From assembly GCA_002269645.1 (NCBI GenBank), contig NIVC01000658.1, positions 62,001 through 126,000 of the forward strand: DNA of 64,000 bases, given 5' to 3'. Below, one piece after another: positions 1 through 64,000 of this stretch. The translations under genes and the position numbers were made by a program. How positions within the stretch are numbered: the stretch's first letter is position 1; each line of letters starts with the position of its first letter. Source of the stretch: Macrostomum lignano. Lineage: Eukaryota. The notes beneath the pieces are model-generated. The model was not told the origin of the DNA, did no database searches, and saw nothing but the letters and a program-made list of their open reading frames with translations.

Positions 1-3000
1 GTTCTTTGAATGTTGGCTTTGACATATTTGCCTGAATAACAGCAGGCTCTGATGAGGTAACAAGTTTCAGGTTTGTTCTTTTCCGCTCATTTCAAGAGTC
101 TTGCCATAGACAGAGTTGTTGGCCAACTTAAAGAGGTTCTTGTCAAAGTCGTTGGTTGCTTTGGTCCTAAACTGGGTGTTCTTATCAATGTAGGGTTTCA
201 TCCACGCTTCCTCTGTAAATGTAAGAGCCCTGTGAACTTTGTGACCCTGCAACCAAGTGAGATAAAATACTGAAGCAGTTTGTAATGATTTTGTAACGTG
301 TCTTGTTGTTTAGATTCTGTGTTAGTTTCTCTGTATGTTCTTTTTCTGTTCCTGACAGGTGCCAAGTTCCATTGGGAGTTTCGATTATTTTCGGGCACTT
401 GATGTTCTCTGGGAAGGGTGGAAAGTCAGAGAAATAGTCGTGAAGCTCTGGTGGAATGTAAACATCAACCTCATAAATGGCAGCCAATGAAAAGTCCCAT
501 TTGAATTCTGATGAGGGTAGCCATCGAAAATCTCTAACTGGAAGATCTTGACTCATCGCCCACCCGTAGAGATTATTAGCGTCCAAGTAAGTAATGTAGT
601 TTGAGGGCTGCTCCTTATTGTAAGATTCAATGTAGGGATTGTTTGCTTTTGCATACCTGTTAACACAAATTGAGATCCCCCTCGCTTTGACGATTCGACA
701 AAATTGTACATGTCAATGTCTGTAAGAAGTTCAATGTACCAATCTGGATCTTGATCCCATTTCATTTTAAGCAAAGATTCCCAGCTAGTGGCAGGCAGAG
801 ACACATAATGTGCTGGATCGAGGCCATATGCTGTGTACCAGGTGTATCTGAAGGTTTCAAACACATCAGCCAGCAGAAACACATCTGTGAAGAGGTAAAG
901 CAGGTGATACTGGAAGAAGTTTTGACAATTAAAGTAATTATAGACATGCTTCGCGTGCTCATAGTCTTTGTCAGAGATTCCAGAGTCTGTTAGCTTTGAA
1001 AAGAACTTTTCCTGTGGTGGTAAACCTTCTTCAAATACGTGATACCCAGTAATATTTTCATAGGGGTAGAAGCCTTTCTTTCTTAAAAGTTTAAATGATT
1101 CATCAGTTCTTGCAAATATCTTTGTATATGTACATTGTTCATCTTTTAGATTCTTGCTTAGTTCGTCTAGACTGGCAGCTAGAAATTGATATGAATCCTT
1201 CAGTCTTATTTTTTACTGTACCCGAATTATCCTGTTTAATATCAACACACTTAAACTTCTCCTTGTTTTCTGCGATGCAATCAAGGTGTATGTCTGGAAT
1301 CATGCCGATTTTTTCAACTATTAAATGCATGTCATAGTTCTTTGCGTTGTGACAAAATATCGTTAGATCATGTTGGATTTTAGCTTTAGATTACAGGTGT
1401 TATGCGCTGCACCTCTAAATTTCCCAGTAAAGTGGCAGTGGTCCCTAACGGTGGGGTTTTTTATATCAGTGCAAGTTAACTGTTTCCTGCAGATGTGGCA
1501 ATGAGTTGCTGATAGGAAATTGCTTTCATCCTCCTCAGTCATCATTATTGGAACAGGTTGAAGAGTGCTAATCACTCTTTGCAACTCTAACATTCTGGCA
1601 ATAAACTGCTCCACACACTGCTCTCCAAAGAAATAATTATACTCAACAAGTCCTTTTGTATTAATAAAGGCATATGCTACTGAATTGGGGACATGTTTTG
1701 AGTTTGAGTTTGTTTTTGAGTTTGAGTTTGTTTTTGAGTATGAGTTTGTTTTTGAGTTTCTGGCATGATTGAGCATTCGAAATCAGCATATACAACAAAT
1801 GGGAGCTTCTCCATCTTGTGATAGTTCTTAAAACGGAGATACTTCTCTTCAGCTGAAGGAAGAGAGCAATTGTCGGGTGATCCTCGCATGATAATTCATG
1901 CTCTGCTAGTTTTTCAAAGCGTCAGGTCCACTGTAATGCTTAAGGCACAAGCGGCAGATGGCAACAGCCTCGTGATGATTATTCAACTGTTGTGAATGAG
2001 TCTTGAAAGATCTTTAATCCAAACATAGTGAGCCTCCTCTAGTAAATTACCAATCACTAGAAGATCCACTTCAGTCCGCCTTTTCCCCTCAGGATCTAAA
2101 ACGTCTTTGCTACATCTGACCGGTTGAACTTTCTCAGTTTTTTCACTCCACTCAAAGACTGTTATTCTAATTTTGTTATTAAACACTTCTTCTAGCTTTG
2201 GGATCTGAGAGATCGCCAAGCCTCCTTTGTCAAACCTGATTCCCTTCTTTTCGCATTCGATGAGATAGTGCTTGAAATAATTTTGATAATTTGAGGTTCT
2301 TTCGGGGTGGTGAGAGACACTATCATGATGAAGTGCAGAAAGAACTGCCCATAGAGCACAGCAGTTGTCTTTATTTTTAACATTTATGCAAGCTTTTTTG
2401 CCGGCTAGCTTATGCGGGAGATCTATATAAGAGGAGGCTTTAAGTGGGTCATATTTCATGACCATAACAGTCGCTCTTTGAATCCCTCCCACGACCCATC
2501 CGGAACCTCTGGATGTAAACGCTTCAATTTTCTTAGTGACATCTTGAAGGAAAGGATCCAGTGTGTCTGTAGGGTGAATGGCTTTGCCTTTGTTGTCATG
2601 TAATACTCGAGATGTCAGTGGGTTTTGCAGGCATATAAAACGCAATCTTGAATGATATCTGTAGTTTAAAGTCTTGCGTGTTTTGAGTGTGTGATCAACA
2701 ACTGATTGGATGCTGTCTTTATAGTCGTAGATGTTTGCGGTGGTGCCGTTTATTGGGATTGTGTACTCTATGTAATGTTCTGTAAACTTCCTCTGTGCAA
2801 AATTAATCTCTTCAGTGGCAAGCTCCGACTCTTTTAAATGGATTAATTGCTCTAATTTCTCTTGTTCCTGCTTATTTTGTGGGTACTTTGCTTTTTCACC
2901 AGTGAGAGTTTCATATTTGTTAACTAAGTTGCGACTCCTCTCTTGGTGTTCCTTTGCAGGATTTTGTATAGGCGCATACTGGTTAGATTCTAATTGGTTG

Positions 3001-3158
3001 ATGATTTCCAACTGTTTTTCATAGCTTCCCAGGTGACCAGGGTCGGTGTTAAACTTTTGTTTGCATGCTTCTCTTAGTAAATTACTTTTGTCTTGAAATG
3101 AGACGCCTTTTGAAAAATATGTGTTGACTAAATCTCTTGCTGGATTGGCTTTTGGCAT
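1..3158 (-). pseudogene. Protein-primed family B DNA polymerase (Polinton type), multiple frameshifts
   Basis: ORF pieces in collinear order: 1983-3158 (RGSGWV..KYDPLKASSYIDLP..INVKNKDNCCALW), 1677-1889 (FKNYHK..FVVYADFE, ExoI), 1363-1776 (VRDHCHFTGKFRGAAHNTCNL), 1139-1330, 553-882 (LLADVFETFR..GLDPAHY..RGG), 185-586 (DANNLYGWAMSQDLP, region II), 67-252 (KLANNSVYGKT, region III). The YGDTDS motif would lie left of base 1. Confidence 0.92.
1695..1759. repeat. Short 18-bp tandem repeat (tttgagtttgagtttgtt) inside PolB
   Basis: About 3.5 copies; reads NSKTNS or QTQKQT in the two PolB frames. Confidence 0.8.
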
Positions 3159-3282
3159 TTTTTCTCGAAAATATAAAAAAAATTTTGAGGGTGACCACCC
3201 TGATAGAAAAGTTGAACTGTTTCTACATCCTATCAGTAGCTTTAGGTTTATGATGCTGGATAAAGTGGGGTTTTAAACCTCA

Positions 3283-3738
3283 TCACATCCGCATTATTGT
3301 AAACCCAGCATTGTGCAGTGTCATGATGGCTTTGACAATGTCAGACTTGCTTACAGAATTTTGATGCTCACAATCACCATGATCATCAAAATCAGGGCAG
3401 CCCTCTCCTGCCTTAATTGTTATACCTTTGTCTCTTGCAATCTTTTGCAATTCTAGCTGGTGGGCTCTATCATTCCCAGCTTTAACAGCAGTTGCTACAC
3501 CTCCAGCTACACCACCTGCGGCACTTACGGCGCCTGCAATGATTGGGATAAGAGCTGCTAATGGTAGGATTCCTCCTGACTTTTCATCTGTGATGCTGTG
3601 TCTTTGCTCATTACACTGAACTATTTGCTGCACGGGATCGATTTTTACTTTGGCACCTTTAATTGATATAAGGCCTGGTCTCTTTGATTCAATGATTTTA
3701 TTGAGTTTATTGATGGTTTTGGTTTCGATCTTTGTCAT
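3283..3738 (-). CDS. Adenovirus pX(mu)-like virion core/membrane protein, 151 aa
   Basis: GGILPLAALIPIIAGAVSAAGGVAGGVATAV closely resembles the adenovirus pX C-terminal GGILPLLIPLIAAAIGAVPGIASVA, followed by the AVKAGNDRAHQLELQK segment typical of Polinton X proteins. Intact ORF. Confidence 0.72.
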   Translation of the reverse strand: MTKIETKTINKLNKIIESKRPGLISIKGAKVKIDPVQQIVQCNEQRHSITDEKSGGILPLAALIPIIAGAVSAAGGVAGGVATAVKAGNDRAHQLELQKIARDKGITIKAGEGCPDFDDHGDCEHQNSVSKSDIVKAIMTLHNAGFTIMRM

Positions 3739-3755
3739 TTTTTTATTTTAATATT

Positions 3756-4770
3756 TTAATTAATTTCTGTGTCAGCTGGTATCACTAGGAGTTCAGCTCT
3801 AGTGAATGACCGCGTGGGGGATTTAGGGTTAAAGGCTTGAGATAAAAAGTAATACTCTCCAGAGTCGGAGGTAAAATGTCTGTCTATTTTATGTACATCA
3901 AGGCTGAAGTATGGATCTGTAGCTCTTCTTTTAGTGTCCTTCTAGCTCTCCAGGTAGATATAAAAACCGTAGAAACTCAGAGTTTGTCAGTATGTATGGG
4001 GATTCAACTCTTGGAAGCTTAGGGTAGTTCGAGGTGTGTTTTGTGTTGTGCGTGTTGTCTGTTCTATGAGATGTCTTAAGTTTGACAATGTCTTGTTTAA
4101 TTGCATGGGACGGTTTCAATCCAGTCATGCGTGTGACTTCATTGTTCAGTTGCTCTATAACAATGGGGAGTCTTTCTGTCCACTTGGTATAGTACTGCCC
4201 CGCACTCAGTTTGAGTTCTTGCGCTGTCTGCTTAGTGAATAGTCTCTTGGCTAGAGTTAAATTAAATCTCTCAACGTACGCTTGGTCCCTGTGCAGGTCT
4301 GTTCTTCCGTAGCGAATCTTCGTATTTTTCTTTTCCATAAGGGATTTGACTGCACCCATGAATTCCTTACCTGGGTCGGTCATAAAGATTTCAGGGTAAC
4401 TAAGGGACGAGTTTTTATAAATATCTTGGAGTGCGGCTGCAACTGCTTCTGATTGTTTAGTCTTTAGTGGGCGAGCTTCCTTATATCTGGAGGCAATGTC
4501 TGTAATGGTAAGAGCATACTTGTAGCCTGAGTCATTGGGGAGAAACAGAAGATCTGCTTGGTGCGCCTCATTAGGTTTATAAATACTGAAATGGGGCCTT
4601 TCAAATTTTACTGGTGGGAAATAGACTTGAAAGACAGCCTGCTTAGAGAGCCATTTTTCTACTGTAGCTTTTGGCTCCTTACTCAGCTCCATGAGTTTAC
4701 TAACGGCATTTTTGCCTACAAAGAATCCTTTGTCGCTGTAGTAGAGTTTTTTAAGTTTCTGATCTGTCAT
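3756..4770 (-). pseudogene. Polinton retroviral-like (rve, DDE) integrase, one frameshift near 3931-3934
   Basis: HQADL (D), TDPGKEF (D), YVERFN (E). ORF 3931-4770 stops at GELEGH*, but the shifted frame continues KRRATDPYFSLDVHKI..RSFTRAELLVIPADTEIN* to a stop at 3756-3758, matching the usual C-terminus of this integrase group. Confidence 0.9.
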
Positions 4771-4799
4771 TTTTTAAAAATAAATTTTAAAATAAAATA

Positions 4800-5279
4800 A
4801 TGCAACGCTCTGGTGGTAAATTAGATTCACATGGACTGATAGAAAAGCTTCCTCATCCAAACAAAGGCTGGACAGTTCCCGGGTACAAATATTGCGGGCC
4901 TTTGAATCCACTTGAAATACAGCTGGATGGATACAACAACCCAAATCCTGGACATGAGCCTGTGAACGAGCTAGACTCTGTCTGCATGTGGCACGATGTT
5001 AAGTATAGAGATTTTCCAGAGGAGAAGAATCGCTGGGACAAAGAAATGCTTAGGAGATTAGACAATATGGGGACTTCAAGCGGATTTCGTGAGTCGATTG
5101 CTAGGAAATTAGTCAAGGCGGTTATTTTTGGTAAGACAAAATTGGGGTTGGGGGTGTACGCCGAGGGCGGGTGCTTGGGGAGAGAGGGCGGACGCTCGGG
5201 AGCCGGGTTTATTTTGCACGCACCAAGTGAAAAACTAGGAAGACTGCTGAAAGAGCTGGGGGTTGAGAGAGCAGAATGA
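4800..5279 (+). CDS. Parvovirus VP1u-type phospholipase A2 domain protein, 159 aa
   Basis: PGYKYCGPLN (Ca-binding YxGP loop), PVNELDSVCMWHDVKY (catalytic HDxxY) and the AVIFGKTKLGLG tail seen in Polinton PLA2 proteins. Confidence 0.87.
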   Translation: MQRSGGKLDSHGLIEKLPHPNKGWTVPGYKYCGPLNPLEIQLDGYNNPNPGHEPVNELDSVCMWHDVKYRDFPEEKNRWDKEMLRRLDNMGTSSGFRESIARKLVKAVIFGKTKLGLGVYAEGGCLGREGGRSGAGFILHAPSEKLGRLLKELGVERAE

Positions 5280-5831
5280 TTCAAGCAAGAAAATACAGCT
5301 GGATTAGCGGCTGTTTGGGAGAAGAGTTAAGTTTTCTGGCCTTTTGGCCTTCGCTTCTCTTCTCTTCACACAAGTGTACAGTCTTGAGCACACTGGTTTC
5401 GGCTACAATCTCTCTTTCCACCATGCCCTTCTCCTTTATGCTCCTCACCTCGCGCTATGCTCTGTGTACAGAGAAGTCTCACCCCTCACTTTCTATCGTA
5501 CACTGAGCTATATCGATTTTTTTGTTTCCCTGCTTGACTCCAAGATTGTACAGTCTTGAATTTTCTGGAATTTTCTATTGCGAGAAGGGGTGTGTGTGTG
5601 TGTTTGTATTGCCCACTAAAGAAATAGGCAGACTGTAGGAGAAATAGGAAAAATTTGTTTCTAGCGGACGCTCGAATTCGCGGAATTGTTTAGCGTGATT
5701 ACTACCATGTGCAATCCCGCCATAACATCTATACTCTGGTGACCGAGCTTCTGCGGCTCCGCTTTTGCTCTGTTTCGGCTACATTCCTGCATGACAGCTC
5801 AAGAACGATTCGGAGCGAAAGGTGGTGGCAA

Positions 5832-6130
5832 ATGGACGCGGCAGGTTGGCTAGATCCGACTCCCCCAACAAGACCTCTATCAGCGGCTGAACTTCAAAGC
5901 CTTCTCGATGATTACTGTGAGTTATCTGTGTGAAATGACGGAAAAAACCGTGTGTATTATTGGTTCCCCCAATATGTATGCTGCTCTCTCCCCTCTGCCT
6001 CTCTTTTATTAAACTATAGTACTCTAATGTGAATACTACCTCTCAACTTTTTGCTGCAGATGAGAAGCTGGCCAGTCTGCTGGTGCTGGAGGCGGTCAAG
6101 CATAACTGGAAGCTGACTCGACACATGTTT
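5832..6130 (+). other. Possible two-exon coding fragment of unknown function
   Basis: ATG 5832 to donor T|GTGAGT at 5916/5917 (phase 1); acceptor TGCAG| at 6059/6060 keeps the frame (MDAAGWLDP..LLDDY-Y-EKLASLLVLEAVKHNWKL). No family recognised. Confidence 0.25.
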
Positions 6131-6490
6131 TTTTACCTACTGCTAGTAGAAGTAGCAGTTCAGAGTGAATATTTTCAGCGACAGAAAATTGCAATTTACG
6201 AAACTTCGTAAACTCTTTAATGAAAAAGCAGAAAATACTAAAATATATTTTTTACCTACTGCTAGTAGAAGTAGTAGTTCAGAGTGAATATTTTCAGCGA
6301 CAGAAAATTTCAATTTACGAAACTTCGTAAATATTTTTAGCGACAGAAAATTTCAATTTACGAAACTTCGTAAACTCTTTATTGAAAAAGCAGAAAATAC
6401 TAAAATATATTTTTTACCTACTGCTAGTAGAAGTAGTAGTTCAGAGTGAATATTTTCAGCGACAGAAAATTTCAATTTACGAAACTTCGT
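6128..6490. repeat. About 120-bp tandem repeat, 3 copies with an internal partial duplication
   Basis: Unit ttttttacctactgctagtagaagtag..acgaaacttcgtaa seen three times. Confidence 0.85.
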
Positions 6491-6705
6491 GAGCATATAA
6501 AAGACAATCAAGATTCAGAAAAAAAATTATATTTTTTCAAAGGGTAAGGACCCTGCGCTGATGATTTAAAGTCTTAGGGATCTGATTTCGCTTTGCAAAT
6601 TGAATGTGGGGAGAAGAGTGCAGATTATTTTCTGATTGTTTCGAAGATGCTATGGGTGGATGTCAGTGTCAGTGAGCATAACAGGTGTCCTACTGTTATG
6701 CTCTG

Positions 6706-6920
6706 ATTCTGTCAGGGATAATATGGATGGATTTAATGGGATTATGTTCGAAGTTTTCGGAGCAAGTGCGGCCCCTCCCCTTTTTCAAGATTCTTTCAGG
6801 GATAATGTGGATGGATTTAATGGGATTATGGAGGAGGTTTTGTGAGCAGGTGCGACCCCCCTTTTTTTCTTATTCTTTCAGGGATAATATGGATGGATTT
6901 AGGTGGATTATGGAGGAGGT
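6706..6920. repeat. About 85-bp tandem repeat, 3 copies
   Basis: Unit tcagggataatatggatggatttaatgggattatg.. repeated. Confidence 0.8.
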
Positions 6921-7312
6921 GAAAAATTTTGTCCCAGAAGCCCCCTCATGCCTTCTACTCAGATTAAATCAGTACAGTAGTAAAACTAAATAAAACTATA
7001 AGAGTCAAATCAATTAAATTTAAACCTTAAAACATATGATAGAGTAAAAGGTGAGAGAACCAAAGAAGAGATTGGATAAAACTAAAAACAAATAAGTAGA
7101 AAGTATGTACAGTGTAGAGATGCACAAAGGATTGGAGAGAATTTTTCAGATATTGGTGAATAAAGTTAAAGCTGGGCTGTATTTGTCTACTGTGAGTAGA
7201 TAGAGCCTCCCTGAATGTATGACACCTTTACGAAAACAAAGGTTTAAGTATGGTGAGTTACAGAAAAAAGTAAATATCAAGGACCCTACCCCAGTAGCCC
7301 GAGATCATTCAT

Positions 7313-7380
7313 GGAGAGCAACGACCTGCGCCTCCCCGAGGTGCCCTCTGGAGGACCGAAAGGCCCACGAAATGCAGGTC
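7313..7380 (+). ncRNA. HDV-like self-cleaving ribozyme (predicted nested double pseudoknot)
   Basis: P1 GGAGAGC 7313-19 / GCCCTCT 7343-49 (G1-U wobble, one A-C mismatch); P2 GACCTGC 7323-29 / GCAGGTC 7374-80; P3 GCC/GGT closing L3 TCCCCGA; P1.1 CC/GG 7350-51; P4 GGACC-GAAA-GGCCC; J4/2 CGAA with putative catalytic C7368. G1 is the first base after the TSD. Confidence 0.8.
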
Positions 7381-7463
7381 AGCAACGGGCCTTTCCAGAG
7401 ACCCACACCGCGACGCAGTCTCTTCGCCGCCCAATTGGCATCTGGCGGCCACCTGCCGATTAA

Positions 7464-10400
7464 ATGACTAGCCGACGCCTGAACCAGCCCGCCGAGCCTC
7501 AACGGCGGGCCCCCGGCGGCGCGAGGCGCCCCCCGACCCAGCGGCCCGTGCGCGCGCGGCCCCCCAGTAGCCTGCACCTCCTGCAACTCAACGCAGAGGG
7601 CGTCGCCTCCAAGATGCCCGAATTGTGCAAGCTGCTGCTGGATCTGCGCATCGACGTGGCGTGCCTGCAAGAGACCCACACCACCGAGGGTCGGGATCCG
7701 CGCCTGCCGGGGTTCAACGCGATCTGGCGCCACCGACAGAGCGGCCGGCGCTCCGGCGGCCCCACGCGCGGAGGAGGCGCTGCAATCGTCATCCGCGAGG
7801 GGCTGCGCTTCGAGGTGCTGCAGGAGCGCCCCTGCGCCCCCGATGACGTCACCACGGAGTGGGCCGGCGTCCGGGTTTTCCCCTCTGAAAAGAGCGTCGA
7901 GAGCCTGGACATCCACTGCCTCTACATCCCGCCGATCAGAACGGCTGAAGGCGACGACCGCGTGCAGCGCTTCAGCCCCCGGCACCTCCCGTCCGGCGTC
8001 AACACGGTGATCCTGGGCGACCTGAACGCGCACCATCCAGCCTGGGACCCCGAATCGGAAGAGTCGGACCTGGGCACGGCGGTCTTCGAGTGGTCCGTGG
8101 TGTCCGGCATGCGCGTCCTGAACGACGGCAGCGCCACCCACATGCCGCGCCGCGCCAACACCCGGCAGACGGCGCCTGACGTCAGCCTGTGCCACAAGTC
8201 GCTCGCCAACCGGGCCGAGTGGCAGGTCCGGGGAGACGTCGGCTCGGACCACCTGCCGATCTGCATCACCATCCACAGCCGAGGCGCGGCCAAGCGCGGG
8301 GGCGCCGCCCGGCGGTCCTGGGCGAAGGCGGACTGGGCCAGTTTCCGCGCCCGGACCGAGGAAGCCCTGGCTGGCTGGGAGGCCTGCCCGCCCGAGTCGG
8401 TCAGCGAGGCCAACCAGCAGCTGACCACGGCCATCCAGGAAGCCGACAAGGCGTCTGTCCCTCGCGGGGCGCGGCCCTCCGCCAAGGCCTGGTGGACGCC
8501 AGAGGTCGACGACGCCGTGAAGGCTCGCCGCGCCGCGTGGGCCGCCGCCGCCGCCGACCCGAGCGTGCGGCCTGCCTGGAATCGAGCCTGTGCCGACGCC
8601 AAGAAGACGATCGCCGACGCCAAACGCGAGAGCTGGAGGACCTTCGCCGGCGAGGTGGCAGCTGACAGCGACCACTCCAAGATCTGGAGAATTGTCCGCT
8701 CCCTCGACGGCAGAAACAGCAACCTGCAGCGGGACGCAGCGCTCCGGGTGGGCCAAAAGACGCTCGTCCAGTCGAAGGACATCGCCGAGGCCTACGCCCG
8801 TGAGTATGCCTCCGTCAGCCGCCTCCCGCAAGACCGCAGGACGCGAGACCTCCGCCGCGAGAACTTCCGCAGCAGCGTTTCGCGAGCCGGCGCCGACAGC
8901 CATGGGAGCAGAGACTTTGGAAAGCCGTTCTCGCACCGCGAGCTGGACAGGGCTCTCCACTCCCTCCCGGCCAGGAAGGCCCCAGGACCCGATGAGATCT
9001 GCGCTGAACATCTGCAGCACCTCGGTGCCGCTGGCCGCCGGGCGGTCCTGCAGCTGATCAACGCGTCCTGGACCCAGGGGGAGGTCCCCGCGGCGTGGCG
9101 CCGTGCCCACATCGTGCCGATCCTCAAGAAGGGCAAGCCGGCCGACGAGATCGGCTCATACCGGCCGATTGCCCTTACCTCCACTCTGGCCAAGCTGGCC
9201 GAGCGTCTGGTTCAAGCGCGGCTCTACTGGTGGGCCGAGTCCCGGCACCTGCTGCACCCCGCCCAAGCCGGCTTCCGCAAGCGGCGCAGCACCGAGGACC
9301 AGATTGCCCGGCTCACCCAGCTCATCAGCGACGGCCACCAGGCGGCCCCCGCCAGGCGGACGGTCGTCGTCCTGTTCGACTTCCGGCGGGCGTACGACAC
9401 CGTCTGGAAGCAGGGCCTGCTGCACAAGCTGCACAACGCCGGCATCCCAGCGGCCGGGGTCCGCTGGGTCAGCAGCTTCCTGGCCGATCGCCGCGCTGCC
9501 GTCAGGGTGGACGGCGCGCTGAGCAGCTGGCGGCTCTTCCGCGAGGGCCTGCCACAGGGGAGTGTCCTTGCCCCTCTGCTCTTTGCGCTGTACATCAACG
9601 ACCTGCCTGACCACCTGCCGTCCGACTGCACGCCGTTCCTCTACGCCGACGACCTGGCCATCGCAGTGCAAGGCCTGACCGTGGAAGAGGCCGAGACGAA
9701 GGCGCAGGCTGCGATCGACGCGGTCTCCGACTGGGCGAACGAGTGGCGGATGGAGCTGGCGCCGAACAAGTGCGCCGCTTCCCTGTTCACCACCACCGCC
9801 GGAGAGGCCAGCCGTGAGCTGCGTCTGCGGCTGAACGACGCCCCGCTCTCGACGGACCGCCAGCCGCGCTTCCTCGGCGTCATCCTGGACCGGCTGCTCA
9901 GCTTCACGGCGCACGCCGCCAACGTCGCCGGCCGCGCCCGCGCCCGCTGCGGCGTTCTGGCGGCGCTGTCTGGCAGCAACTGGGGCGCCAAGCAGAGCGA
10001 CGTGCGCCAGCTCTACACGGCCTATGTGCGGCCGGTGCTGGAGTACGCTGCCGGCGCCTGGATGCCGACGGCCTGCAGGACAGCTATCGACCACCTGGAC
10101 CGGGCCCAGCGCCTGGGCGCGCGCATCATCACCGGGTGTCCACGGAACACCAGGTCGGAGGTGCTGGAGCGCGAGGCTGGATTGCCGCCGATGGCAGTCC
10201 GCGCGGAGATGCACGCTGGCCTCCTCCACGAGCGCGCCCTCCGGCTGCCGCATGACAACCCGCTGCGCGCCTGCGCGGCCAGCGTCGGCCCGCGCCGCCG
10301 CCTCCAAAGCGCCCGCGGCTGGCGCGAGACGGCGGCCAGTGTATGCAGCGCTGCGGGCCTGAGCGGCTTCCCGCGAGAGCCCGTCCACTCGGGCCTCGCT

Positions 10401-10544
10401 TGCCTGGCACCTTGCCTGCACGGCGGGCCGCCTGCCGCCTCAGCCGACAAGCGACCTCACGCGGCGGCAGGAGCGGCTGATCTGCCAGCTGCGCGCCGAC
10501 CGCTGCCCGGCCCTGCGGGGCTTCCAGGCCGCCATCGGCGTTGA
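7464..10544 (+). CDS. APE endonuclease + reverse transcriptase polyprotein, 1026 aa (last ~55 aa out of native frame)
   Basis: APE: QLNAEG, CLQETH, GDLNAHH, SDHLPI. RT: SYRPIALTS, QAGFR, FDFRRAYDTV, GLPQGSVLAPLLF, YADD. Thumb region WGA..VRPVLEY, RIITG, LEREAGL. Confidence 0.95.
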   Translation: MTSRRLNQPAEPQRRAPGGARRPPTQRPVRARPPSSLHLLQLNAEGVASKMPELCKLLLDLRIDVACLQETHTTEGRDPRLPGFNAIWRHRQSGRRSGGPTRGGGAAIVIREGLRFEVLQERPCAPDDVTTEWAGVRVFPSEKSVESLDIHCLYIPPIRTAEGDDRVQRFSPRHLPSGVNTVILGDLNAHHPAWDPESEESDLGTAVFEWSVVSGMRVLNDGSATHMPRRANTRQTAPDVSLCHKSLANRAEWQVRGDVGSDHLPICITIHSRGAAKRGGAARRSWAKADWASFRARTEEALAGWEACPPESVSEANQQLTTAIQEADKASVPRGARPSAKAWWTPEVDDAVKARRAAWAAAAADPSVRPAWNRACADAKKTIADAKRESWRTFAGEVAADSDHSKIWRIVRSLDGRNSNLQRDAALRVGQKTLVQSKDIAEAYAREYASVSRLPQDRRTRDLRRENFRSSVSRAGADSHGSRDFGKPFSHRELDRALHSLPARKAPGPDEICAEHLQHLGAAGRRAVLQLINASWTQGEVPAAWRRAHIVPILKKGKPADEIGSYRPIALTSTLAKLAERLVQARLYWWAESRHLLHPAQAGFRKRRSTEDQIARLTQLISDGHQAAPARRTVVVLFDFRRAYDTVWKQGLLHKLHNAGIPAAGVRWVSSFLADRRAAVRVDGALSSWRLFREGLPQGSVLAPLLFALYINDLPDHLPSDCTPFLYADDLAIAVQGLTVEEAETKAQAAIDAVSDWANEWRMELAPNKCAASLFTTTAGEASRELRLRLNDAPLSTDRQPRFLGVILDRLLSFTAHAANVAGRARARCGVLAALSGSNWGAKQSDVRQLYTAYVRPVLEYAAGAWMPTACRTAIDHLDRAQRLGARIITGCPRNTRSEVLEREAGLPPMAVRAEMHAGLLHERALRLPHDNPLRACAASVGPRRRLQSARGWRETAASVCSAAGLSGFPREPVHSGLACLAPCLHGGPPAASADKRPHAAAGAADLPAARRPLPGPAGLPGRHRR

Positions 10545-10725
10545 CGTGGCCCCCACCTGCCGCTTCTGTGGCGATGGAGAGGAGACGGCGGCCCATCTGC
10601 TGATCTCCTGCCCCGCCCTGACATCACACCGCTGCCGCCTCTGGGGGCCAAGCCCGGAGCCCGCGGCAGTTTTCGAGAACTGCGTCGCGGTGTTGAACTT
10701 CCTCGGGAAGGCGGGCGCCATCTGA
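10381..10725 (+). pseudogene. Out-of-frame native C-terminus of the retrotransposon ORF with CCHC zinc finger
   Basis: Shifted frame reads PSTRASLAWH..LTRRQERLICQLRADRCPAL..PTCRFCGDGEETAAHLLISCPAL..NFLGKAGAI* (CX2CX8HX4C); stop at 10723-10725. Confidence 0.85.
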
Positions 10726-10879
10726 CGCCCGGTGCCATGGGCCCTGGCCCGAGCACGCCCGAAGAAGAAGAAGAAGAAGAAGAAGAAGAAGATCATTCAT
10801 TGTATTGCCACCAAGTCGCAGTCTTGGTGAGTCCGAAATGATTCCATACCAGAAATACCATATTTGTATTTTTCACTCT

Positions 10880-11152
10880 AGTTTTCGAGCTTATGAAGTC
10901 GCCTGCTAAAATTTTCGAGGATATGAAATTTCGAGCTTATGAAGTTTCGGGTTTTTGAAAGTGGCTGCAAAAATGGTTTTCGAGGTTGTGAAATTTTGAG
11001 CTTGTAAAATTTCGAGCTTATTAATATGAAGTCGGCTGCTGAAATTTTCGAGGTTGTGAAATTTCAAGCTTATGAAAATAACTGGTTTCGATGTTGTGAA
11101 ATTTCGAGCTTATGAAAATAACTGGTTTCGATGTTGTGAAATTTCGAGCTTG
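10880..11152. repeat. Degenerate tandem repeat (aaatttcgagcttatgaa core)
   Basis: Core motif recurs about 8 times, with one exact 40-bp duplication. Confidence 0.65.
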
Positions 11153-12924
11153 TGGAAGCAACCCCCACGATACAGTCAGATTCAGAGATCCTGTAATTGT
11201 TTTGGAGGCTGATTTCCGTAAAAATACACTGTAGAGAGGAGAATATGTTTTAATTTAAGCACAAAATATACTATCCAAAGCATTTCTTTCTGGAGGATGA
11301 GGACGAGGACTACCATTATTTTAATTTAGCGTGCACAACATGTTACTCTGCTGTATTTTATATACTAATAGTTGCGCGCTAATAAGTTTCATCTTCCTAG
11401 TTTTCATTTTTTATACTCTATGAATTTATTTTATTTTTGTGTCACTTTTTCACACTTTATATTCTGCATCATATATATACTTGCTTCAAGACGAAGCAAA
11501 ACAAAATATTTTAGCTAATAATGTCACTAGTGAGTAATTATAACTTTTGGCTTGTAAAAATAAATAAATAAATATAGATATATTCCTAATATATTAGGAA
11601 AAAAACTTTTTTAACCCAACTTACATGTATAAAATACAACAGACTGACATATTTTGCATCCTAAATTAAAAGAATGGTAATCTTCATTAACAGAGATCAC
11701 ATGCTATCGTTTGATTTTGTGATGCAAAAATGACTTTTTTCCTGTCTCCGCAGTGTAATGTTTTAATGATATTAGCCTCCAAAAATTATAAAATTGCACG
11801 GCCAATGCGCTGCTAGAGGTCTTGAGAAAGTGTCTGAATAATTTTACTTTACTTTAAAACCGTGTTAAATGCATGAAAATTGACAATACCAATAGTATCG
11901 CTACATTCTCATATGAACTTTAGAAATCATAAATTTACGATTCATTAAATAAAAAAGGTTATTAGTTCATGTTGTCAACAGCTACGGAAAACATTAACAA
12001 AACTAAACCTTCCTTTTGATTTTATAACTTGTTCATGATAGAAGCAGGAGAGTTTTTAAGTTTCATCACAATACATAAAAAATTTAAGACTTTTGTACCA
12101 GAAAAAATGTATCCAAGGTAGCACAACAGTTAAACTTTCAAATATACAATCTAATTTTTAAAAAATAAGATACGGTAGGTACCGGTACCGGAAGTCGATA
12201 CGGTACCGGTATATAATTGATCTTCGACTTCAATGACAATAAATATGACAGGAACTAAATGTGCTTCACCCCAAGTGTTACAAAAGATTACTATGTGTTT
12301 AATATTAGCACTGCTAGACTCAAACCGTGCCAAAAGATAAACAAGCCAATAAAATAGAGACCATGAGTCCATGACTTCATGATAGTTACTTTAGGCCTGC
12401 AACTGCCACACTAATGGACTGCCACATCGCTAACTTCAGGCGGTTGAGCTTATCCTTCAGACTGCTGCTGATATTAGCAGCAGTGTGAGCTGCGAGCGCG
12501 TGCAGGCAAGGGGTCTTCCCTGTGCATCTTAGTTTAGGCTATTGGCTAACCTAATATCAATTTGGCTTATGAGTGGCTCTCCAATACATTATCGCGAGCT
12601 TAATCACTTAAATTCTACAATCCCAAAATGAGCTACTGATTTAAAGTACTATGATTACAGACGAAGAAGTATGGGTGCTAATACTAAAATTAAAAAAATC
12701 ATTTTCACGGTTTTTTATTTATGTTCGAATAAATAATAATTTTTACTCTTTCGATACTACTTTTCTACTACGTGTATTTTTATCGCTTAAGCCTAGCAAT
12801 CCTCTAATCTTAATAATAATCCTTATTACCATAATTTAACGTTTCTTCATTCAAATTCTAATTTCTGCTTTTCTGCATGTTCTGCTTTTTTTGCACGCAC
12901 AATATTTACATTAAGATAATATTT

Positions 12925-12990
12925 TGTCTAGCAGGATTCGAACCTCAAACCTTCCAATTTCAAGTCAGGCCCACTGGCCACTCGACCAAT
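12925..12990 (-). mobile_element. tRNA-derived SINE head or tRNA pseudogene
   Basis: Minus strand has A-box-like TGGTCGAGTGG and B-box GGTTCGAATCC at tRNA spacing; anticodon stem degenerate, no intact cloverleaf. Confidence 0.55.
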
Positions 12991-13224
12991 TTTTAGCGGT
13001 GTCTATTTTTAGCACTCAGAGAATTCCCAGACTTCTCATTCCCGTCCGCGGGTGCACTCGACCAGCCCACCCTAGCCCACACGGACCAATAGCAGCGTTC
13101 CTTAGCATATCTAGCGTACTATCACTGTGCGCACTGTGTGGACTCGCAAGGGCTAGCCTGTGTGGGTCCACAGTGGAGCCACCTGGCTAGCCACGTATTT
13201 TTTGTTTAGTGGATCACCTAACGG

Positions 13225-13319
13225 CCCGCCGCTAGCGGAGCCCATCCCACGCTAAAAATAGCCCGTTAACGGGACCCAGCCCACGGTGGGATGGGCTCCC
13301 TTAGCGGGGGCCAGCCCAC
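13225..13319. repeat. GC-rich dispersed repeat with internal hairpin, copy 1
   Basis: Internal inverted repeat ggagcccatcccac 13237-13250 / gtgggatgggctcc 13286-13299; the reverse complement recurs at 23923-24017. Confidence 0.8.
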
Positions 13320-14661
13320 GAGCGGAGAGGGAGAGGTGGGGTGGGTGTTGGGTGAGTGTGGAACGCCAGTGCGCACTAGCGTACTAGCACTGTACTAGCA
13401 ATGAAGCTAGCTGAAAACACTGCACATCCGTGACTCATTTCTCGTATATTAATGTATGCTGGATGAAGACGGCTCTTTGTCTTTCCCAACTCTCCCAAAA
13501 TTAAAAAAACTCCTAGAACGCATTTCGTTTTAAGCTGCAAGGAATTGTATTCTTTAAAGAAACGCGTTTCATTCAACGTATAGTTTCTACTTTTTAATAC
13601 ATATCATTTATCAAACTATTTGACTCAGTTGAATCTTTAAGATCTTGAGATTTATTCTTAATACGCTCGTAAGACTTTCGTTATTTCTTTATTCCAAAGG
13701 TAAGCAAACGTTGGTTCTTAATTTGCATTGTACTCATTGTATTTTCTTTTATGTCTAGCTTATAATTGCAATATGCTAGGAATATCTTATATTCTTCCAA
13801 AACCTTAAAGGTGGAAATATGGTCAAAGAAAAATAGTACAGGCGCAAGAAGTTAGGACGACTAGCCATCAATTTCGTTTCAAACGTAAAAGATTTAAAAA
13901 AACAAACTTAGCAAAGTAAGGTACTAAGCGAGATATTCTAAAATTGACAGACAGGCTAATTTCCTAATTCGCAGAATCGCTGAGTCCCAGTTTTCTAATT
14001 TCTATAGATTGGACTTGTCCTTTAGCAGTTATCTTTATTTTCAGAATACTCGTATACTGCATCCGTTTGTAAATATTGTCAAAAAAGGCGGAAAAATAAA
14101 TTTTGAATTTCCGCACAAAGTTAAAAAATTAGGAATTTGAACAAAATTTAAATTCACGCGGATATTCAAAATCTCACGTTCGTGAAATTCTGGCAATCTG
14201 GCGCCCCCTTTGGCACTTCATTGGCCCTGAAATACTTGAACTGTAGTTGCTGTATGATCTTATTTCCTTTTCTAGTTTAGGAAGTCAAATAAAGAGTAAA
14301 GTAGTCAAATAAATTGATCTTATGCTGGAGTAGAAATAGATACTGAATGTTAGCATTTTAAGCAAAGCGATAATATTGTTTGGAATTCTGTTTACACTAG
14401 AGCAAACTGATCTTTCGGACCCGCTCGTATTTAAGATAAAACTTTGAAAATAAAACAAAAATGGTAGAAAAGAAACAATTAAAAAGGGATAATAATTACC
14501 CAGTGTTGGGCAAGATACTCAGAAAAAGTATCGGTTAAAAGCGATACTCTGATACCCTTTCTGAAAAAATATCGCCCTTCGATACATATCGGCTGTTTTG
14601 TGATTTTAATTTACAGTTGCTCAGGTTGCACTAAACGCAATCCGCCGCAATCAACCCGCAG

Positions 14662-14835
14662 GTGACAGAATCCGCTGCCAGCAGACCTCATGGCTGGCTA
14701 GCCGTGGTTTGGCTACTCGGGACGCTGTTCACCTCCCCTGCTGAACGAGGCCATCGCTGATTTTGTCCGCTAAGATGGCGTTCCGCGACGATGGCCGGCC
14801 GGCGGCCACGTTCTGATGCTTGGCGGCGCCGCCTA
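14662..14835 (+). pseudogene. KDM3: Degenerate exon, probably KDM3/JMJD1 (pre-JmjC PHxWL..W..G..VL region)
   Basis: cccgcag| acceptor and |gtgagt donor; RPHGWL and AFRD..WPAGGHVLMLG in different frames resemble KDM3 PHSWLC..FRECWKQGQPVLVSG. Confidence 0.4.
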
Positions 14836-14956
14836 GTGAGTCATTGCATCCTACCACAACAGATAAGCACATTTCATCCATAATTGACTCGTCTAAAACA
14901 AATAGCCCCAGTCGGAATCCATAAATCCTTATCTGATTACAACTGTATCGTAAATT

Positions 14957-15066
14957 CTGAATTGTACTTCTGAATTGTACTTCTGAATTGTACTTCTGAA
15001 TTGTACTTCTGAATTGTACTTCTGAATTGTACTTCTGAATTGTACTTCTGAATTGTACTTCTGAAT
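14957..15066. repeat. 13-bp tandem repeat (tgaattgtacttc), about 8 copies
   Basis: Perfect repeats visible. Confidence 0.95.
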
Positions 15067-15484
15067 TAACACCCCTCGTAAATTGAATTGCGAAGTATAA
15101 AAGTTCAGTAAAACAGAAATACTGAAGTATACTGAACTGACTAAAAATGACACTTTTAAAATATTTCGCAACAGCTGTAGCCAGGGGCGCGGATTTAGGG
15201 GTCTGGTGGGAGCGCCACTCCTCCCAGCGCTCCCTAGGAACTTTTATTACCTGGATACCTAGGTACTTCTTCCTAGGTACTAGAATTTACCTTGGCTAGT
15301 AATCGACATACTGATTTACTTTGCTAAAATTCTACAGTTTTTGACGCAAGCAAGGCTGGGCCGTTAAATCATTGATGAAACAAGTTACAACCTTAGAAAC
15401 TGTAAATTAATATCACAAAACAGCCGACATGTATCGAAGCAACGAAACTAACCAGTCAAAAACACATTTTGCACTCTCATCCAG

Positions 15485-15677
15485 ATTCTGCCCGATCGCT
15501 ACGAGGGCTTCTAGCGCGCTCTGCCGTTGCCGGAGTGCAGAGGGCGAGATTGCCGCCTGGCCACTCGGCTGCCGGCATTCTTTGTCCAGCCGGACCTGGA
15601 GCCCAGGATGTACAACGCCTATGGCCTGGCCGCTGCGATGTCATAGGGTCACCACAAACCTGCACTTGGATATCGCC
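15485..15677 (+). pseudogene. KDM3: KDM3/JMJD1 JmjC-domain pseudo-exon
   Basis: After ccag|: [46 protein letters not shown], then TTNLHLDIA in a shifted frame; compare KDM3 MPSRFDDLM..LPLPEY..LASRLP..FVRPDLGPKMYNAYG..GTTNLHLDVS. In-frame TAG at 15512-15514. Confidence 0.8.
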
Positions 15678-16095
15678 TGGATACTTTGGTCACCATAGCA
15701 ACATTAATAGAAAATGAGAAGCAGATGAATGTTTATTTAAAACCAGTTTGATTACTTTTATCCCAGATTTAGACTATGAAACACCCGATGGCCGATATGA
15801 TACGAACTAAGTTTTGTTATTTTTCAGTTTCAACTGCTCCTGTCTTTTCGTGGTTCATATTTTCAGAATTTAACTAGCAATCAGCGCCCCCCTTTGGGGA
15901 GCCAAAGATGCAGTACGAGTTTTTTTAATAAACTACATGTAGATTGTAGTGTCTCTTTGCAATAACCTCAGCAATCGCTTGTAAGCGTTGACATCTCAGC
16001 AATTCCTCCCCCCACAAGTCTTAACATATCAAACCCCCCCCCCTTGAAATCTGAGCGATGACCCCCATAAGCCTTGAAATCTTAAAAAATCTGTC

Positions 16096-16131
16096 AACCC
16101 TAACCCTAACCCTAACCCTAACCCTAACCCT
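16096..16131. repeat. Interstitial telomeric repeat (AACCCT)6 = (TTAGGG)n
   Basis: Six perfect hexamers. Confidence 0.9.
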
Positions 16132-16626
16132 AAAGCATTGCCATTTTAGTAATTCTCCCAAGAGTCATTATAACATTACAGCATTATAGCAATTCCTCCA
16201 AGCCGTGACATCGTAGCGATTCCCAAATGAATCTCCTAACTTCGACATGACTCTTCTTTTATATCTACTTTCATCTGTTTAAAATGACGCTTCTTCTATT
16301 AGCGCCCCTCGTGGGGAACTAACAAAGAATGTAATAAAAAAGTGAATAAACTGCATGTAGCTTCTGAATTTTACCTAGACATCTCAAAAATCCCTCATAA
16401 GCATTTACGAGTACATCTCAGTTATTCCCCGTGAGCCTTAACATCTTAGTAATTCTCCTCAAGAGTCACAGCACAGTTTCACGTGACTCTTCTTTTATTT
16501 TGAAATGACGCTACTTTTTGACATGACGCTTCTTTTTACATGATGCTTATTGATTTTTACGTAATGCTTCTATTTTTTACATTTTCTTACTTTATTCATT
16601 TTTACATAAAGCTCATTTTCTTTTCT

Positions 16627-16980
16627 ACATGACGCCTCTGTTATTTTTACCGGACGCTTCTATGATTTTTTACATGACGCTTCTATGATTGTTTACATGA
16701 CGCTTCTATGATTTTTTACATGACGCTTCTATGATTGTTTACATGACGCTTCTATGATTTTTACATGACGCTTCTATGATTTTTTACATGACGCTTATAT
16801 GATTGTTTACAGGACGCTTCTATGATTTATTACATTATGCTTGTATGATTTTTACCGGACGCTTCTAAGCTTTTTTACATGACGCTTCCATGATTGTTGA
16901 CATGACGCTTCTATGATCGTTTACATGACGCTTCTATCATTGTTTGCATGACGCTTCTTTCATTTATACATGACGCTTCT
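16627..16980. repeat. 23-bp minisatellite (acatgacgcttctatgatttttt)
   Basis: About 14 copies, period 23. Confidence 0.9.
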
Positions 16981-17299
16981 TTTTTTGCTTTTATTAGCTG
17001 TGTTTTGATATTAGAATACACATACAGGCGCAGTCCCAAGGCTTTTTGCCGAATTTTGCGGACACGTTTGTGGACAAGTCTGGCTTGAGTTTATGGTTTG
17101 ACAGCCACTTTGACTTGTCATTTTCTTCTACCAAAAGCCGATTAAAGGCTTTCAAACCTTTCGATAAAAGGTGCCATAAATATTTATGCGAAGACTACAT
17201 CTATATTTACTTGTATAGCTAAAGAAACTAGAACGTCAGAAGCTTCCCCTCACCATTCCCCTCTGAGGGATATAAACAAGTGCATCTTATCAGGGATAA

Positions 17300-20200
17300 G
17301 TAATTAGAAATCGTGGATTCGGATTCCAACATGAGGAACCAGGGATATAAATTTAGAAATCGTGGATTCGGATTCCGAAATGAGGAATCAGGGATATGGA
17401 ATTAAGAATCGTGGATTCAGATTCCAACATGAGGAATCAGGGATATGGAATTAGAAATTGTGGATTCGGATTCCAACATGAGGAATCAGGGATATGGATT
17501 TAGGAATTGTGGATTCGGGTTCCAAAACGAGGAATCAGGGATAGGGATTCGGAATCGGGGATTGAGATAAAAAAATGAGCTTCTCACGGTTCTATGATAG
17601 CTGGCAGTCTTTCAAACATTTAGAAAAAGGTGCCATAAGCTCCTCTCTGCCTTATGAATTATGATATCTGACCCAGTCTTTCAAGTTTCTTGCAAAAGGT
17701 GCCATATGCTTTTCTGGGAAAGGGAACTAAAAATCGTGGATTCGGATTCCAAAATGAGGAATCGGAATATGGAATTAGAAATTGTGGATTAGGGTTCCAA
17801 AATGAGGAATCAGGGATATGGAATTAAGAATCGTGGATTCGGATTCCAAAATGAGGAATCGGGGATATGGAATTAGAAATTGTGGATTCGGGTTCCAAAA
17901 TGAGGAATCGGGGATATGGAATTAGGAATCGTGGATTCAGATTCCAACATGAGGAATCAGGGATATGGAATTAAGAATCGTGGATTCGGATTCCAAAATG
18001 AGGAATCGGGGATAGGGATTCGGAATCGGGGATTGAGATTAAAAAATGAGCTTCTCACGGCTCTATGATAGCTGGCAGTCTTTCAAACATTTAGAAAAAG
18101 GTGCCATAAGCTCCTCTCTGCCTTATGAATTATGATAGACGATCCAGTCTTTCAAGTTTCTTGCAAAAGGTGCCATATGCCCTTCTGGAAAGGGAATTAA
18201 GAATCGTGGATTCGGATTCCAACATGAGGAATCAGGGATATGGAATTAGGAATCGTGGATTCGGGTTCCAAAACGAGGAATAAGGGATAGGGATTCGGAA
18301 TCGGGGATTGAGATTAAAAAATGAGCTTCTCACGGTTCTATGATAGCTGGCAGTCTTTCAAACATTTAGAAAAAGGTGCCATAATAAGCTCCTCTCTGCC
18401 TTATGAATTATGATAGATGATCCAGTCTTTCAAACATTTAGAAAAAGGTGCCATAAGCTCCTCTCTGCCTTATGAATAATGATATCTGACCCAGTCTTTC
18501 AAGTTTCTTGCAAAAGGTGCCATATGCCCTTCTGGAAAGGGAATTAAGAATCGTGGATTCGGATTCCAACATGAGGAATCAGGGATATTGAATTAGGAAT
18601 CGTGGATTCGGATTCCAGCATGAGGAATCAGGGATATGGATTTAGGAATTGTGGATTCGGATTCCAGCATGAGGAATCAGGGATATGGATTTAGGAATTG
18701 TGGATTCGGATTCCAAAATGAGGAATCAGGGATATGGATTTAGGAATTGTGGATTCGGATTCCAACATGAGGAATCAGGGATATGGATTTAGGAATCGTG
18801 GATTCGGATTCCAACATGAGGAATCAGGGATAGGGATTTAGGAATCGTGGATTCGGATTCCAACATGAGGAATCAGGGATAGGGATTTAGGAATTGTGGA
18901 TTCGGATTCCAACATGAGGAATCAGGGATATGGATTTAGGAATTGTGGATTCGGATTCCAACATGAGGAATCAGGGATATGGATTTAGGAATTGTGGATT
19001 CGGATTCCAACATGAGGAATCAGGGATATGGAATTAGGAATTGTGGATTCGGATTCCAACATGAGGAATCAGGGATATGGATTTAGGAATTGTGGATTCG
19101 GATTCCAACATGAGGAATCAGGGATATGGAATTAGGAATCGTGGATTCGGATTCCAACATGAGGAATCAGGGATATGGAATTAGGAATTGTGGATTCGGA
19201 TTCCAACATGAGGAATCAGGGATAGGGATTTAGGAATTGTGGATTCGGATTCCAACATGAGGAATCAGGGATATGGAATTAGGAATCGTGGATTCAGATT
19301 CCAACATGAGGAATCAGGGATATGGAATTAAGAATCGTGGATTCAGATTCCAAAATGAGGAATCAGGGATATGGAATTAGGAATTGTGGATTCGGATTCC
19401 AGCATGAGGAATCAGGGATATGGATTTAGGAATTGTGGATTCGGATTCCAACATGAGGAATCAGGGATATGGAATTAGGAATCGTGGATTCAGATTCCAA
19501 CATGAGGAATCAGGGATATGGAATTAAGAATCGTGGATTCAGATTCCAAAATGAGGAATCAGGGATATGGAATTAAGAATCGTGGATTCGGATTCCAAAA
19601 TGAGGAATCGGGGATATGGAATTAGAAATTGTGGATTCGGGTTCCAAAATGAGGAATCAGGGATATGGAATTAGAAATTGTGGATTCGGATTCCAACATG
19701 AGGAATCTGGGATATGGATTTAGGAATCGTGGATTCGGGTTCCAAAACGAGGAATAAGGGATAGGGATTCGGAATCGGGGATTGAGATTAAAAAATGAGC
19801 TTCTCACGGTTCTATGATAGCTGGCAGTCTTTCAAACATTAAGAAAAAGGTGCCATAAGCTCCTCTCTGCCTTATGAATTATGATAGATGATCCAGTCTT
19901 TCAAACATTTAGAAAAAGGTGCCATAAGCTCCTCTCTGCCTTATGAATTATGATATCTGACCCAGTCTTTCAAGTTTCTCGCAAAAGGTGCCATATGCCC
20001 TTCTGGGAAAGGGAATTAAGAATCGTGGATTCGGATTCCAACATGAGGAATCAGGGATATTGAATTAGGAATCGTGGATTCGGATTCCAACATGAGGAAT
20101 CAGGGATATGGAATTAAGAATCGTGGATTCGGATTCCAAAATGAGGAATCAGGGATATGGAATTAGAAATTGTGGATTCGGGTTCCAAAATGAGGAATCA

Positions 20201-20710
20201 GGGATATGGAATTAGAAATTGTGGATTCGGATTCCAACATGAGGAATCAGGGATATGGATTTAGGAATTGTGGATTCGGATTCCAACATGAGGAATCAGG
20301 GATATGGAATTAGAAATTGTGGATTCGGATTCCAACATGAGGAATCAGGGATATGGAATTAGGAATCGTGGATTCGGGTTCCAAAACGAGGAATAAGGGA
20401 TAGGGATTCGGAATCGGGGATTGAGATTAAAAAATGAGCTTCTCACGGTTCTATGATTGCTGGCAGTCTTTCAAACATTTAGAAAAAGGTGCCATAACAA
20501 GCTCCTCTCTGCCTTATGAATTATGATAGATGATCCAGTCTTTCAAACGTTTAGAAAAAGGTGCCATAAGCTCCTCTCTGCCTTATGAATTATGATATCT
20601 GACCCAGTCTTTCAAGTTTCTCGCAAAAGGTGCCATATGCCCTTCTGGGAAAGGGAATTAAGAATCGTGGATTGAGATTAAAAATGAGCTTTTCTAGGTT
20701 CTATGATTTC
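17300..20710. repeat. Composite satellite: runs of a 49-bp unit alternating with a ~190-260-bp unit
   Basis: 49-mer gtggattcggattccaacatgaggaatcagggatatggatttaggaatt; interrupting unit gagattaaaaaatgagcttctcacgg..aaaaggtgccata seen about 6 times. Confidence 0.95.
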
Positions 20711-21385
20711 TGGCAGTCTTTCAAACATTTAGACATTCAAACATTAAACATCAAATATTGTTTCATACATTATATATACTACACCTTGTGGGATTACACG
20801 CAGGTGCGGTTTTAGTTGGGGGGGATTAAAGGCCTATTCAAAGGCTTAATAAACTTCATTAGGAAGATTTCCGTCTGCGAAAACTCTGATTCCCGCCCTC
20901 ATGCGCCCTATCTCCCCCCCTCCCCCCCTACTCCTGTAGGTTAGGGTGATGAAAGATCAGAAGAGTGATATACTGTAAAGGAGAGGATCGCGAGATAGGA
21001 CAATAGGTAGAGATACAGACTACCTATAGGGTAGGACGAGAGTAGCATGACTGAATGGCCTGGAGGAAGGTGATAAAAAGCGATAAAAGCGATATGGGCG
21101 ATTCTGTGTGGCAACATAACTCATCACTAACAGTGCATCGAGTGGGTTAAAGATTAAGACAAAGGCATTACACAATTAAGTAGTAAAAGTAAATCATAAG
21201 TTAATTATAATAACTTCGTAAATCTCAGCAACATCGAAAAGTCGGCATCACAGAAGTCTGTGGTCGTCACTTTTGAAAGTGCAGGTGAAGTCTCTCAATC
21301 TTTGCGAGTGACGCAACGCCACGCGGCAGACTTGAGTTGAGGAATGAAGTGGGGGAGCGGTGTGCGAGGGTTGAACGGATTAAAG

Positions 21386-21586
21386 CAGCGGTTCTCAACC
21401 TTTTTTTCAGGCGACCCCAATTTATTCACTTGCATCATTTTTAATGTTCGCGACCCCTTTTAAAATTAATATACATGTAATGCATTATTATGTATGACAA
21501 ACTCACACATTTCTTCGTGCTGCGACCCCCAGAAAATGGTCACGCAACCCCACTGGGGGTCGCGACCCATAGATTGAGAACCACTG
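21386..21586. mobile_element. hAT-superfamily MITE (201 bp)
   Basis: TIRs cagcggttctcaacc / gattgagaaccactg; perfect 8-bp TSD gattaaag at 21378-21385 and 21587-21594. Confidence 0.9.
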
Positions 21587-21896
21587 GATTAAAGCTACCT
21601 TGATTAGTTTATATCATATCTTTTATTTATAATATTTTAACTCACTCACTAATAATATATTACTCTCTGGCGCATAGAGTGGCGACTTTTCAATGTTGCT
21701 GAGTAACGATATTTAGTAGATCCTGAACTCTGAGCAAATAGTGATCTAGATGGAGTATACCTAATTGAAAAATAATCAATAACAAAACAATAAACAATAA
21801 CAAGTCCGAAAATGACACTTTTGATTTTTATAGTGCCAAATAGATATAAATCTGCGCTGATCCCTGAAGTCATGCCTTTAAGCCCAAAAACGCTCG

Positions 21897-23650
21897 GAAA
21901 GCTCAAATCGGCGCTGGAAAGCTCAAATCGGCGCGGGAAAGCTCAAATTGGCGCCGGAAGTCAAATTTGGCGCCAGGATCACCAAATCGGCGCCAGGGAT
22001 CGCCGAATCAGCGCCGGAATGCTGAAAGCCGCTCGAGAAAACCTAAACCAGCGCTAGAGAGCTGAAACCAGCGCTAGAAAGCTCAAATCGGCGCGGGATA
22101 GCTCAAATTGGCGCAGGATAGCTCAAATTGGCGCAGGATAGCTCAAATTGGCGCAGGATAGCTCAAATTGGCGCAGGATAGCTCAAATTGGCGCCGGTCG
22201 GCGCCAGGATCACCGAATCAGCGTCGGAATGCTAAAATCAGCGCCAAAAAGCCCGGACCAGCGCTAGAAAGCTCAAATCGGCGCAGGATAGCTCAAATTG
22301 GCGCGGGAAGTCAAATTTGGCGCCAGGATCACCAAATCGGCGCCAGGATCGCTGAATAAGAGCCGGAATGCTGAAAACAGCGCCAAAAAGCCCGGACCAG
22401 CGTTGGAAAGCTCAAATCGGCGCAAGATAGCTAAAATTGGCGCGTGAAAGCTCAAATTGGCGCCGGAAGTCAAATTTGGCGTCAGGATCACCAAATCGGC
22501 GCCAGTATCGCCAAATCAGCGCTAAAAAGCCCGGACCAGCGCTGGAAAGCTCAAATAGGCGCGGGAAAGCTCAAATTGGCGCCGGAAGTCAAATTTGGCG
22601 CCAGGATCACCAAATCGGCGCCAGGATCGCTGAATCAGCGCCGGAATGCTGAAATCAGCTCAAGAAAACCTAAACCAGCGCTAGAAAGCTCAAATCGGCG
22701 CAGGATAGCTCAAATAGGCGCGGGAAAGCTCAAATTGGCGCCGGAAGTCAAATTTGGCGCCAGGATCACCAAATCGGCGCCAGGATCGCCGAATTAGCGC
22801 CGGAATGCTGAAATTAGCTTGAGAAGACCTTAACTAGCGCTGGAAAGCTCAAATTGGCGCTAAAAAGCCCGGACCAGCGCTGGAAAGCTCAAATAGGCGC
22901 GGGAAAGCTCAAATTGGTGCCGGAAGTCAAATTTGGCGCCAGGGTCACCAAATCGGCGCCAGGATCGCTGAATCAGCGCCGAAATGCTGAAATCAGCTCA
23001 AGCAAACCTAAACCAGCGCTAGAAAGCTCAAATCAGCGCTAGAAAGCGCAAATCGGCGCAGGATAGCTCAAATTGGCGCGGGAAAGCTCAATTTGGCGCC
23101 GAAAGTCAAATTTGGCGCCAGGATCACTAAATCGGCGCGAGGATCGCCAAATCAGCGTTGGAATGCTGAAATCAGCGCCATAAAGCCCGGACCAGCGCTG
23201 GAAAGCTTAACTTGGCGCGGTAAAGCTCAAATTGGCGCCGAAAGTCAAATTTGGCGCCAGGATCGCCGAATCGGCGCCAGGATCATCAAATCGGCGCCAG
23301 GATCGCTGAATCAGCGCCGAAATGCTGAAATCAGCTCAAGAAAACCTAAACCAGCGCTAGAAAGCTCAAATCGGCGCAGGATAGCGCAAATCGGCGCGGG
23401 AAAGCTCAAATTGGCGCCGGAAGTCTAATTTGGCGCCAGGATCACCAAATCGGCGCCAGGATCGCCGAATTAGCGCCGGAATGCTGAAATCAGCTTGAGA
23501 AGACCTTAACTAGCGCTGGAAAGCTCAAATTGGCGCTAGAAAGCTCAAATCGGCGCAGGATAGCTCAAATTGGCGCGGGAAAGCTCAATTTGGCGCCTAA
23601 AGTCAAATTTGGCGCCAGGATCACCAAATCGGCGCCAGGATCCCCAAATC
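21897..23650. repeat. GC-rich degenerate multi-unit satellite (aaagctcaaattggcgc / ggcgccaggatc)
   Basis: 16-20-bp subunits organised in a larger recurring block; source of many repetitive ORFs. Confidence 0.9.
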
Positions 23651-23922
23651 AGCGCTGGAATGTGCCAACGAGCGTAGAAGTGGCAGCATATATCAGCTTG
23701 CTACTTCTGGGCGCCAAGTTTAATATACCGGCGCCAATTTCAGCCTTTGGGCGCCAATTTTAGCGCCCTGGCAAGGTCAATGCATTTAGTTCTCACTCAA
23801 TGGAGCCGAAAAAAAAGTTTTTTTTTCTATTTTGAATTAGTGCCATGTATCTTGACAACCAATGCGAGTCAAGTTCTGGCGTCTGCTTCTCCACAGCCCC
23901 GCAATGGCATATCCTAACCATT

Positions 23923-24017
23923 GTGGGCTGGCCCGCGCTAAGGGAGCCCACCCCACCGTGGGGCGGACCCCGCTAACGGGCTATTTTTAGCGTGGGATGG
24001 GCTCCGCTAACGGGCGG
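23923..24017. repeat. GC-rich dispersed repeat, copy 2 (inverted relative to 13225-13319)
   Basis: gtgggctggccc..acgggctatttttagcgtgggatgggctccgcta matches the reverse complement of copy 1. Confidence 0.8.
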
Positions 24018-24547
24018 CCATAAACTGAGTGGATTGTCTGGCTAGCCCACGGCCGTTAGGTGCAGAGTGGGGTTTATGTGCGTGAGGAGGGGGACGGGCG
24101 CGAGTGTACACTGGGGAAGAGTGGGGTCAGTGTACACTGGGAATAGTGGCCAGTTTGAGGCCTGTTCTGTAGCGTAACTTTAAGTGTTATTCAGAAACAA
24201 AGAAGAGTTAAAAATAGACAACTGAAGATAAACGTCACAAATTGAATAGATTTAAAGCAGCTTATAACTTAATCCGCTGAATAGCTAAAAAAATGTCAGA
24301 TCAGCATAAATGAAATGAATAAGAAAATGAACTGCAAGAATATTAATTAAAAGTTTTTGTTCCGCCTCAGATTTGGCGACTGTGACGACATTTGTAATTA
24401 CAGAACGAGAAGTCAGTCAGCTATTGTGCTGCTTTTATTCATGTTTCAACAGCTGATTTCAGTTCGGGATTTCATACAAAACCTTAATTATATTATATGA
24501 CATCATTTAAAAAAGATGATAGCAGGATGCCGTTGGAGAATGTCCCT

Positions 24548-24925
24548 CCAGCGTCACCCCTGATAACCCTCCAGCGACCTCCTGATAACCCTCCAGCGAC
24601 CTCCTGATAATCCTCCAGCGACACCCCTGAAAAACCTCCAGCGACATCCCTGATAACCCTCCAGCGACACCCCTGATAATCCTCCAGCGACACCCCTGAA
24701 AACCCTCCAGCGACATCCCTGATAACCCTCCAGCGACACCCCTGAAAACCCTCCAGCGACACCCCTGATAACCCTCCAGCGACACCCCTGAAAACCCTCC
24801 AGCGACATCCCTGATAACCCTCCAGCGACACCCCTGAAAACCCTCCAGCGACATCCCTGATAACCCTCCAGCGACACCCCTGAAAACCCTCCAGCGACAC
24901 CCCTGATAACCCTCCAGCGACCTCC
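24548..24925. repeat. 23-bp minisatellite (ccctccagcgacacccctgataa) just 3' of the PPCS stop
   Basis: About 16 copies. Confidence 0.95.
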
Positions 24926-24961
24926 TGCAAAAGCCCAAATAGACGCAGTGAAACAGAAAGA

Positions 24962-25201
24962 TCAATTTTTGAAAAAGTGCTTGCAATGATAATCGGCTAA
25001 AAAGTCAACAATGTCTCCTTCAATCTCGTCTGCCCCGTCTCGGCGCACAGTCCTGCAGTCGCCGCCGCGGCAGTAGAGCCACACAATCTCCCGCCGGCTC
25101 TGCAATAAATTCGCTACAACCACGTGATGCCCGTAATTAGCCAGGGCGCCTTTCGCTTTGCCTTTGAGCAAGCGCTCGTCTGTTTCCAGTTTAAACGTCA
25201 C
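24962..25201 (-). CDS. PPCS: PPCS exon 3
   Basis: gtgcag| VTFKLETD..LANYGHHVVVANLLQSR, stop TGA at 24962-24964. Confidence 0.92.
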   Translation of the reverse strand: MTFKLETDERLLKGKAKGALANYGHHVVVANLLQSRREIVWLYCRGGDCRTVRRDGADEIEGDIVDFLADYHCKHFFKN

Positions 25202-25725
25202 CTGCACGGAAGGTTTTTCGGCCAGTTTAAAATCAATTAGGTCAAGCTGTGCTTTTCTAGGAATTAAACTTCTTTAATCCTTCGAGATAGATTTCCTAAG
25301 AAAAAGCAAAGTTTTATCCCCCAATGGCGATTCCTAAGAAATTTGCTTGGGAGAGCTTTAATGGAAATCAAAGATTTACAGTGAAGTCGCGATTTCTTAG
25401 AAACACAATTTCAAATTCGGTTTTACGTACATTTTACTAGAATGAATAAAAACGAGTATATGTAAAATAACTCTATAAGGCTAATATTTTCTAAGAAACG
25501 CGCCTCCACTGTCTGTTCAAAGAGAAAAAGAAAACATTTCCCAGGCATCATTATCTTTGTGATTTTTTTAACAAAACAAAAAATAAAAATTTTCTAACGT
25601 GTTGTTTTCAATTTTCCAAGAAGCTATAAGTTCATAAACATAAATACTTCAGACAAGTTTGATATCCGCTTCTAAAAAGAACCATCTGGCTCCAATTTTA
25701 AAGACATTTCCAAGAAACCGCTTAC

Positions 25726-26061
25726 CACGAGACTCCCCGGCAGAGTCTCCCTAACCAGGTTGCCCAGCAGTTTCGGCACCAGATGCAGCCGGATGCTGGG
25801 CTCACCAGCCGAGGATTGGATCTTGTGCTCCGGCAGGCTGCCAAACGGCACGTAGAAGTCCGACACGGCGGCGGCCAGGTAGAGCAGGACCCGGCCGGAC
25901 AGGGGTGCCAGCAGTTCGGCCAGCCGGTGCAGCAGGCTGAGGTACTCCTGCACAGTGACATACGGCACCAGCAGCAGGTGATTCGGTCCAGCTAATTGAC
26001 GGTACTCTTTCAATAGACTGGCGATCTCCGGCCGGTAATCGGGTTGGAATGCCACGCCGAC
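25726..26061 (-). CDS. PPCS: PPCS exon 2
   Basis: cgcacag| VGVAFQ..LYLAAAVSDFYVP..HKIQS..LVPKLL |gtaag; 336 nt, phase 0/0. Confidence 0.92.
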
Positions 26062-26164
26062 CTGTGCGGGAGATGGGTGGGTGACCAGACAAACGTAGCA
26101 TAACGCCCCAAAGCCAGCAACAACGGCTCAAAGCCATAGACAACCCCATCACAAAGTCATTGAC

Positions 26165-26398
26165 AACCGAAACAAAGTTATAAACAACAGAAACAAATCC
26201 ATAGACAACCGAAACAAAACCATAGACAACCGAAACAAAACCATAGACAACCGAAACAAAACCATAGACAACCGAAACAAAGCCATAGACAACCGAAACA
26301 AAGCCATAGACAACCGAAACAAAACCATAGACAACCGAAACAAAACCATAGACAACCGAAAAAAGCCATAGACAACCGAAACAAAGCCATAGACAAGC
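26165..26398. repeat. 21-bp minisatellite filling PPCS intron 1
   Basis: ccatagacaaccgaaacaaaa, about 11 copies. Confidence 0.95.
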
Positions 26399-26406
26399 CC
26401 GCCAAC

Positions 26407-26745
26407 CTGACTATCGGGGACCAGCAATCGACCCAGCAGCTGCTCTGCCGGAGGCAGCCGGTGCGCAAACGGCAGCATGGAGCCCTGGCGGTGCAGAAAA
26501 ATGGTCGCATAGCCGCGCCTCAGAAACGCTTCACCAGACAGGGCGCCCCGACTGCCAACGCTGAAATTGTCGATAAAACGCACCGTCTGAGCTTCCAAAG
26601 GCACTTTGGTGCCGCCCGACGTCACCAGGGCAACCCGAGCATCGGCGGGAAGTTGGGAGATGAAAGCGGCCGCGTCTGCTAAGCGGGAATCGTCGGCGGG
26701 AACCGCCGATAGAAACTCAGACAGCTGATCTGTAGGAGGCGGCAT
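26407..26745 (-). CDS. PPCS: Phosphopantothenate--cysteine ligase (PPCS) exon 1
   Basis: [42 protein letters not shown] matches eukaryotic PPCS; ATG 26745, donor CAG|GT at 26407/26406; total about 304 aa. Confidence 0.93.
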
Positions 26746-26956
26746 GAAATCAATGATGATTGATGCTAATTCTGAGGAGAAACCGAAAGAATTAAGTTGA
26801 GCAAAACCTAAGAATATAAAATGTGAGTAAAAAAACCTAGAACTCATACTAGGGTCAGTATGATTAATACCTGTCATAAACTTAACTTTTGGGGATCTTG
26901 CAGACTCTGCACAACACCCGGTCGATCCTGCCTACCCGAAAAAGTACGGACGGAGT

Positions 26957-27018
26957 ACTAATTAGATGACGAGGCATTTAGGCTAAAAAATAAAGATGAG
27001 TTACTCCTGCTGTTTACC
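26957..27018 (-). other. Degenerate 28S rRNA fragment (helix 69 / R2 target region)
   Basis: Minus strand gtaaacagcaggagtaact-catctttattttt-tagcctaaatgcctcgtcatctaattagt versus conserved 28S GTAAACGGCGGGAGTAACT-ATGACTCTCTTAAGG-TAGCCAAATGCCTCGTCATCTAATTAGT. Not an rRNA gene. Confidence 0.75.
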
Positions 27019-28180
27019 TACAATTTTGTAATTTTTTTGTTATAGGTAAGTTCTCAGTTTTGGTAAAAAAGTAAGCTCCACGGCCGGTGTTTGTGCAGAG
27101 ATGAGTCTCTTTGTCGCGAGCTTTTGCTCAGTCTACTTAGCTCTGAGATCTCATCTCCTTATTAAATTCTGATTAGTTCTCAGAAATCTCTTAGACATGT
27201 CAACAAACTATCGCACCTTACAGGAGTTCTGTTCTGTTTTTAATTTTGGCCGAAATTCGTATTCTACTAACATTCTCATTTCTCGAACATCTCTAACTTG
27301 GCTCCTTAGTTTCTACGATTAATTGAAAAGCATTTTTGCTCTGAAAGTTTGTTTCAACTAAAAAAATGGATAATTAAAAGATAAAAGCTTAGCATTAATC
27401 TTTGGCATTGACAGTCACTTCAATTTAAAATTAATTTTACAGCCAACAATAATGAAAGCAAAACAATTCATTTTCATTTGCCACTTCGATCAGGAGTGAG
27501 TCTACAGTTAAGTGCAAAAATTGAGTGCTAGAAAAACAAAATAACACAACCTGACTGATTAAGCACGAAAGCCATGCTGGCTGCAAAACCGCTAAATTCG
27601 AGCTGAGATTGAACATGATTTCTCTATTTGAAAAGGTACTTTGTCCAGAAATAGAATTGTCTCCGAGAATTTGTCAACCATCCTCAGACGAAATTCAATA
27701 TTAATTTGCATAAGAAATTATAGAAATTTAAGCCAATGCAGATTCAAAACTGTAGCTAAAATTGACTTGGATCAATTTTTTTTCTATTTTGCTGCTTCGT
27801 CAAACAGATACTAGAATAACTAATGGTAGAGTTCGCACACAAAAATGCGTTTGTCTACTCTTCGTAAGTAGTAAAGTTAGCAATTTTTGCCTTTACAGTA
27901 GTAGTAAATCTAAAATGCATCAATTTTTACAAGATAAACTTTTTGAAGCTGCTAGTCGCTTCTGGTTTTAAATCAGTATCTTCATTCTTCATCCTGTTTA
28001 ACAAACTCCAGACCGCCTAAGACTCGAAATTACTTAATAAAGAAACCAATTTGAGGCTGAATTTTGTAAGACTCGTAGAAAAGCTTGAAAAATCCCAAAT
28101 TCAGTTCGTGTGCATAGCCAGCAAGAGAGAAAAGAGGTGGCACCCCAGCCCGCAGCCAGGCCAATAAACAGTTTGGCTTT

Positions 28181-28372
28181 CCATTGGCTGAGCTAGATTG
28201 GGCCTGCCCCTAGGCTGAGTTTCGTCTGTCTGACTTTGACCTTATTGCTCTCTAATTGGCTAAGCTAGATTAGGTCTACCCCTAGGCTGAGTTTCGTCCA
28301 TCTTTGACCTCTCTCCTTACTACTCTCTCATTGGCTGAGCTAGATTGGGTCTGCCCCAAGGTTGAGTTTCAT
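28181..28372. repeat. About 75-bp tandem repeat, 3 copies, each with a CCAAT (attgg) box
   Basis: cattggctgagctagattggg..cccctaggctgagtttcgtc repeated. Confidence 0.8.
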
Positions 28373-30550
28373 CTATCTTGTATTCCCATGTATAGCTCAT
28401 CCTGACTAGGATAAGAAAGTCATTACTTAGAACAACAAATTATTCATTGTAGTAGCATATCCATGTAGGATTAATCTTTTTAATTTTGCAATTATCAACA
28501 AAAAGTGTGATAGAAACATGCTTTTATTATTCAAAAAACTTTTCTACATTATTGAATTAGTGCTAAATGCCTAAAAACTTATCTAGTCTAGAACACTAAA
28601 TTGAATGCTAAAATTTTGTTTGCAATGTTAAATTAGTGCTAATATATTGTATATAGTACTAATATTACTGTCTATTCATTTTTGCGACTAGGAAATATGA
28701 CTTTTATCCTAGTGGTATATGTGGAAGGAGCAGGGGCCATCCACTCACCCCTCCTCCTTAATTGCCTAGGGGGATGATGGAGGTTTGTAGTGCAGCAGCT
28801 ACCAGGCTAAGTACCATTTTCTATTCTAAGTTTTATTAGCCTGCCTAAATACCTTTGACCAATTGTCAAGTCAATGAAATAACAACAAATAACTGACAGC
28901 TATATCAAACTATAAAAGCAAAAGGAGTTAGTCTTTCGATTCTCATCTCATTTTATCTCATATTCTAAGCTTACTCTTGATGAACTAAATCTTACTGGCC
29001 TTATTGATTGTATTGTACTAATATTATATTTATACTAACCTCCCAATAGAAAATCCTAGGTATATCATTATCTTATCTTGCTAACAAAAATAGTTTATAA
29101 TGCCAGATTATTATAATTAAAATTAACTAAGAATGTTATAGCCTCTGCCCTCTATGAGTAGATAAGAATTGTGGCAATGCCACTGATTGATACTTATTTA
29201 ACACTTACTATTTTATTTAAAATATGCTAAAAATTATAATTTATTATAGTTTACTTTAATGCAAACATCTTCCAGGGGTGTAGCCAGGAATTTCCTATGG
29301 GGAGAGGGATACATACACCAAGGTGAATATAGGGAGGATATACCAAGGTAAAAGTGCTATGACAGAGTCATATGGTAGCATGTATAGCAACAATTAAAGG
29401 ACAACAAAAAAGTTTTGGTCAGGCTCTTTAGGGGGAATACATCCCCCCTATCCCCCCTCCCTATGCCACTGCCCACTGACATCTTCAAGATCTATTATTT
29501 TGTCTATTATATTAAAATTTAATAGTCTTTCACTATTTGTTAAATATTGTATATTACTAAGTAATTTCAATAAAAATATATCTTTTTAGATATTATCATG
29601 TTTTGGCTACTTAAGGTAACCATAGTTGATAGCATTACAAAAACTCATTAGTATAGTAAATATTAAATAATGTCTAACACAATAAGTGCATTTCTATTTA
29701 AAAACTAGACAACAATAATTAGTAAAAACATCTTGCCAGAATCATACTCATAGCTATATGATCTCCACTAGGCTGGCGCTAAAACAAAGGCTAGAACAAA
29801 ATATGTTTTAGAATTTATTACTAAAAGCTTAGAGTTTTTATATTATTGTTGGCACTGCTAAGTGTGCACTGTGTACAAAATTCCTTAGCTGTCAGCTCTG
29901 CCTCTGAAATCGGACTGCGCTTGAAACAGTCAGGACGATGCATCGTCTGCGCGGGAAGGTAAACTCTTACTCTTTCGCTGTCTGCGCTAAGAGATGGCTC
30001 ACTTTATCTAAAACCTGTACCTTCTGTGCCAAAAAAACGGCTCACCTAACCTAAAATAAGTTAAAAAATTGTAAAATAGATATCCTGCTCTGTGCCATAA
30101 ACTTTGTCTCTACTCTCTAGCTCATAGCTCTAAGTACCTCAGACTCAGAGTAATTTAGGACAAGCTTAGCGCGCTATGTGCGAGTGTAATCGCCAATATG
30201 GCATGGCATCTGATTCGGGCTTGCTTTTACTAGCCTGACATCTCATTCTCAGGACAATAAAATGGCATTGCGTTTCTAAGTAAGTTAGTATTTTAAAAAC
30301 GAGCTATACATTAGTACAGTATAGCAAAAACTTGTAGATAAAAAATAGCTTTTAAATGTTCATATCAACTGCAACGTATAAAAACTAGCAATTATTTTGT
30401 AAATTCTTTAAAATTTAAAGTATTTTGTTACTAGCTTTACTTAAAGCTACGATAATTTCTGGGCAGTGTCACCGGCTTGGCTTTGGTGTTTTAAGAAATG
30501 TCAGCTGGCCCAACGGGAACGCATCTTCCCCTCGGCCCTCTATCTCTAGA

Positions 30551-30664
30551 GCCTAGTATACAGTGACTTAGCATTAAAATCTTACCAATGCCAATGACAA
30601 TAGGCCTAGTATACAGTGACTTAGCATTAAAATCTTACCAATGCCAATGACAATAGGCCTAGTA
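30551..30664. repeat. Exact 53-bp tandem duplication
   Basis: gcctagtatacagtgacttagc..gacaatag twice. Confidence 0.9.
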
Positions 30665-32199
30665 ACTAGTTTGTCTATTATATACATGTATTTTCTTATT
30701 ATTAAATGTTTTTCTATTCTAGTTTAGTTTAATAAATTGGCAATTTTCCTCATTTATTCATTAAGATATAGGCCTAATGTTATTTGTAAGTAAATAAACA
30801 AAAATTAGCAAACAAAGGATTCTCCCTGTTCCTTCTTTTTTATTATAAGAATAGGCCTAGACTAATGAGTTTCATAGAATAGGCCTAGTGCTTTTATTAT
30901 AATACTAGGGCCCAGACTGGCCCTATTTCAGTTTTTTTGGCCTTGGGTTTCATTGTATATCAACATCAATTATGTTTTATAACTTAAATATAAGTCTAGG
31001 GCTCTAGCTAGGCCTTATGATAACATTGAATAATTATAATAGGCTCTATTGTATAGCCTACTATAGGCCTAGCCTAGCCATTTATAGCTAAATCATTTTT
31101 AAATTATTCATTTAAAATAAGCTCTATGCCTACTCTTATAAGCCTATAGTAGGCCTTAATAATATATTTGCTATCTAGTGTCCGATAGAAAATTTTAATA
31201 GAAAGTTTTTTTTGCTTTTATCCAACTTGAAATAAAATAAATTCAATAAAAAAATTGTTTATTTTAATATAGGTCCCTATTAATCCTATAACAATGATAT
31301 CTGCAGGGGGTAGGAGGTTTTTTAGGGAGATGATAGATTAGAGATAGGTCAGTTATTAATTTGTTAGAATAGGATTATATTATTTTTTTTATTGGCTTCC
31401 CAAAATAAGGTTTTTATTATTGCAATAAAATGCAAAAAGGTCTTATTGTCATAATTCCAAAAAGTAGGAAGTAGGTTAGGCCTAGCATTGGCATATATTT
31501 ATAAATTTGGTTTGTGGCATTTCAGAGTGCACTCAGCATGATCTGCACTATGCCCCCTCCCATAAAAATCTTAACATATGTCTTAAGTATGCTACCCCCC
31601 TATTATAGGTTCACCTAAGCCCCATTCTGTCATTTAGTTTTATATTATCCTAATATGATTGTAGACTAGACTTATACTATATATTCTAGTTAAAATATTA
31701 TATACTTTCAAATTTAAAAATATATATTGTCTAATTCTTTTTTATATTAGTAGTAAAACTAAAGAATAAAACTAAGACTAAGTACTAAATAGCCTAGTTA
31801 AATTATTTTTTTGGCTTAATGTTTTTGAATAGTATTAATATATAGATATATGAAACAGAATTTAGATATAGATAGACTAGGCCCTATTTAGTACTTTATT
31901 TAGTAAGTAATAGAAAATCTGTTAATTTATTTATTCTATTTATTCTAAGGGCTCTTTTAATATTTTAATAAAATTTTAAAACAAATAAAAATGGCAAATA
32001 TTTTTTTTACTTTTTCATGATTTATCAGCCTAAAGATGTCTATTACAAGCTTTTCTTTGTAAGTAAATAAAAAATTCAGTAATTTATCATTGCCAATAAA
32101 GTCTGCTTTTTAATGGTTTCCTTAAAAATATTAATTTTTTTGCCTTTTAGTTTGCCAAGAGGCCTTCATAAAATAGGCAATGGTTCTGTATTAAGTCGA

Positions 32200-32217
32200 A
32201 TGTTTTCTGGTTTGATG
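32200..32217 (+). CDS. TXN2: Thioredoxin gene, first coding exon (exon spans 32151-32217; upstream ATG 32180 is out of frame as assembled)
   Basis: ttttag| acceptor at 32150; ATG TTT TCT GGT TTG ATG |gtaagt, phase 0, in frame with exon 32498. Confidence 0.55.
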
Positions 32218-32497
32218 GTAAGTAGTAGTGTAAATACTATTTTATTTTTTAACAAACCTACTTTCTAATAAGTTCTACAAATATCAAAGTTGATATAGTT
32301 ATGTATTATCTTATAGCTAATCTTGTGTGAGCTAGATTACTAGAGTCCTTAACTTGAACTTTTTTGTTTATAGATTAGTCATAAACTTGTTTTAGGTTGG
32401 ACACTCACTTCTGTTTACATTTATTTATTTTTTTATCATCGAGAGACTACTCGCACTACTAACATTAATCAAGTCAATCCTAATTAACATTCCACAG

Positions 32498-33004
32498 AGA
32501 CCAAAAAATGTTCGCATTAGTGCCACAATTGGTGAAGCTCCTAGATCAGCCTTGTCACTTCAGTCGCACAGCTCTGTAACAATGCTGCCAGCTTGCCAAC
32601 TGCAACCTCTTCTACCAGCAACTTTTTCTAATCAGATTCGCTGTCTAACTGCCGGCAGCGACAATGGAAACATAGTTGCTATCCAAGACTTGGAAGATTT
32701 CGATAAGCGAGTTCGCAACGCGGCAGATTCGGTGGCGCTGGTGCAATTTCATGCCACCTGGTGCGCGCCGTGCAAACTGTTGAAGCCCAGATTAGAGAAA
32801 GCTGTTAGACCGAGGCCCAAGCTACTGCTGGCCACTGTTGATGTTGATGATGTACCAGATCTTGCCGAGGAGTTCCGGGTGGCCTCTGTGCCCATGGTGC
32901 TGGCTATGCGCTCCGGCCGGGTTGTTGACAGCTTTGTTGGACTGAAAGAGCCGGAGGCTTTGCAAGACTTTGTGGACGGATTTGCTGAGAAGCAGGGACT
33001 GTGA
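32498..33004 (+). CDS. TXN2: Mitochondrial-type thioredoxin (Trx2-like), WCAPC active site
   Basis: ccacag| acceptor; IQDLEDFDKRV..FHATWCAPCKLLKPRLEK..VDVDDVPDLAEEFRVASVPMVLAM..VDSFVGLKE aligns with TXN2-type sequences; low-acid N-terminal extension ending IRCL. Confidence 0.88.
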   Translation, partial: RPKNVRISATIGEAPRSALSLQSHSSVTMLPACQLQPLLPATFSNQIRCLTAGSDNGNIVAIQDLEDFDKRVRNAADSVALVQFHATWCAPCKLLKPRLEKAVRPRPKLLLATVDVDDVPDLAEEFRVASVPMVLAMRSGRVVDSFVGLKEPEALQDFVDGFAEKQGL

Positions 33005-33097
33005 ATTCGGTGTTTGATGGTGATCTGGAGACCCACCCATTTAATACAGTTTACCAGTTAACAATTATATTTCAGTAGCTTTTAATAACTTTTTGTA

Positions 33098-33503
33098 AAC
33101 TTGTTTGGTAGTGACAATACCAAATTAATAGATAACTGGCTATATGCCACTTTTGCCAATGAGTTTCGGCATTGGCTAGTTTCTGTGTAGAAACTATCAA
33201 GCAACTTGTCTGGTAGTGACAATACCAAATTAATAGATAACTGGCTATATGCCACTTTTGCCAATGAGTTTCGGCATTGGCTAGTTTCTGTGTAGAAACT
33301 ATCAAGCAACTTGTCTGGTAGTCAGGTAGTGACAATACCAAATTAATAGATAACTGGCTATATGCCACTTTTGCCAATGAGTTTCGGCATTGGCTAGTTT
33401 CTGTGTAGAAACTATCAAGCAACTTGTCTGGTAGTGACAATACCAAATTAATAGATAACTGGCTATATGCCACCTTTGCCAATGAGTTTCGGCATTGGCT
33501 AGT
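33098..33503. repeat. 104-bp tandem repeat, 4 copies
   Basis: ggtagtgacaataccaaattaatagataactggc..gaaactatcaagc repeated. Confidence 0.95.
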
Positions 33504-36071
33504 GCCAATTGGCTAAAGCAACTTGTCGAAGGGTGCTCTGTGTCTTTGTTACGATTTTACGGAATCTTAAATAATAATTATAATGGCAGGAGCGGCTGCG
33601 GGCACCCACAACGAGCGCTGAGGCAATTCTGCCACTCCGCTGACTCGATCCTGAGCGCGTACAAACGAGCCAATACTGTACGCAGGCATGCAGTCACAGT
33701 CACACACGCTCACATAAGGTGTACTTTGCTTTCTAATCCTCAGGCATGTTACACTCTCTGTGCTTTTGGTGGGGTTGGCCCTCATGGGTGTGAAATATAC
33801 GAAATCCTTGACCTGTTTCGTACACAAGCCTCATGTGGCGAAACAGGTAAAGGTAAATCAAACCACTATGTCGCGGCAACTGAGTTTTACACTGTAGTCC
33901 AGTCAGCTAGTTCGTGTGGGATACACCACTGCACTATATGAGTGCAAATCGCAAAATTACCAGGCCAGCTAGCAGTATTTTCGTAACTTTTGTTCAGAAA
34001 ATCGCTCTTTCACTACCGCGGCCAGCATATGATCTGCAGTAGAGATACTGTCTGTGCCAGCAATCAGATATGCTTTAGCTATCTGTTTTATGAATCTATT
34101 GTTGACGCAGAAATCAGCCTATAGAAATTGTTTTCAATGCTTACTGTGATTAAAAAATGAATCTGTTTTTTGAAGGGATTTCGAAAGAGCCGCATGCAGC
34201 AAAGAGCTTCAGGACAATGCCTGTCTGAAGTGCGTGATATGTGGGATTGTAATTTTTTAGCTCCGGGACGAGACTAGGAATTTAGTATAGGGGCTGTGTG
34301 GAAAATTCATTTCCCTCAAATCGAATGAGAAATGCAAGCACTGTTGAAATGCCTCTCCCTCTCCCTGCGACCAGACTTTGCTTTAAGCGCGAGTTGCTTC
34401 ATACTTCTCTTACCCTTACGACCTTGCGTGTGTTATGCGATAATACTTTCCAGGGGCCGAGGACAAGGGCGGGGTCTGATTTCCATACATGACGTGTACT
34501 TAAGCACAGTACAGGTATATGCTCGTCCATGGAGTTTTCTTGTCTAAATGCCTGGCGAAAAAATGTATCTGTGCCTTAAATTCATTTTAAATAAAGTTTA
34601 TAACAATGTCTACTTAAGTAGAAGGATGGACTACGTTTCTTAGAAATGTTTAGGAGGTAAATTCTATCAAAGAGTACATTACGGGGAATGAAGGTTTCCT
34701 AAAAATATTCATAAAACTACGGATCTAATGCTCGTAATGAATCAAGTTGTGCCATTTTAAAATGGTTTTTAATAGTTTATCCTAAAATTTCCAAGAAACG
34801 TACTTATAGTACTACGTAGTCCTTGGTATCAAGTAGTCCTTGGTATATACTGCAGATACCCGCTTCCACAACACAGCCTAAATGGGCAGGAGGCTCCTGC
34901 CGGCATGGGGGCATCCGGATACAACATGGATGCGCCGACGCCCATCCACTAATCACTGCAGGCGACCACGGACAGTTTTATAGCGCTGAGGGAGTTCCAG
35001 TAATGCCGGTGTCCACAGCGCGCGGTCACCGGTGCATGGATGGTCGCTCGCCGGGTAGGTAGCGGACGAGCTGGCAGAGATTCTCAAACCTGAAAAGTCG
35101 CAGATAAAGTGCTCCGCATTCCCAGCAACCCCTTTACTGCGTATTTTCCACTTGGACGCATAGCGAAGCAGCCATGAACTGAGAGGCCCATGCTGACTGA
35201 CTGCGTTCCTGCGGTTGAGTCCAAGCAGGGCAGGAGAGGGACTGGAACTGCAGCAATAATTAACCCACCTCTCTGTGTGCTCTGATGCCACCTACCTCAC
35301 AATATGGTTAATCCGAGTGGTGACAAAATAGAACTCGCGCCTGAAGTGTTTTATGATTATGAGCCCAGCTGTCCTTTCCCAGACATCGCAGTTTTCACAC
35401 TCGATGAATCCGGTGGAGGTTTTGCTAGAGCTTACCCTATGAAGCACCGATCTAATGCAGAGCAGCAGATCACACTGCAGCAACCTCTTGCCCCCTGGTG
35501 CATATGGAGTAGCTACGCGATTGGCTATCTATATAATTCCCCACGACCTGTTGCCCCGCAATAATTCCTTCCTCTACTATCCCCAATCTCTCTCCCGCTG
35601 CCATTCCAATCCCTGTGCTGCAATTCCTACAGTTTTTTGTTCACCTTTTCAATCCCCGAATCCCCTAGCCTCAGCTCTGGCAGTTGTCAATCAAGCTTTG
35701 TATATATATCAAGCTTGGGTCTGCTGAGTGCACACAGGAGGACCGGCATTCTCCGGCAGCCAAGTTCAGAAATCTGTAACGGCGACTCCGTGAATTGGTT
35801 GTCAAGTACTCCGGTTATTATCTAAGAAACTTGACAGTACATGTGAGTACGAGCTGATATCTTCTCGTGTCTTACTTTGTATCTTTGCTCCTTGCTAATA
35901 CTTATAAATCATTTATTTCTCTTCTAAAATGAATGATTTAGCATTGGGCGCATTCTGAAAGTTGACTTGCTGTGTTTGAGTGGCCTGTCAATGACCTTGA
36001 GGGTCTACTAGAAAAAACTTATTATGACAAAATGATTAATGATATGTCACTCCATACCTATCAAGATCGAT

Positions 36072-36890
36072 ATCAGGTCACTCCACCAAGCAGAACATTA
36101 TCAGGTCACTCCACCAAGCAGAACATTATCAGGTCACTCCACCAAGCAGAACATCAGGTCACTCCACCAAGCAGAACATAATCAGGTCACTCCACCAAGC
36201 AGAACATTATCAGGTCACTCCAAACCTATCAATATCATTATCAGGCCACTCCACCAAGCAGGATCATTATCAGGCCACTCCACCAAGCAGGATCATTATC
36301 AGGCCACTCCACCAAGCAGGATCATTATGAAGTCACTCCACCAAGCAGGATCATTATGAAGTCACTCCACCAAGCAGGATCATTATGAAGTCACTCCACC
36401 AAGTAGGATCATTATGAGGTCACTCCACCAAGCAGGATCATTATGAAGTCACTCCACCAAGCAGGATCATTATGAAGTCACTCCACCAAGCAGGATCATT
36501 ATGAAGTCACTCCACCAAGTAGGATCATTATCAGGCCACTCCAAACCTATCAAGATCATTATCAGGCCACTCCAAACCTATCAAGATCATTATCAGGCGA
36601 CTCCAAACCTATCAAGATCATTATCAGGCGACTCCAAACCTATCAAGATCATTATCAGGCCACTCCAAACCTATCAAGATCATTATCAGGCCACTCCAAA
36701 CCTATCAAGATCATTATCAGGCCACTCCAAACCTATCAAGATCATTATCAGGCCACTCCAAACCTATCAAGATCATTATCAGGCCACTCCAAACCTATCA
36801 AGATCATTATCAGGCCACTCCAAACCTATCAAGATCATTATCAGGTCACTCCACCAAGCAGGATCATTATCAGGCCACCACCAAGCAGAA
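36072..36890. repeat. 29/31-bp minisatellite block A
   Basis: ggatcattatcaggtcactccaccaagca with a 31-bp variant aagatcattatcaggccactccaaacctatc. Confidence 0.95.
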
Positions 36891-37315
36891 TATCAGCATT
36901 CAAAACGTTGATATGCTATTACAAACTTATCATAGATATTTAATGTTAGACCCACCCATTTGCCTGCACTACATGTAAAACAGCCACGCAGACCATGCGT
37001 GCCCTCTCTGTGTTAATTCATCTTGCAGCAATTGCAGCACTAACTAACTATGCAAAATAGCAATTAAGATGGGTGGGGCGGAAAACGCCACCACCCCAAC
37101 ACTGCCCCTGAACACGATGCCGAGTGTAACAAATACAATGCGATTGGAAGAGCCGAGGCCCCCCACTGCCGAGTTGAGTAAAGTTTGAGCTCTAACCTAA
37201 GAAAGGACTTGTCTCAGTTCTTCGAAGCTTCTGTCTGTCGTGGCAGAGGGGTAGCAGGCGTGTAAGGTAGTTGGCGTGAGAGGCCTTCAGAGACTACCGA
37301 TAAACGACCTGTTAC

Positions 37316-37755
37316 ACAGAACATTATCAGGTCACTCCACCAAGCAGAACATTATCAGGCCACTCCACCAAGCAGGATCATTATCAGGTCACTCCACCAA
37401 GCAGGATCATTATCAGGCCACTCCACCAAGCAGGATCATTATCAGGTCACTCCACCAAGCAGGATCATTATCAGGCCACTCCACCAAGCAGGATCATTAT
37501 CAGGCCACTCCACCAAGCAGGATCATTATCAGGTCACTCCACCAAGCAGGATCATTATCAGGTCACTCCACCAAGCAGGATCATTATCAGGTCACTCCAC
37601 CAAGCAGGATCATTATCAGGCCACTCCACCAAGCAGGATCATTATCAGGCCACTCCACCAAGCAGGATCATTATCAGGTCACTCCACCAAGCAGGATCAT
37701 TATCAGGCCACTCCACCAAGCAGGATCATTATCAGGTCACTCCAAACCAATCAAG
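37316..37755. repeat. 29-bp minisatellite block B (same family as block A)
   Basis: Same unit; ends about 55 bp before the SLC22 ATG. Confidence 0.95.
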
Positions 37756-37808
37756 ATCACAATTATCTGAATCGGAACCCCTTCCATCAGAAGCAGCCAG
37801 TCTCAGCC

Positions 37809-38028
37809 ATGGAATACGAAAAAATACTCATGGACATCGGCGGCCTGTCGCGCGCCCAGATTCTGCTGTTCGTGCTGCTGTCTTTCACCAACCTGAAGTC
37901 CTGCCTGGAGTTCCAGTTGCTGGCGCTGTTTATGCACCAGCCCAAGTTCCTGTGCGGTCAGGCTGCCGGCAACGACACCGGCTGGAGTGTCAGCGAGGAT
38001 CAGTGCACCGTGACTGCAGCTGGCGGTA
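37809..38028 (+). CDS. SLC22/organic cation transporter-like MFS protein, exon 1
   Basis: MEYEKILMDIGGLSRAQI (SLC22-type start ..L..IG.FG..Q); donor A|gtgagt, phase 1. Confidence 0.8.
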
Positions 38029-38053
38029 GTGAGTCCTTTAGGGCACCTGATCT

Positions 38054-38955
38054 TATTCATTCTTGACGCCTCATTTGTTTCATTCTTGGCGCCTCATTTG
38101 TTTCATTCTTGGCGCCTCATTTGTTTCATTCTTGGCGCCTCATTTGTTTCATTCTTGACGCCTCATTTGTTTCATTCTTGGCGCCTCATTTGTTTTATTC
38201 TTGGCGCCTCATTTGTTTCATTCTTGGCGCCTCATTTGTTTCATTCTTGGCGCCTCATTTGTTTCATTCTTGGCGCCTCATTTGTTTACGCCTCATTTGT
38301 TTCATTCTTGGCGCCTCATTTGTTTCATTCTTGGCGCCTCATTTGTTTCATTCTTGACGCCTCATTTGTTTCATTCTTGATGCCTCATTTGTTTCATTCT
38401 TGGCGCCTCATTTGTTTCATTCTTGGCGCCTCATTTGTTTCATTCTTGGCGCCTCATTTGTTTCATTCTTGGCGCCCTATTTTTATTTCTTGGCGCCTCA
38501 TTTGTTTCATTCTTGGCGCCTCATTTGTTTCATTCTTGGCGCCTCATTTGTTTCATTCTTGACGCCTCATTTGTTTCATTCTTGATGCCTCATTTGTTTC
38601 ATTCTTGGCGCCTCATTTGTTTCATTCTTGGCGCCTCATTTGTTTCATTCTTGGCGCCTCATTTGTTTCATTCTTGGCGCCCCATTTTTATTTCTTGGCG
38701 CCTCATTTGTTTCATTCTTGGCGCCTCATTTGTTTCATTCTTGGCGCCTCATTTGTTTCATTCTTGACGCCTCATTTGTTTCATTCCTGACGCCTCATTT
38801 GTTTCATTCTTGGCGCCTCATTTGTTTCATTCTTGGCGCCTCATTTGTTTCATTCTTGGCGCCTCTTTTTTATTTCTTGGCGCCTCATTTGTTTTATTCT
38901 TGGCGCCTCATTTGTTTTATTCTTGGCGCCTCATTTGTTTTCATTCTTGGTGCCT
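38054..38955. repeat. 23-bp minisatellite filling SLC22 intron 1
   Basis: ttggcgcctcatttgtttcattc, about 38 copies. Confidence 0.95.
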
Positions 38956-38983
38956 CACGGTTGCCCCCCTCCAATCTGCTCAG

Positions 38984-39303
38984 ACGGCACCCGCGCCTGC
39001 TCGTCCTTCGTCTACCCAGTAGAGCCGGGCGCGCCCCTGTCCGGCAGCAACCTCGTCAGCCGCTACGATCTGGTCTGCGACAGAGCCTACCTGCGCGACC
39101 TCCTGCCGCCTGTGTACTTCGCTGGCACCGCGGTGGGCATGGTGTTCGGCACCCTGGGCGACCGTCTGGGCCGCAAGACCATCATCCTCTGCTTCCTGCT
39201 GCTTGACGCCGTCTCCAGCCCGCTGCCTGCGCTGGCGCCCAACATGGCGCTGCAGCTGGCGTCCCGGTTTGTCAAAGGCATCTCGTCGGCCGTTTATTAC
39301 CAG
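38984..39303 (+). CDS. SLC22 exon 2
   Basis: ctcag| NGTRAC..NLVSRYDLVCDRAY..VFGTLGDRLGRK (MFS motif A) |gtgcc. Confidence 0.9.
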
Positions 39304-39359
39304 GTGCCTGATCGGGTTTCTTAGAAATAACCCTATTCTATAGGGGGATTTATAATTCC

Positions 39360-39680
39360 TAATCTGTGCTCAAAACTCCAGACTCCAATATCCCAATCTG
39401 TGCTCAAATCCCTAGACTCAAATGTCCCAATCTGTGCTCAAATCCCTAGACTCAAATGTCTTAATCTGTGCTCAAATCCCCAGCTTATCCAATATCCCAA
39501 TCTATGCTCTAATTCCGAAAATATTCATTATCCCAATCTCTGCTCAAATCCCCAGCCTATCCAATATCCCAAACTCTGCTCAACTCCCCAGACTATTAAA
39601 TATCCCAATCTCTGCTCAACTCCCCAGACTCAAATATCCCAGAATCTATGCTCAAATCCCCAGCCTATCCAATATCCCAG
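39360..39680. repeat. Degenerate ~30-bp repeat in SLC22 intron 2
   Basis: cccaatctgtgctcaaatccc recurring about 10 times. Confidence 0.8.
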
Positions 39681-39735
39681 TCAGAGAACTCGTCACTAAT
39701 TTGGAGTCCCTCAATCAAAACCAACCACCCGGCAG

Positions 39736-40163
39736 AGTCTGCTCCTAGTAGAAGAGCTGACGGCCGAGCGCTACCGCTCCCTGCTGGGCAACCTGTTCTG
39801 GCTGTTCTGGTGCGCAGGCTACATGACTTCCGGTGCCCTGGTGGCCGTCATCGGCGACTGGCGCTTGGTGCAGTTCGCCACGCTGGCGCCCTGCCTGGTG
39901 TACATCGCCATCGCCTGGGCGGTGCCGGAGTCGCCCCGCTGGCTGGTGCTGCGCGGCCGTCAGGCCGAGGCCGTCGCGGTGTTCCGACGCCTGGCCAGCT
40001 GGAACGGAATTCGGCTGGCGCCAGACTACTTCGCTCCTGGTGGCGGCGGCGGCGGCGGCGGAGGCGGCGCCGAAGCCGACGAACCAGGCGAGCTAGAGCT
40101 GGTGGTGGTTGAGAAGGAGCCGACTGGGAGGCTGGCTGAGCTCTTCATCTATCCGGAGATGAG
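39736..40163 (+). CDS. SLC22 exon 3 (GC donor)
   Basis: ggcag| SLLLVEELTAERYRSLLG..VPESPRWLVLRGR..ELFIYPEM-AG|gcgagc. Confidence 0.85.
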
Positions 40164-40459
40164 GCGAGCATTGGGCTTTAAATAGGGATTTGATATGATT
40201 TTTGGGATCACATGATTCTGAAGATTACACAATTTTGAGGATATATGATTTTAAGGATGCAATTTTTTGAGAACAGGAAATATGGTTTTGGGTGTAGATG
40301 ATTTTTAGGAAACATAATTTTGAGAGAACATGTTTTGAAGACACATGATTTTAAGGATAAATGATTTGGAGGATACATGAGTTTGAGCTGATATATGATT
40401 TTGTTAATATATGATTTTGCTGATACATGTACATGTTTTGACAATAAATAATTTTAGGG

Positions 40460-41257
40460 AAACATGATTTTGAGGATACATTATTCTAAGGAAACATGAT
40501 TTTGAGGATACATTATTCTAAGGAAACATGATTTTGAGGATACATTATTCTAAGGAAACATGATTTTGAGGATACATTATTCTAAGGAAACATGATTTTG
40601 AGGATACATTATTCTAAGGAAACATGATTTTGAGGATACATTATTCTAAGGAAACATGATTTTGAGGATACATTATTCTAAGGAAACATGATTTTGAGGA
40701 TACATTATTCTAAGGAAACATGATTTTGAGGATACATTATTCTAAGGACACTTGATTTTGAGGATACATTATTCTAAGGACACTTGATTTTGAGGATACA
40801 TTATTCTAAGGAAACATGATTTTGAGGATACATTATTCTAAGGACACTTGATTTTGAGGATACATTATTCTAAGGAAACATGATTTTGAGGATACATTAT
40901 TCTAAGGAAACATGATTTTGAGGATACATTATTCTAAGGACACTTGATTTTGAGGATACATTATTCTAAGGAAACATGATTTCGAGGATACATTATTCTA
41001 AGGAAACATGATTTTGAGGATACATTATTCTAAGGAAACATGATTTCGAGGATACATTATTCTAAGGAAACATGATTTTGAGGATACATTATTCTAAGGA
41101 CACTTGATTTTGAGGATACATTATTCTAAGGAAACATGATTTTGAGGATACATTATTCTAAGGAAACATGATTTTGAAGCTACATTATTCTAAGGACACT
41201 TGATTTTGAGGATACATTATTCTAAGGAAACATGATTTCGAGGATACATTATTCTAA
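40460..41257. repeat. 32-bp minisatellite in SLC22 intron 3
   Basis: catgattttgaggatacattattctaaggaaa, about 25 copies. Confidence 0.95.
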
Positions 41258-41416
41258 ACATACACAATTGTAAGGATCCATAATTTTGAGAATAGATTAT
41301 TTTTAAGTTGATGAAGTAAGCTTCAAGTTAATGAGCAGGTGTCCGTGTCTGACATAAAACTGAGGGATCAAATTCACAATAAAGTTGGAATAATTTTCAT
41401 CCCTCAACGCCCACAG

Positions 41417-41773
41417 GAAGAAGACCCTAGTCGTGTTCTTCATGCTCACCGCTTTCTCATTCACCTACTACGGCCTCAGCGCCGATGTTGAGTTCACGAC
41501 TTCCAACGTCGTGCTGAACCAGGTGTACACCGGCTTGGTCGAGATCCCGTCCTCCTTTATAGGCTGGCTGCTCAGCGACTACCTGGGCCGCAGGTGGCCG
41601 ACCCTGGCCATGACGCTGGTGAGCGGCGTCGGCGTCGTGCTGGTGCCGCACGTGCCAAAGGCCACCCTGGCCGGCCTGCGCACCGGAATCGCCCTGTTCG
41701 CCAAGTGCATCCTGACCGCCGCCTACTGCATCATGGACCTGTACGCCACCGAGCTGCTGCCCACCTCGGTTCG
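41417..41773 (+). CDS. SLC22 exon 4
   Basis: cccacag| (R)KKTLVVF..YYGLS..GLVEIPS..DYLGRR..LYATELLPTSVR |gtgagc. Confidence 0.9.
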
Positions 41774-41794
41774 GTGAGCTGCGGGTTCAGGATT

Positions 41795-42590
41795 TGAAGC
41801 TGCTGGGATTTTGGGATTTGAAACTTTAGGATTTGAAATTTTGGGATTTTATACTTTGGGATTCGAAACTTTGGGATTTTATACTTTGGGATTTTAAACT
41901 TTGGGATTTGAAATTTTGGGATTTGAAATTTTGGGATTTGAAACTTTGGGATTTGAAACTTTGGGATTTTAAACTTTGAGATTTTACACTTTGGGATTTG
42001 AAACTTTACACTTTGGGAGATTTTACATTTTAGAATTTTACACTTTAGGGTTTTAAACTTTAGGATTAGGGATTAAACAATAGGGATTCGGGATTTGAAA
42101 CGCGGGACTTGGGATTTGACCCTATGGGATTTGGGAATGGTAACTTTGGGATTTGGAATTTTCAAAATTGGGATTCGGGATTTGAAAATTTGGGATTTGC
42201 GATTTGAAATTTTGGGATTTGGGATTTTGGATTCGAAACTTAGGGATCTGGAATTTGAAAAGTTGCGTTTGGGATTTGAGATTTGACACTTTTGGATTTG
42301 AGACACTCCAAAACTTAGAATTTTAAGATTCGAAATTAAGGGATTTGGGATACAAAAATAAGAATTTTAGATTTCTAAATTTAAAATCTTGGCTGTGAAA
42401 ATTTTTTATTTAGGATTTGAAACTTGAGATATTTACGTATTCGAATCTTCAAAATTGATGGTTCGACTCTTTGGGATTCGGAGGTTGGCAATTCAATGTT
42501 TTTGGGATTTGGGAATGGGGATTCAAAACTTACCGGATTTAAAGATATTATGTGACTCGAAACTCGAATTATGGATTTGGATTTGCGGAT
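41795..42590. repeat. Degenerate ttgggatttgaaa repeat in SLC22 intron 4
   Basis: Dozens of variant GGGATTT units. Confidence 0.8.
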
Positions 42591-42667
42591 GAGCTAGTAA
42601 CTACATGAAGATTCGAAAATTTAGGAAATTCACTTCCCAATCCCTCATCAATTCCCATCCTGCCCAG

Positions 42668-43010
42668 CAACAACGGCCTGTTTCTGGCCACCTTCCTGGC
42701 CACGGTGGGCAACATTGTGGCGCCCTACACCAACAGCCTGGCCCGGCACGGCCACTACCTGCCCGGCCTGGTCTTCGGCGGCCTGACGGTGGCCAGCAGC
42801 CTCAGCCTGCTGCTGCTGCCGGAGACCCGCGGCCTCCCCCTGCCGGAGACGGTCGCCAGCGCCGAGGGCATGCGACGCGGCACCGAGGCGGCCTGGCTCG
42901 CCGAACAGCGTCGACTTCGACGCGACGAGGTGGCGGCGAATGGCGACAAAGCGGCGGTATCTGATGGCGAAGGCGAGGCGGCGATTAGACTGACGGCTAA
43001 ATCAGTGTAG
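42668..43010 (+). CDS. SLC22 exon 5
   Basis: gcccag| NNGL..VGNIVAPY..LLLPETRGLPLPET (PETKG motif), stop TAG at 43008-43010. Confidence 0.9.
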
Positions 43011-44865
43011 GTTGATCCGCGTGTAATTGTAGAGTTTCTATTTTTAGAAACAGTGGGGTTTCTCCTAAAATCAAGCTTTGATTTCTGTAAAGACGGATTC
43101 CCCTCATACTTAATTGTTTTTTTATTTTTAGAAATAGTGGGTTTCCCTACAAACAAGCTTAGATTTCGGTAAAAAACGGATTCCCCTAGTTTTTTATTAT
43201 TTTCTATTTTTAGAAACTGTGTGTTTTTCCTATAAAATAAAACCTTGATTTCAGTAAAAACGGATTCCCCTAGTTCTTCATTTTTTTCTATTTTTAGAAA
43301 TAGTGGGTTTCCTTTACAAGCAAGCACTGACTTCAGTGAAGACGGCTTCTCTTTTTTATTGTTTTCTATTGTTAGAAATAGTAGTTTTTTATCAGAAACA
43401 ACTACTCGTACCTTGTGCATACACTGTAGGTTTCCAGCCGCTCATAATCCTCATCTATTTTCAGCTGTTTCGAATTTTAAAAAATCCTGGAATTTTTAAT
43501 CTTCAGTTGTAGTTTTAGTGAATTGTATATTCTATTAGAAACATGCAATCCTGTCTATTCTGTTTAAATTACCAATAGTTGCTTTTAGAAAGTAGTTAAT
43601 AACTTGATAATTAGAATTAATCTTTTAATAGTTCACACGTCATATTTTTGCTTGTTTTTGTGTACAAAAACAATTCGTGTACAATTCGTGTACGTCTTTA
43701 TTCGTGTACAAGATTGATTTTATTGAAAGTTTGATGTCGATGAAGTTTTTGTTTTAGACAAAACTTAGGTATTCGCTGTGCATGTACTTTAATAGATTCG
43801 CCTAGAAGTACTCGTAAATACTTGCAGGTGCGCTATGATAGTAATTGAAACTTCATGCATGGATTAACAGCTGCAGCAGTATGACGTTAAACTTGATTTT
43901 CTTTGAAATAGTCTAGAGGCTGTATAGTACGGAATTTGTCTATGGCAAAATCTCATTCCAGACCATCTGAATGCACCAGCGATAGGAGAAATATACAAGA
44001 ATCGCCTGACACGAGGAGATTCTGTCTATGGCTCATCTCCTAGTAGCAGGCGATTCTTTGTATGTAATCCACAGCGTGTGCGTCCCGAATATAACGCCTT
44101 ATCTCCGCCGGAGATAATGAGTTATCTTCACTGGCCATGTTGCTTTGCTTTGCGTTGCTTTGTCTATGGTAGCGGAGTTACGCTACTGATTATCTCCGCT
44201 TATTTAACACTGGGGGAATAGACGAGGCGCACAGGCAAAGTGGATTACATATTTGGAACTTAACGTATATCAGCTCATTCCTTAGAAAATCGAATTCAGC
44301 GTCCTTCTTCCTTTAAGTCCATGACGGGTCTACTTTCCGCGTCATTTTGTTTGTAATTTTGCCACAATCGCACTTTTTTTCAGCTTCTCAACTGCAGTTT
44401 CGGTAGCTGAAGTTTTTAATGCTTAATTTTTACTGTTTCTTTTCTTTGGTAGTTGGACTAGTTACTTAATTGTACTGCTTGAAACTAAATTCGAAAAAAT
44501 GATTGGAACAAAGGCATCTACCATGTGTAACATTTTTATAAGCATTCTCTTTACCGGGTAAAGGTGATTTACATGATGCAGCTTAAATAAATTCATAGGT
44601 CACCTTTTACAGTTTTCATTTCTGAGCTTCAGCATACTTTAAATTGTTAATGTCAGTTGTGTGCGATTATTCAATAGTTAAAACTGACTAATCTTTAACC
44701 CGATAATATCTATCACGTGTGTACATTAACAGGCTTGCACTTTAGGAATAGTACGATTGTACTTTAATAATAGTGCACGTGTATTTTACAATAGTACATT
44801 GGTACCTTAATCGTGAGTACACGCGTACTTATAAAAACGTGCAGCAGCATTTAAGAAAATAATTG

Positions 44866-45480
44866 TCAGAAATTTCCCGAGTTGGTAAACGGCAGTCCCT
44901 TGACGTACTCCAAGAGCTTCGCGACCCCCGGCCGGGCCGCCATGCGGTCGCGGTGCGCCCGGACCCGAGGCGTCTGCTCCAGCAGCTGCGGCTTGAAGTG
45001 CAGCATCACCTCGGCAATGTCGAACAGGTGATAATCTGCCAGGCTCAGCTTCCCATTAGCCAGGTATTCGCTGCAGGACAGGGCCTTCTCGAACGGAGCC
45101 ATCCAGCTGGTCCACTTGTCGTTGAACAGCTGCTCAACCGATGCCGGAGTCTCATAGAACGGAATGATGACAAACATGAACACATCGTCAGTCTGGTAAT
45201 ACCACATGTCCACATTGGCGGCCTCATCAATGGTGTCACCCAGCAGGCTGGGGTTGGTCAGCTTGGCCAGGTAGCGAGCGATGGCGTGCGAGTGCGCGAG
45301 CTCCCTGTGGCCGCCGTCCAGCCGCATCACTGGCAGCTGGCCGAAAACGAACTCGGACTTGCGGGCCGGCCAGCTGGGGTCCCGGGGAATCCGAGTCTCC
45401 TTAAACTGCAGGCCGGCTTCGAAAAGCAGCGCCCGGGGCAGGTCGCCGCGACACCTGGACGGAAAGTAGACCAGCTCCAT
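44866..45480 (-). CDS. Glutathione S-transferase (Tyr-type, pi/sigma-like), intronless, 204 aa
   Basis: LVYFPSRCRGD, FGQLPV, SHAIARYLAK, LSLADYHLFD. Confidence 0.93.
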   Translation of the reverse strand: MELVYFPSRCRGDLPRALLFEAGLQFKETRIPRDPSWPARKSEFVFGQLPVMRLDGGHRELAHSHAIARYLAKLTNPSLLGDTIDEAANVDMWYYQTDDVFMFVIIPFYETPASVEQLFNDKWTSWMAPFEKALSCSEYLANGKLSLADYHLFDIAEVMLHFKPQLLEQTPRVRAHRDRMAARPGVAKLLEYVKGLPFTNSGNF

Positions 45481-45957
45481 GCCGCCTGTGCAGGCTGTCC
45501 GTCACGCACGCAAAGTTGTTAGCGTGTGAGCGATTCTATAGTGCGAACTGGACTGTTCCTTTCTCTCTCACTCGCACACGAGGCTAGATTTAATTCGAGC
45601 ATATCAAACAACGATTAGACGAGAGATAAGAGAAGACTGGGGGGGCTTTAGTACTGCACAAGTATTCATATTACAAACTCAGCAACAGGTTAAAGCTTCC
45701 ACCCCAAAACCAGTGATCAACTCTCCTCTCCCTCCTCTCCAGCCTAAGCTGGGGCGCACCTGGTTTCGGGTGGAAACTTTAACATGCTTCCGAGTGTATT
45801 CTCTTAGTTAAAGTTCTCTTGATAACCTTTGAAAACCCGCAAGGCTTTAAAAAATAGCTTCTAAACACAAATCCCGGCATTCAAAGTGACACTACATGCT
45901 CCAGAGTGGTGAAGAGCTGCTGCAGAGCTGAAGTTTGTATCCTATTCCACACATCAA

Positions 45958-46730
45958 TAGGGAGGGGAGTGAGGTGGGTGAAGGAGTGAGGTGGGTGAGT
46001 GAGTGAGGTGGGTGAGGGAGTGAGGTGGGTGAGTGAGTGAGGTGGGTGAGGGAGTGAGGTGGATGAGTGAGTGAGGTGGGTGAAGGAGTGAGGTGGGTGA
46101 GTGAGTAAGGTGGGTGAGGGAGTGAGGTGGGTGAGGGAGTGAGGTAGGTGAGGGAGTGAGGTAAGTGAGGGAGTGAGGTGGATGAGAGAGTGAGGTGGGT
46201 GGGGTGGGTGAGGGAGTGAGGTGGGTGATGGAGTGAGGTGGATGAGTGAGTGAGGTGGATGAGTGAGTGAGGTGGGTGAGAGAGTGAGGTGGATGAGTGA
46301 GTGAGGTGGGTGAAGGAGTGAGGTGGGTGAGGGAGTGAGGTGAGGGAGTGAGGTAAGTGAGGGAGTGAGGTGGATGAGAGTGAGGTGGGTGAAGGAGTGA
46401 GGTGGGTGAGTGAGTGAGGTGGGTGAGGGAGTGAGGTGGGTGAGTGAGTGAGGTGGGTGAGGGAGTGAGGTGGATGAGTGAGTGAGGTGGGTGAAGGAGT
46501 GAGGTGGGTGAGTGAGTAAGGTGGGTGAGGGAGTGAGGTAAGTGAGGGAGTGAGGTGGATGAGAGAGTGAGGTGGGTGGGGTGGGTGAGGGAGTGAGGTG
46601 GGTGAGGGAGTGATGTGAGGGAGTGAGGTAAGTGAGAGAGTGAGGTGGGTGAGAGAGTGAGGTGGGTGAGGGAATGAGGTGGGTGAGGTGGGTGAGGAAG
46701 TGAGGTGGGGGTGGGAGATGAGGAGTGAGG
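45958..46730. repeat. G-rich low-complexity repeat (gagtgaggtgggtga variants) between the GST copies
   Basis: Strand almost devoid of C over about 770 bp. Confidence 0.9.
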
Positions 46731-47294
46731 GAAAACCGAGATTATCTTCGTCAAGCCGACCCACCAGCAACAAAAATAAGCTCATGCAAACAGCAAGAGC
46801 AGCTTGATATCTCAGTCTGCATGCCCCGGTGCCTTCGGAAAGGCCCAAAAAGGAAGGTCTCAAGCCATATAAGACTTAGCATCCAGACGTAGACTAGTGT
46901 AACAAATAATAAAAAATGCGAACTCTATTGAAGACATCTCTGCAAATTGGAATCCTGAATCAATAACCAGCCAAAACCACGGCCGGTTGCACTAAAAAGC
47001 ATATTATTGTATTGGCAAATTTAACAATTAAAAATGGTGTTGCGAAAAAATCAGTTGCTATGCTTGTAGCAAAACATAGTTTCATCAGCAAGCTACTAGT
47101 GCAAGGTGTTCAAGTCTCAAGTTCGAGCCTCTCACTAACGACTAAACGGCATGTACTTTGATTTTTAAGTCTTTGACACCGGATGAGTTACACATTAAAT
47201 AACTATATTGAGCTACTAAAACTACCACCAAATCAACTGTAGGTGTCAGAAATTTAGCCATGTTTTTATGTACTTCGGCAACGGCAGCAGACGC

Positions 47295-47921
47295 CTACAG
47301 GTGGCCCGAGTTGGTAAACGGCAGTCCCTTGACGTACTCCAAGAACTTTGCAATGCCGGGCCGGGACGCCATGCGGTCGCGGTGCGCCCGGACCCAAGGC
47401 GTCTGCTCTAGCAGCTGCGGTTTGAAGTGCAGCATCACCTCGGCAATGTCGAACAGGTGATAATCTGCCAGGCTCAGCTTCCCATTAGCCAGGTATTCGC
47501 TGCAGGACAGGGCCTTCTCGAACGGAGCCATCCAGCTGGTCCACTTGTCGTTGAACAGCTGCTCGATGGTGTCAAAAGCCCGATAGAAGGGCCCAATGAC
47601 AGACATGTAGACATCATCAGTCTGGTAATACCACATGTCCACATTGGCGGCCTCATCAATGGTGTCACCCAGCAGGCTGGGGTTGGTCAGCTTGGCCAGG
47701 TAGCGAGCGATGGCGTGCGACTGGGCAATGTCCCTGCTGCCGTCCACCCGCAGCACTGGCATCTGGCCGAACACGAAGTCCGGCTTGCGGGCCAGCCACT
47801 GTTCACCCTTGGGGATTCGGGCCTCTGTGAACTCCAGGCCGCCGTCAATCATCAGCGAGCGGGGCAGGTCGCCGCGGCCGCGAATGGGAAAGTAGAACAG
47901 CTCGAGACTGCTGGGTGCCAT
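47295..47921 (-). CDS. Glutathione S-transferase paralogue, intronless, 208 aa
   Basis: LFYFPIRGRGD, FGQMPV, QSHAIARYLAK; shares identical blocks with 44866-45480. Confidence 0.93.
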   Translation of the reverse strand: MAPSSLELFYFPIRGRGDLPRSLMIDGGLEFTEARIPKGEQWLARKPDFVFGQMPVLRVDGSRDIAQSHAIARYLAKLTNPSLLGDTIDEAANVDMWYYQTDDVYMSVIGPFYRAFDTIEQLFNDKWTSWMAPFEKALSCSEYLANGKLSLADYHLFDIAEVMLHFKPQLLEQTPWVRAHRDRMASRPGIAKFLEYVKGLPFTNSGHL

Positions 47922-48080
47922 GGCGATTGCATGGGAATCAGCGTCAGGATGTGAAGAGAATTTCCGAGCTCAAATTTTTCAAGAAGCGCCCCAGGGTCGC
48001 AGAAAAAACTTTGTGGGAGTTTAAGAATTGGGGTCCGTGGTTCAGTGAGTGATTTTTTAGGTTCAGTGAGTGATTTTTTA

Positions 48081-49948
48081 GGTTTATTGTGTGAATTCTG
48101 TGGTTCATTGTGTGAATTCTGTGGTTTATCTGTGAATTCTGTGGTTTATTGTGTGAATTCTGTGGTTTATTGTGTGAATTCTGTGGTTTATCTGTGAATT
48201 CTGTGGTTTATTGTGTGAATTCTGTGGCTTATTGTGTGAATTCTGTGGTTTATTGTGTGAATTCTGTGGTTTATTGTGTGAATTCTGTGGCTTATTGTGT
48301 GAATTCTGTGGTTTATTGTGTGAATTCTGTGGTTTATTGTGTGAATTCTGTGGTTTATTGTGTGAATTCTGTGGTTTATTGTGTGAATTCTGTGGTTTAT
48401 TGTGTGAATTCTGTGGTTTATTGTGTGAATTATGTGGTTTATTGTGTGAATTCTGTGGTTTATTGTGTGAATTCTGTGGTTTATTGTGTGAATTCTGTGG
48501 TTTATTGTGTGAATTCTGTGGTTTATTGTGTGAATTCTGTGGTTTATTGTGTGAATTCTGTGGTTTATTGTGTGAATTCTGTGGTTTATTGTGTGAATTC
48601 TGTGGTTTATTGTGTGAATTCTGTGGTTTATTGTGTGAATTCTGTGGTTTATTGTGTGAATTCTGTGGCTTATTGTGTGAATTCTGTGGTTTATTGTGTG
48701 AATTCTGTGGTTTATTGTGTGAATTCTGTGGTTTATTGTGTGAATTCTGTGGTTTATTGTGTGAATTCTGTGGTTTATTGTGTGAATTCTGTGGTTTATT
48801 GTGTGAATTCTGTGGTTTATTGTGTGAATTCTGTGGTTTATTGTGTGAATTCTGTGGTTTATTGTGTGAATTCTGTGGTTTATTGTGTGAATTCTGTGGT
48901 TTATTGTGTGAATTCTGTGGCTTATTGTGTGAATTCTGTGGTTTATTGTGTGAATTCTGTGGTTTATCTGTGAATTCTGTGATTTATTGTGTGAATTCTG
49001 TGGTTTATTGTGTGAATTCTGTGGTTTATTGTGTGAATTCTGTGGTTTATTGTGTGAATTCTGTGGTTTATTGTGTGAATTCTGTGGTTTATTGTGTGAA
49101 TTCTGTGGTTTATTGTGTGAATTCTGTGGTTTATTGTGTGAATTCTGTGGTTTATTGTGTGAATTCTGTGGTTTATTGTGTGAATTCTGTGGTTTATTGT
49201 GTGAATTCTGTGGTTTATTGTGTGAATTCTGTGGTTTATTGTGTGAATTCTGTGGTTTATTGTGTGAATTCTGTGGTTTATTGTGTGAATTCTGTGGTTT
49301 ATTGTGTGAATTCTGTGGTTTATTGTGTGAATTCTGTGGTTTATTGTGTGAATTCTGTGGTTTATTGTGTGAATTCTGTGGTTTATTGTGTGAATTCTGT
49401 GATTTATTGTGTGAATTCTGTGGTTTATTGTGTGAATTCTGTGGTTTATTGTGTGAATTCTGTGGTTTATTGTGTGAATTCTGTGGTTTATTGTGTGAAT
49501 TCTGTGGTTTATTGTGTGAATTCTGTGGTTTATTGTGTGAATTCTGTGGTTTATTGTGTGAATTCTGTGGTTTATTGTGTGAATTCTGTGATTTATTGTG
49601 TGAATTCTGTGGTTTATTGTGTGAATTCTGTGGTTTATTGTGTGAATTCTGTGGTTTATTGTGTGAATTCTGTGGTTTATTGTGTGAATTCTGTGGTTTA
49701 TTGTGTGAATTCTGTGGTTTATTGTGTGAATTCTGTGGTTTATTGTGTGAATTCTGTGGTTTATTGTGTGAATTCTGTGGTTTATTGTGTGAATTCTGTG
49801 GTTTATTGTGTGAATTCTGTGGTTTATTGTGTGAATTCTGTGGTTTATTGTGTGAATCCTCGGGTTTACTGTGTGAATTGTGGTTTACTGTGTGAATTGT
49901 GGTTTACTGTGTGAATTGTGGTTTACTGTGTGAATTGTGGTTTATTGT
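48081..49948. repeat. Highly homogeneous 21-bp minisatellite (attgtgtgaattctgtggttt), about 89 copies
   Basis: Period 21; source of the CEFCGLL and CVNSVVY pseudo-ORFs. Confidence 0.98.
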
Positions 49949-50434
49949 GAAAATCATATGGTTGAATCTGTAAGTTTAAACTTTCAAAGTCTGTCCACTA
50001 ACTCAAATATTTAACACAAAGTCATAATTTACTTACTCATTATTATGAATAATTTAGTATATTTCGCAGGCTAGGACAGTAAATAAATGGCTACAGATGT
50101 CCTGACATAAATTACATAAGAGTATATCAATATAAAGGACTTTTGTACAAATCAAACACTTGGGCATACACTAATTTTATGAATTATACGTATTTGTGTA
50201 CACACAATGTACATTTGCTACCTGCATGCAGCCATTGGTTGTGATAATAATTTAGTATAGACTATATAATAGTTAATATAAAAAACAAGAGTTTAATATA
50301 TTATTAATAACTAACACAGCCAGCAAAAACAAAAACGAGATTAATTTAAATTAAGTAAACTTAAACTTATTAACTTTGGCTATTAAATTAGACCTAAAAA
50401 TAAAGTCAATGCTTTGGAAACAAAAGCATTTGAT

Positions 50435-51600
50435 GCAGGGAATTCCAGGTGTGCTGATATCTGACAGCAGGGAATTCCAGGTGTGCTGATATCTGACAGC
50501 AGGGAATTCTAGGTGTGCTGATATCTGACAGCAGGGAATTCCAGGTGTGCTGATATCTGACAGCAGGGAATTCCAGGTGTGCTGATATCTGACGGCAAAG
50601 AATTCCAGGTGTGCTGATATCTGACGGCAAAGAATTCCAGGTGTGCTGATATCTGACAGCAAAGAATTCCAGGTGTGCTGATATCTGACAGCAAAGAATT
50701 CCAGGTGTGCTGATATCTGACAGCAAAGAATTCCAGGTGTGCTGATATCTGACAGCAGGGAATTTAGGTGTGCTGATATCTGACAGCAAAGAATTCCAGG
50801 TGTGCTGATATCTGACAGCAGGGAATTCCAGGTGTGCTGATATCTGACAGCAGGGAATTCCAGGTGTGCTGATATCTGACAGCAGGGAATTCCAGGTGTG
50901 CTGATATCTGACAGCAAAGAATTCCAGGTGTGCTGATATCTGACAGCAAAGAATTCCAGGTGTGCTGATATCTGACAGCAGGGAATTTAGGTGTGCTGAT
51001 ATCTGACAGCAAAGAATTCCAGGTGTGCTGATATCTGACAGCAGGGAATTCCAGGTGTGCTGATATCTGACAGCAGGGAATTCCAGGTGTGCTGATATCT
51101 GACAGCAAAGAATTCCAGGTGTGCTGATATCTGACAGCAAAGAATTCCAGGTGTGCTGATATCTGACAGCAGGGAATTCAGGTGTGCTGATATCTGACAG
51201 CAAAGAATTCCAGGTGTGCTGATATCTGACAGCAGGGAATTCCAGGTGTGCTGATATCTGACAGCAGGGAATTCCAGGTGTGCTGATATCTGACAGCAGG
51301 GAATTCCAGGTGTGCTGATATCTGACAGCAAAGAATTCCAGGTGTGCTGATATCTGACAGCAGGGAATTCAGGTGTGCTGATATCTGACAGCAAAGAATT
51401 CCAGGTGTGCTGATATCTGACAGCAAAGAATTCCAGGTGTGCTGATATCTGACAGCAGGGAATTCCAGGTGTGCTGATATCTGACAGCAGGGAATTCCAG
51501 GTGTGCTGATATCTGACAGCAGGGAATTCAGGTGTGCTGATATCTGACAGCAGGGAATTCCAGGTGTGCTGATATCTGACAGCAGGGAATTCAGGTGTGC
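50435..51600. repeat. 32-bp minisatellite (gaattccaggtgtgctgatatctgacagcagg), about 36 copies
   Basis: Two interspersed variants (cagcaggg / cagcaaag). Confidence 0.97.
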
Positions 51601-52086
51601 TATATATCCGGAACAAATGACACACTAAAGTACTACCTGCCCAAGGTGAGGTTATTAATATAGGCATTTGATTGCACAGCTAAATACGGATCCTGTAATA
51701 ATAATAAATAACGGCAAAATCTAATAGTCCATTAGAAATTGAGACAAATAAACGTGACAAAGGCTAGCATTGGGCAAACAGAAAGCTAACAAAATTCCTA
51801 CAAACTCAAAAAGTCCATATTAGTGCAAAATAAACAAATTTGCGCAAAGCTGTCAAAATAATCAGCGCAGCAGTTATCGCCTCAAACAATTAATATTACC
51901 GCAGGTCAACATCGCGGGGGAGATGGTAAAGAAGGAGAATAAAAAGACAGACGCGCAATACTCACAAACAGACTCTCTTAAAATGATTTACAAGATTTAT
52001 AAGCAGCACTGCGTCTACAGCTCGCTCGGCTCTATCACTGAATGGCGAATAGTGATATTGAACAGAAAGACCGCCAGTAGTAGGCA

Positions 52087-52173
52087 GGAGCCAACAGACA
52101 GGCAGGCGGACAGACACAGACAGACAGACAGACAGAGAGACAGACAAACAGACGGACAGGCAGGCAGGCTGGC

Positions 52174-52214
<41 letters not shown>

Positions 52215-52303
52215 AACAGACAGACAGACAAACAAACAGACAGACAAACAGACAGGCAGGCAGACAGACAGACAGACAGACAGACAAACAAACAAACAGA
52301 CAA

Positions 52304-52337
<34 letters not shown>
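52087..52337. repeat. (GACA)n/(AAAC)n microsatellite
   Basis: Compound tetranucleotide tract, likely intronic to the FAM122-like gene. Confidence 0.95.
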
Positions 52338-52372
52338 TCAGACATTGCCATGGCAGCTGCTGTCACTCTCAC

Positions 52373-53298
52373 AGCAGGGAGTCTCTCCTGCTGCCGGCTG
52401 CACTTCCATCTGTGACTGCATCGCCGGCAGAAGCAGCAGCGACTGCTTCAGGAGGCGGGGGTGAAGGCCTCTGCAATACGGACGCGGCGAAGGCCACAGA
52501 GAAGGTTCGACGCCGAACAGGCGTCACGAGGCCGCTGAGGCTCCGTCGCGATCGGGAGCAGCGCAGCGGTGACCAGCCGCCGCCGCCGCCGCCAGAGCCG
52601 CAGGCGGACACGGGGGAGCTGCCAGCAGACCGATCGGAGCCGGACTGCTGCTGCTGCTGCTGCTGCTGCTGGTGGCAGGGACGCTTAGCCGCTGGCGGAG
52701 TCAGTGGGCTTTGCAGAGAGGGGCTGAAGCACTGCTTATCGGCTGCGCCAGTTGTCCCCGAGGTGGCAACTGCGGCGGAGGCGGCGGCGGCAGCGGCGGC
52801 ATTCAAATCGCAGGCAACAAACAGCGGAGAGGACAGCTTCCGCTTCCTGCTAGACGGAGACGCCGGCTGCGGATCTGAGGACTCCGATGATGACGAGAGC
52901 GACAAGTTGTCCCAGGCGCAGGCGACGCTGAGGTTGGCGCTGAACAGCTGCTCGTGGGCTAGCTCCCTGGCCGAGGCGGTCGACGGAGCCTCCTGGGCTC
53001 GCAGCTGCTGCACCCGGCTGCTGGGGTTTCTGGAACCGGCGCTGGACAGTCGGGGCCGAGCTGGCGAGCCCGACTGCTCATTCTGATGATGATGCGGGGG
53101 CGGCTGAGAGTTCTCCGGTTGCTGGGGACCCGGAGACGAAGAGTGCCGGTGTTGGTGGTGCCGGTGATGCCGGTGATGGCGGTGAACCGGCTGGGGGTCG
53201 CTGAAGCCGCCGCCGCCTTCGGCTTCATCGACGTCGCTCACACTGGCGCCGAGACGGGCGCACAGATCGGCGCGGGTGCTGGCGCCGCCGCACTGCAT
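52373..53298 (-). CDS. FAM122: FAM122/PABIR-family PP2A-B55 inhibitor-like protein, main exon
   Basis: SSRVQQLRAQE..ARELAHEQLFSANLSVACAWDNLSLS and KQCFSPSLQS resemble FAM122A SSRLHQIKQEE..RETVHERE..SHSWEESFSLS and KQCFSPSLQS. ATG 6 nt after a cccag| acceptor; probable donor CT|gtgaga at 52373/52372, or stop at 52369. Confidence 0.75.
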
Positions 53299-53360
53299 GC
53301 AAAACTGGGCAGAAACATTTGTTAGAAAATTATCGTGTGAAATTTCCGTTTTACAAAACA

Positions 53361-53930
53361 GTGAGTCAGAATTCCCCTTAATCACATGTGAGATGAGCCA
53401 GAATTCCCCTCAATCACATGTGAGATGAGCCAGAATTCCCCTCAATCACCTGTGAGATGAGTCAGAATTCCCCTTAATCACCTGTGAGATGAGCCAGAAT
53501 TCCCCTTAATCACCTGTGAGATGAGCCAGAATTCCCCTTAATCACCTGTGAGATGAGCCAGAATTCCCCTCAATCACCTGTGAGATGAGCCAGAATTCCC
53601 CTCAATCACCTGTGAGATGAGCCAGAATTCCCCTCAATCACCTGTGAGATGAGCCAGAATTCCCCTCAATCACCTGTGAGATGAGCCAGAATTCCCCTCA
53701 ATCACCTGTGAGATTAGCCAGAATTCCCCTCAATCACCTGTGAGATGAGCCAGAATTCCCCTCAATCACCTGTGAGATGAGCCAGAATTCCCCTCAATCA
53801 CCTGTGAGATGAGCCAGAATTCCCCTCAATCACCTGTGAGATGAGCCAGAATTCCCCTCAATCACCTGTGAGATTAGCCAGAATTCCCCTCAATAACCTG
53901 TGAGATGAGCCAGAATTCCCCTCAATCACC
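53361..53930. repeat. 32-bp minisatellite (cacctgtgagatgagccagaattcccctcaat), about 18 copies
   Basis: Ends about 55 bp upstream of the FAM122-like acceptor. Confidence 0.97.
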
Positions 53931-54663
53931 CGCTTAAATCAGAACACCCTTACAAGTGGCAATTATCAAACACAAACAACCAATTTCAAAACAAAGGTGC
54001 AATATATTTTGCTAAAAAACACAAAAATATGTAAAGACTGATACAGAGATGCAAAACTACGAATTTACCCGACAAAACAAGATTTGAACACAACAAGAGA
54101 AGCATGATTTTGAGTTACAAAACAAGCGCTTAGCAACTTTCAATGATAATAAAATAAATTAATGAGTCAAGCATATATAATTAAAGTACAATACAAACTT
54201 AACTTAATACAAGCCAAGAAACATCAGTGCAGAAAAATTGTTTTTTCGTTGTTGTTAATTAAAATCGAATCAGTATAAGCTACAACAATCAACGAGAATA
54301 TATAATATAATATACTTTTTTGCGAGCCAGAAAGCGCTACGCACAACAAGATGGAGTCTAATGCCTGTTTTTTAGTCAGGAAAAATAGGTGCAGTGTTAA
54401 AAAACAGCTACATAATCGAATGATCCATAGGCTTTAGTACGTATCTGTTCGATGTGAACAAAAATGAATCAACAAATTATGGAGATCAGGAGATGGAAAA
54501 ATATTGGAAATGCTTTTACAAATTACTTCGATTCTTGCTTGAAGACAATTTTAGCTAGCTATAGGATAGATTAGAATGTAAAATATTGACCGATTAATAC
54601 CGTTAAAATAACATTTTTATAACAGAATGTTCACAGGCCAGAGCTCTCTCAGCCTTAGTGCAT

Positions 54664-54720
54664 TTAAGAAGGCTTATTAGCAAATTTCTTCTTGCCTTCA
54701 TCGCTGATCTGACAGATGTG
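54664..54720 (-). CDS. HPRT1: HPRT exon 6 (last)
   Basis: tttgcag| HICQISDEGKKKFANKPS*. Confidence 0.88.
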   Translation of the reverse strand, partial: HICQISDEGKKKFANKPS

Positions 54721-55049
54721 CTGCAAATCAACAGAAATGTTTAACTATGCTAGTTTGTTGAAAACGGCCCTTTTAAGGACACTAATATCGAGACATTCGC
54801 AATGCAACTTGAATTCATTTCCAATGCATCCATCTGAAACTCATTTCCAAAGCATCCAACTGAAACTCATTTCCAATGCATCCATCTTAAACTATTTTCA
54901 ATGCATCAAACTGAAACTCATTTCCATTCCCAACCCATGAAATAAACTCAAACCCAACCTGTGGACAAATGAATATGCAGGTTTTTTTAAGTGTTAGATC
55001 TAAATAAGATCTTTACAAAGTTCTGGTGATATGCAACCCTGTCTGTTAC

Positions 55050-55126
55050 CTTGAGATCGCGAAAGTTCTCATTGTAGTCAAGAGCGTAGCCAACAATGAA
55101 CATGTTGGGCACAGAGAAGCCGACAT
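55050..55126 (-). CDS. HPRT1: HPRT exon 5 (77 nt)
   Basis: ttccag| (Y)VGFSVPNMFIVGYALDYNENFRDLK |gtaac. Confidence 0.93.
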
Positions 55127-55319
55127 CTGGAATAAAATTACAATATCAATAGCACTGCAGTTGCTAACTGGGACAGCGGCAGTGCAAAATAGAAGAGATT
55201 TATTTAATCTTTTTTCGGTCGAGTGCTGGCCACAGAAAGGGGGCAAAGTGCCAAGCTGAAACCAATGTCTACTGACTGCCAACTACTGCACTGCCAAAAG
55301 CCAGAAGTTGACTGCCGAC

Positions 55320-56070
55320 TCTAACCTAAACCTAAATTCTAACCATATAAACCTAATCTTAACCCTAAACACTAACCTAAGGCCGAAACACTATCCTTTT
55401 CCTAAAGCCTAAAAATAAAGCCTAAAAAAATAAAACAACCTAAAAAGACTAGCCTAAACCCTAAACACTAACCTAAACCCTAAACACTAACCTAAACCCT
55501 AAACACTAACCTAAACCCTAAACACTAACCTAAACCCTAAACACTAACCTAAACCCTAAACACTAACCTAAACCCTAAACACTAACCTAAACCCTAAACA
55601 CTAACCTAAACCCTAAACACTAACCTATACCTGAACACTAAACCCTAAACAACTAACCTATATCCTGAACACTAACCCAAACCCTAAACACTAACCTGAA
55701 GCCTAAACACTAACCTGAAGCCTAAACACTAACCTGAAGCCTAAACACTAACCTGAAGCCTAAGCACTAGCCTAAACCCTAAACACTAACCTAAACCCTA
55801 AACACTAGCCTAAACCCTAAACACTAACCTAAACCCTAAACACTAGCCTAAACCCTAAACACTAACCTATATCCTGAACACTAACCCAAACCCTAAACAC
55901 TAACCTGAAGCCTAAGCACTAGCCTAAACCCTAAAAACTAACCTGAAGCCTAAACACTAACCTAAACCCTGAGCAACAGAACTCTAAACACTAATCTAAA
56001 CACTAAACACTAACCCAAACCCTAAACACTAACCTGCGAGTAAACCCTAAACACTCGACTAAACCCTAAT
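55320..56070. repeat. 19-bp telomere-like minisatellite (aaccctaaacactaaccta) in HPRT intron 4
   Basis: Unit built of AACCCT-like hexamers; period 19. Confidence 0.9.
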
Positions 56071-56200
56071 GATTCCCTCGAGATTTACTCAGAGATGGAA
56101 TTCTGCGGCCAAACTAATACGCTCGTATACCTCTAAGTGATTATCTTTCGGTAAGTGTAAGTAACCAAGTTAAATTAAGCTACACGAAGAGGTCGCTTAC

Positions 56201-56348
56201 AGTCAGGAAATAGGCCATTATGCAGTGGAGTCCGCTTCAACAACAAGCTGGCAACCTTAATAGTCTTGGGCTTGTACTGGTGCAGGTGCTCAATCAGCTT
56301 GCTGAGCGTGTGGCCGGTGTCAACAATGTCCTCAACTACTAGCACGGT
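56201..56348 (-). CDS. HPRT1: HPRT exon 4 (148 nt)
   Basis: ttgcag| TVLVVEDIVDTGHTL (PRPP-binding loop)..KVASLLLKRTP..FPD |gtaag. Confidence 0.95.
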
Positions 56349-56421
56349 CTGCAATTAAAAATGGCAATTTATACAAGTCAGCAAAGACAGGATCACAGAT
56401 ACTAGAATTAACTAAACTAAC

Positions 56422-56487
56422 CTTATTAGCCAGAACTTCCAAATCGTAGAGCTTCATAATGCTCACACTGCCCGTTGACTGGTCATT
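56422..56487 (-). CDS. HPRT1: HPRT exon 3 (66 nt)
   Basis: tttcag| NDQSTGSVSIMKLYDLEVLANK |gttag. Confidence 0.92.
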
Positions 56488-57039
56488 CTGAAAATTAGCC
56501 GTTTGATTTGAGTTCACAGTAAAAGTCGTGAAAGAGTCGCCGACTAGTCAATTTGAGGCGTTTTGATTGTCTGCGATTTCTGAAACAAAGCACTTTTATA
56601 ATATGACCCTGGGGCCGTACAGTCGTATCTGAGGCGTGCTGAAGTCGCTGCAGAATCTGCAGAATCACTGAGTTGCGTCTAAAGCGCATTTGCGCTCAGA
56701 TACTAAATAATGAGATGGGCCACTCAGCTACTTTAGCTATGAGTAAGCTACTTTCAGTTCAGTAGTAAGTTAACCAGAAGCATTTTAATGTATTTTTAAC
56801 TTTTCACTTTTCACTTTTCCATAATACCCCCGACCGCCCAGCCACAATTTTTATTGCCTTTCTCGGAATTCCAGCCTAGATCTGCCATGTACATTTCAGT
56901 GGTCTGGCTAATGTACATTATTGCTGAACCAATTAGCAAGCTGTTTACGCCTGCATGCTTGGGCTTCTAAGATTATCAAAGTCATTTCAGCTGCCTTTAT
57001 ATTTATAAAATAGCTTATGTATTATTTTTCTACTGATAA

Positions 57040-57162
57040 CTCGGAGAACTGAAGCAATGCAGAGTAAAGCGTCTTGATCAAGGACACAGATTGTTCTAGC
57101 GGTATCGGGAATCGAATCCCCGACCTTGAAGTCGTGAGTCCGAGTTCTAGGCAAGTACTAAC
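57040..57162 (-). mobile_element. tRNA-headed SINE remnant, CORE-like
   Basis: Plus strand gagaactgaagcaatgcagagtaaagcgtcttgatcaaggacac..gggaatcgaatccc resembles the antisense of CORE/MIR-type SINE core plus B box. Confidence 0.5.
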
Positions 57163-57223
57163 AGTCCATTCTGAGGACTGCATGAAATCATTTCTGCTGA
57201 TAGAAATCTCCCCGTGAGCAAAC

Positions 57224-57526
57224 CTGGTAGCTTCTAGCGCGAATGAAATGACTAGAAATCTTCAAAGACTTGTGACAGCAGTTCTTGCTCTGCATCCGAT
57301 CTGTGAGATCGGTAAAAAACTTGAATCCGCCCTTGAGAACGCAGATTGCGTGCAGACCCTCCTCAGGATCGCAGCTGGCCTGCAGGTCCTGGCTGATCTC
57401 TTCTGCCATGCGCTCGATGCGATCCAACACGAGGCCGTAGGGGATGACCACGTTGGAGATGTAGGGCGCGTAGTGAACCGGGTAGCTGAGCGACTCCAGC
57501 GGCAGCACTGGCGGCTCATCTGGTAT
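57224..57526 (-). CDS. HPRT1: HPRT exon 2 (303 nt)
   Basis: ccccag| IPDEPP..YPVHY..VIPYGLVLDRIERMAEEI..ICVLKGGFKFFTDL..HFIRARSYQ |gtttg. Confidence 0.93.
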
Positions 57527-58283
57527 CTGGGGCGGGTGTACAGGCTATCCGGATTGTAACTGCAGGCTGTTACGTGTGAATATGTGAATCTTAAAACAAG
57601 CAATGACAATACCACTGTGTACAGGAACTTTTTATTTAAAAAAAAGTTTAATGCTTCCATTTGTGTATTACAATAATAAATTTATAAGAAAAAAACTCTA
57701 AACTATACTAGGTCTATTTTCTAATATTGGGTTGCAGTGCTTGGTATAGCTTGCCCCCACCTTCAAAAATTTTCTGTATCTGTGCCTGGATATGGCAACT
57801 GTGTCTATAATGCAGAAACTTATAGAACTGGCAGCCATGTCTCTAATAGTGCTTAGGTCTATACTTATAGACATGGCCACAATTTCTATAATTTTAGAGC
57901 CTACAGACATGTTGGCAGTGTCCCATAGTCCAGATCATGGCAGGTGTACGCCGGAATAAAATTTCCTATGTTTTCAATTTTAGGCTGATGTAAAATTAAT
58001 TCTTTTTATGCCAAGTCTAAAGTTGTTTACATGCCAATATTTTTAAAGAAAATATAATTTTAGAAATACTGGAGTTGTACTGAACTTTAAAATGACTGTT
58101 CTTTGCTAAATTTCAGTTATTGTTCATTTTTTGTTTTAATTTTGTTTTTTTCTTAGAAATTTTGTTAATCCAATATACTAAAAATCAAAACTATGTACCT
58201 ACCTAGTATAGGAACCTTCATTTAACTTAACTTGGTGTGAGTGTTGAATTATAAATGCTATAAATTCATTTATAATTCAATGA

Positions 58284-58350
58284 GAGCTAGCCTAAATGTG
58301 AACACACTGGACTGCTAATGCAGCAACCTGGGTTCAAATCTTAGTAGTGT
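58284..58350 (+). other. Possible degenerate tRNA/SINE head
   Basis: tagcctaaatg (A-box-like) .. gggttcaaatc (B-box-like). Confidence 0.3.
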
Positions 58351-58419
58351 AAATAAAAGTAGCATAATTTTTATTGAATGCTTTTATTAAAGGACTAATT
58401 AAAAAGACCTGGATTATGG

Positions 58420-59035
58420 CCCTTGATAAACCTAGGATTACTACACTTGATAAACAAAGGATTACTGCACTTGATAAACAAAGGATTACTGCACTTGATA
58501 AACTAAGGATTATTGCACTTGATTAGCCAATGATTATTGCACTTGATAAGCCAAGGATTACTGCACTTGATAAACCAAGGATTAATGCACTTGATAAGCC
58601 AAGGATTACTGCACTTGATAAACCAAGGATTACTGCACTTGATAAACCAAGGATTTCTGCACTTGATAAACCAAGGATTACTGCACTTGATAAACCAAGG
58701 ATTACTGCACTTGATAAACCAAGGATTATTGCACTTGATAAACCAAGGATTACTATGCTTGATAAACCAAATATTATTGCATTTGATAAACTAAGGATTA
58801 TTGCACTTGATAAACCAAGGATTATTGCACTTGATAAACCAAGGATTACTATGCTTGATAAATCAAATATTATTGCATTTGATAAACTAAGGATTATTGC
58901 ACTTGATAAACCAAGGATTATTGCACTTGATAACCTAAGGATTATTGCACTTGATAAACCTAGGATACTATGCTTGATAAACCAAGGAATATTGCATTTG
59001 AAAAGCCAATGATTATTGCACTTGATAAGTCAAAG
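58420..59035. repeat. 24-bp minisatellite (ggattattgcacttgataaacca-a) in HPRT intron 1
   Basis: About 25 copies, degenerating at both ends. Confidence 0.95.
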
Positions 59036-60344
59036 ATCATTGTACTTTGATAATAAGGAATGTTGCACTAGATAAACCAAGGAATATTGCACTAGAAAGG
59101 GCTATTGCACTAGCTGAGACATCAATTTTTGGACTTGATGAGTAAAGGATTATTTCACTAGCTGAGAAGTTGATTATTGTGCTGTCTAAAAAAGATATTA
59201 TTGTGTTAGCTAAGACAGATTATTGCACAACCTGAGAAAGTGATTATTGCATTAACAGAGGTAACATTTGCACTAGCTACTTGCTGTCTGGTGGATCATA
59301 CATGCCCAACACCTGTCTAACCTGTCCTAGAACCAGATGGAAATGGCCACGAGCCAAGGTGTCACAAAATGAAAAATGGGAAAAACAAAAATTTGGGAGA
59401 AGAAAGTAAGGAGAGGAAGAGAAAAGTAAAAGAAAGGAGAAAGAAAAGAGAGAGGAGAAAGAGGAAAAAGAAAGAAAAAGAAAAGAAAAGAAAAGAAAGC
59501 AAGAAAAGTCATAAAAAGTGAAAACTAAGTTGCAATCGAGAGGAACTAAGTCACAAATCTGGACAAAACTAAGTTGCACCAGATGGGTAAAATTTTGAGG
59601 TTGGGCATGTATGTGGTGGATGCTTGCTCTCGAGGGGGATAATTGCTATTTGGAAGAGGGGTATTGGCTACATGTATGGGATTCTTTCTATCCAGGGATG
59701 CTTGCTATTTAGAGATTCTTGCTATCTGCAAGATGCTTGCTATCTAGGTGGATGCTTCTATCTATGGGATGCTTGCTATCTATAGGATTCTTGCTATCTG
59801 GGTGGATGCTTCTATCTATGGGATGCTTGCTATCTATGGGATGCTTGCTATCTGTTGTCTATTTGTTAATTTTAGAAAAAAAAGGATTTATAACAAATAT
59901 CAGTGTCTGTGACAATTTTAAATAAATAAGGCAATTTTTAAAAGTGAAGAAGAAATTGGTTTTTAGGAAATTGTGCTTTTTAATTGTTTTCTATGAACTA
60001 TTTTTGCTCCTTGCTTATTGGGCACCCCAAAGGGGGGCCATACTAGTATGGCTAGTTTTCTCATTTTTGTTTCCAATTATTTTTAAAAGAGCTTTTGTTA
60101 TGACAAAATATTCACTATATTTAATATAGTGAATATTTAACTACACCATATATACTAGACCTGAACTTGGCCATTTTTGTATGCCAACTGTGTTATGTGT
60201 AGACTTAATATTGAGCCTAAAAATTATATATATTAAATGTATACTAAGATTATCAATGAGAACAAAAATATGCCAGAATTTTCTGGCATAAAGGCCACCT
60301 TCTAGACAATGGGCAATGTCTATAATGTAGAATATATCTATAGG

Positions 60345-61005
60345 GGTAACAGTCCACTTTGGTAACAGCCATTTCGGTAACAGCCACTTTGGTAACAAGT
60401 GAGAATAATATAATATGCATTAATTGATATGCTTCGAAAGGATGTGCGAACAAACTTTAAAGAAAGAATGACAAAACACATGTGTACCTGCATGTGTTTA
60501 ACTTGTTTTAAAGTGTTTTAACCAATCTATTTTAATTTCCGGATGAGTCAGATTATGTGCACCCGAGACATCCTGTAATTGACCAAATTTTGTGACCATG
60601 TACATTGGAATCTCTGATCTAGTTAGCGAATAATGACTTAAAATCACAGAATCTACTTTTTTCTTCATTAATTATTTTAAAAAATTCCATTTCAATGAAT
60701 GTATGGGAGCTATATAGCTAGCTCGCTTTGCTTAATTTTATTTGCCTTTAAATGTTTCACAAAATTACTGCGCAAGTTTAAACAAAGTATAATATAGCTT
60801 AACTAGAAAGTTTAATGATATGTGCAATAAGACATTTGAAATGTTAATTAATAAACTAATTATTTCCAAACCTAATTATCATAAAAATATAGTGTTGACA
60901 GTTGTAAATCTGCTTTGTTACCAAAGTGGCAGTTACCAAAGTATTCATTTTTTGTTACCGAAGTGGCTGTTACTGAAATGGCTGTTACCGAAGTGGATTG
61001 TATTC
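60345..61005. mobile_element. Non-autonomous DNA transposon with 9-bp TSD (Mutator-like MITE)
   Basis: TSD atctatagg at 60336-60344 and 61006-61014; about 55-bp TIRs built of ggtaacagccacttt repeats. Confidence 0.8.
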
Positions 61006-61416
61006 ATCTATAGGTCACTGGGTAAATAGGGTGTTTTTACACAATAGAAGGTAAATTTCAAAATGGACCTAGTATACAACAATGTACAACAGAGAGAGGC
61101 AGAACAAAATGACAAAAAGTGATGCAAAGCAAAAAAAGATTTTTTAAACAATATAATAACAATAATATTATTATTATGCAATACTTAAAATAGCTAAATA
61201 TGTTTGATAGACTTAGCAAATTTCAACTTATTTTACAGTTAGGCCTACTATAAAAAATAGAACATTTGCTAAAAACAATTAACAATACTTTCTTAATAGT
61301 GCCTTTTTTGAAATTATTTAATATGCTGGCTTGGCATTGGCATTGCTTTAGAAGCTTAAGCCAAGTTGTTACTTTTAGCTAAGCATTTTTAGTAACATTA
61401 TTTTATATGATGATCA

Positions 61417-62207
61417 GGCAATCTTCAAGTTTTGTTCGTTAAATTATTTTTTCAATGATTTCTGAACTATCTTGCTCTGAGATGATTATTTTCGAGCTCT
61501 CCAGTGTACCCAGCCCTTTCCTAGCTGAGAAAGTAGCAGCTTTGTTAATATTATATATCTAATGTACCGTAAAGCCGTTGGTAGGCAAAGGAATGTCTAT
61601 GGCCCATATTACGGTAACGTAATGATGATGTGGCTTTCACTGACGTGGCATTTTAGCAAAGAACGTCTATGGGGAATAAAGATGCTATTGTACACAGCTT
61701 TAGGAGTGGCATGGAGTAATATCATAAGCAGTTAATAGACAAGCAGCTAATACACTATAAGACTAATACACTATAGCAGGATGACCAGCGGCACCCACTT
61801 TTATTGTACCAGTAGCACAAGTGCAACCAGCTGCAGCTTTGTGTGACATCACCTTGACAATGCGGGAACTAGCTGTGATTATGGCAACAACAAGGGATAC
61901 CATGAATTGGATGGCCAAATACTATCTAATTGCCAACCAGCAAATGTGTGCCAATTGTCCGGCCACTCAACTTCAGCTGCAGCTCCGTCAAGGTGACCGC
62001 TTTACTGATGGCTACATGTTAGCTTTGCTTGTTTGCATCTTATATTTCTGGCTTTATGGTACGTTAGAGGTTAATATTAACAAAGCTGCTACTTTCTCAG
62101 CTAGGAAAGGGCTGGGTACACTGGAGAGCTCGAAAATAATCATCTGAGAGCAAGATAGTTCAGAAATCATTGAAAAAATAATTTAACGAATGAAACTTGA
62201 AGATTGG
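61417..62207 (+). mobile_element. Merlin (IS1016/ISXO2-like) internally deleted DNA transposon
   Basis: About 160-bp near-perfect TIRs (61417-61578 / 62049-62207) starting GG; 9-bp near-TSD tgatgatca / tgataatca; internal ORF remnant TMNWMAKYYLIANQQMCANC..LQLRQGDRFTDGY resembles the Merlin transposase N-terminal CxxC..DG region. Confidence 0.62.
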
Positions 62208-62769
62208 TGATAATCATTGTTGCTAACACAAGTATATAAGGTACATTCCTCAGTTTGCAACTATGTCTACATTGCAAACATTTTTATTAGCTACCTCAAT
62301 TTTTTGGTCATGGTGGAATCTATTTACATTTGAAGTTTGATGAAGTTTCAGTTTCAGCAAGGAAAAAAAACTGCTAGATATGTTAAGCCTAATTTTTAGG
62401 GATACAACAAGAGCTTCAACAAGTGCTACGTGCACAAACTGAGTAGGCCTACAGTTTGAAAATCATACATGCGCAACTGCTGGCTGACCTGGCCAATCTG
62501 GCCACCGTAAATTGTGGTGGACCAGGGCAGGGGAAAGTCGCAAAAATGCCCACCCCAAAAAATATAGATGTAGGCCTAGTACCTAGTACTATAATTAGAT
62601 GACTAATACATTTATTTTTTTAAAATAAATAATGTTAACTGAGACTATAGATGCCTATGTTTTATGTACTATATCTTTCGATATAGGCCTAGCAAACGTC
62701 ATAACGTGAATGTAAAACTTGAATTTGACTGCGTCTAGACGCTAGGCCTAACTTTGTTGCCTGACTTAC

Positions 62770-62805
62770 AATGATGGCCGACTTCTGGGGTCCTTGTTGT
62801 GCCAT
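62770..62805 (-). CDS. HPRT1: HPRT exon 1 (36 nt)
   Basis: ATG GCA CAA CAA GGA CCC CAG AAG TCG GCC ATC ATT |gtaagt; phase 0 joins IPDEPP; total 228 aa. Confidence 0.72.
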
Positions 62806-64000
62806 AGTTGTTTGTTTCAAGACTGAATTGAATGCTTAAGCAATAGAAACTGAAAATAGCGGAAAACTAAATAAAATAAAGTGGAATATAGACGTACGTC
62901 TAAATATACTAAATACGATACTAAATGGGACAATAAGGGCGCGAGCAAATTAAAAAATATATATTAAAATGAATATTGAAATTGTGCTTTTCCAAGAAAT
63001 ACTAATGTTTTAAATGAATGCCTATCTATTTGTACAGCAATTCTGAAATAAAATTAAATTGAGGGTTCTTTTTAATATCATCGCATGTAACTAAAATCAA
63101 GCTAGAAGTTAATGTTGCTATTCTTTATTTTGACACTTATCTGCGATTGATCGGATTACTATTTTTTGTAACGAGGAAATCTCTCAACGATAGATCAGAG
63201 CCAAGGACCACTGTATATAACTGTTTTATACACTGGTACTTGATCAGAGCTACAGCTGATATCTCCCTAACTGTGTTGTAAGTACCGAAGACATTGAAAC
63301 GCATTTCTGATGATCTATGAGTTGGAGCTGGTGCAGGCTGCAGCTCCCATATTTTCAGTCAGCCCATCTTATTATACAAAATATTTTGTATCCAGTCTTA
63401 AATTGTAAGAACAACTAATTGCTTCTGTTTTATGGATGCGTGCATCAAGGGTCGATGACTGCACATTCATAAAGAGTAGTCGGAGTCAGCAAATAATTAC
63501 CCACACGAGCCCACAAAAGCAAACTCTAGCTACGATCGATACATGTAGGTTTACTGTAGTTATAGCTCGTTTCCAACACACCTCCGGCCACTCAAAAAAC
63601 CGAAAAGCGAGCTAGTTGTTTGTACATGTACGTACTGCAAGTAGCTGTAAGCGCATGATTAGCAAAAATTTTGAAACATTATTCTTCATTTAAGTTTTTT
63701 CAGCTACTCTATCCCAAGGACGATATATTGAAGATTAAATTATACAATGTATATGTGCATATAAAGTTAGTCCTCGCATTCTTTTCCTATACACAAATAG
63801 TGTGCTATGTGTAAATAATTTTGGCGGTCGTAAATGTGTAAATTACATATGATAATCAAATTGAAGGATATGCAGTTGTACGTCTGTCTTTGCTGTCGGA
63901 TTGCGTGCTGGAAATTTCCCTCTGTTGGCTGTCAAGCAGAATTTGCCTCTATGTACGCAGCACACGAAAGATTTTGGGAAATTAGCTTTCTGCGGCTGCT

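What the first reader, a model, noticed from the sequence alone, without database searches (positions are those of the whole stretch)
7313..7380. HDV-like ribozyme beginning at the exact first base of an Ingi-like retrotransposon
Seen: all five helices (P1 with G1-U, P1.1, P2, P3, P4 with GAAA tetraloop), an L3 (UCCCCGA) resembling HDV/CPEB3 L3, and a J4/2 CGAA. G1 directly follows the 10-bp TSD, as expected if self-cleavage defines the RNA 5' end. Knowledge: such ribozymes are known in R2, RTE and trypanosome L1Tc/ingi elements. Deviations: an A-C mismatch in P1, an A-C mismatch in P4 and a J4/2 two nucleotides longer than canonical. Inference: a probably unannotated ribozyme that frees the element from host read-through transcripts.
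Basis: partly seen in the sequence, partly recalled or inferred. Interest (0 to 1): 0.82.

Follow-up and report, generated by a model that had tools for sequence, protein, structure and literature searches.

The report
HDV-like ribozyme heading a flatworm retrotransposon
The first 68 bases of a defective jumping gene (a non-LTR retrotransposon, probably in the flatworm Macrostomum lignano) fold like the hepatitis-delta-virus self-cutting RNA, and distant relatives keep the same fold through compensating mutations, so this is most likely a real, unannotated member of a known kind of ribozyme that trims the element's RNA to its exact 5' end.

Summary
Window 7313-7380 (+) can form all five HDV-type helices, and G7313 is the first base after an 11-bp target-site duplication (AGATCATTCAT, not 10 bp).

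- **Rfam:** it does not call the motif. The HDV model scores 19.4 bits against a cut-off of 50.
- **Chance:** a descriptor hit starting at one given base of shuffled element sequence is expected about 4e-5 times.
- **Relatives:** six more elements, with proteins 37-39% identical, carry the same fold. Five have it upstream of the same endonuclease/reverse-transcriptase ORF on the same strand. The sixth (L090) has it right after another copy's 3' tail.
- **Covariation:** across six sequences 96.5% of pair cells are paired, against about 45% when partners are slid. Five P1 and five P2 pairs show compensatory changes. P3, part of L3 and the J4/2 cytosine are invariant.
- **J4/2:** the "too long" J4/2 is a family trait (C-S-A-A-(A)-Y).
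- **5' end:** in one relative (L087) a duplication again abuts G1.

This copy has lost its RNase H region and has two A-C mismatches, so its own activity is doubtful. Cleavage is inferred, not shown. "Ingi-like" was not tested. It is a new member of a known kind (R2, RTE, L1Tc and others).

The parts
7302..7312 (+). 5' copy of the target-site duplication, AGATCATTCAT
   Evidence: The identical 11-mer is at 10790-10800 right after the (GAA)n tail. The next bases differ (G7313 versus T10801).
7313..7380 (+). HDV-like ribozyme candidate, 68 nt. The predicted cleavage site is 5' of G7313.
   Evidence: Descriptor hit. Sub-threshold RF00094 match. Family covariance model score 59.8 bits, but this sequence was in the training set. 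Covariation across relatives.
7313..7319 (+). P1, 5' strand GGAGAGC. It pairs with 7343-7349.
   Evidence: Six of seven positions pair, with a G7313.U7349 wobble and an A7317-C7345 mismatch. Five of the seven P1 pairs show compensatory changes among relatives.
7323..7329 (+). P2, 5' strand GACCUGC. It pairs with 7374-7380. J1/2 is AAC at 7320-7322.
   Evidence: Seven Watson-Crick pairs. Five of seven pairs show compensatory changes and 100% of cells are paired.
7330..7342 (+). P3 (GCC/GGU) enclosing L3 UCCCCGA. C7334 and C7335 form P1.1 with G7351 and G7350.
   Evidence: P3 is invariant in the six aligned sequences. The C23-G39 pair of P1.1 is invariant and the other pair is present in 4 of 6. 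The stretch aligns to the HDV consensus gCCUCCuCGcUGG.
7343..7351 (+). P1, 3' strand GCCCUCU, followed by GG of P1.1
7353..7366 (+). P4 hairpin GGACC-GAAA-GGCCC with an A7355-C7364 mismatch
   Evidence: Sequence. P4 is short in L085 and L090 and roughly 45-75 nt in L004, L086, L087 and L088. L090 has a perfect CCCCG-GAAA-CGGGG.
7367..7373 (+). J4/2 ACGAAAU. C7368 is the candidate catalytic cytosine.
   Evidence: The C and the following S-A-A are conserved in all seven sequences (consensus C-S-A-A-(A)-Y). The 1-2 extra bases before P2 are therefore a family trait.
7374..7380 (+). P2, 3' strand GCAGGUC
7372..7467 (+). 31-codon upstream ORF. Its AUG is made of the last two J4/2 bases plus the first base of the P2 3' strand. 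Its UGA overlaps the main ATG (ATGA).
   Evidence: Translation. L086 and L088 have the same CGAAAUGG, and L087 has an AUG right after P2. The peptides are not conserved.
7461..7471 (+). Stop/start cassette TAA-ATG-A-C-TAG: stop codons in all three frames spaced 4 nt apart, around the main ORF start codon at 7464
   Evidence: The same TRR-N-TRR-N-TRR pattern is present in all six relatives aligned.
7488..7509 (+). GC-rich hairpin CCCGCCG-AGCCUCAA-CGGCGGG, about 20 nt after the start codon
   Evidence: A hairpin at the same place in all six aligned elements, with different stem sequences in L085 and L087. Seen by eye only.
7464..10544 (+). Main ORF, 1026 aa: AP-type endonuclease plus reverse transcriptase. 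The frame is lost at its 3' end.
   Evidence: Pfam PF03372, PF14529 and PF00078. 93% identical to a Macrostomum lignano protein, P0001.
10375..10725 (+). C-terminal zinc-finger segment in another frame. The junction of an internal deletion that removed the RNase H region lies at about 10375-10391.
   Evidence: tblastn of P0001: residues 657-893 end at 10391 in frame 3, and residues 1108-1222 start at 10375 in frame 1. zf-RVT match at E = 2.8e-4, below the Pfam cut-off.
10761..10789 (+). (GAA)n 3' tail
   Evidence: Relatives end in (CAA)n or (CCA)n tails.
10790..10800 (+). 3' copy of the target-site duplication, AGATCATTCAT

Best explanation
Window 7313-10789 is one 5'-complete but internally deleted copy of a non-LTR retrotransposon. 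Its order is AP endonuclease, reverse transcriptase, [RNase H, deleted here], zinc finger, then a trinucleotide-repeat tail.

Its first 68 nt encode an HDV-like (nested double-pseudoknot) self-cleaving ribozyme. In a transcript that starts upstream of the element, the ribozyme would fold as it is made. C7368 in J4/2, with a bound Mg2+, would catalyse attack of the 2'-OH of the base before G7313. That cuts off all upstream RNA and leaves an element RNA beginning exactly at G7313 with a 5'-OH. Reverse transcription of that RNA to its end explains why new copies begin at G1 right next to the target-site duplication.

Shown:
- the fold;
- its position at the element's first base;
- its conservation with covariation in relatives.

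Inferred:
- catalysis;
- co-transcription from upstream;
- any role of the folded ribozyme in cap-independent translation.

This copy, with A-C mismatches in P1 and P4 and a competing CCUCC/GGAGG helix, is probably a weakened relic of an active master copy.
For: 1. All HDV-type elements are present at 7313-7380. The P3-L3-P1-P1.1 core aligns to the Rfam HDV consensus.

2. G7313 immediately follows the 11-bp duplication. The chance rate of a descriptor hit at one given base is 3.6e-5.

3. The same fold occurs in six more elements. Five are L004, L085, L086, L087 and L088, which belong to proteins 37-39% identical to the window ORF and carry the fold upstream of the homologous ORF on the same strand. 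The sixth, L090, carries it directly after another copy's 3' tail.

4. Covariation on six sequences:
- 96.5% of pair cells are paired, against 38-54% when 3' partners are slid.
- 10 of 19 pairs have changes on both sides, five in P1 and five in P2.
- No shuffle out of 500 reached the observed values for four of the five measures; for further pair types 6 of 500 did.
- P3, the C23-G39 pair of P1.1 and the J4/2 C-x-A-A-A are invariant.

5. 5' ends in relatives:
- In L087 an 11-bp duplication (CCTGCCAGGGC) directly abuts G1.
- In L088 a duplication is followed by 5 extra nt and then G1.
- In L090 G1 directly follows the tail of an upstream copy.

6. Negative control: of 142 exact matches to the core motif in prokaryotic and viral contigs, only 2 also have P1 and P2 pairing. 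None of these has G.U and the C-N-A-A J4/2.

7. Positive control: the same descriptors pick up an unrelated HDV-like motif upstream of endonuclease and RT ORFs in L079.

8. L090 5310-5363 independently draws a sub-threshold match to RF02682, another HDV-family model.

9. Geometry fits published requirements: a 6-7 bp P1, a short J1/2 spacer and a P2 of about 7 bp (PMC4908430).

10. Ribozyme-terminated non-LTR elements are an established mechanism (PMC6765202; PMC3185411 and PMC3774820, listed).
Against: - There is no cleavage assay and no RNA 5'-end data.
- No curated Rfam model reaches its threshold.
- This copy has A-C mismatches in P1 and P4.
- The non-pseudoknotted minimum-energy fold (-24.3 kcal/mol, z = -1.46) uses an alternative CCUCC/GGAGG helix that competes with P3, P1.1 and P4.
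- J4/2 has 1-2 more bases than in HDV. The effect on the active site is unknown.
- L088 and L090 have G1-C instead of the G.U wobble.
- I located the relatives' motifs partly by eye, knowing the target fold. The covariance model found nothing new in the 80 more distant metagenome loci.
- No convincing motif was seen in L001, L002, L003, L089 or L091, some of which are cut at the 5' end.
- No other copy from the same genome could be examined.
- P3 and P1.1 never vary, so covariation says nothing about them.
Confidence: 0.8

Rival explanations
1. The conserved double-pseudoknot-like 5' structure is real but does not cleave. It would serve as a binding site for the element's own protein, as an IRES-like translation element, or (as DNA) as an internal promoter such as Pr77 of L1Tc. 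The element's 5' end would then be set by transcription initiation.
For: - Covariation proves helices, not catalysis.
- R2 protein binds a pseudoknot within its ribozyme region, and HDV-like ribozymes are proposed to act as IRESs (PMC6765202).
- Pr77 and L1TcRz occupy the same 77 nt (PMC3383444).
- An AUG sits at the J4/2-P2 junction in three members.
- J4/2 is longer than in HDV.
Against: - The invariant positions are those of the HDV active site: the G.U at the cleavage site in 5 of 7, the L3 cytosines, the GG of P1.1 and the J4/2 C-S-A-A. A mere binding scaffold need not keep them.
- In the window and in L087, G1 coincides with the element's first base.
- These other roles are known to coexist with cleavage in R2 and L1Tc rather than replace it.
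Confidence: 0.1
2. The family once had an active ribozyme, but the motif in this window is a dead relic that no longer cleaves. This rival concerns this copy only; the family-level claim stands.
For: - The copy has lost the RNase H region and its reading frame.
- Its protein is about 7% diverged from the closest known copy.
- There are two A-C mismatches, each explained by a single transition from a G-C or A-U pair, while P1 is fully paired in L004, L086, L087, L088 and L090.
- A competing alternative helix is about as stable as the nested parts of the ribozyme fold.
Against: - Single mismatches, especially A-C which can form a protonated wobble, are often tolerated in P1 and P4.
- P2, P3, L3, P1.1 and J4/2 are intact.
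Confidence: 0.45
3. Chance resemblance: a GC-rich 5' UTR that happens to satisfy an HDV descriptor.
For: - The relaxed descriptor hits shuffled GC-rich element sequence about 0.12 times per strand per element.
- The Rfam score is far below threshold.
- The folding z-score is unremarkable.
Against: - The hit starts at the base fixed independently by the duplication (about 4e-5).
- Six relatives with different P1 and P2 sequences keep the pairing.
- Core-motif matches elsewhere almost never come with P1 and P2 (2 of 142).
Confidence: 0.02

Closest known systems
[quoted passage not shown]
   Same: - The ribozyme occupies the very first bases of a dispersed, duplication-flanked element.
- The element encodes AP endonuclease, reverse transcriptase, RNase H and a C-terminal nucleic-acid-binding domain (PMC6765202).
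- The proposed job is release from longer co-transcripts.
   Different: - The host here is a flatworm plus unknown marine eukaryotes, not trypanosomatids.
- The tail is a trinucleotide repeat.
- No sequence relation to Pr77 was tested, and promoter activity is unknown.
- According to PMC4035085, the trypanosomatid ribozymes differ from HDV and R2 in P1 and P1.1 composition. The motif here is close to HDV in P3, L3 and P1.1.
R2 element 5' ribozymes of insects and other animals (PMC3774820; Eickbush and Eickbush 2010, as cited in PMC6765202)
   Same: - An HDV-like fold at the 5' junction.
- Cleavage defines the 5' end of the element RNA from a co-transcript.
- Proposed extra roles in translation and protein binding.
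   Different: - R2 is site-specific in 28S rDNA and uses a restriction-like endonuclease.
- Its ribozyme spans about 184 nt.
- The element here has an AP-type endonuclease, inserts in dispersed sites with duplications, and has a minimal 68-nt ribozyme.
HDV-like ribozymes of RTE, Baggins, SART, R4 and R6 elements (Ruminski et al. 2011, J Biol Chem 286:41286; recalled from memory, the paper could not be opened)
   Same: 5'-terminal HDV-like ribozymes in AP-endonuclease non-LTR elements. They were reported to promote translation initiation of the downstream ORF.
   Different: - Those are different element clades, in arthropods, nematodes and chordates.
- No flatworm or Macrostomum example turned up in the searchable literature.
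Genomic HDV ribozyme (Rfam RF00094) and the mammalian CPEB3 ribozyme
   Same: - The same nested double pseudoknot.
- Near-identical P3-L3-P3' core (GCCUCCCCGAGGU here versus gCCUCCuCGcUGG in the HDV consensus).
- G.U at the cleavage site, GG of P1.1, and C-G-A-A in J4/2.
   Different: - The score is 19.4 bits against a gathering score of 50.
- P4 is reduced to a 5-position stem with a GAAA loop.
- J4/2 has two more bases before P2.
- The setting is a retrotransposon 5' end, not a circular RNA replicon or an intron.
Twister-variant ribozymes at the 5' end of Perere-3 and SR3 non-LTR elements of Schistosoma mansoni (PMC8501958)
   Same: A flatworm AP-endonuclease non-LTR element whose 5' end, next to the duplication, is a self-cleaving ribozyme.
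   Different: A different ribozyme class (twister, not HDV) and a different element clade.

Membership tests
HDV-like self-cleaving ribozymes (nested double pseudoknot) | A 6-7 bp P1 that starts at the cleavage-site nucleotide, with a G1.U wobble at its base | tested here: met
   7313-7319 / 7343-7349: 6 of 7 positions pair, with G7313.U7349. Five of seven pairs covary. G.U in 5 of 6 aligned sequences and G-C in L088. L090 also has G-C.
HDV-like self-cleaving ribozymes (nested double pseudoknot) | A P2 of about 7 bp that crosses P1 (first pseudoknot), joined to it by a short J1/2 spacer | tested here: met
   7323-7329 / 7374-7380, 7 bp, with a 3-nt J1/2. Five of seven pairs covary and 100% of cells are paired. 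The geometry matches PMC4908430.
HDV-like self-cleaving ribozymes (nested double pseudoknot) | A 3-bp P3 closing a loop L3 of about 7 nt, directly followed by the 3' strand of P1 | tested here: met
   GCC / UCCCCGA / GGU, then GCCCUCU. P3 is invariant in six sequences, so it gets no covariation support. L090 has ACC/GGU, a one-sided change that keeps the pair.
HDV-like self-cleaving ribozymes (nested double pseudoknot) | P1.1: one or two G-C pairs between L3 and the bases right after P1 (second pseudoknot) | tested here: met
   C7334,C7335 with G7351,G7350. One pair is invariant; the other is present in 4 of 6 (the UUCAAG subfamily has GU after P1). This is sequence compatibility only.
HDV-like self-cleaving ribozymes (nested double pseudoknot) | A P4 hairpin of variable size between P1.1 and J4/2 | tested here: met
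   GGACC-GAAA-GGCCC with one A-C mismatch. P4 is short in L085 and L090 and roughly 45-75 nt in the other four relatives.
HDV-like self-cleaving ribozymes (nested double pseudoknot) | A catalytic cytosine in J4/2 followed by N-R-A just before the 3' strand of P2 | tested here: inconclusive
   C7368-G-A-A is present, and the C plus A-A are conserved in all seven. However, 1-2 further bases ((A)Y) separate it from P2 in every member. Whether the active site tolerates this is unknown.
HDV-like self-cleaving ribozymes (nested double pseudoknot) | Mg2+-dependent site-specific self-scission 5' of G1, giving 2',3'-cyclic phosphate and 5'-OH ends | not testable with these tools
   Needs a transcription/cleavage assay or 5'-OH-specific RNA sequencing.
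Rfam RF00094 (HDV ribozyme) and other curated HDV-family models | Score at or above the family's gathering threshold | tested here: not met
   No hit at gathering thresholds. RF00094 scores 19.4 bits against 50, E = 1.1. L090 scores 22.2 against 44 for RF02682, and the other relatives are not hit.
Ribozyme-terminated non-LTR retrotransposons (R2, RTE, L1Tc type of use) | The ribozyme cleavage site coincides with the element's first base at the 5' junction | tested here: met
   Window: the duplication ends at 7312 and G1 is 7313. L087: the duplication CCTGCCAGGGC abuts G1. L088: duplication, 5 nt, then G1. L090: G1 follows the tail of another copy. L085 and L086 are unresolved.
Ribozyme-terminated non-LTR retrotransposons (R2, RTE, L1Tc type of use) | Transcription enters from upstream (host or neighbouring promoter) and the element RNA is released by cleavage | not testable with these tools
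   The upstream flank is a Maverick/Polinton-like element on the opposite strand. No expression data were available.
   The window ORF has endonuclease and RT. RNase H is absent here through a deletion but present in the 93%-identical P0001 and in most relatives. The same architecture also fits the I, Nimbus, LOA, R1 and Tad1 groups.
   No reference set of clade representatives was available. Database names of hits ('transposon BS', 'jockey') carry no clade information. Ingi-type elements are reported from molluscs, so a metazoan Ingi is plausible (PMC11203168).

The most novel reading that the evidence does not exclude
The 5' 200 nt would form one integrated expression module for a cap-less, ribozyme-processed RNA.
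- The folded HDV-like ribozyme recruits ribosomes to an AUG built into its own J4/2-P2 junction. The two 'extra' J4/2 bases are the A and U of that codon in the window, L086 and L088.
- The short, non-conserved upstream ORF then ends at a conserved 11-12-nt cassette. The cassette has stop codons in all three frames and carries the main ORF's start codon (UAA-AUG-A).
- A conserved GC-rich hairpin about 20 nt downstream promotes termination-reinitiation.

The same cassette would also stop any host reading frame that runs into the element.
Probability: 0.2. Interest if true: 0.6.

Novelty: new member of a known kind. Interest (0 to 1): 0.45.

Why it matters
It adds a well-supported HDV-like ribozyme family to a group of RNase H-bearing, AP-endonuclease retrotransposons in a flatworm laboratory model (Macrostomum lignano) and in unidentified marine eukaryotes. 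Curated RNA models miss it.

Possible uses:
- It gives genome annotators a marker for the true 5' end of these elements.
- It provides a very compact natural HDV-like sequence (68 nt, GAAA-capped P4) with an unusual extended J4/2, which tests how much slack the active site tolerates.
- The adjacent three-frame stop/start cassette offers a tractable system for asking how ribozyme-processed, uncapped retrotransposon RNAs are translated.

It does not change the general picture, which has been established since 2010-2011 for R2, RTE and L1Tc.

Tried and rejected
- **Rfam on the whole window at gathering thresholds:** nothing.
- **Other copies in the window:** none by tblastn or blastn, or by a 22-mer search with 3 mismatches.
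- **Look-up of the M. lignano protein P0001 to reach other genomic copies:** not on record. All 12 contig look-ups were then spent on more distant relatives.
- **Covariance model R1 (P1 plus P3 nested):**
  - It recovered only its six training sequences among 89 sources.
  - With filters off on six further loci it added L090, and gave a partial, unconvincing hit in L002.
- **80 metagenome loci with proteins 23-52% identical over their best-matching segment:**
  - No family member was found by either descriptor.
  - Many of these loci lack the 5' end.
- **L001, L002, L003, L089, L091:**
  - No convincing motif was found.
  - L002 can be drawn as an HDV-like fold with a 5-bp P1 and a structured J1/2, but I did not count it.
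- **Exact-pattern scans of prokaryotic genomes and viral contigs with the core motif:**
  - They returned only chance matches in GC-rich DNA.
  - I used these as a negative control.
- **Minimum-energy folding and z-score:** uninformative for a pseudoknot.
- **Target-site duplications for L085 and L086:** not found.
- **Papers:** Ruminski 2011 and Webb 2009 could not be opened.
- **Clade assignment (Ingi versus I, Nimbus and others):** not attempted for lack of reference sequences.
- **Open in-phase frame through the 5' UTR:** I considered whether it was meaningful and rejected it, because all three frames are open in this GC-rich sequence.
Full report
**1. What is at the coordinates**

Window 7313-10789 is a GC-rich island (about 70% G+C) in AT-rich DNA. 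It carries one long ORF, 7464-10544 (1026 aa), with AP-type endonuclease (PF03372, PF14529) and reverse-transcriptase (PF00078) domains. A zinc-finger segment follows in another frame and runs to 10725. After a 35-nt 3' UTR comes a (GAA)n tail at 10761-10789.

The 11-mer AGATCATTCAT occurs at 7302-7312 and again at 10790-10800, right after the tail. The bases that follow differ (G7313 versus T10801), so the element's first base is G7313.

The closest protein in the databases is a Macrostomum lignano entry, P0001 (93% identity). The host is therefore probably that flatworm. Compared with P0001 this copy lacks residues 894-1107, which include the RNase H domain, and it loses its frame at about 10375-10391. 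It is a 5'-complete but defective copy. No second copy lies in the window.

**2. Check of the observation**

| Element | Coordinates | Sequence and notes |
|---|---|---|
| P1 | 7313-7319 / 7343-7349 | G.U at the base; A7317-C7345 mismatch |
| J1/2 | 7320-7322 | AAC |
| P2 | 7323-7329 / 7374-7380 | 7 bp |
| P3 | 7330-7332 / 7340-7342 | GCC/GGU |
| L3 | 7333-7339 | UCCCCGA |
| P1.1 | 7334-7335 with 7350-7351 | CC with GG |
| P4 | 7353-7366 | GAAA loop; A7355-C7364 mismatch |
| J4/2 | 7367-7373 | A-C7368-G-A-A-A-U |

- **Descriptor scan.** I wrote a descriptor without reference to the coordinates. It finds this site and only one other, a weak AU-rich site, in both strands of the window.
- **Shuffles.** In 150 dinucleotide shuffles of the GC-rich element the descriptor hits 3.6e-5 times per base and strand. 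A hit somewhere in such an element is not rare. A hit starting on the one base fixed independently by the duplication is about 4e-5.
- **Rfam.** There is no hit at curated thresholds. On a 301-nt slice the best of 4227 families is the HDV ribozyme, at 19.4 bits against a cut-off of 50, E = 1.1. Its P3-L3-P1-P1.1 core aligns almost base for base.
- **Ordinary folding.** This is uninformative, as expected for a pseudoknot: -24.3 kcal/mol, z = -1.46. It does reveal a competing CCUCC/GGAGG helix.

**3. Evidence from relatives**

A protein search returned 44 relatives. Apart from P0001 they are at most 44% identical, and most come from marine or other metagenome assemblies. I fetched the DNA of eleven of them and 80 further metagenome loci.

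Six relatives carry the same fold. Five of them are 37-39% identical at the protein level and have it upstream of the homologous ORF on the same strand. The sixth is L090.

| Locus | Position | P1 | P2 | J4/2 |
|---|---|---|---|---|
| L004 | 186-301 | GCCGTCC/GGACGGT | GAGTCCC/GGGACTC | CACCAAAC |
| L086 | 105-228 | GCCGTCC/GGACGGT | GGACTCC/GGAGTCC | AACGAAAT |
| L088 | 8147-8262 | GCCGTCC/GGACGGC | GGACTCC/GGAGTCC | CTCGAAAT |
| L085 | 682-748 | GACTCCC/GGGAGGT | GGATCC/GGATCC | GCCAAAC |
| L087 | 300-393 | GCACCCT/GGGGTGT | GAGAGCC/GGCTCTC | ACCAAAC |
| L090 | 5310-5374 | GCAGCAC/GTGCTGC | GCCTCC/GGAGGC | ACGAAC |

- **Covariation.** I counted pairs on the MAFFT alignment of the window plus five relatives, using the full pseudoknotted structure.
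  - 96.5% of pair cells are standard pairs, against 38-54% when the 3' partners are slid by 1-3 columns.
  - 10 of 19 pairs change on both sides, five in P1 and five in P2.
  - No shuffle out of 500 reaches the observed percentage paired, pairs or cells changed on both sides, or covariation score. For further pair types 6 of 500 do.
- **Invariant positions.** P3 (GCC/GGU), one P1.1 pair, the L3 U-x-C and the J4/2 C-x-A-A-A never vary in these six sequences.
- **J4/2 length.** The consensus is C-S-A-A-(A)-Y before P2. The "two extra nucleotides" are therefore a family trait and not damage in this copy.
- **Independent pointer.** L090 draws a sub-threshold match to another HDV-family model, RF02682.
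- **Caveats.** I located several of these motifs by eye with the fold in mind. The covariance model built from them found only its own members, plus L090, among all loci. Five other near relatives gave no convincing motif, and some of those contigs are cut at the 5' end.

**4. Controls**

- **Negative control.** An exact-pattern scan for the conserved core gave 142 matches in GC-rich prokaryotic and viral contigs. Only two also allow P1 and P2, and none of these has G.U together with a C-N-A-A J4/2.
- **Positive control.** The descriptors also picked up an unrelated, canonical-looking HDV-like motif in L079. It has an 8-bp P2 and J4/2 GCUAA, and it lies just upstream of endonuclease and reverse-transcriptase ORFs of a different element.

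**5. The 5' ends**

- In L087 an 11-bp duplication (CCTGCCAGGGC) directly abuts G1 on one side and the (CAA)n tail on the other, exactly as in the window.
- In L088 the duplication (A)GTCAGTCG is followed by five extra bases and then G1. Short untemplated additions are common at non-LTR 5' junctions (my own knowledge).
- In L090 G1 directly follows the (CCA)n tail of another copy.
- L085 and L086 could not be resolved, and the L004 contig lacks its 3' end.

As far as it can be tested here, the ribozyme's first base is the element's first base.

**6. Mechanism**

The best-supported reading is the known one for R2, RTE and L1Tc (PMC6765202; PMC3185411 and PMC3774820, listed). A transcript entering from upstream folds into the double pseudoknot. 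The J4/2 cytosine (C7368) and a bound Mg2+ catalyse cleavage 5' of G7313. The released RNA begins at G1 and is copied to its end during target-primed reverse transcription.

- **Shown:** the fold, its position, its conservation and its covariation.
- **Inferred:** catalysis, transcription from upstream, and any translational role.

The geometry (7-bp P1, 3-nt J1/2, 7-bp P2) lies within the range reported as active (PMC4908430).

This particular copy may cleave poorly, for three reasons:
- It has two A-C mismatches, each one transition away from a pair.
- It has a competing alternative helix.
- The copy as a whole is decayed.

**7. Surroundings that bear on the mechanism**

- **Stop/start cassette.** All six aligned elements carry, at the main ORF's start, a cassette of three stop codons in three frames spaced 4 nt apart (window 7461-7471, TAA-ATG-A-C-TAG). 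The start codon sits inside it, and a GC-rich hairpin lies about 20 nt downstream (window 7488-7509).
- **Upstream ORF.** In the window, L086 and L088 the last two J4/2 bases plus the first base of the P2 3' strand spell AUG. That AUG opens a short, non-conserved ORF running to the cassette; in the window it is 31 codons and ends at a UGA overlapping the main AUG.
- **Interpretation.** This fits an element that expects ribosomes arriving from upstream, or that initiates at the ribozyme, but it is untested. The openness of the in-phase frame itself is not meaningful, since all frames are open in this GC-rich stretch.
- **Upstream flank.** It holds a Maverick/Polinton-like element on the opposite strand, with an rve integrase, an adenovirus protein-X-like core protein and a PLA2-like domain. 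No host gene running into the retrotransposon is evident.

**8. Comparison and novelty**

The arrangement works like L1TcRz, R2 and RTE. By structure it belongs to the HDV-like family. The one defining property that cannot be tested here is cleavage, and the extended J4/2 is the one structural departure. It fails the Rfam sequence models, as HDV-like ribozymes outside the virus usually do.

The "Ingi-like" label is compatible with the domain order but was not tested. Ingi-type elements are reported in molluscs (PMC11203168).

No paper in the searchable library links Macrostomum with a ribozyme, or HDV-like ribozymes with flatworms. Schistosome non-LTR elements use twister variants instead (PMC8501958).

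**Verdict:** a genuine, unannotated new member of a known kind, of moderate interest.

Noticed in passing
window 7461-7509; also L004 ~483-540, L086 ~425-480, L088 ~8457-8510, L085 ~905-965, L087 ~585-645: At the main ORF's start there is a conserved cassette of three stop codons in three frames, spaced 4 nt apart, with the start codon inside it (UAA-AUG-A). A GC-rich hairpin follows about 20 nt downstream. This looks like a termination-reinitiation or 'stop all incoming frames' device.
   Followed up: partly
window 7372-7467: The AUG formed by A7372-U7373 (J4/2) and G7374 (P2) opens a 31-codon ORF that ends at a UGA overlapping the main AUG. L086 and L088 have the same CGAAAUGG, and L087 has an AUG right after P2. 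The peptides are not conserved.
   Followed up: partly
window ~10375-10391: Junction of an internal deletion. About 214 aa, including the RNase H domain, are missing relative to the 93%-identical M. lignano protein P0001, and the frame shifts. The two flanking alignments overlap by 17 nt.
   Followed up: partly
window 185-5279: Remnants of a Maverick/Polinton-like DNA element, mostly on the minus strand. It has an rve integrase (3931-4770), an adenovirus protein-X-like core protein (3283-3738), an endonuclease VII-like segment (1363-1776) and ORFs that by eye resemble a protein-primed DNA polymerase (185-882, 1983-3158). On the plus strand there is a parvovirus-type PLA2-like domain (4800-5279).
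   Followed up: partly
window ~10880-11150: Tandem repeats of about 35-45 bp (…AAATTTTCGAGGTTGTGAAATTTCGAGCTTATGAA…) lie just downstream of the element.
   Followed up: no
window 22000-27000, 36000-40000, 45000-48000, 52000-54000; 46001-47000 and 48001-50000: There are further GC-richer islands, possibly other mobile elements or genes. Some stretches have extreme strand skew (GC skew 0.75 at 46-47 kb and 0.67 at 48-50 kb, with AT skew -0.53), which suggests simple repeats.
   Followed up: no
L079 1645-1718 (minus strand): An independent, canonical-looking HDV-like motif: P1 GGGGGCC/GGCCCCU, P2 8 bp, L3 UCCACGU, J4/2 GCUAA. It lies just upstream of endonuclease (891-1394) and RT-N-terminal (72-647) ORFs of a different non-LTR element in a metagenome contig.
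   Followed up: partly
L090 5290-5430: A ribozyme copy directly follows the (CCA)n tail of a full-length element. After it come only about 60-70 nt of GC-rich sequence before AT-rich DNA. It could be a tandem insertion of a severely deleted copy or a short non-autonomous derivative.
   Followed up: no
L004 156-185 versus ~485-515: The 30 nt just 5' of the ribozyme (GGTAAATGAACCCAGACGCCCTCGCCGTGT) duplicate the segment around the ORF start and end in the same GCCGT as the ribozyme's first bases. This looks like a template jump by microhomology at the RNA 5' end during insertion.
   Followed up: no
L002 11-135: This stretch can be drawn as an HDV-like fold with a 5-bp P1, a structured J1/2 insert, P2 TGCCGGG/CCCGGCA and J4/2 CAAAAGT. 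It is too irregular to count.
   Followed up: no
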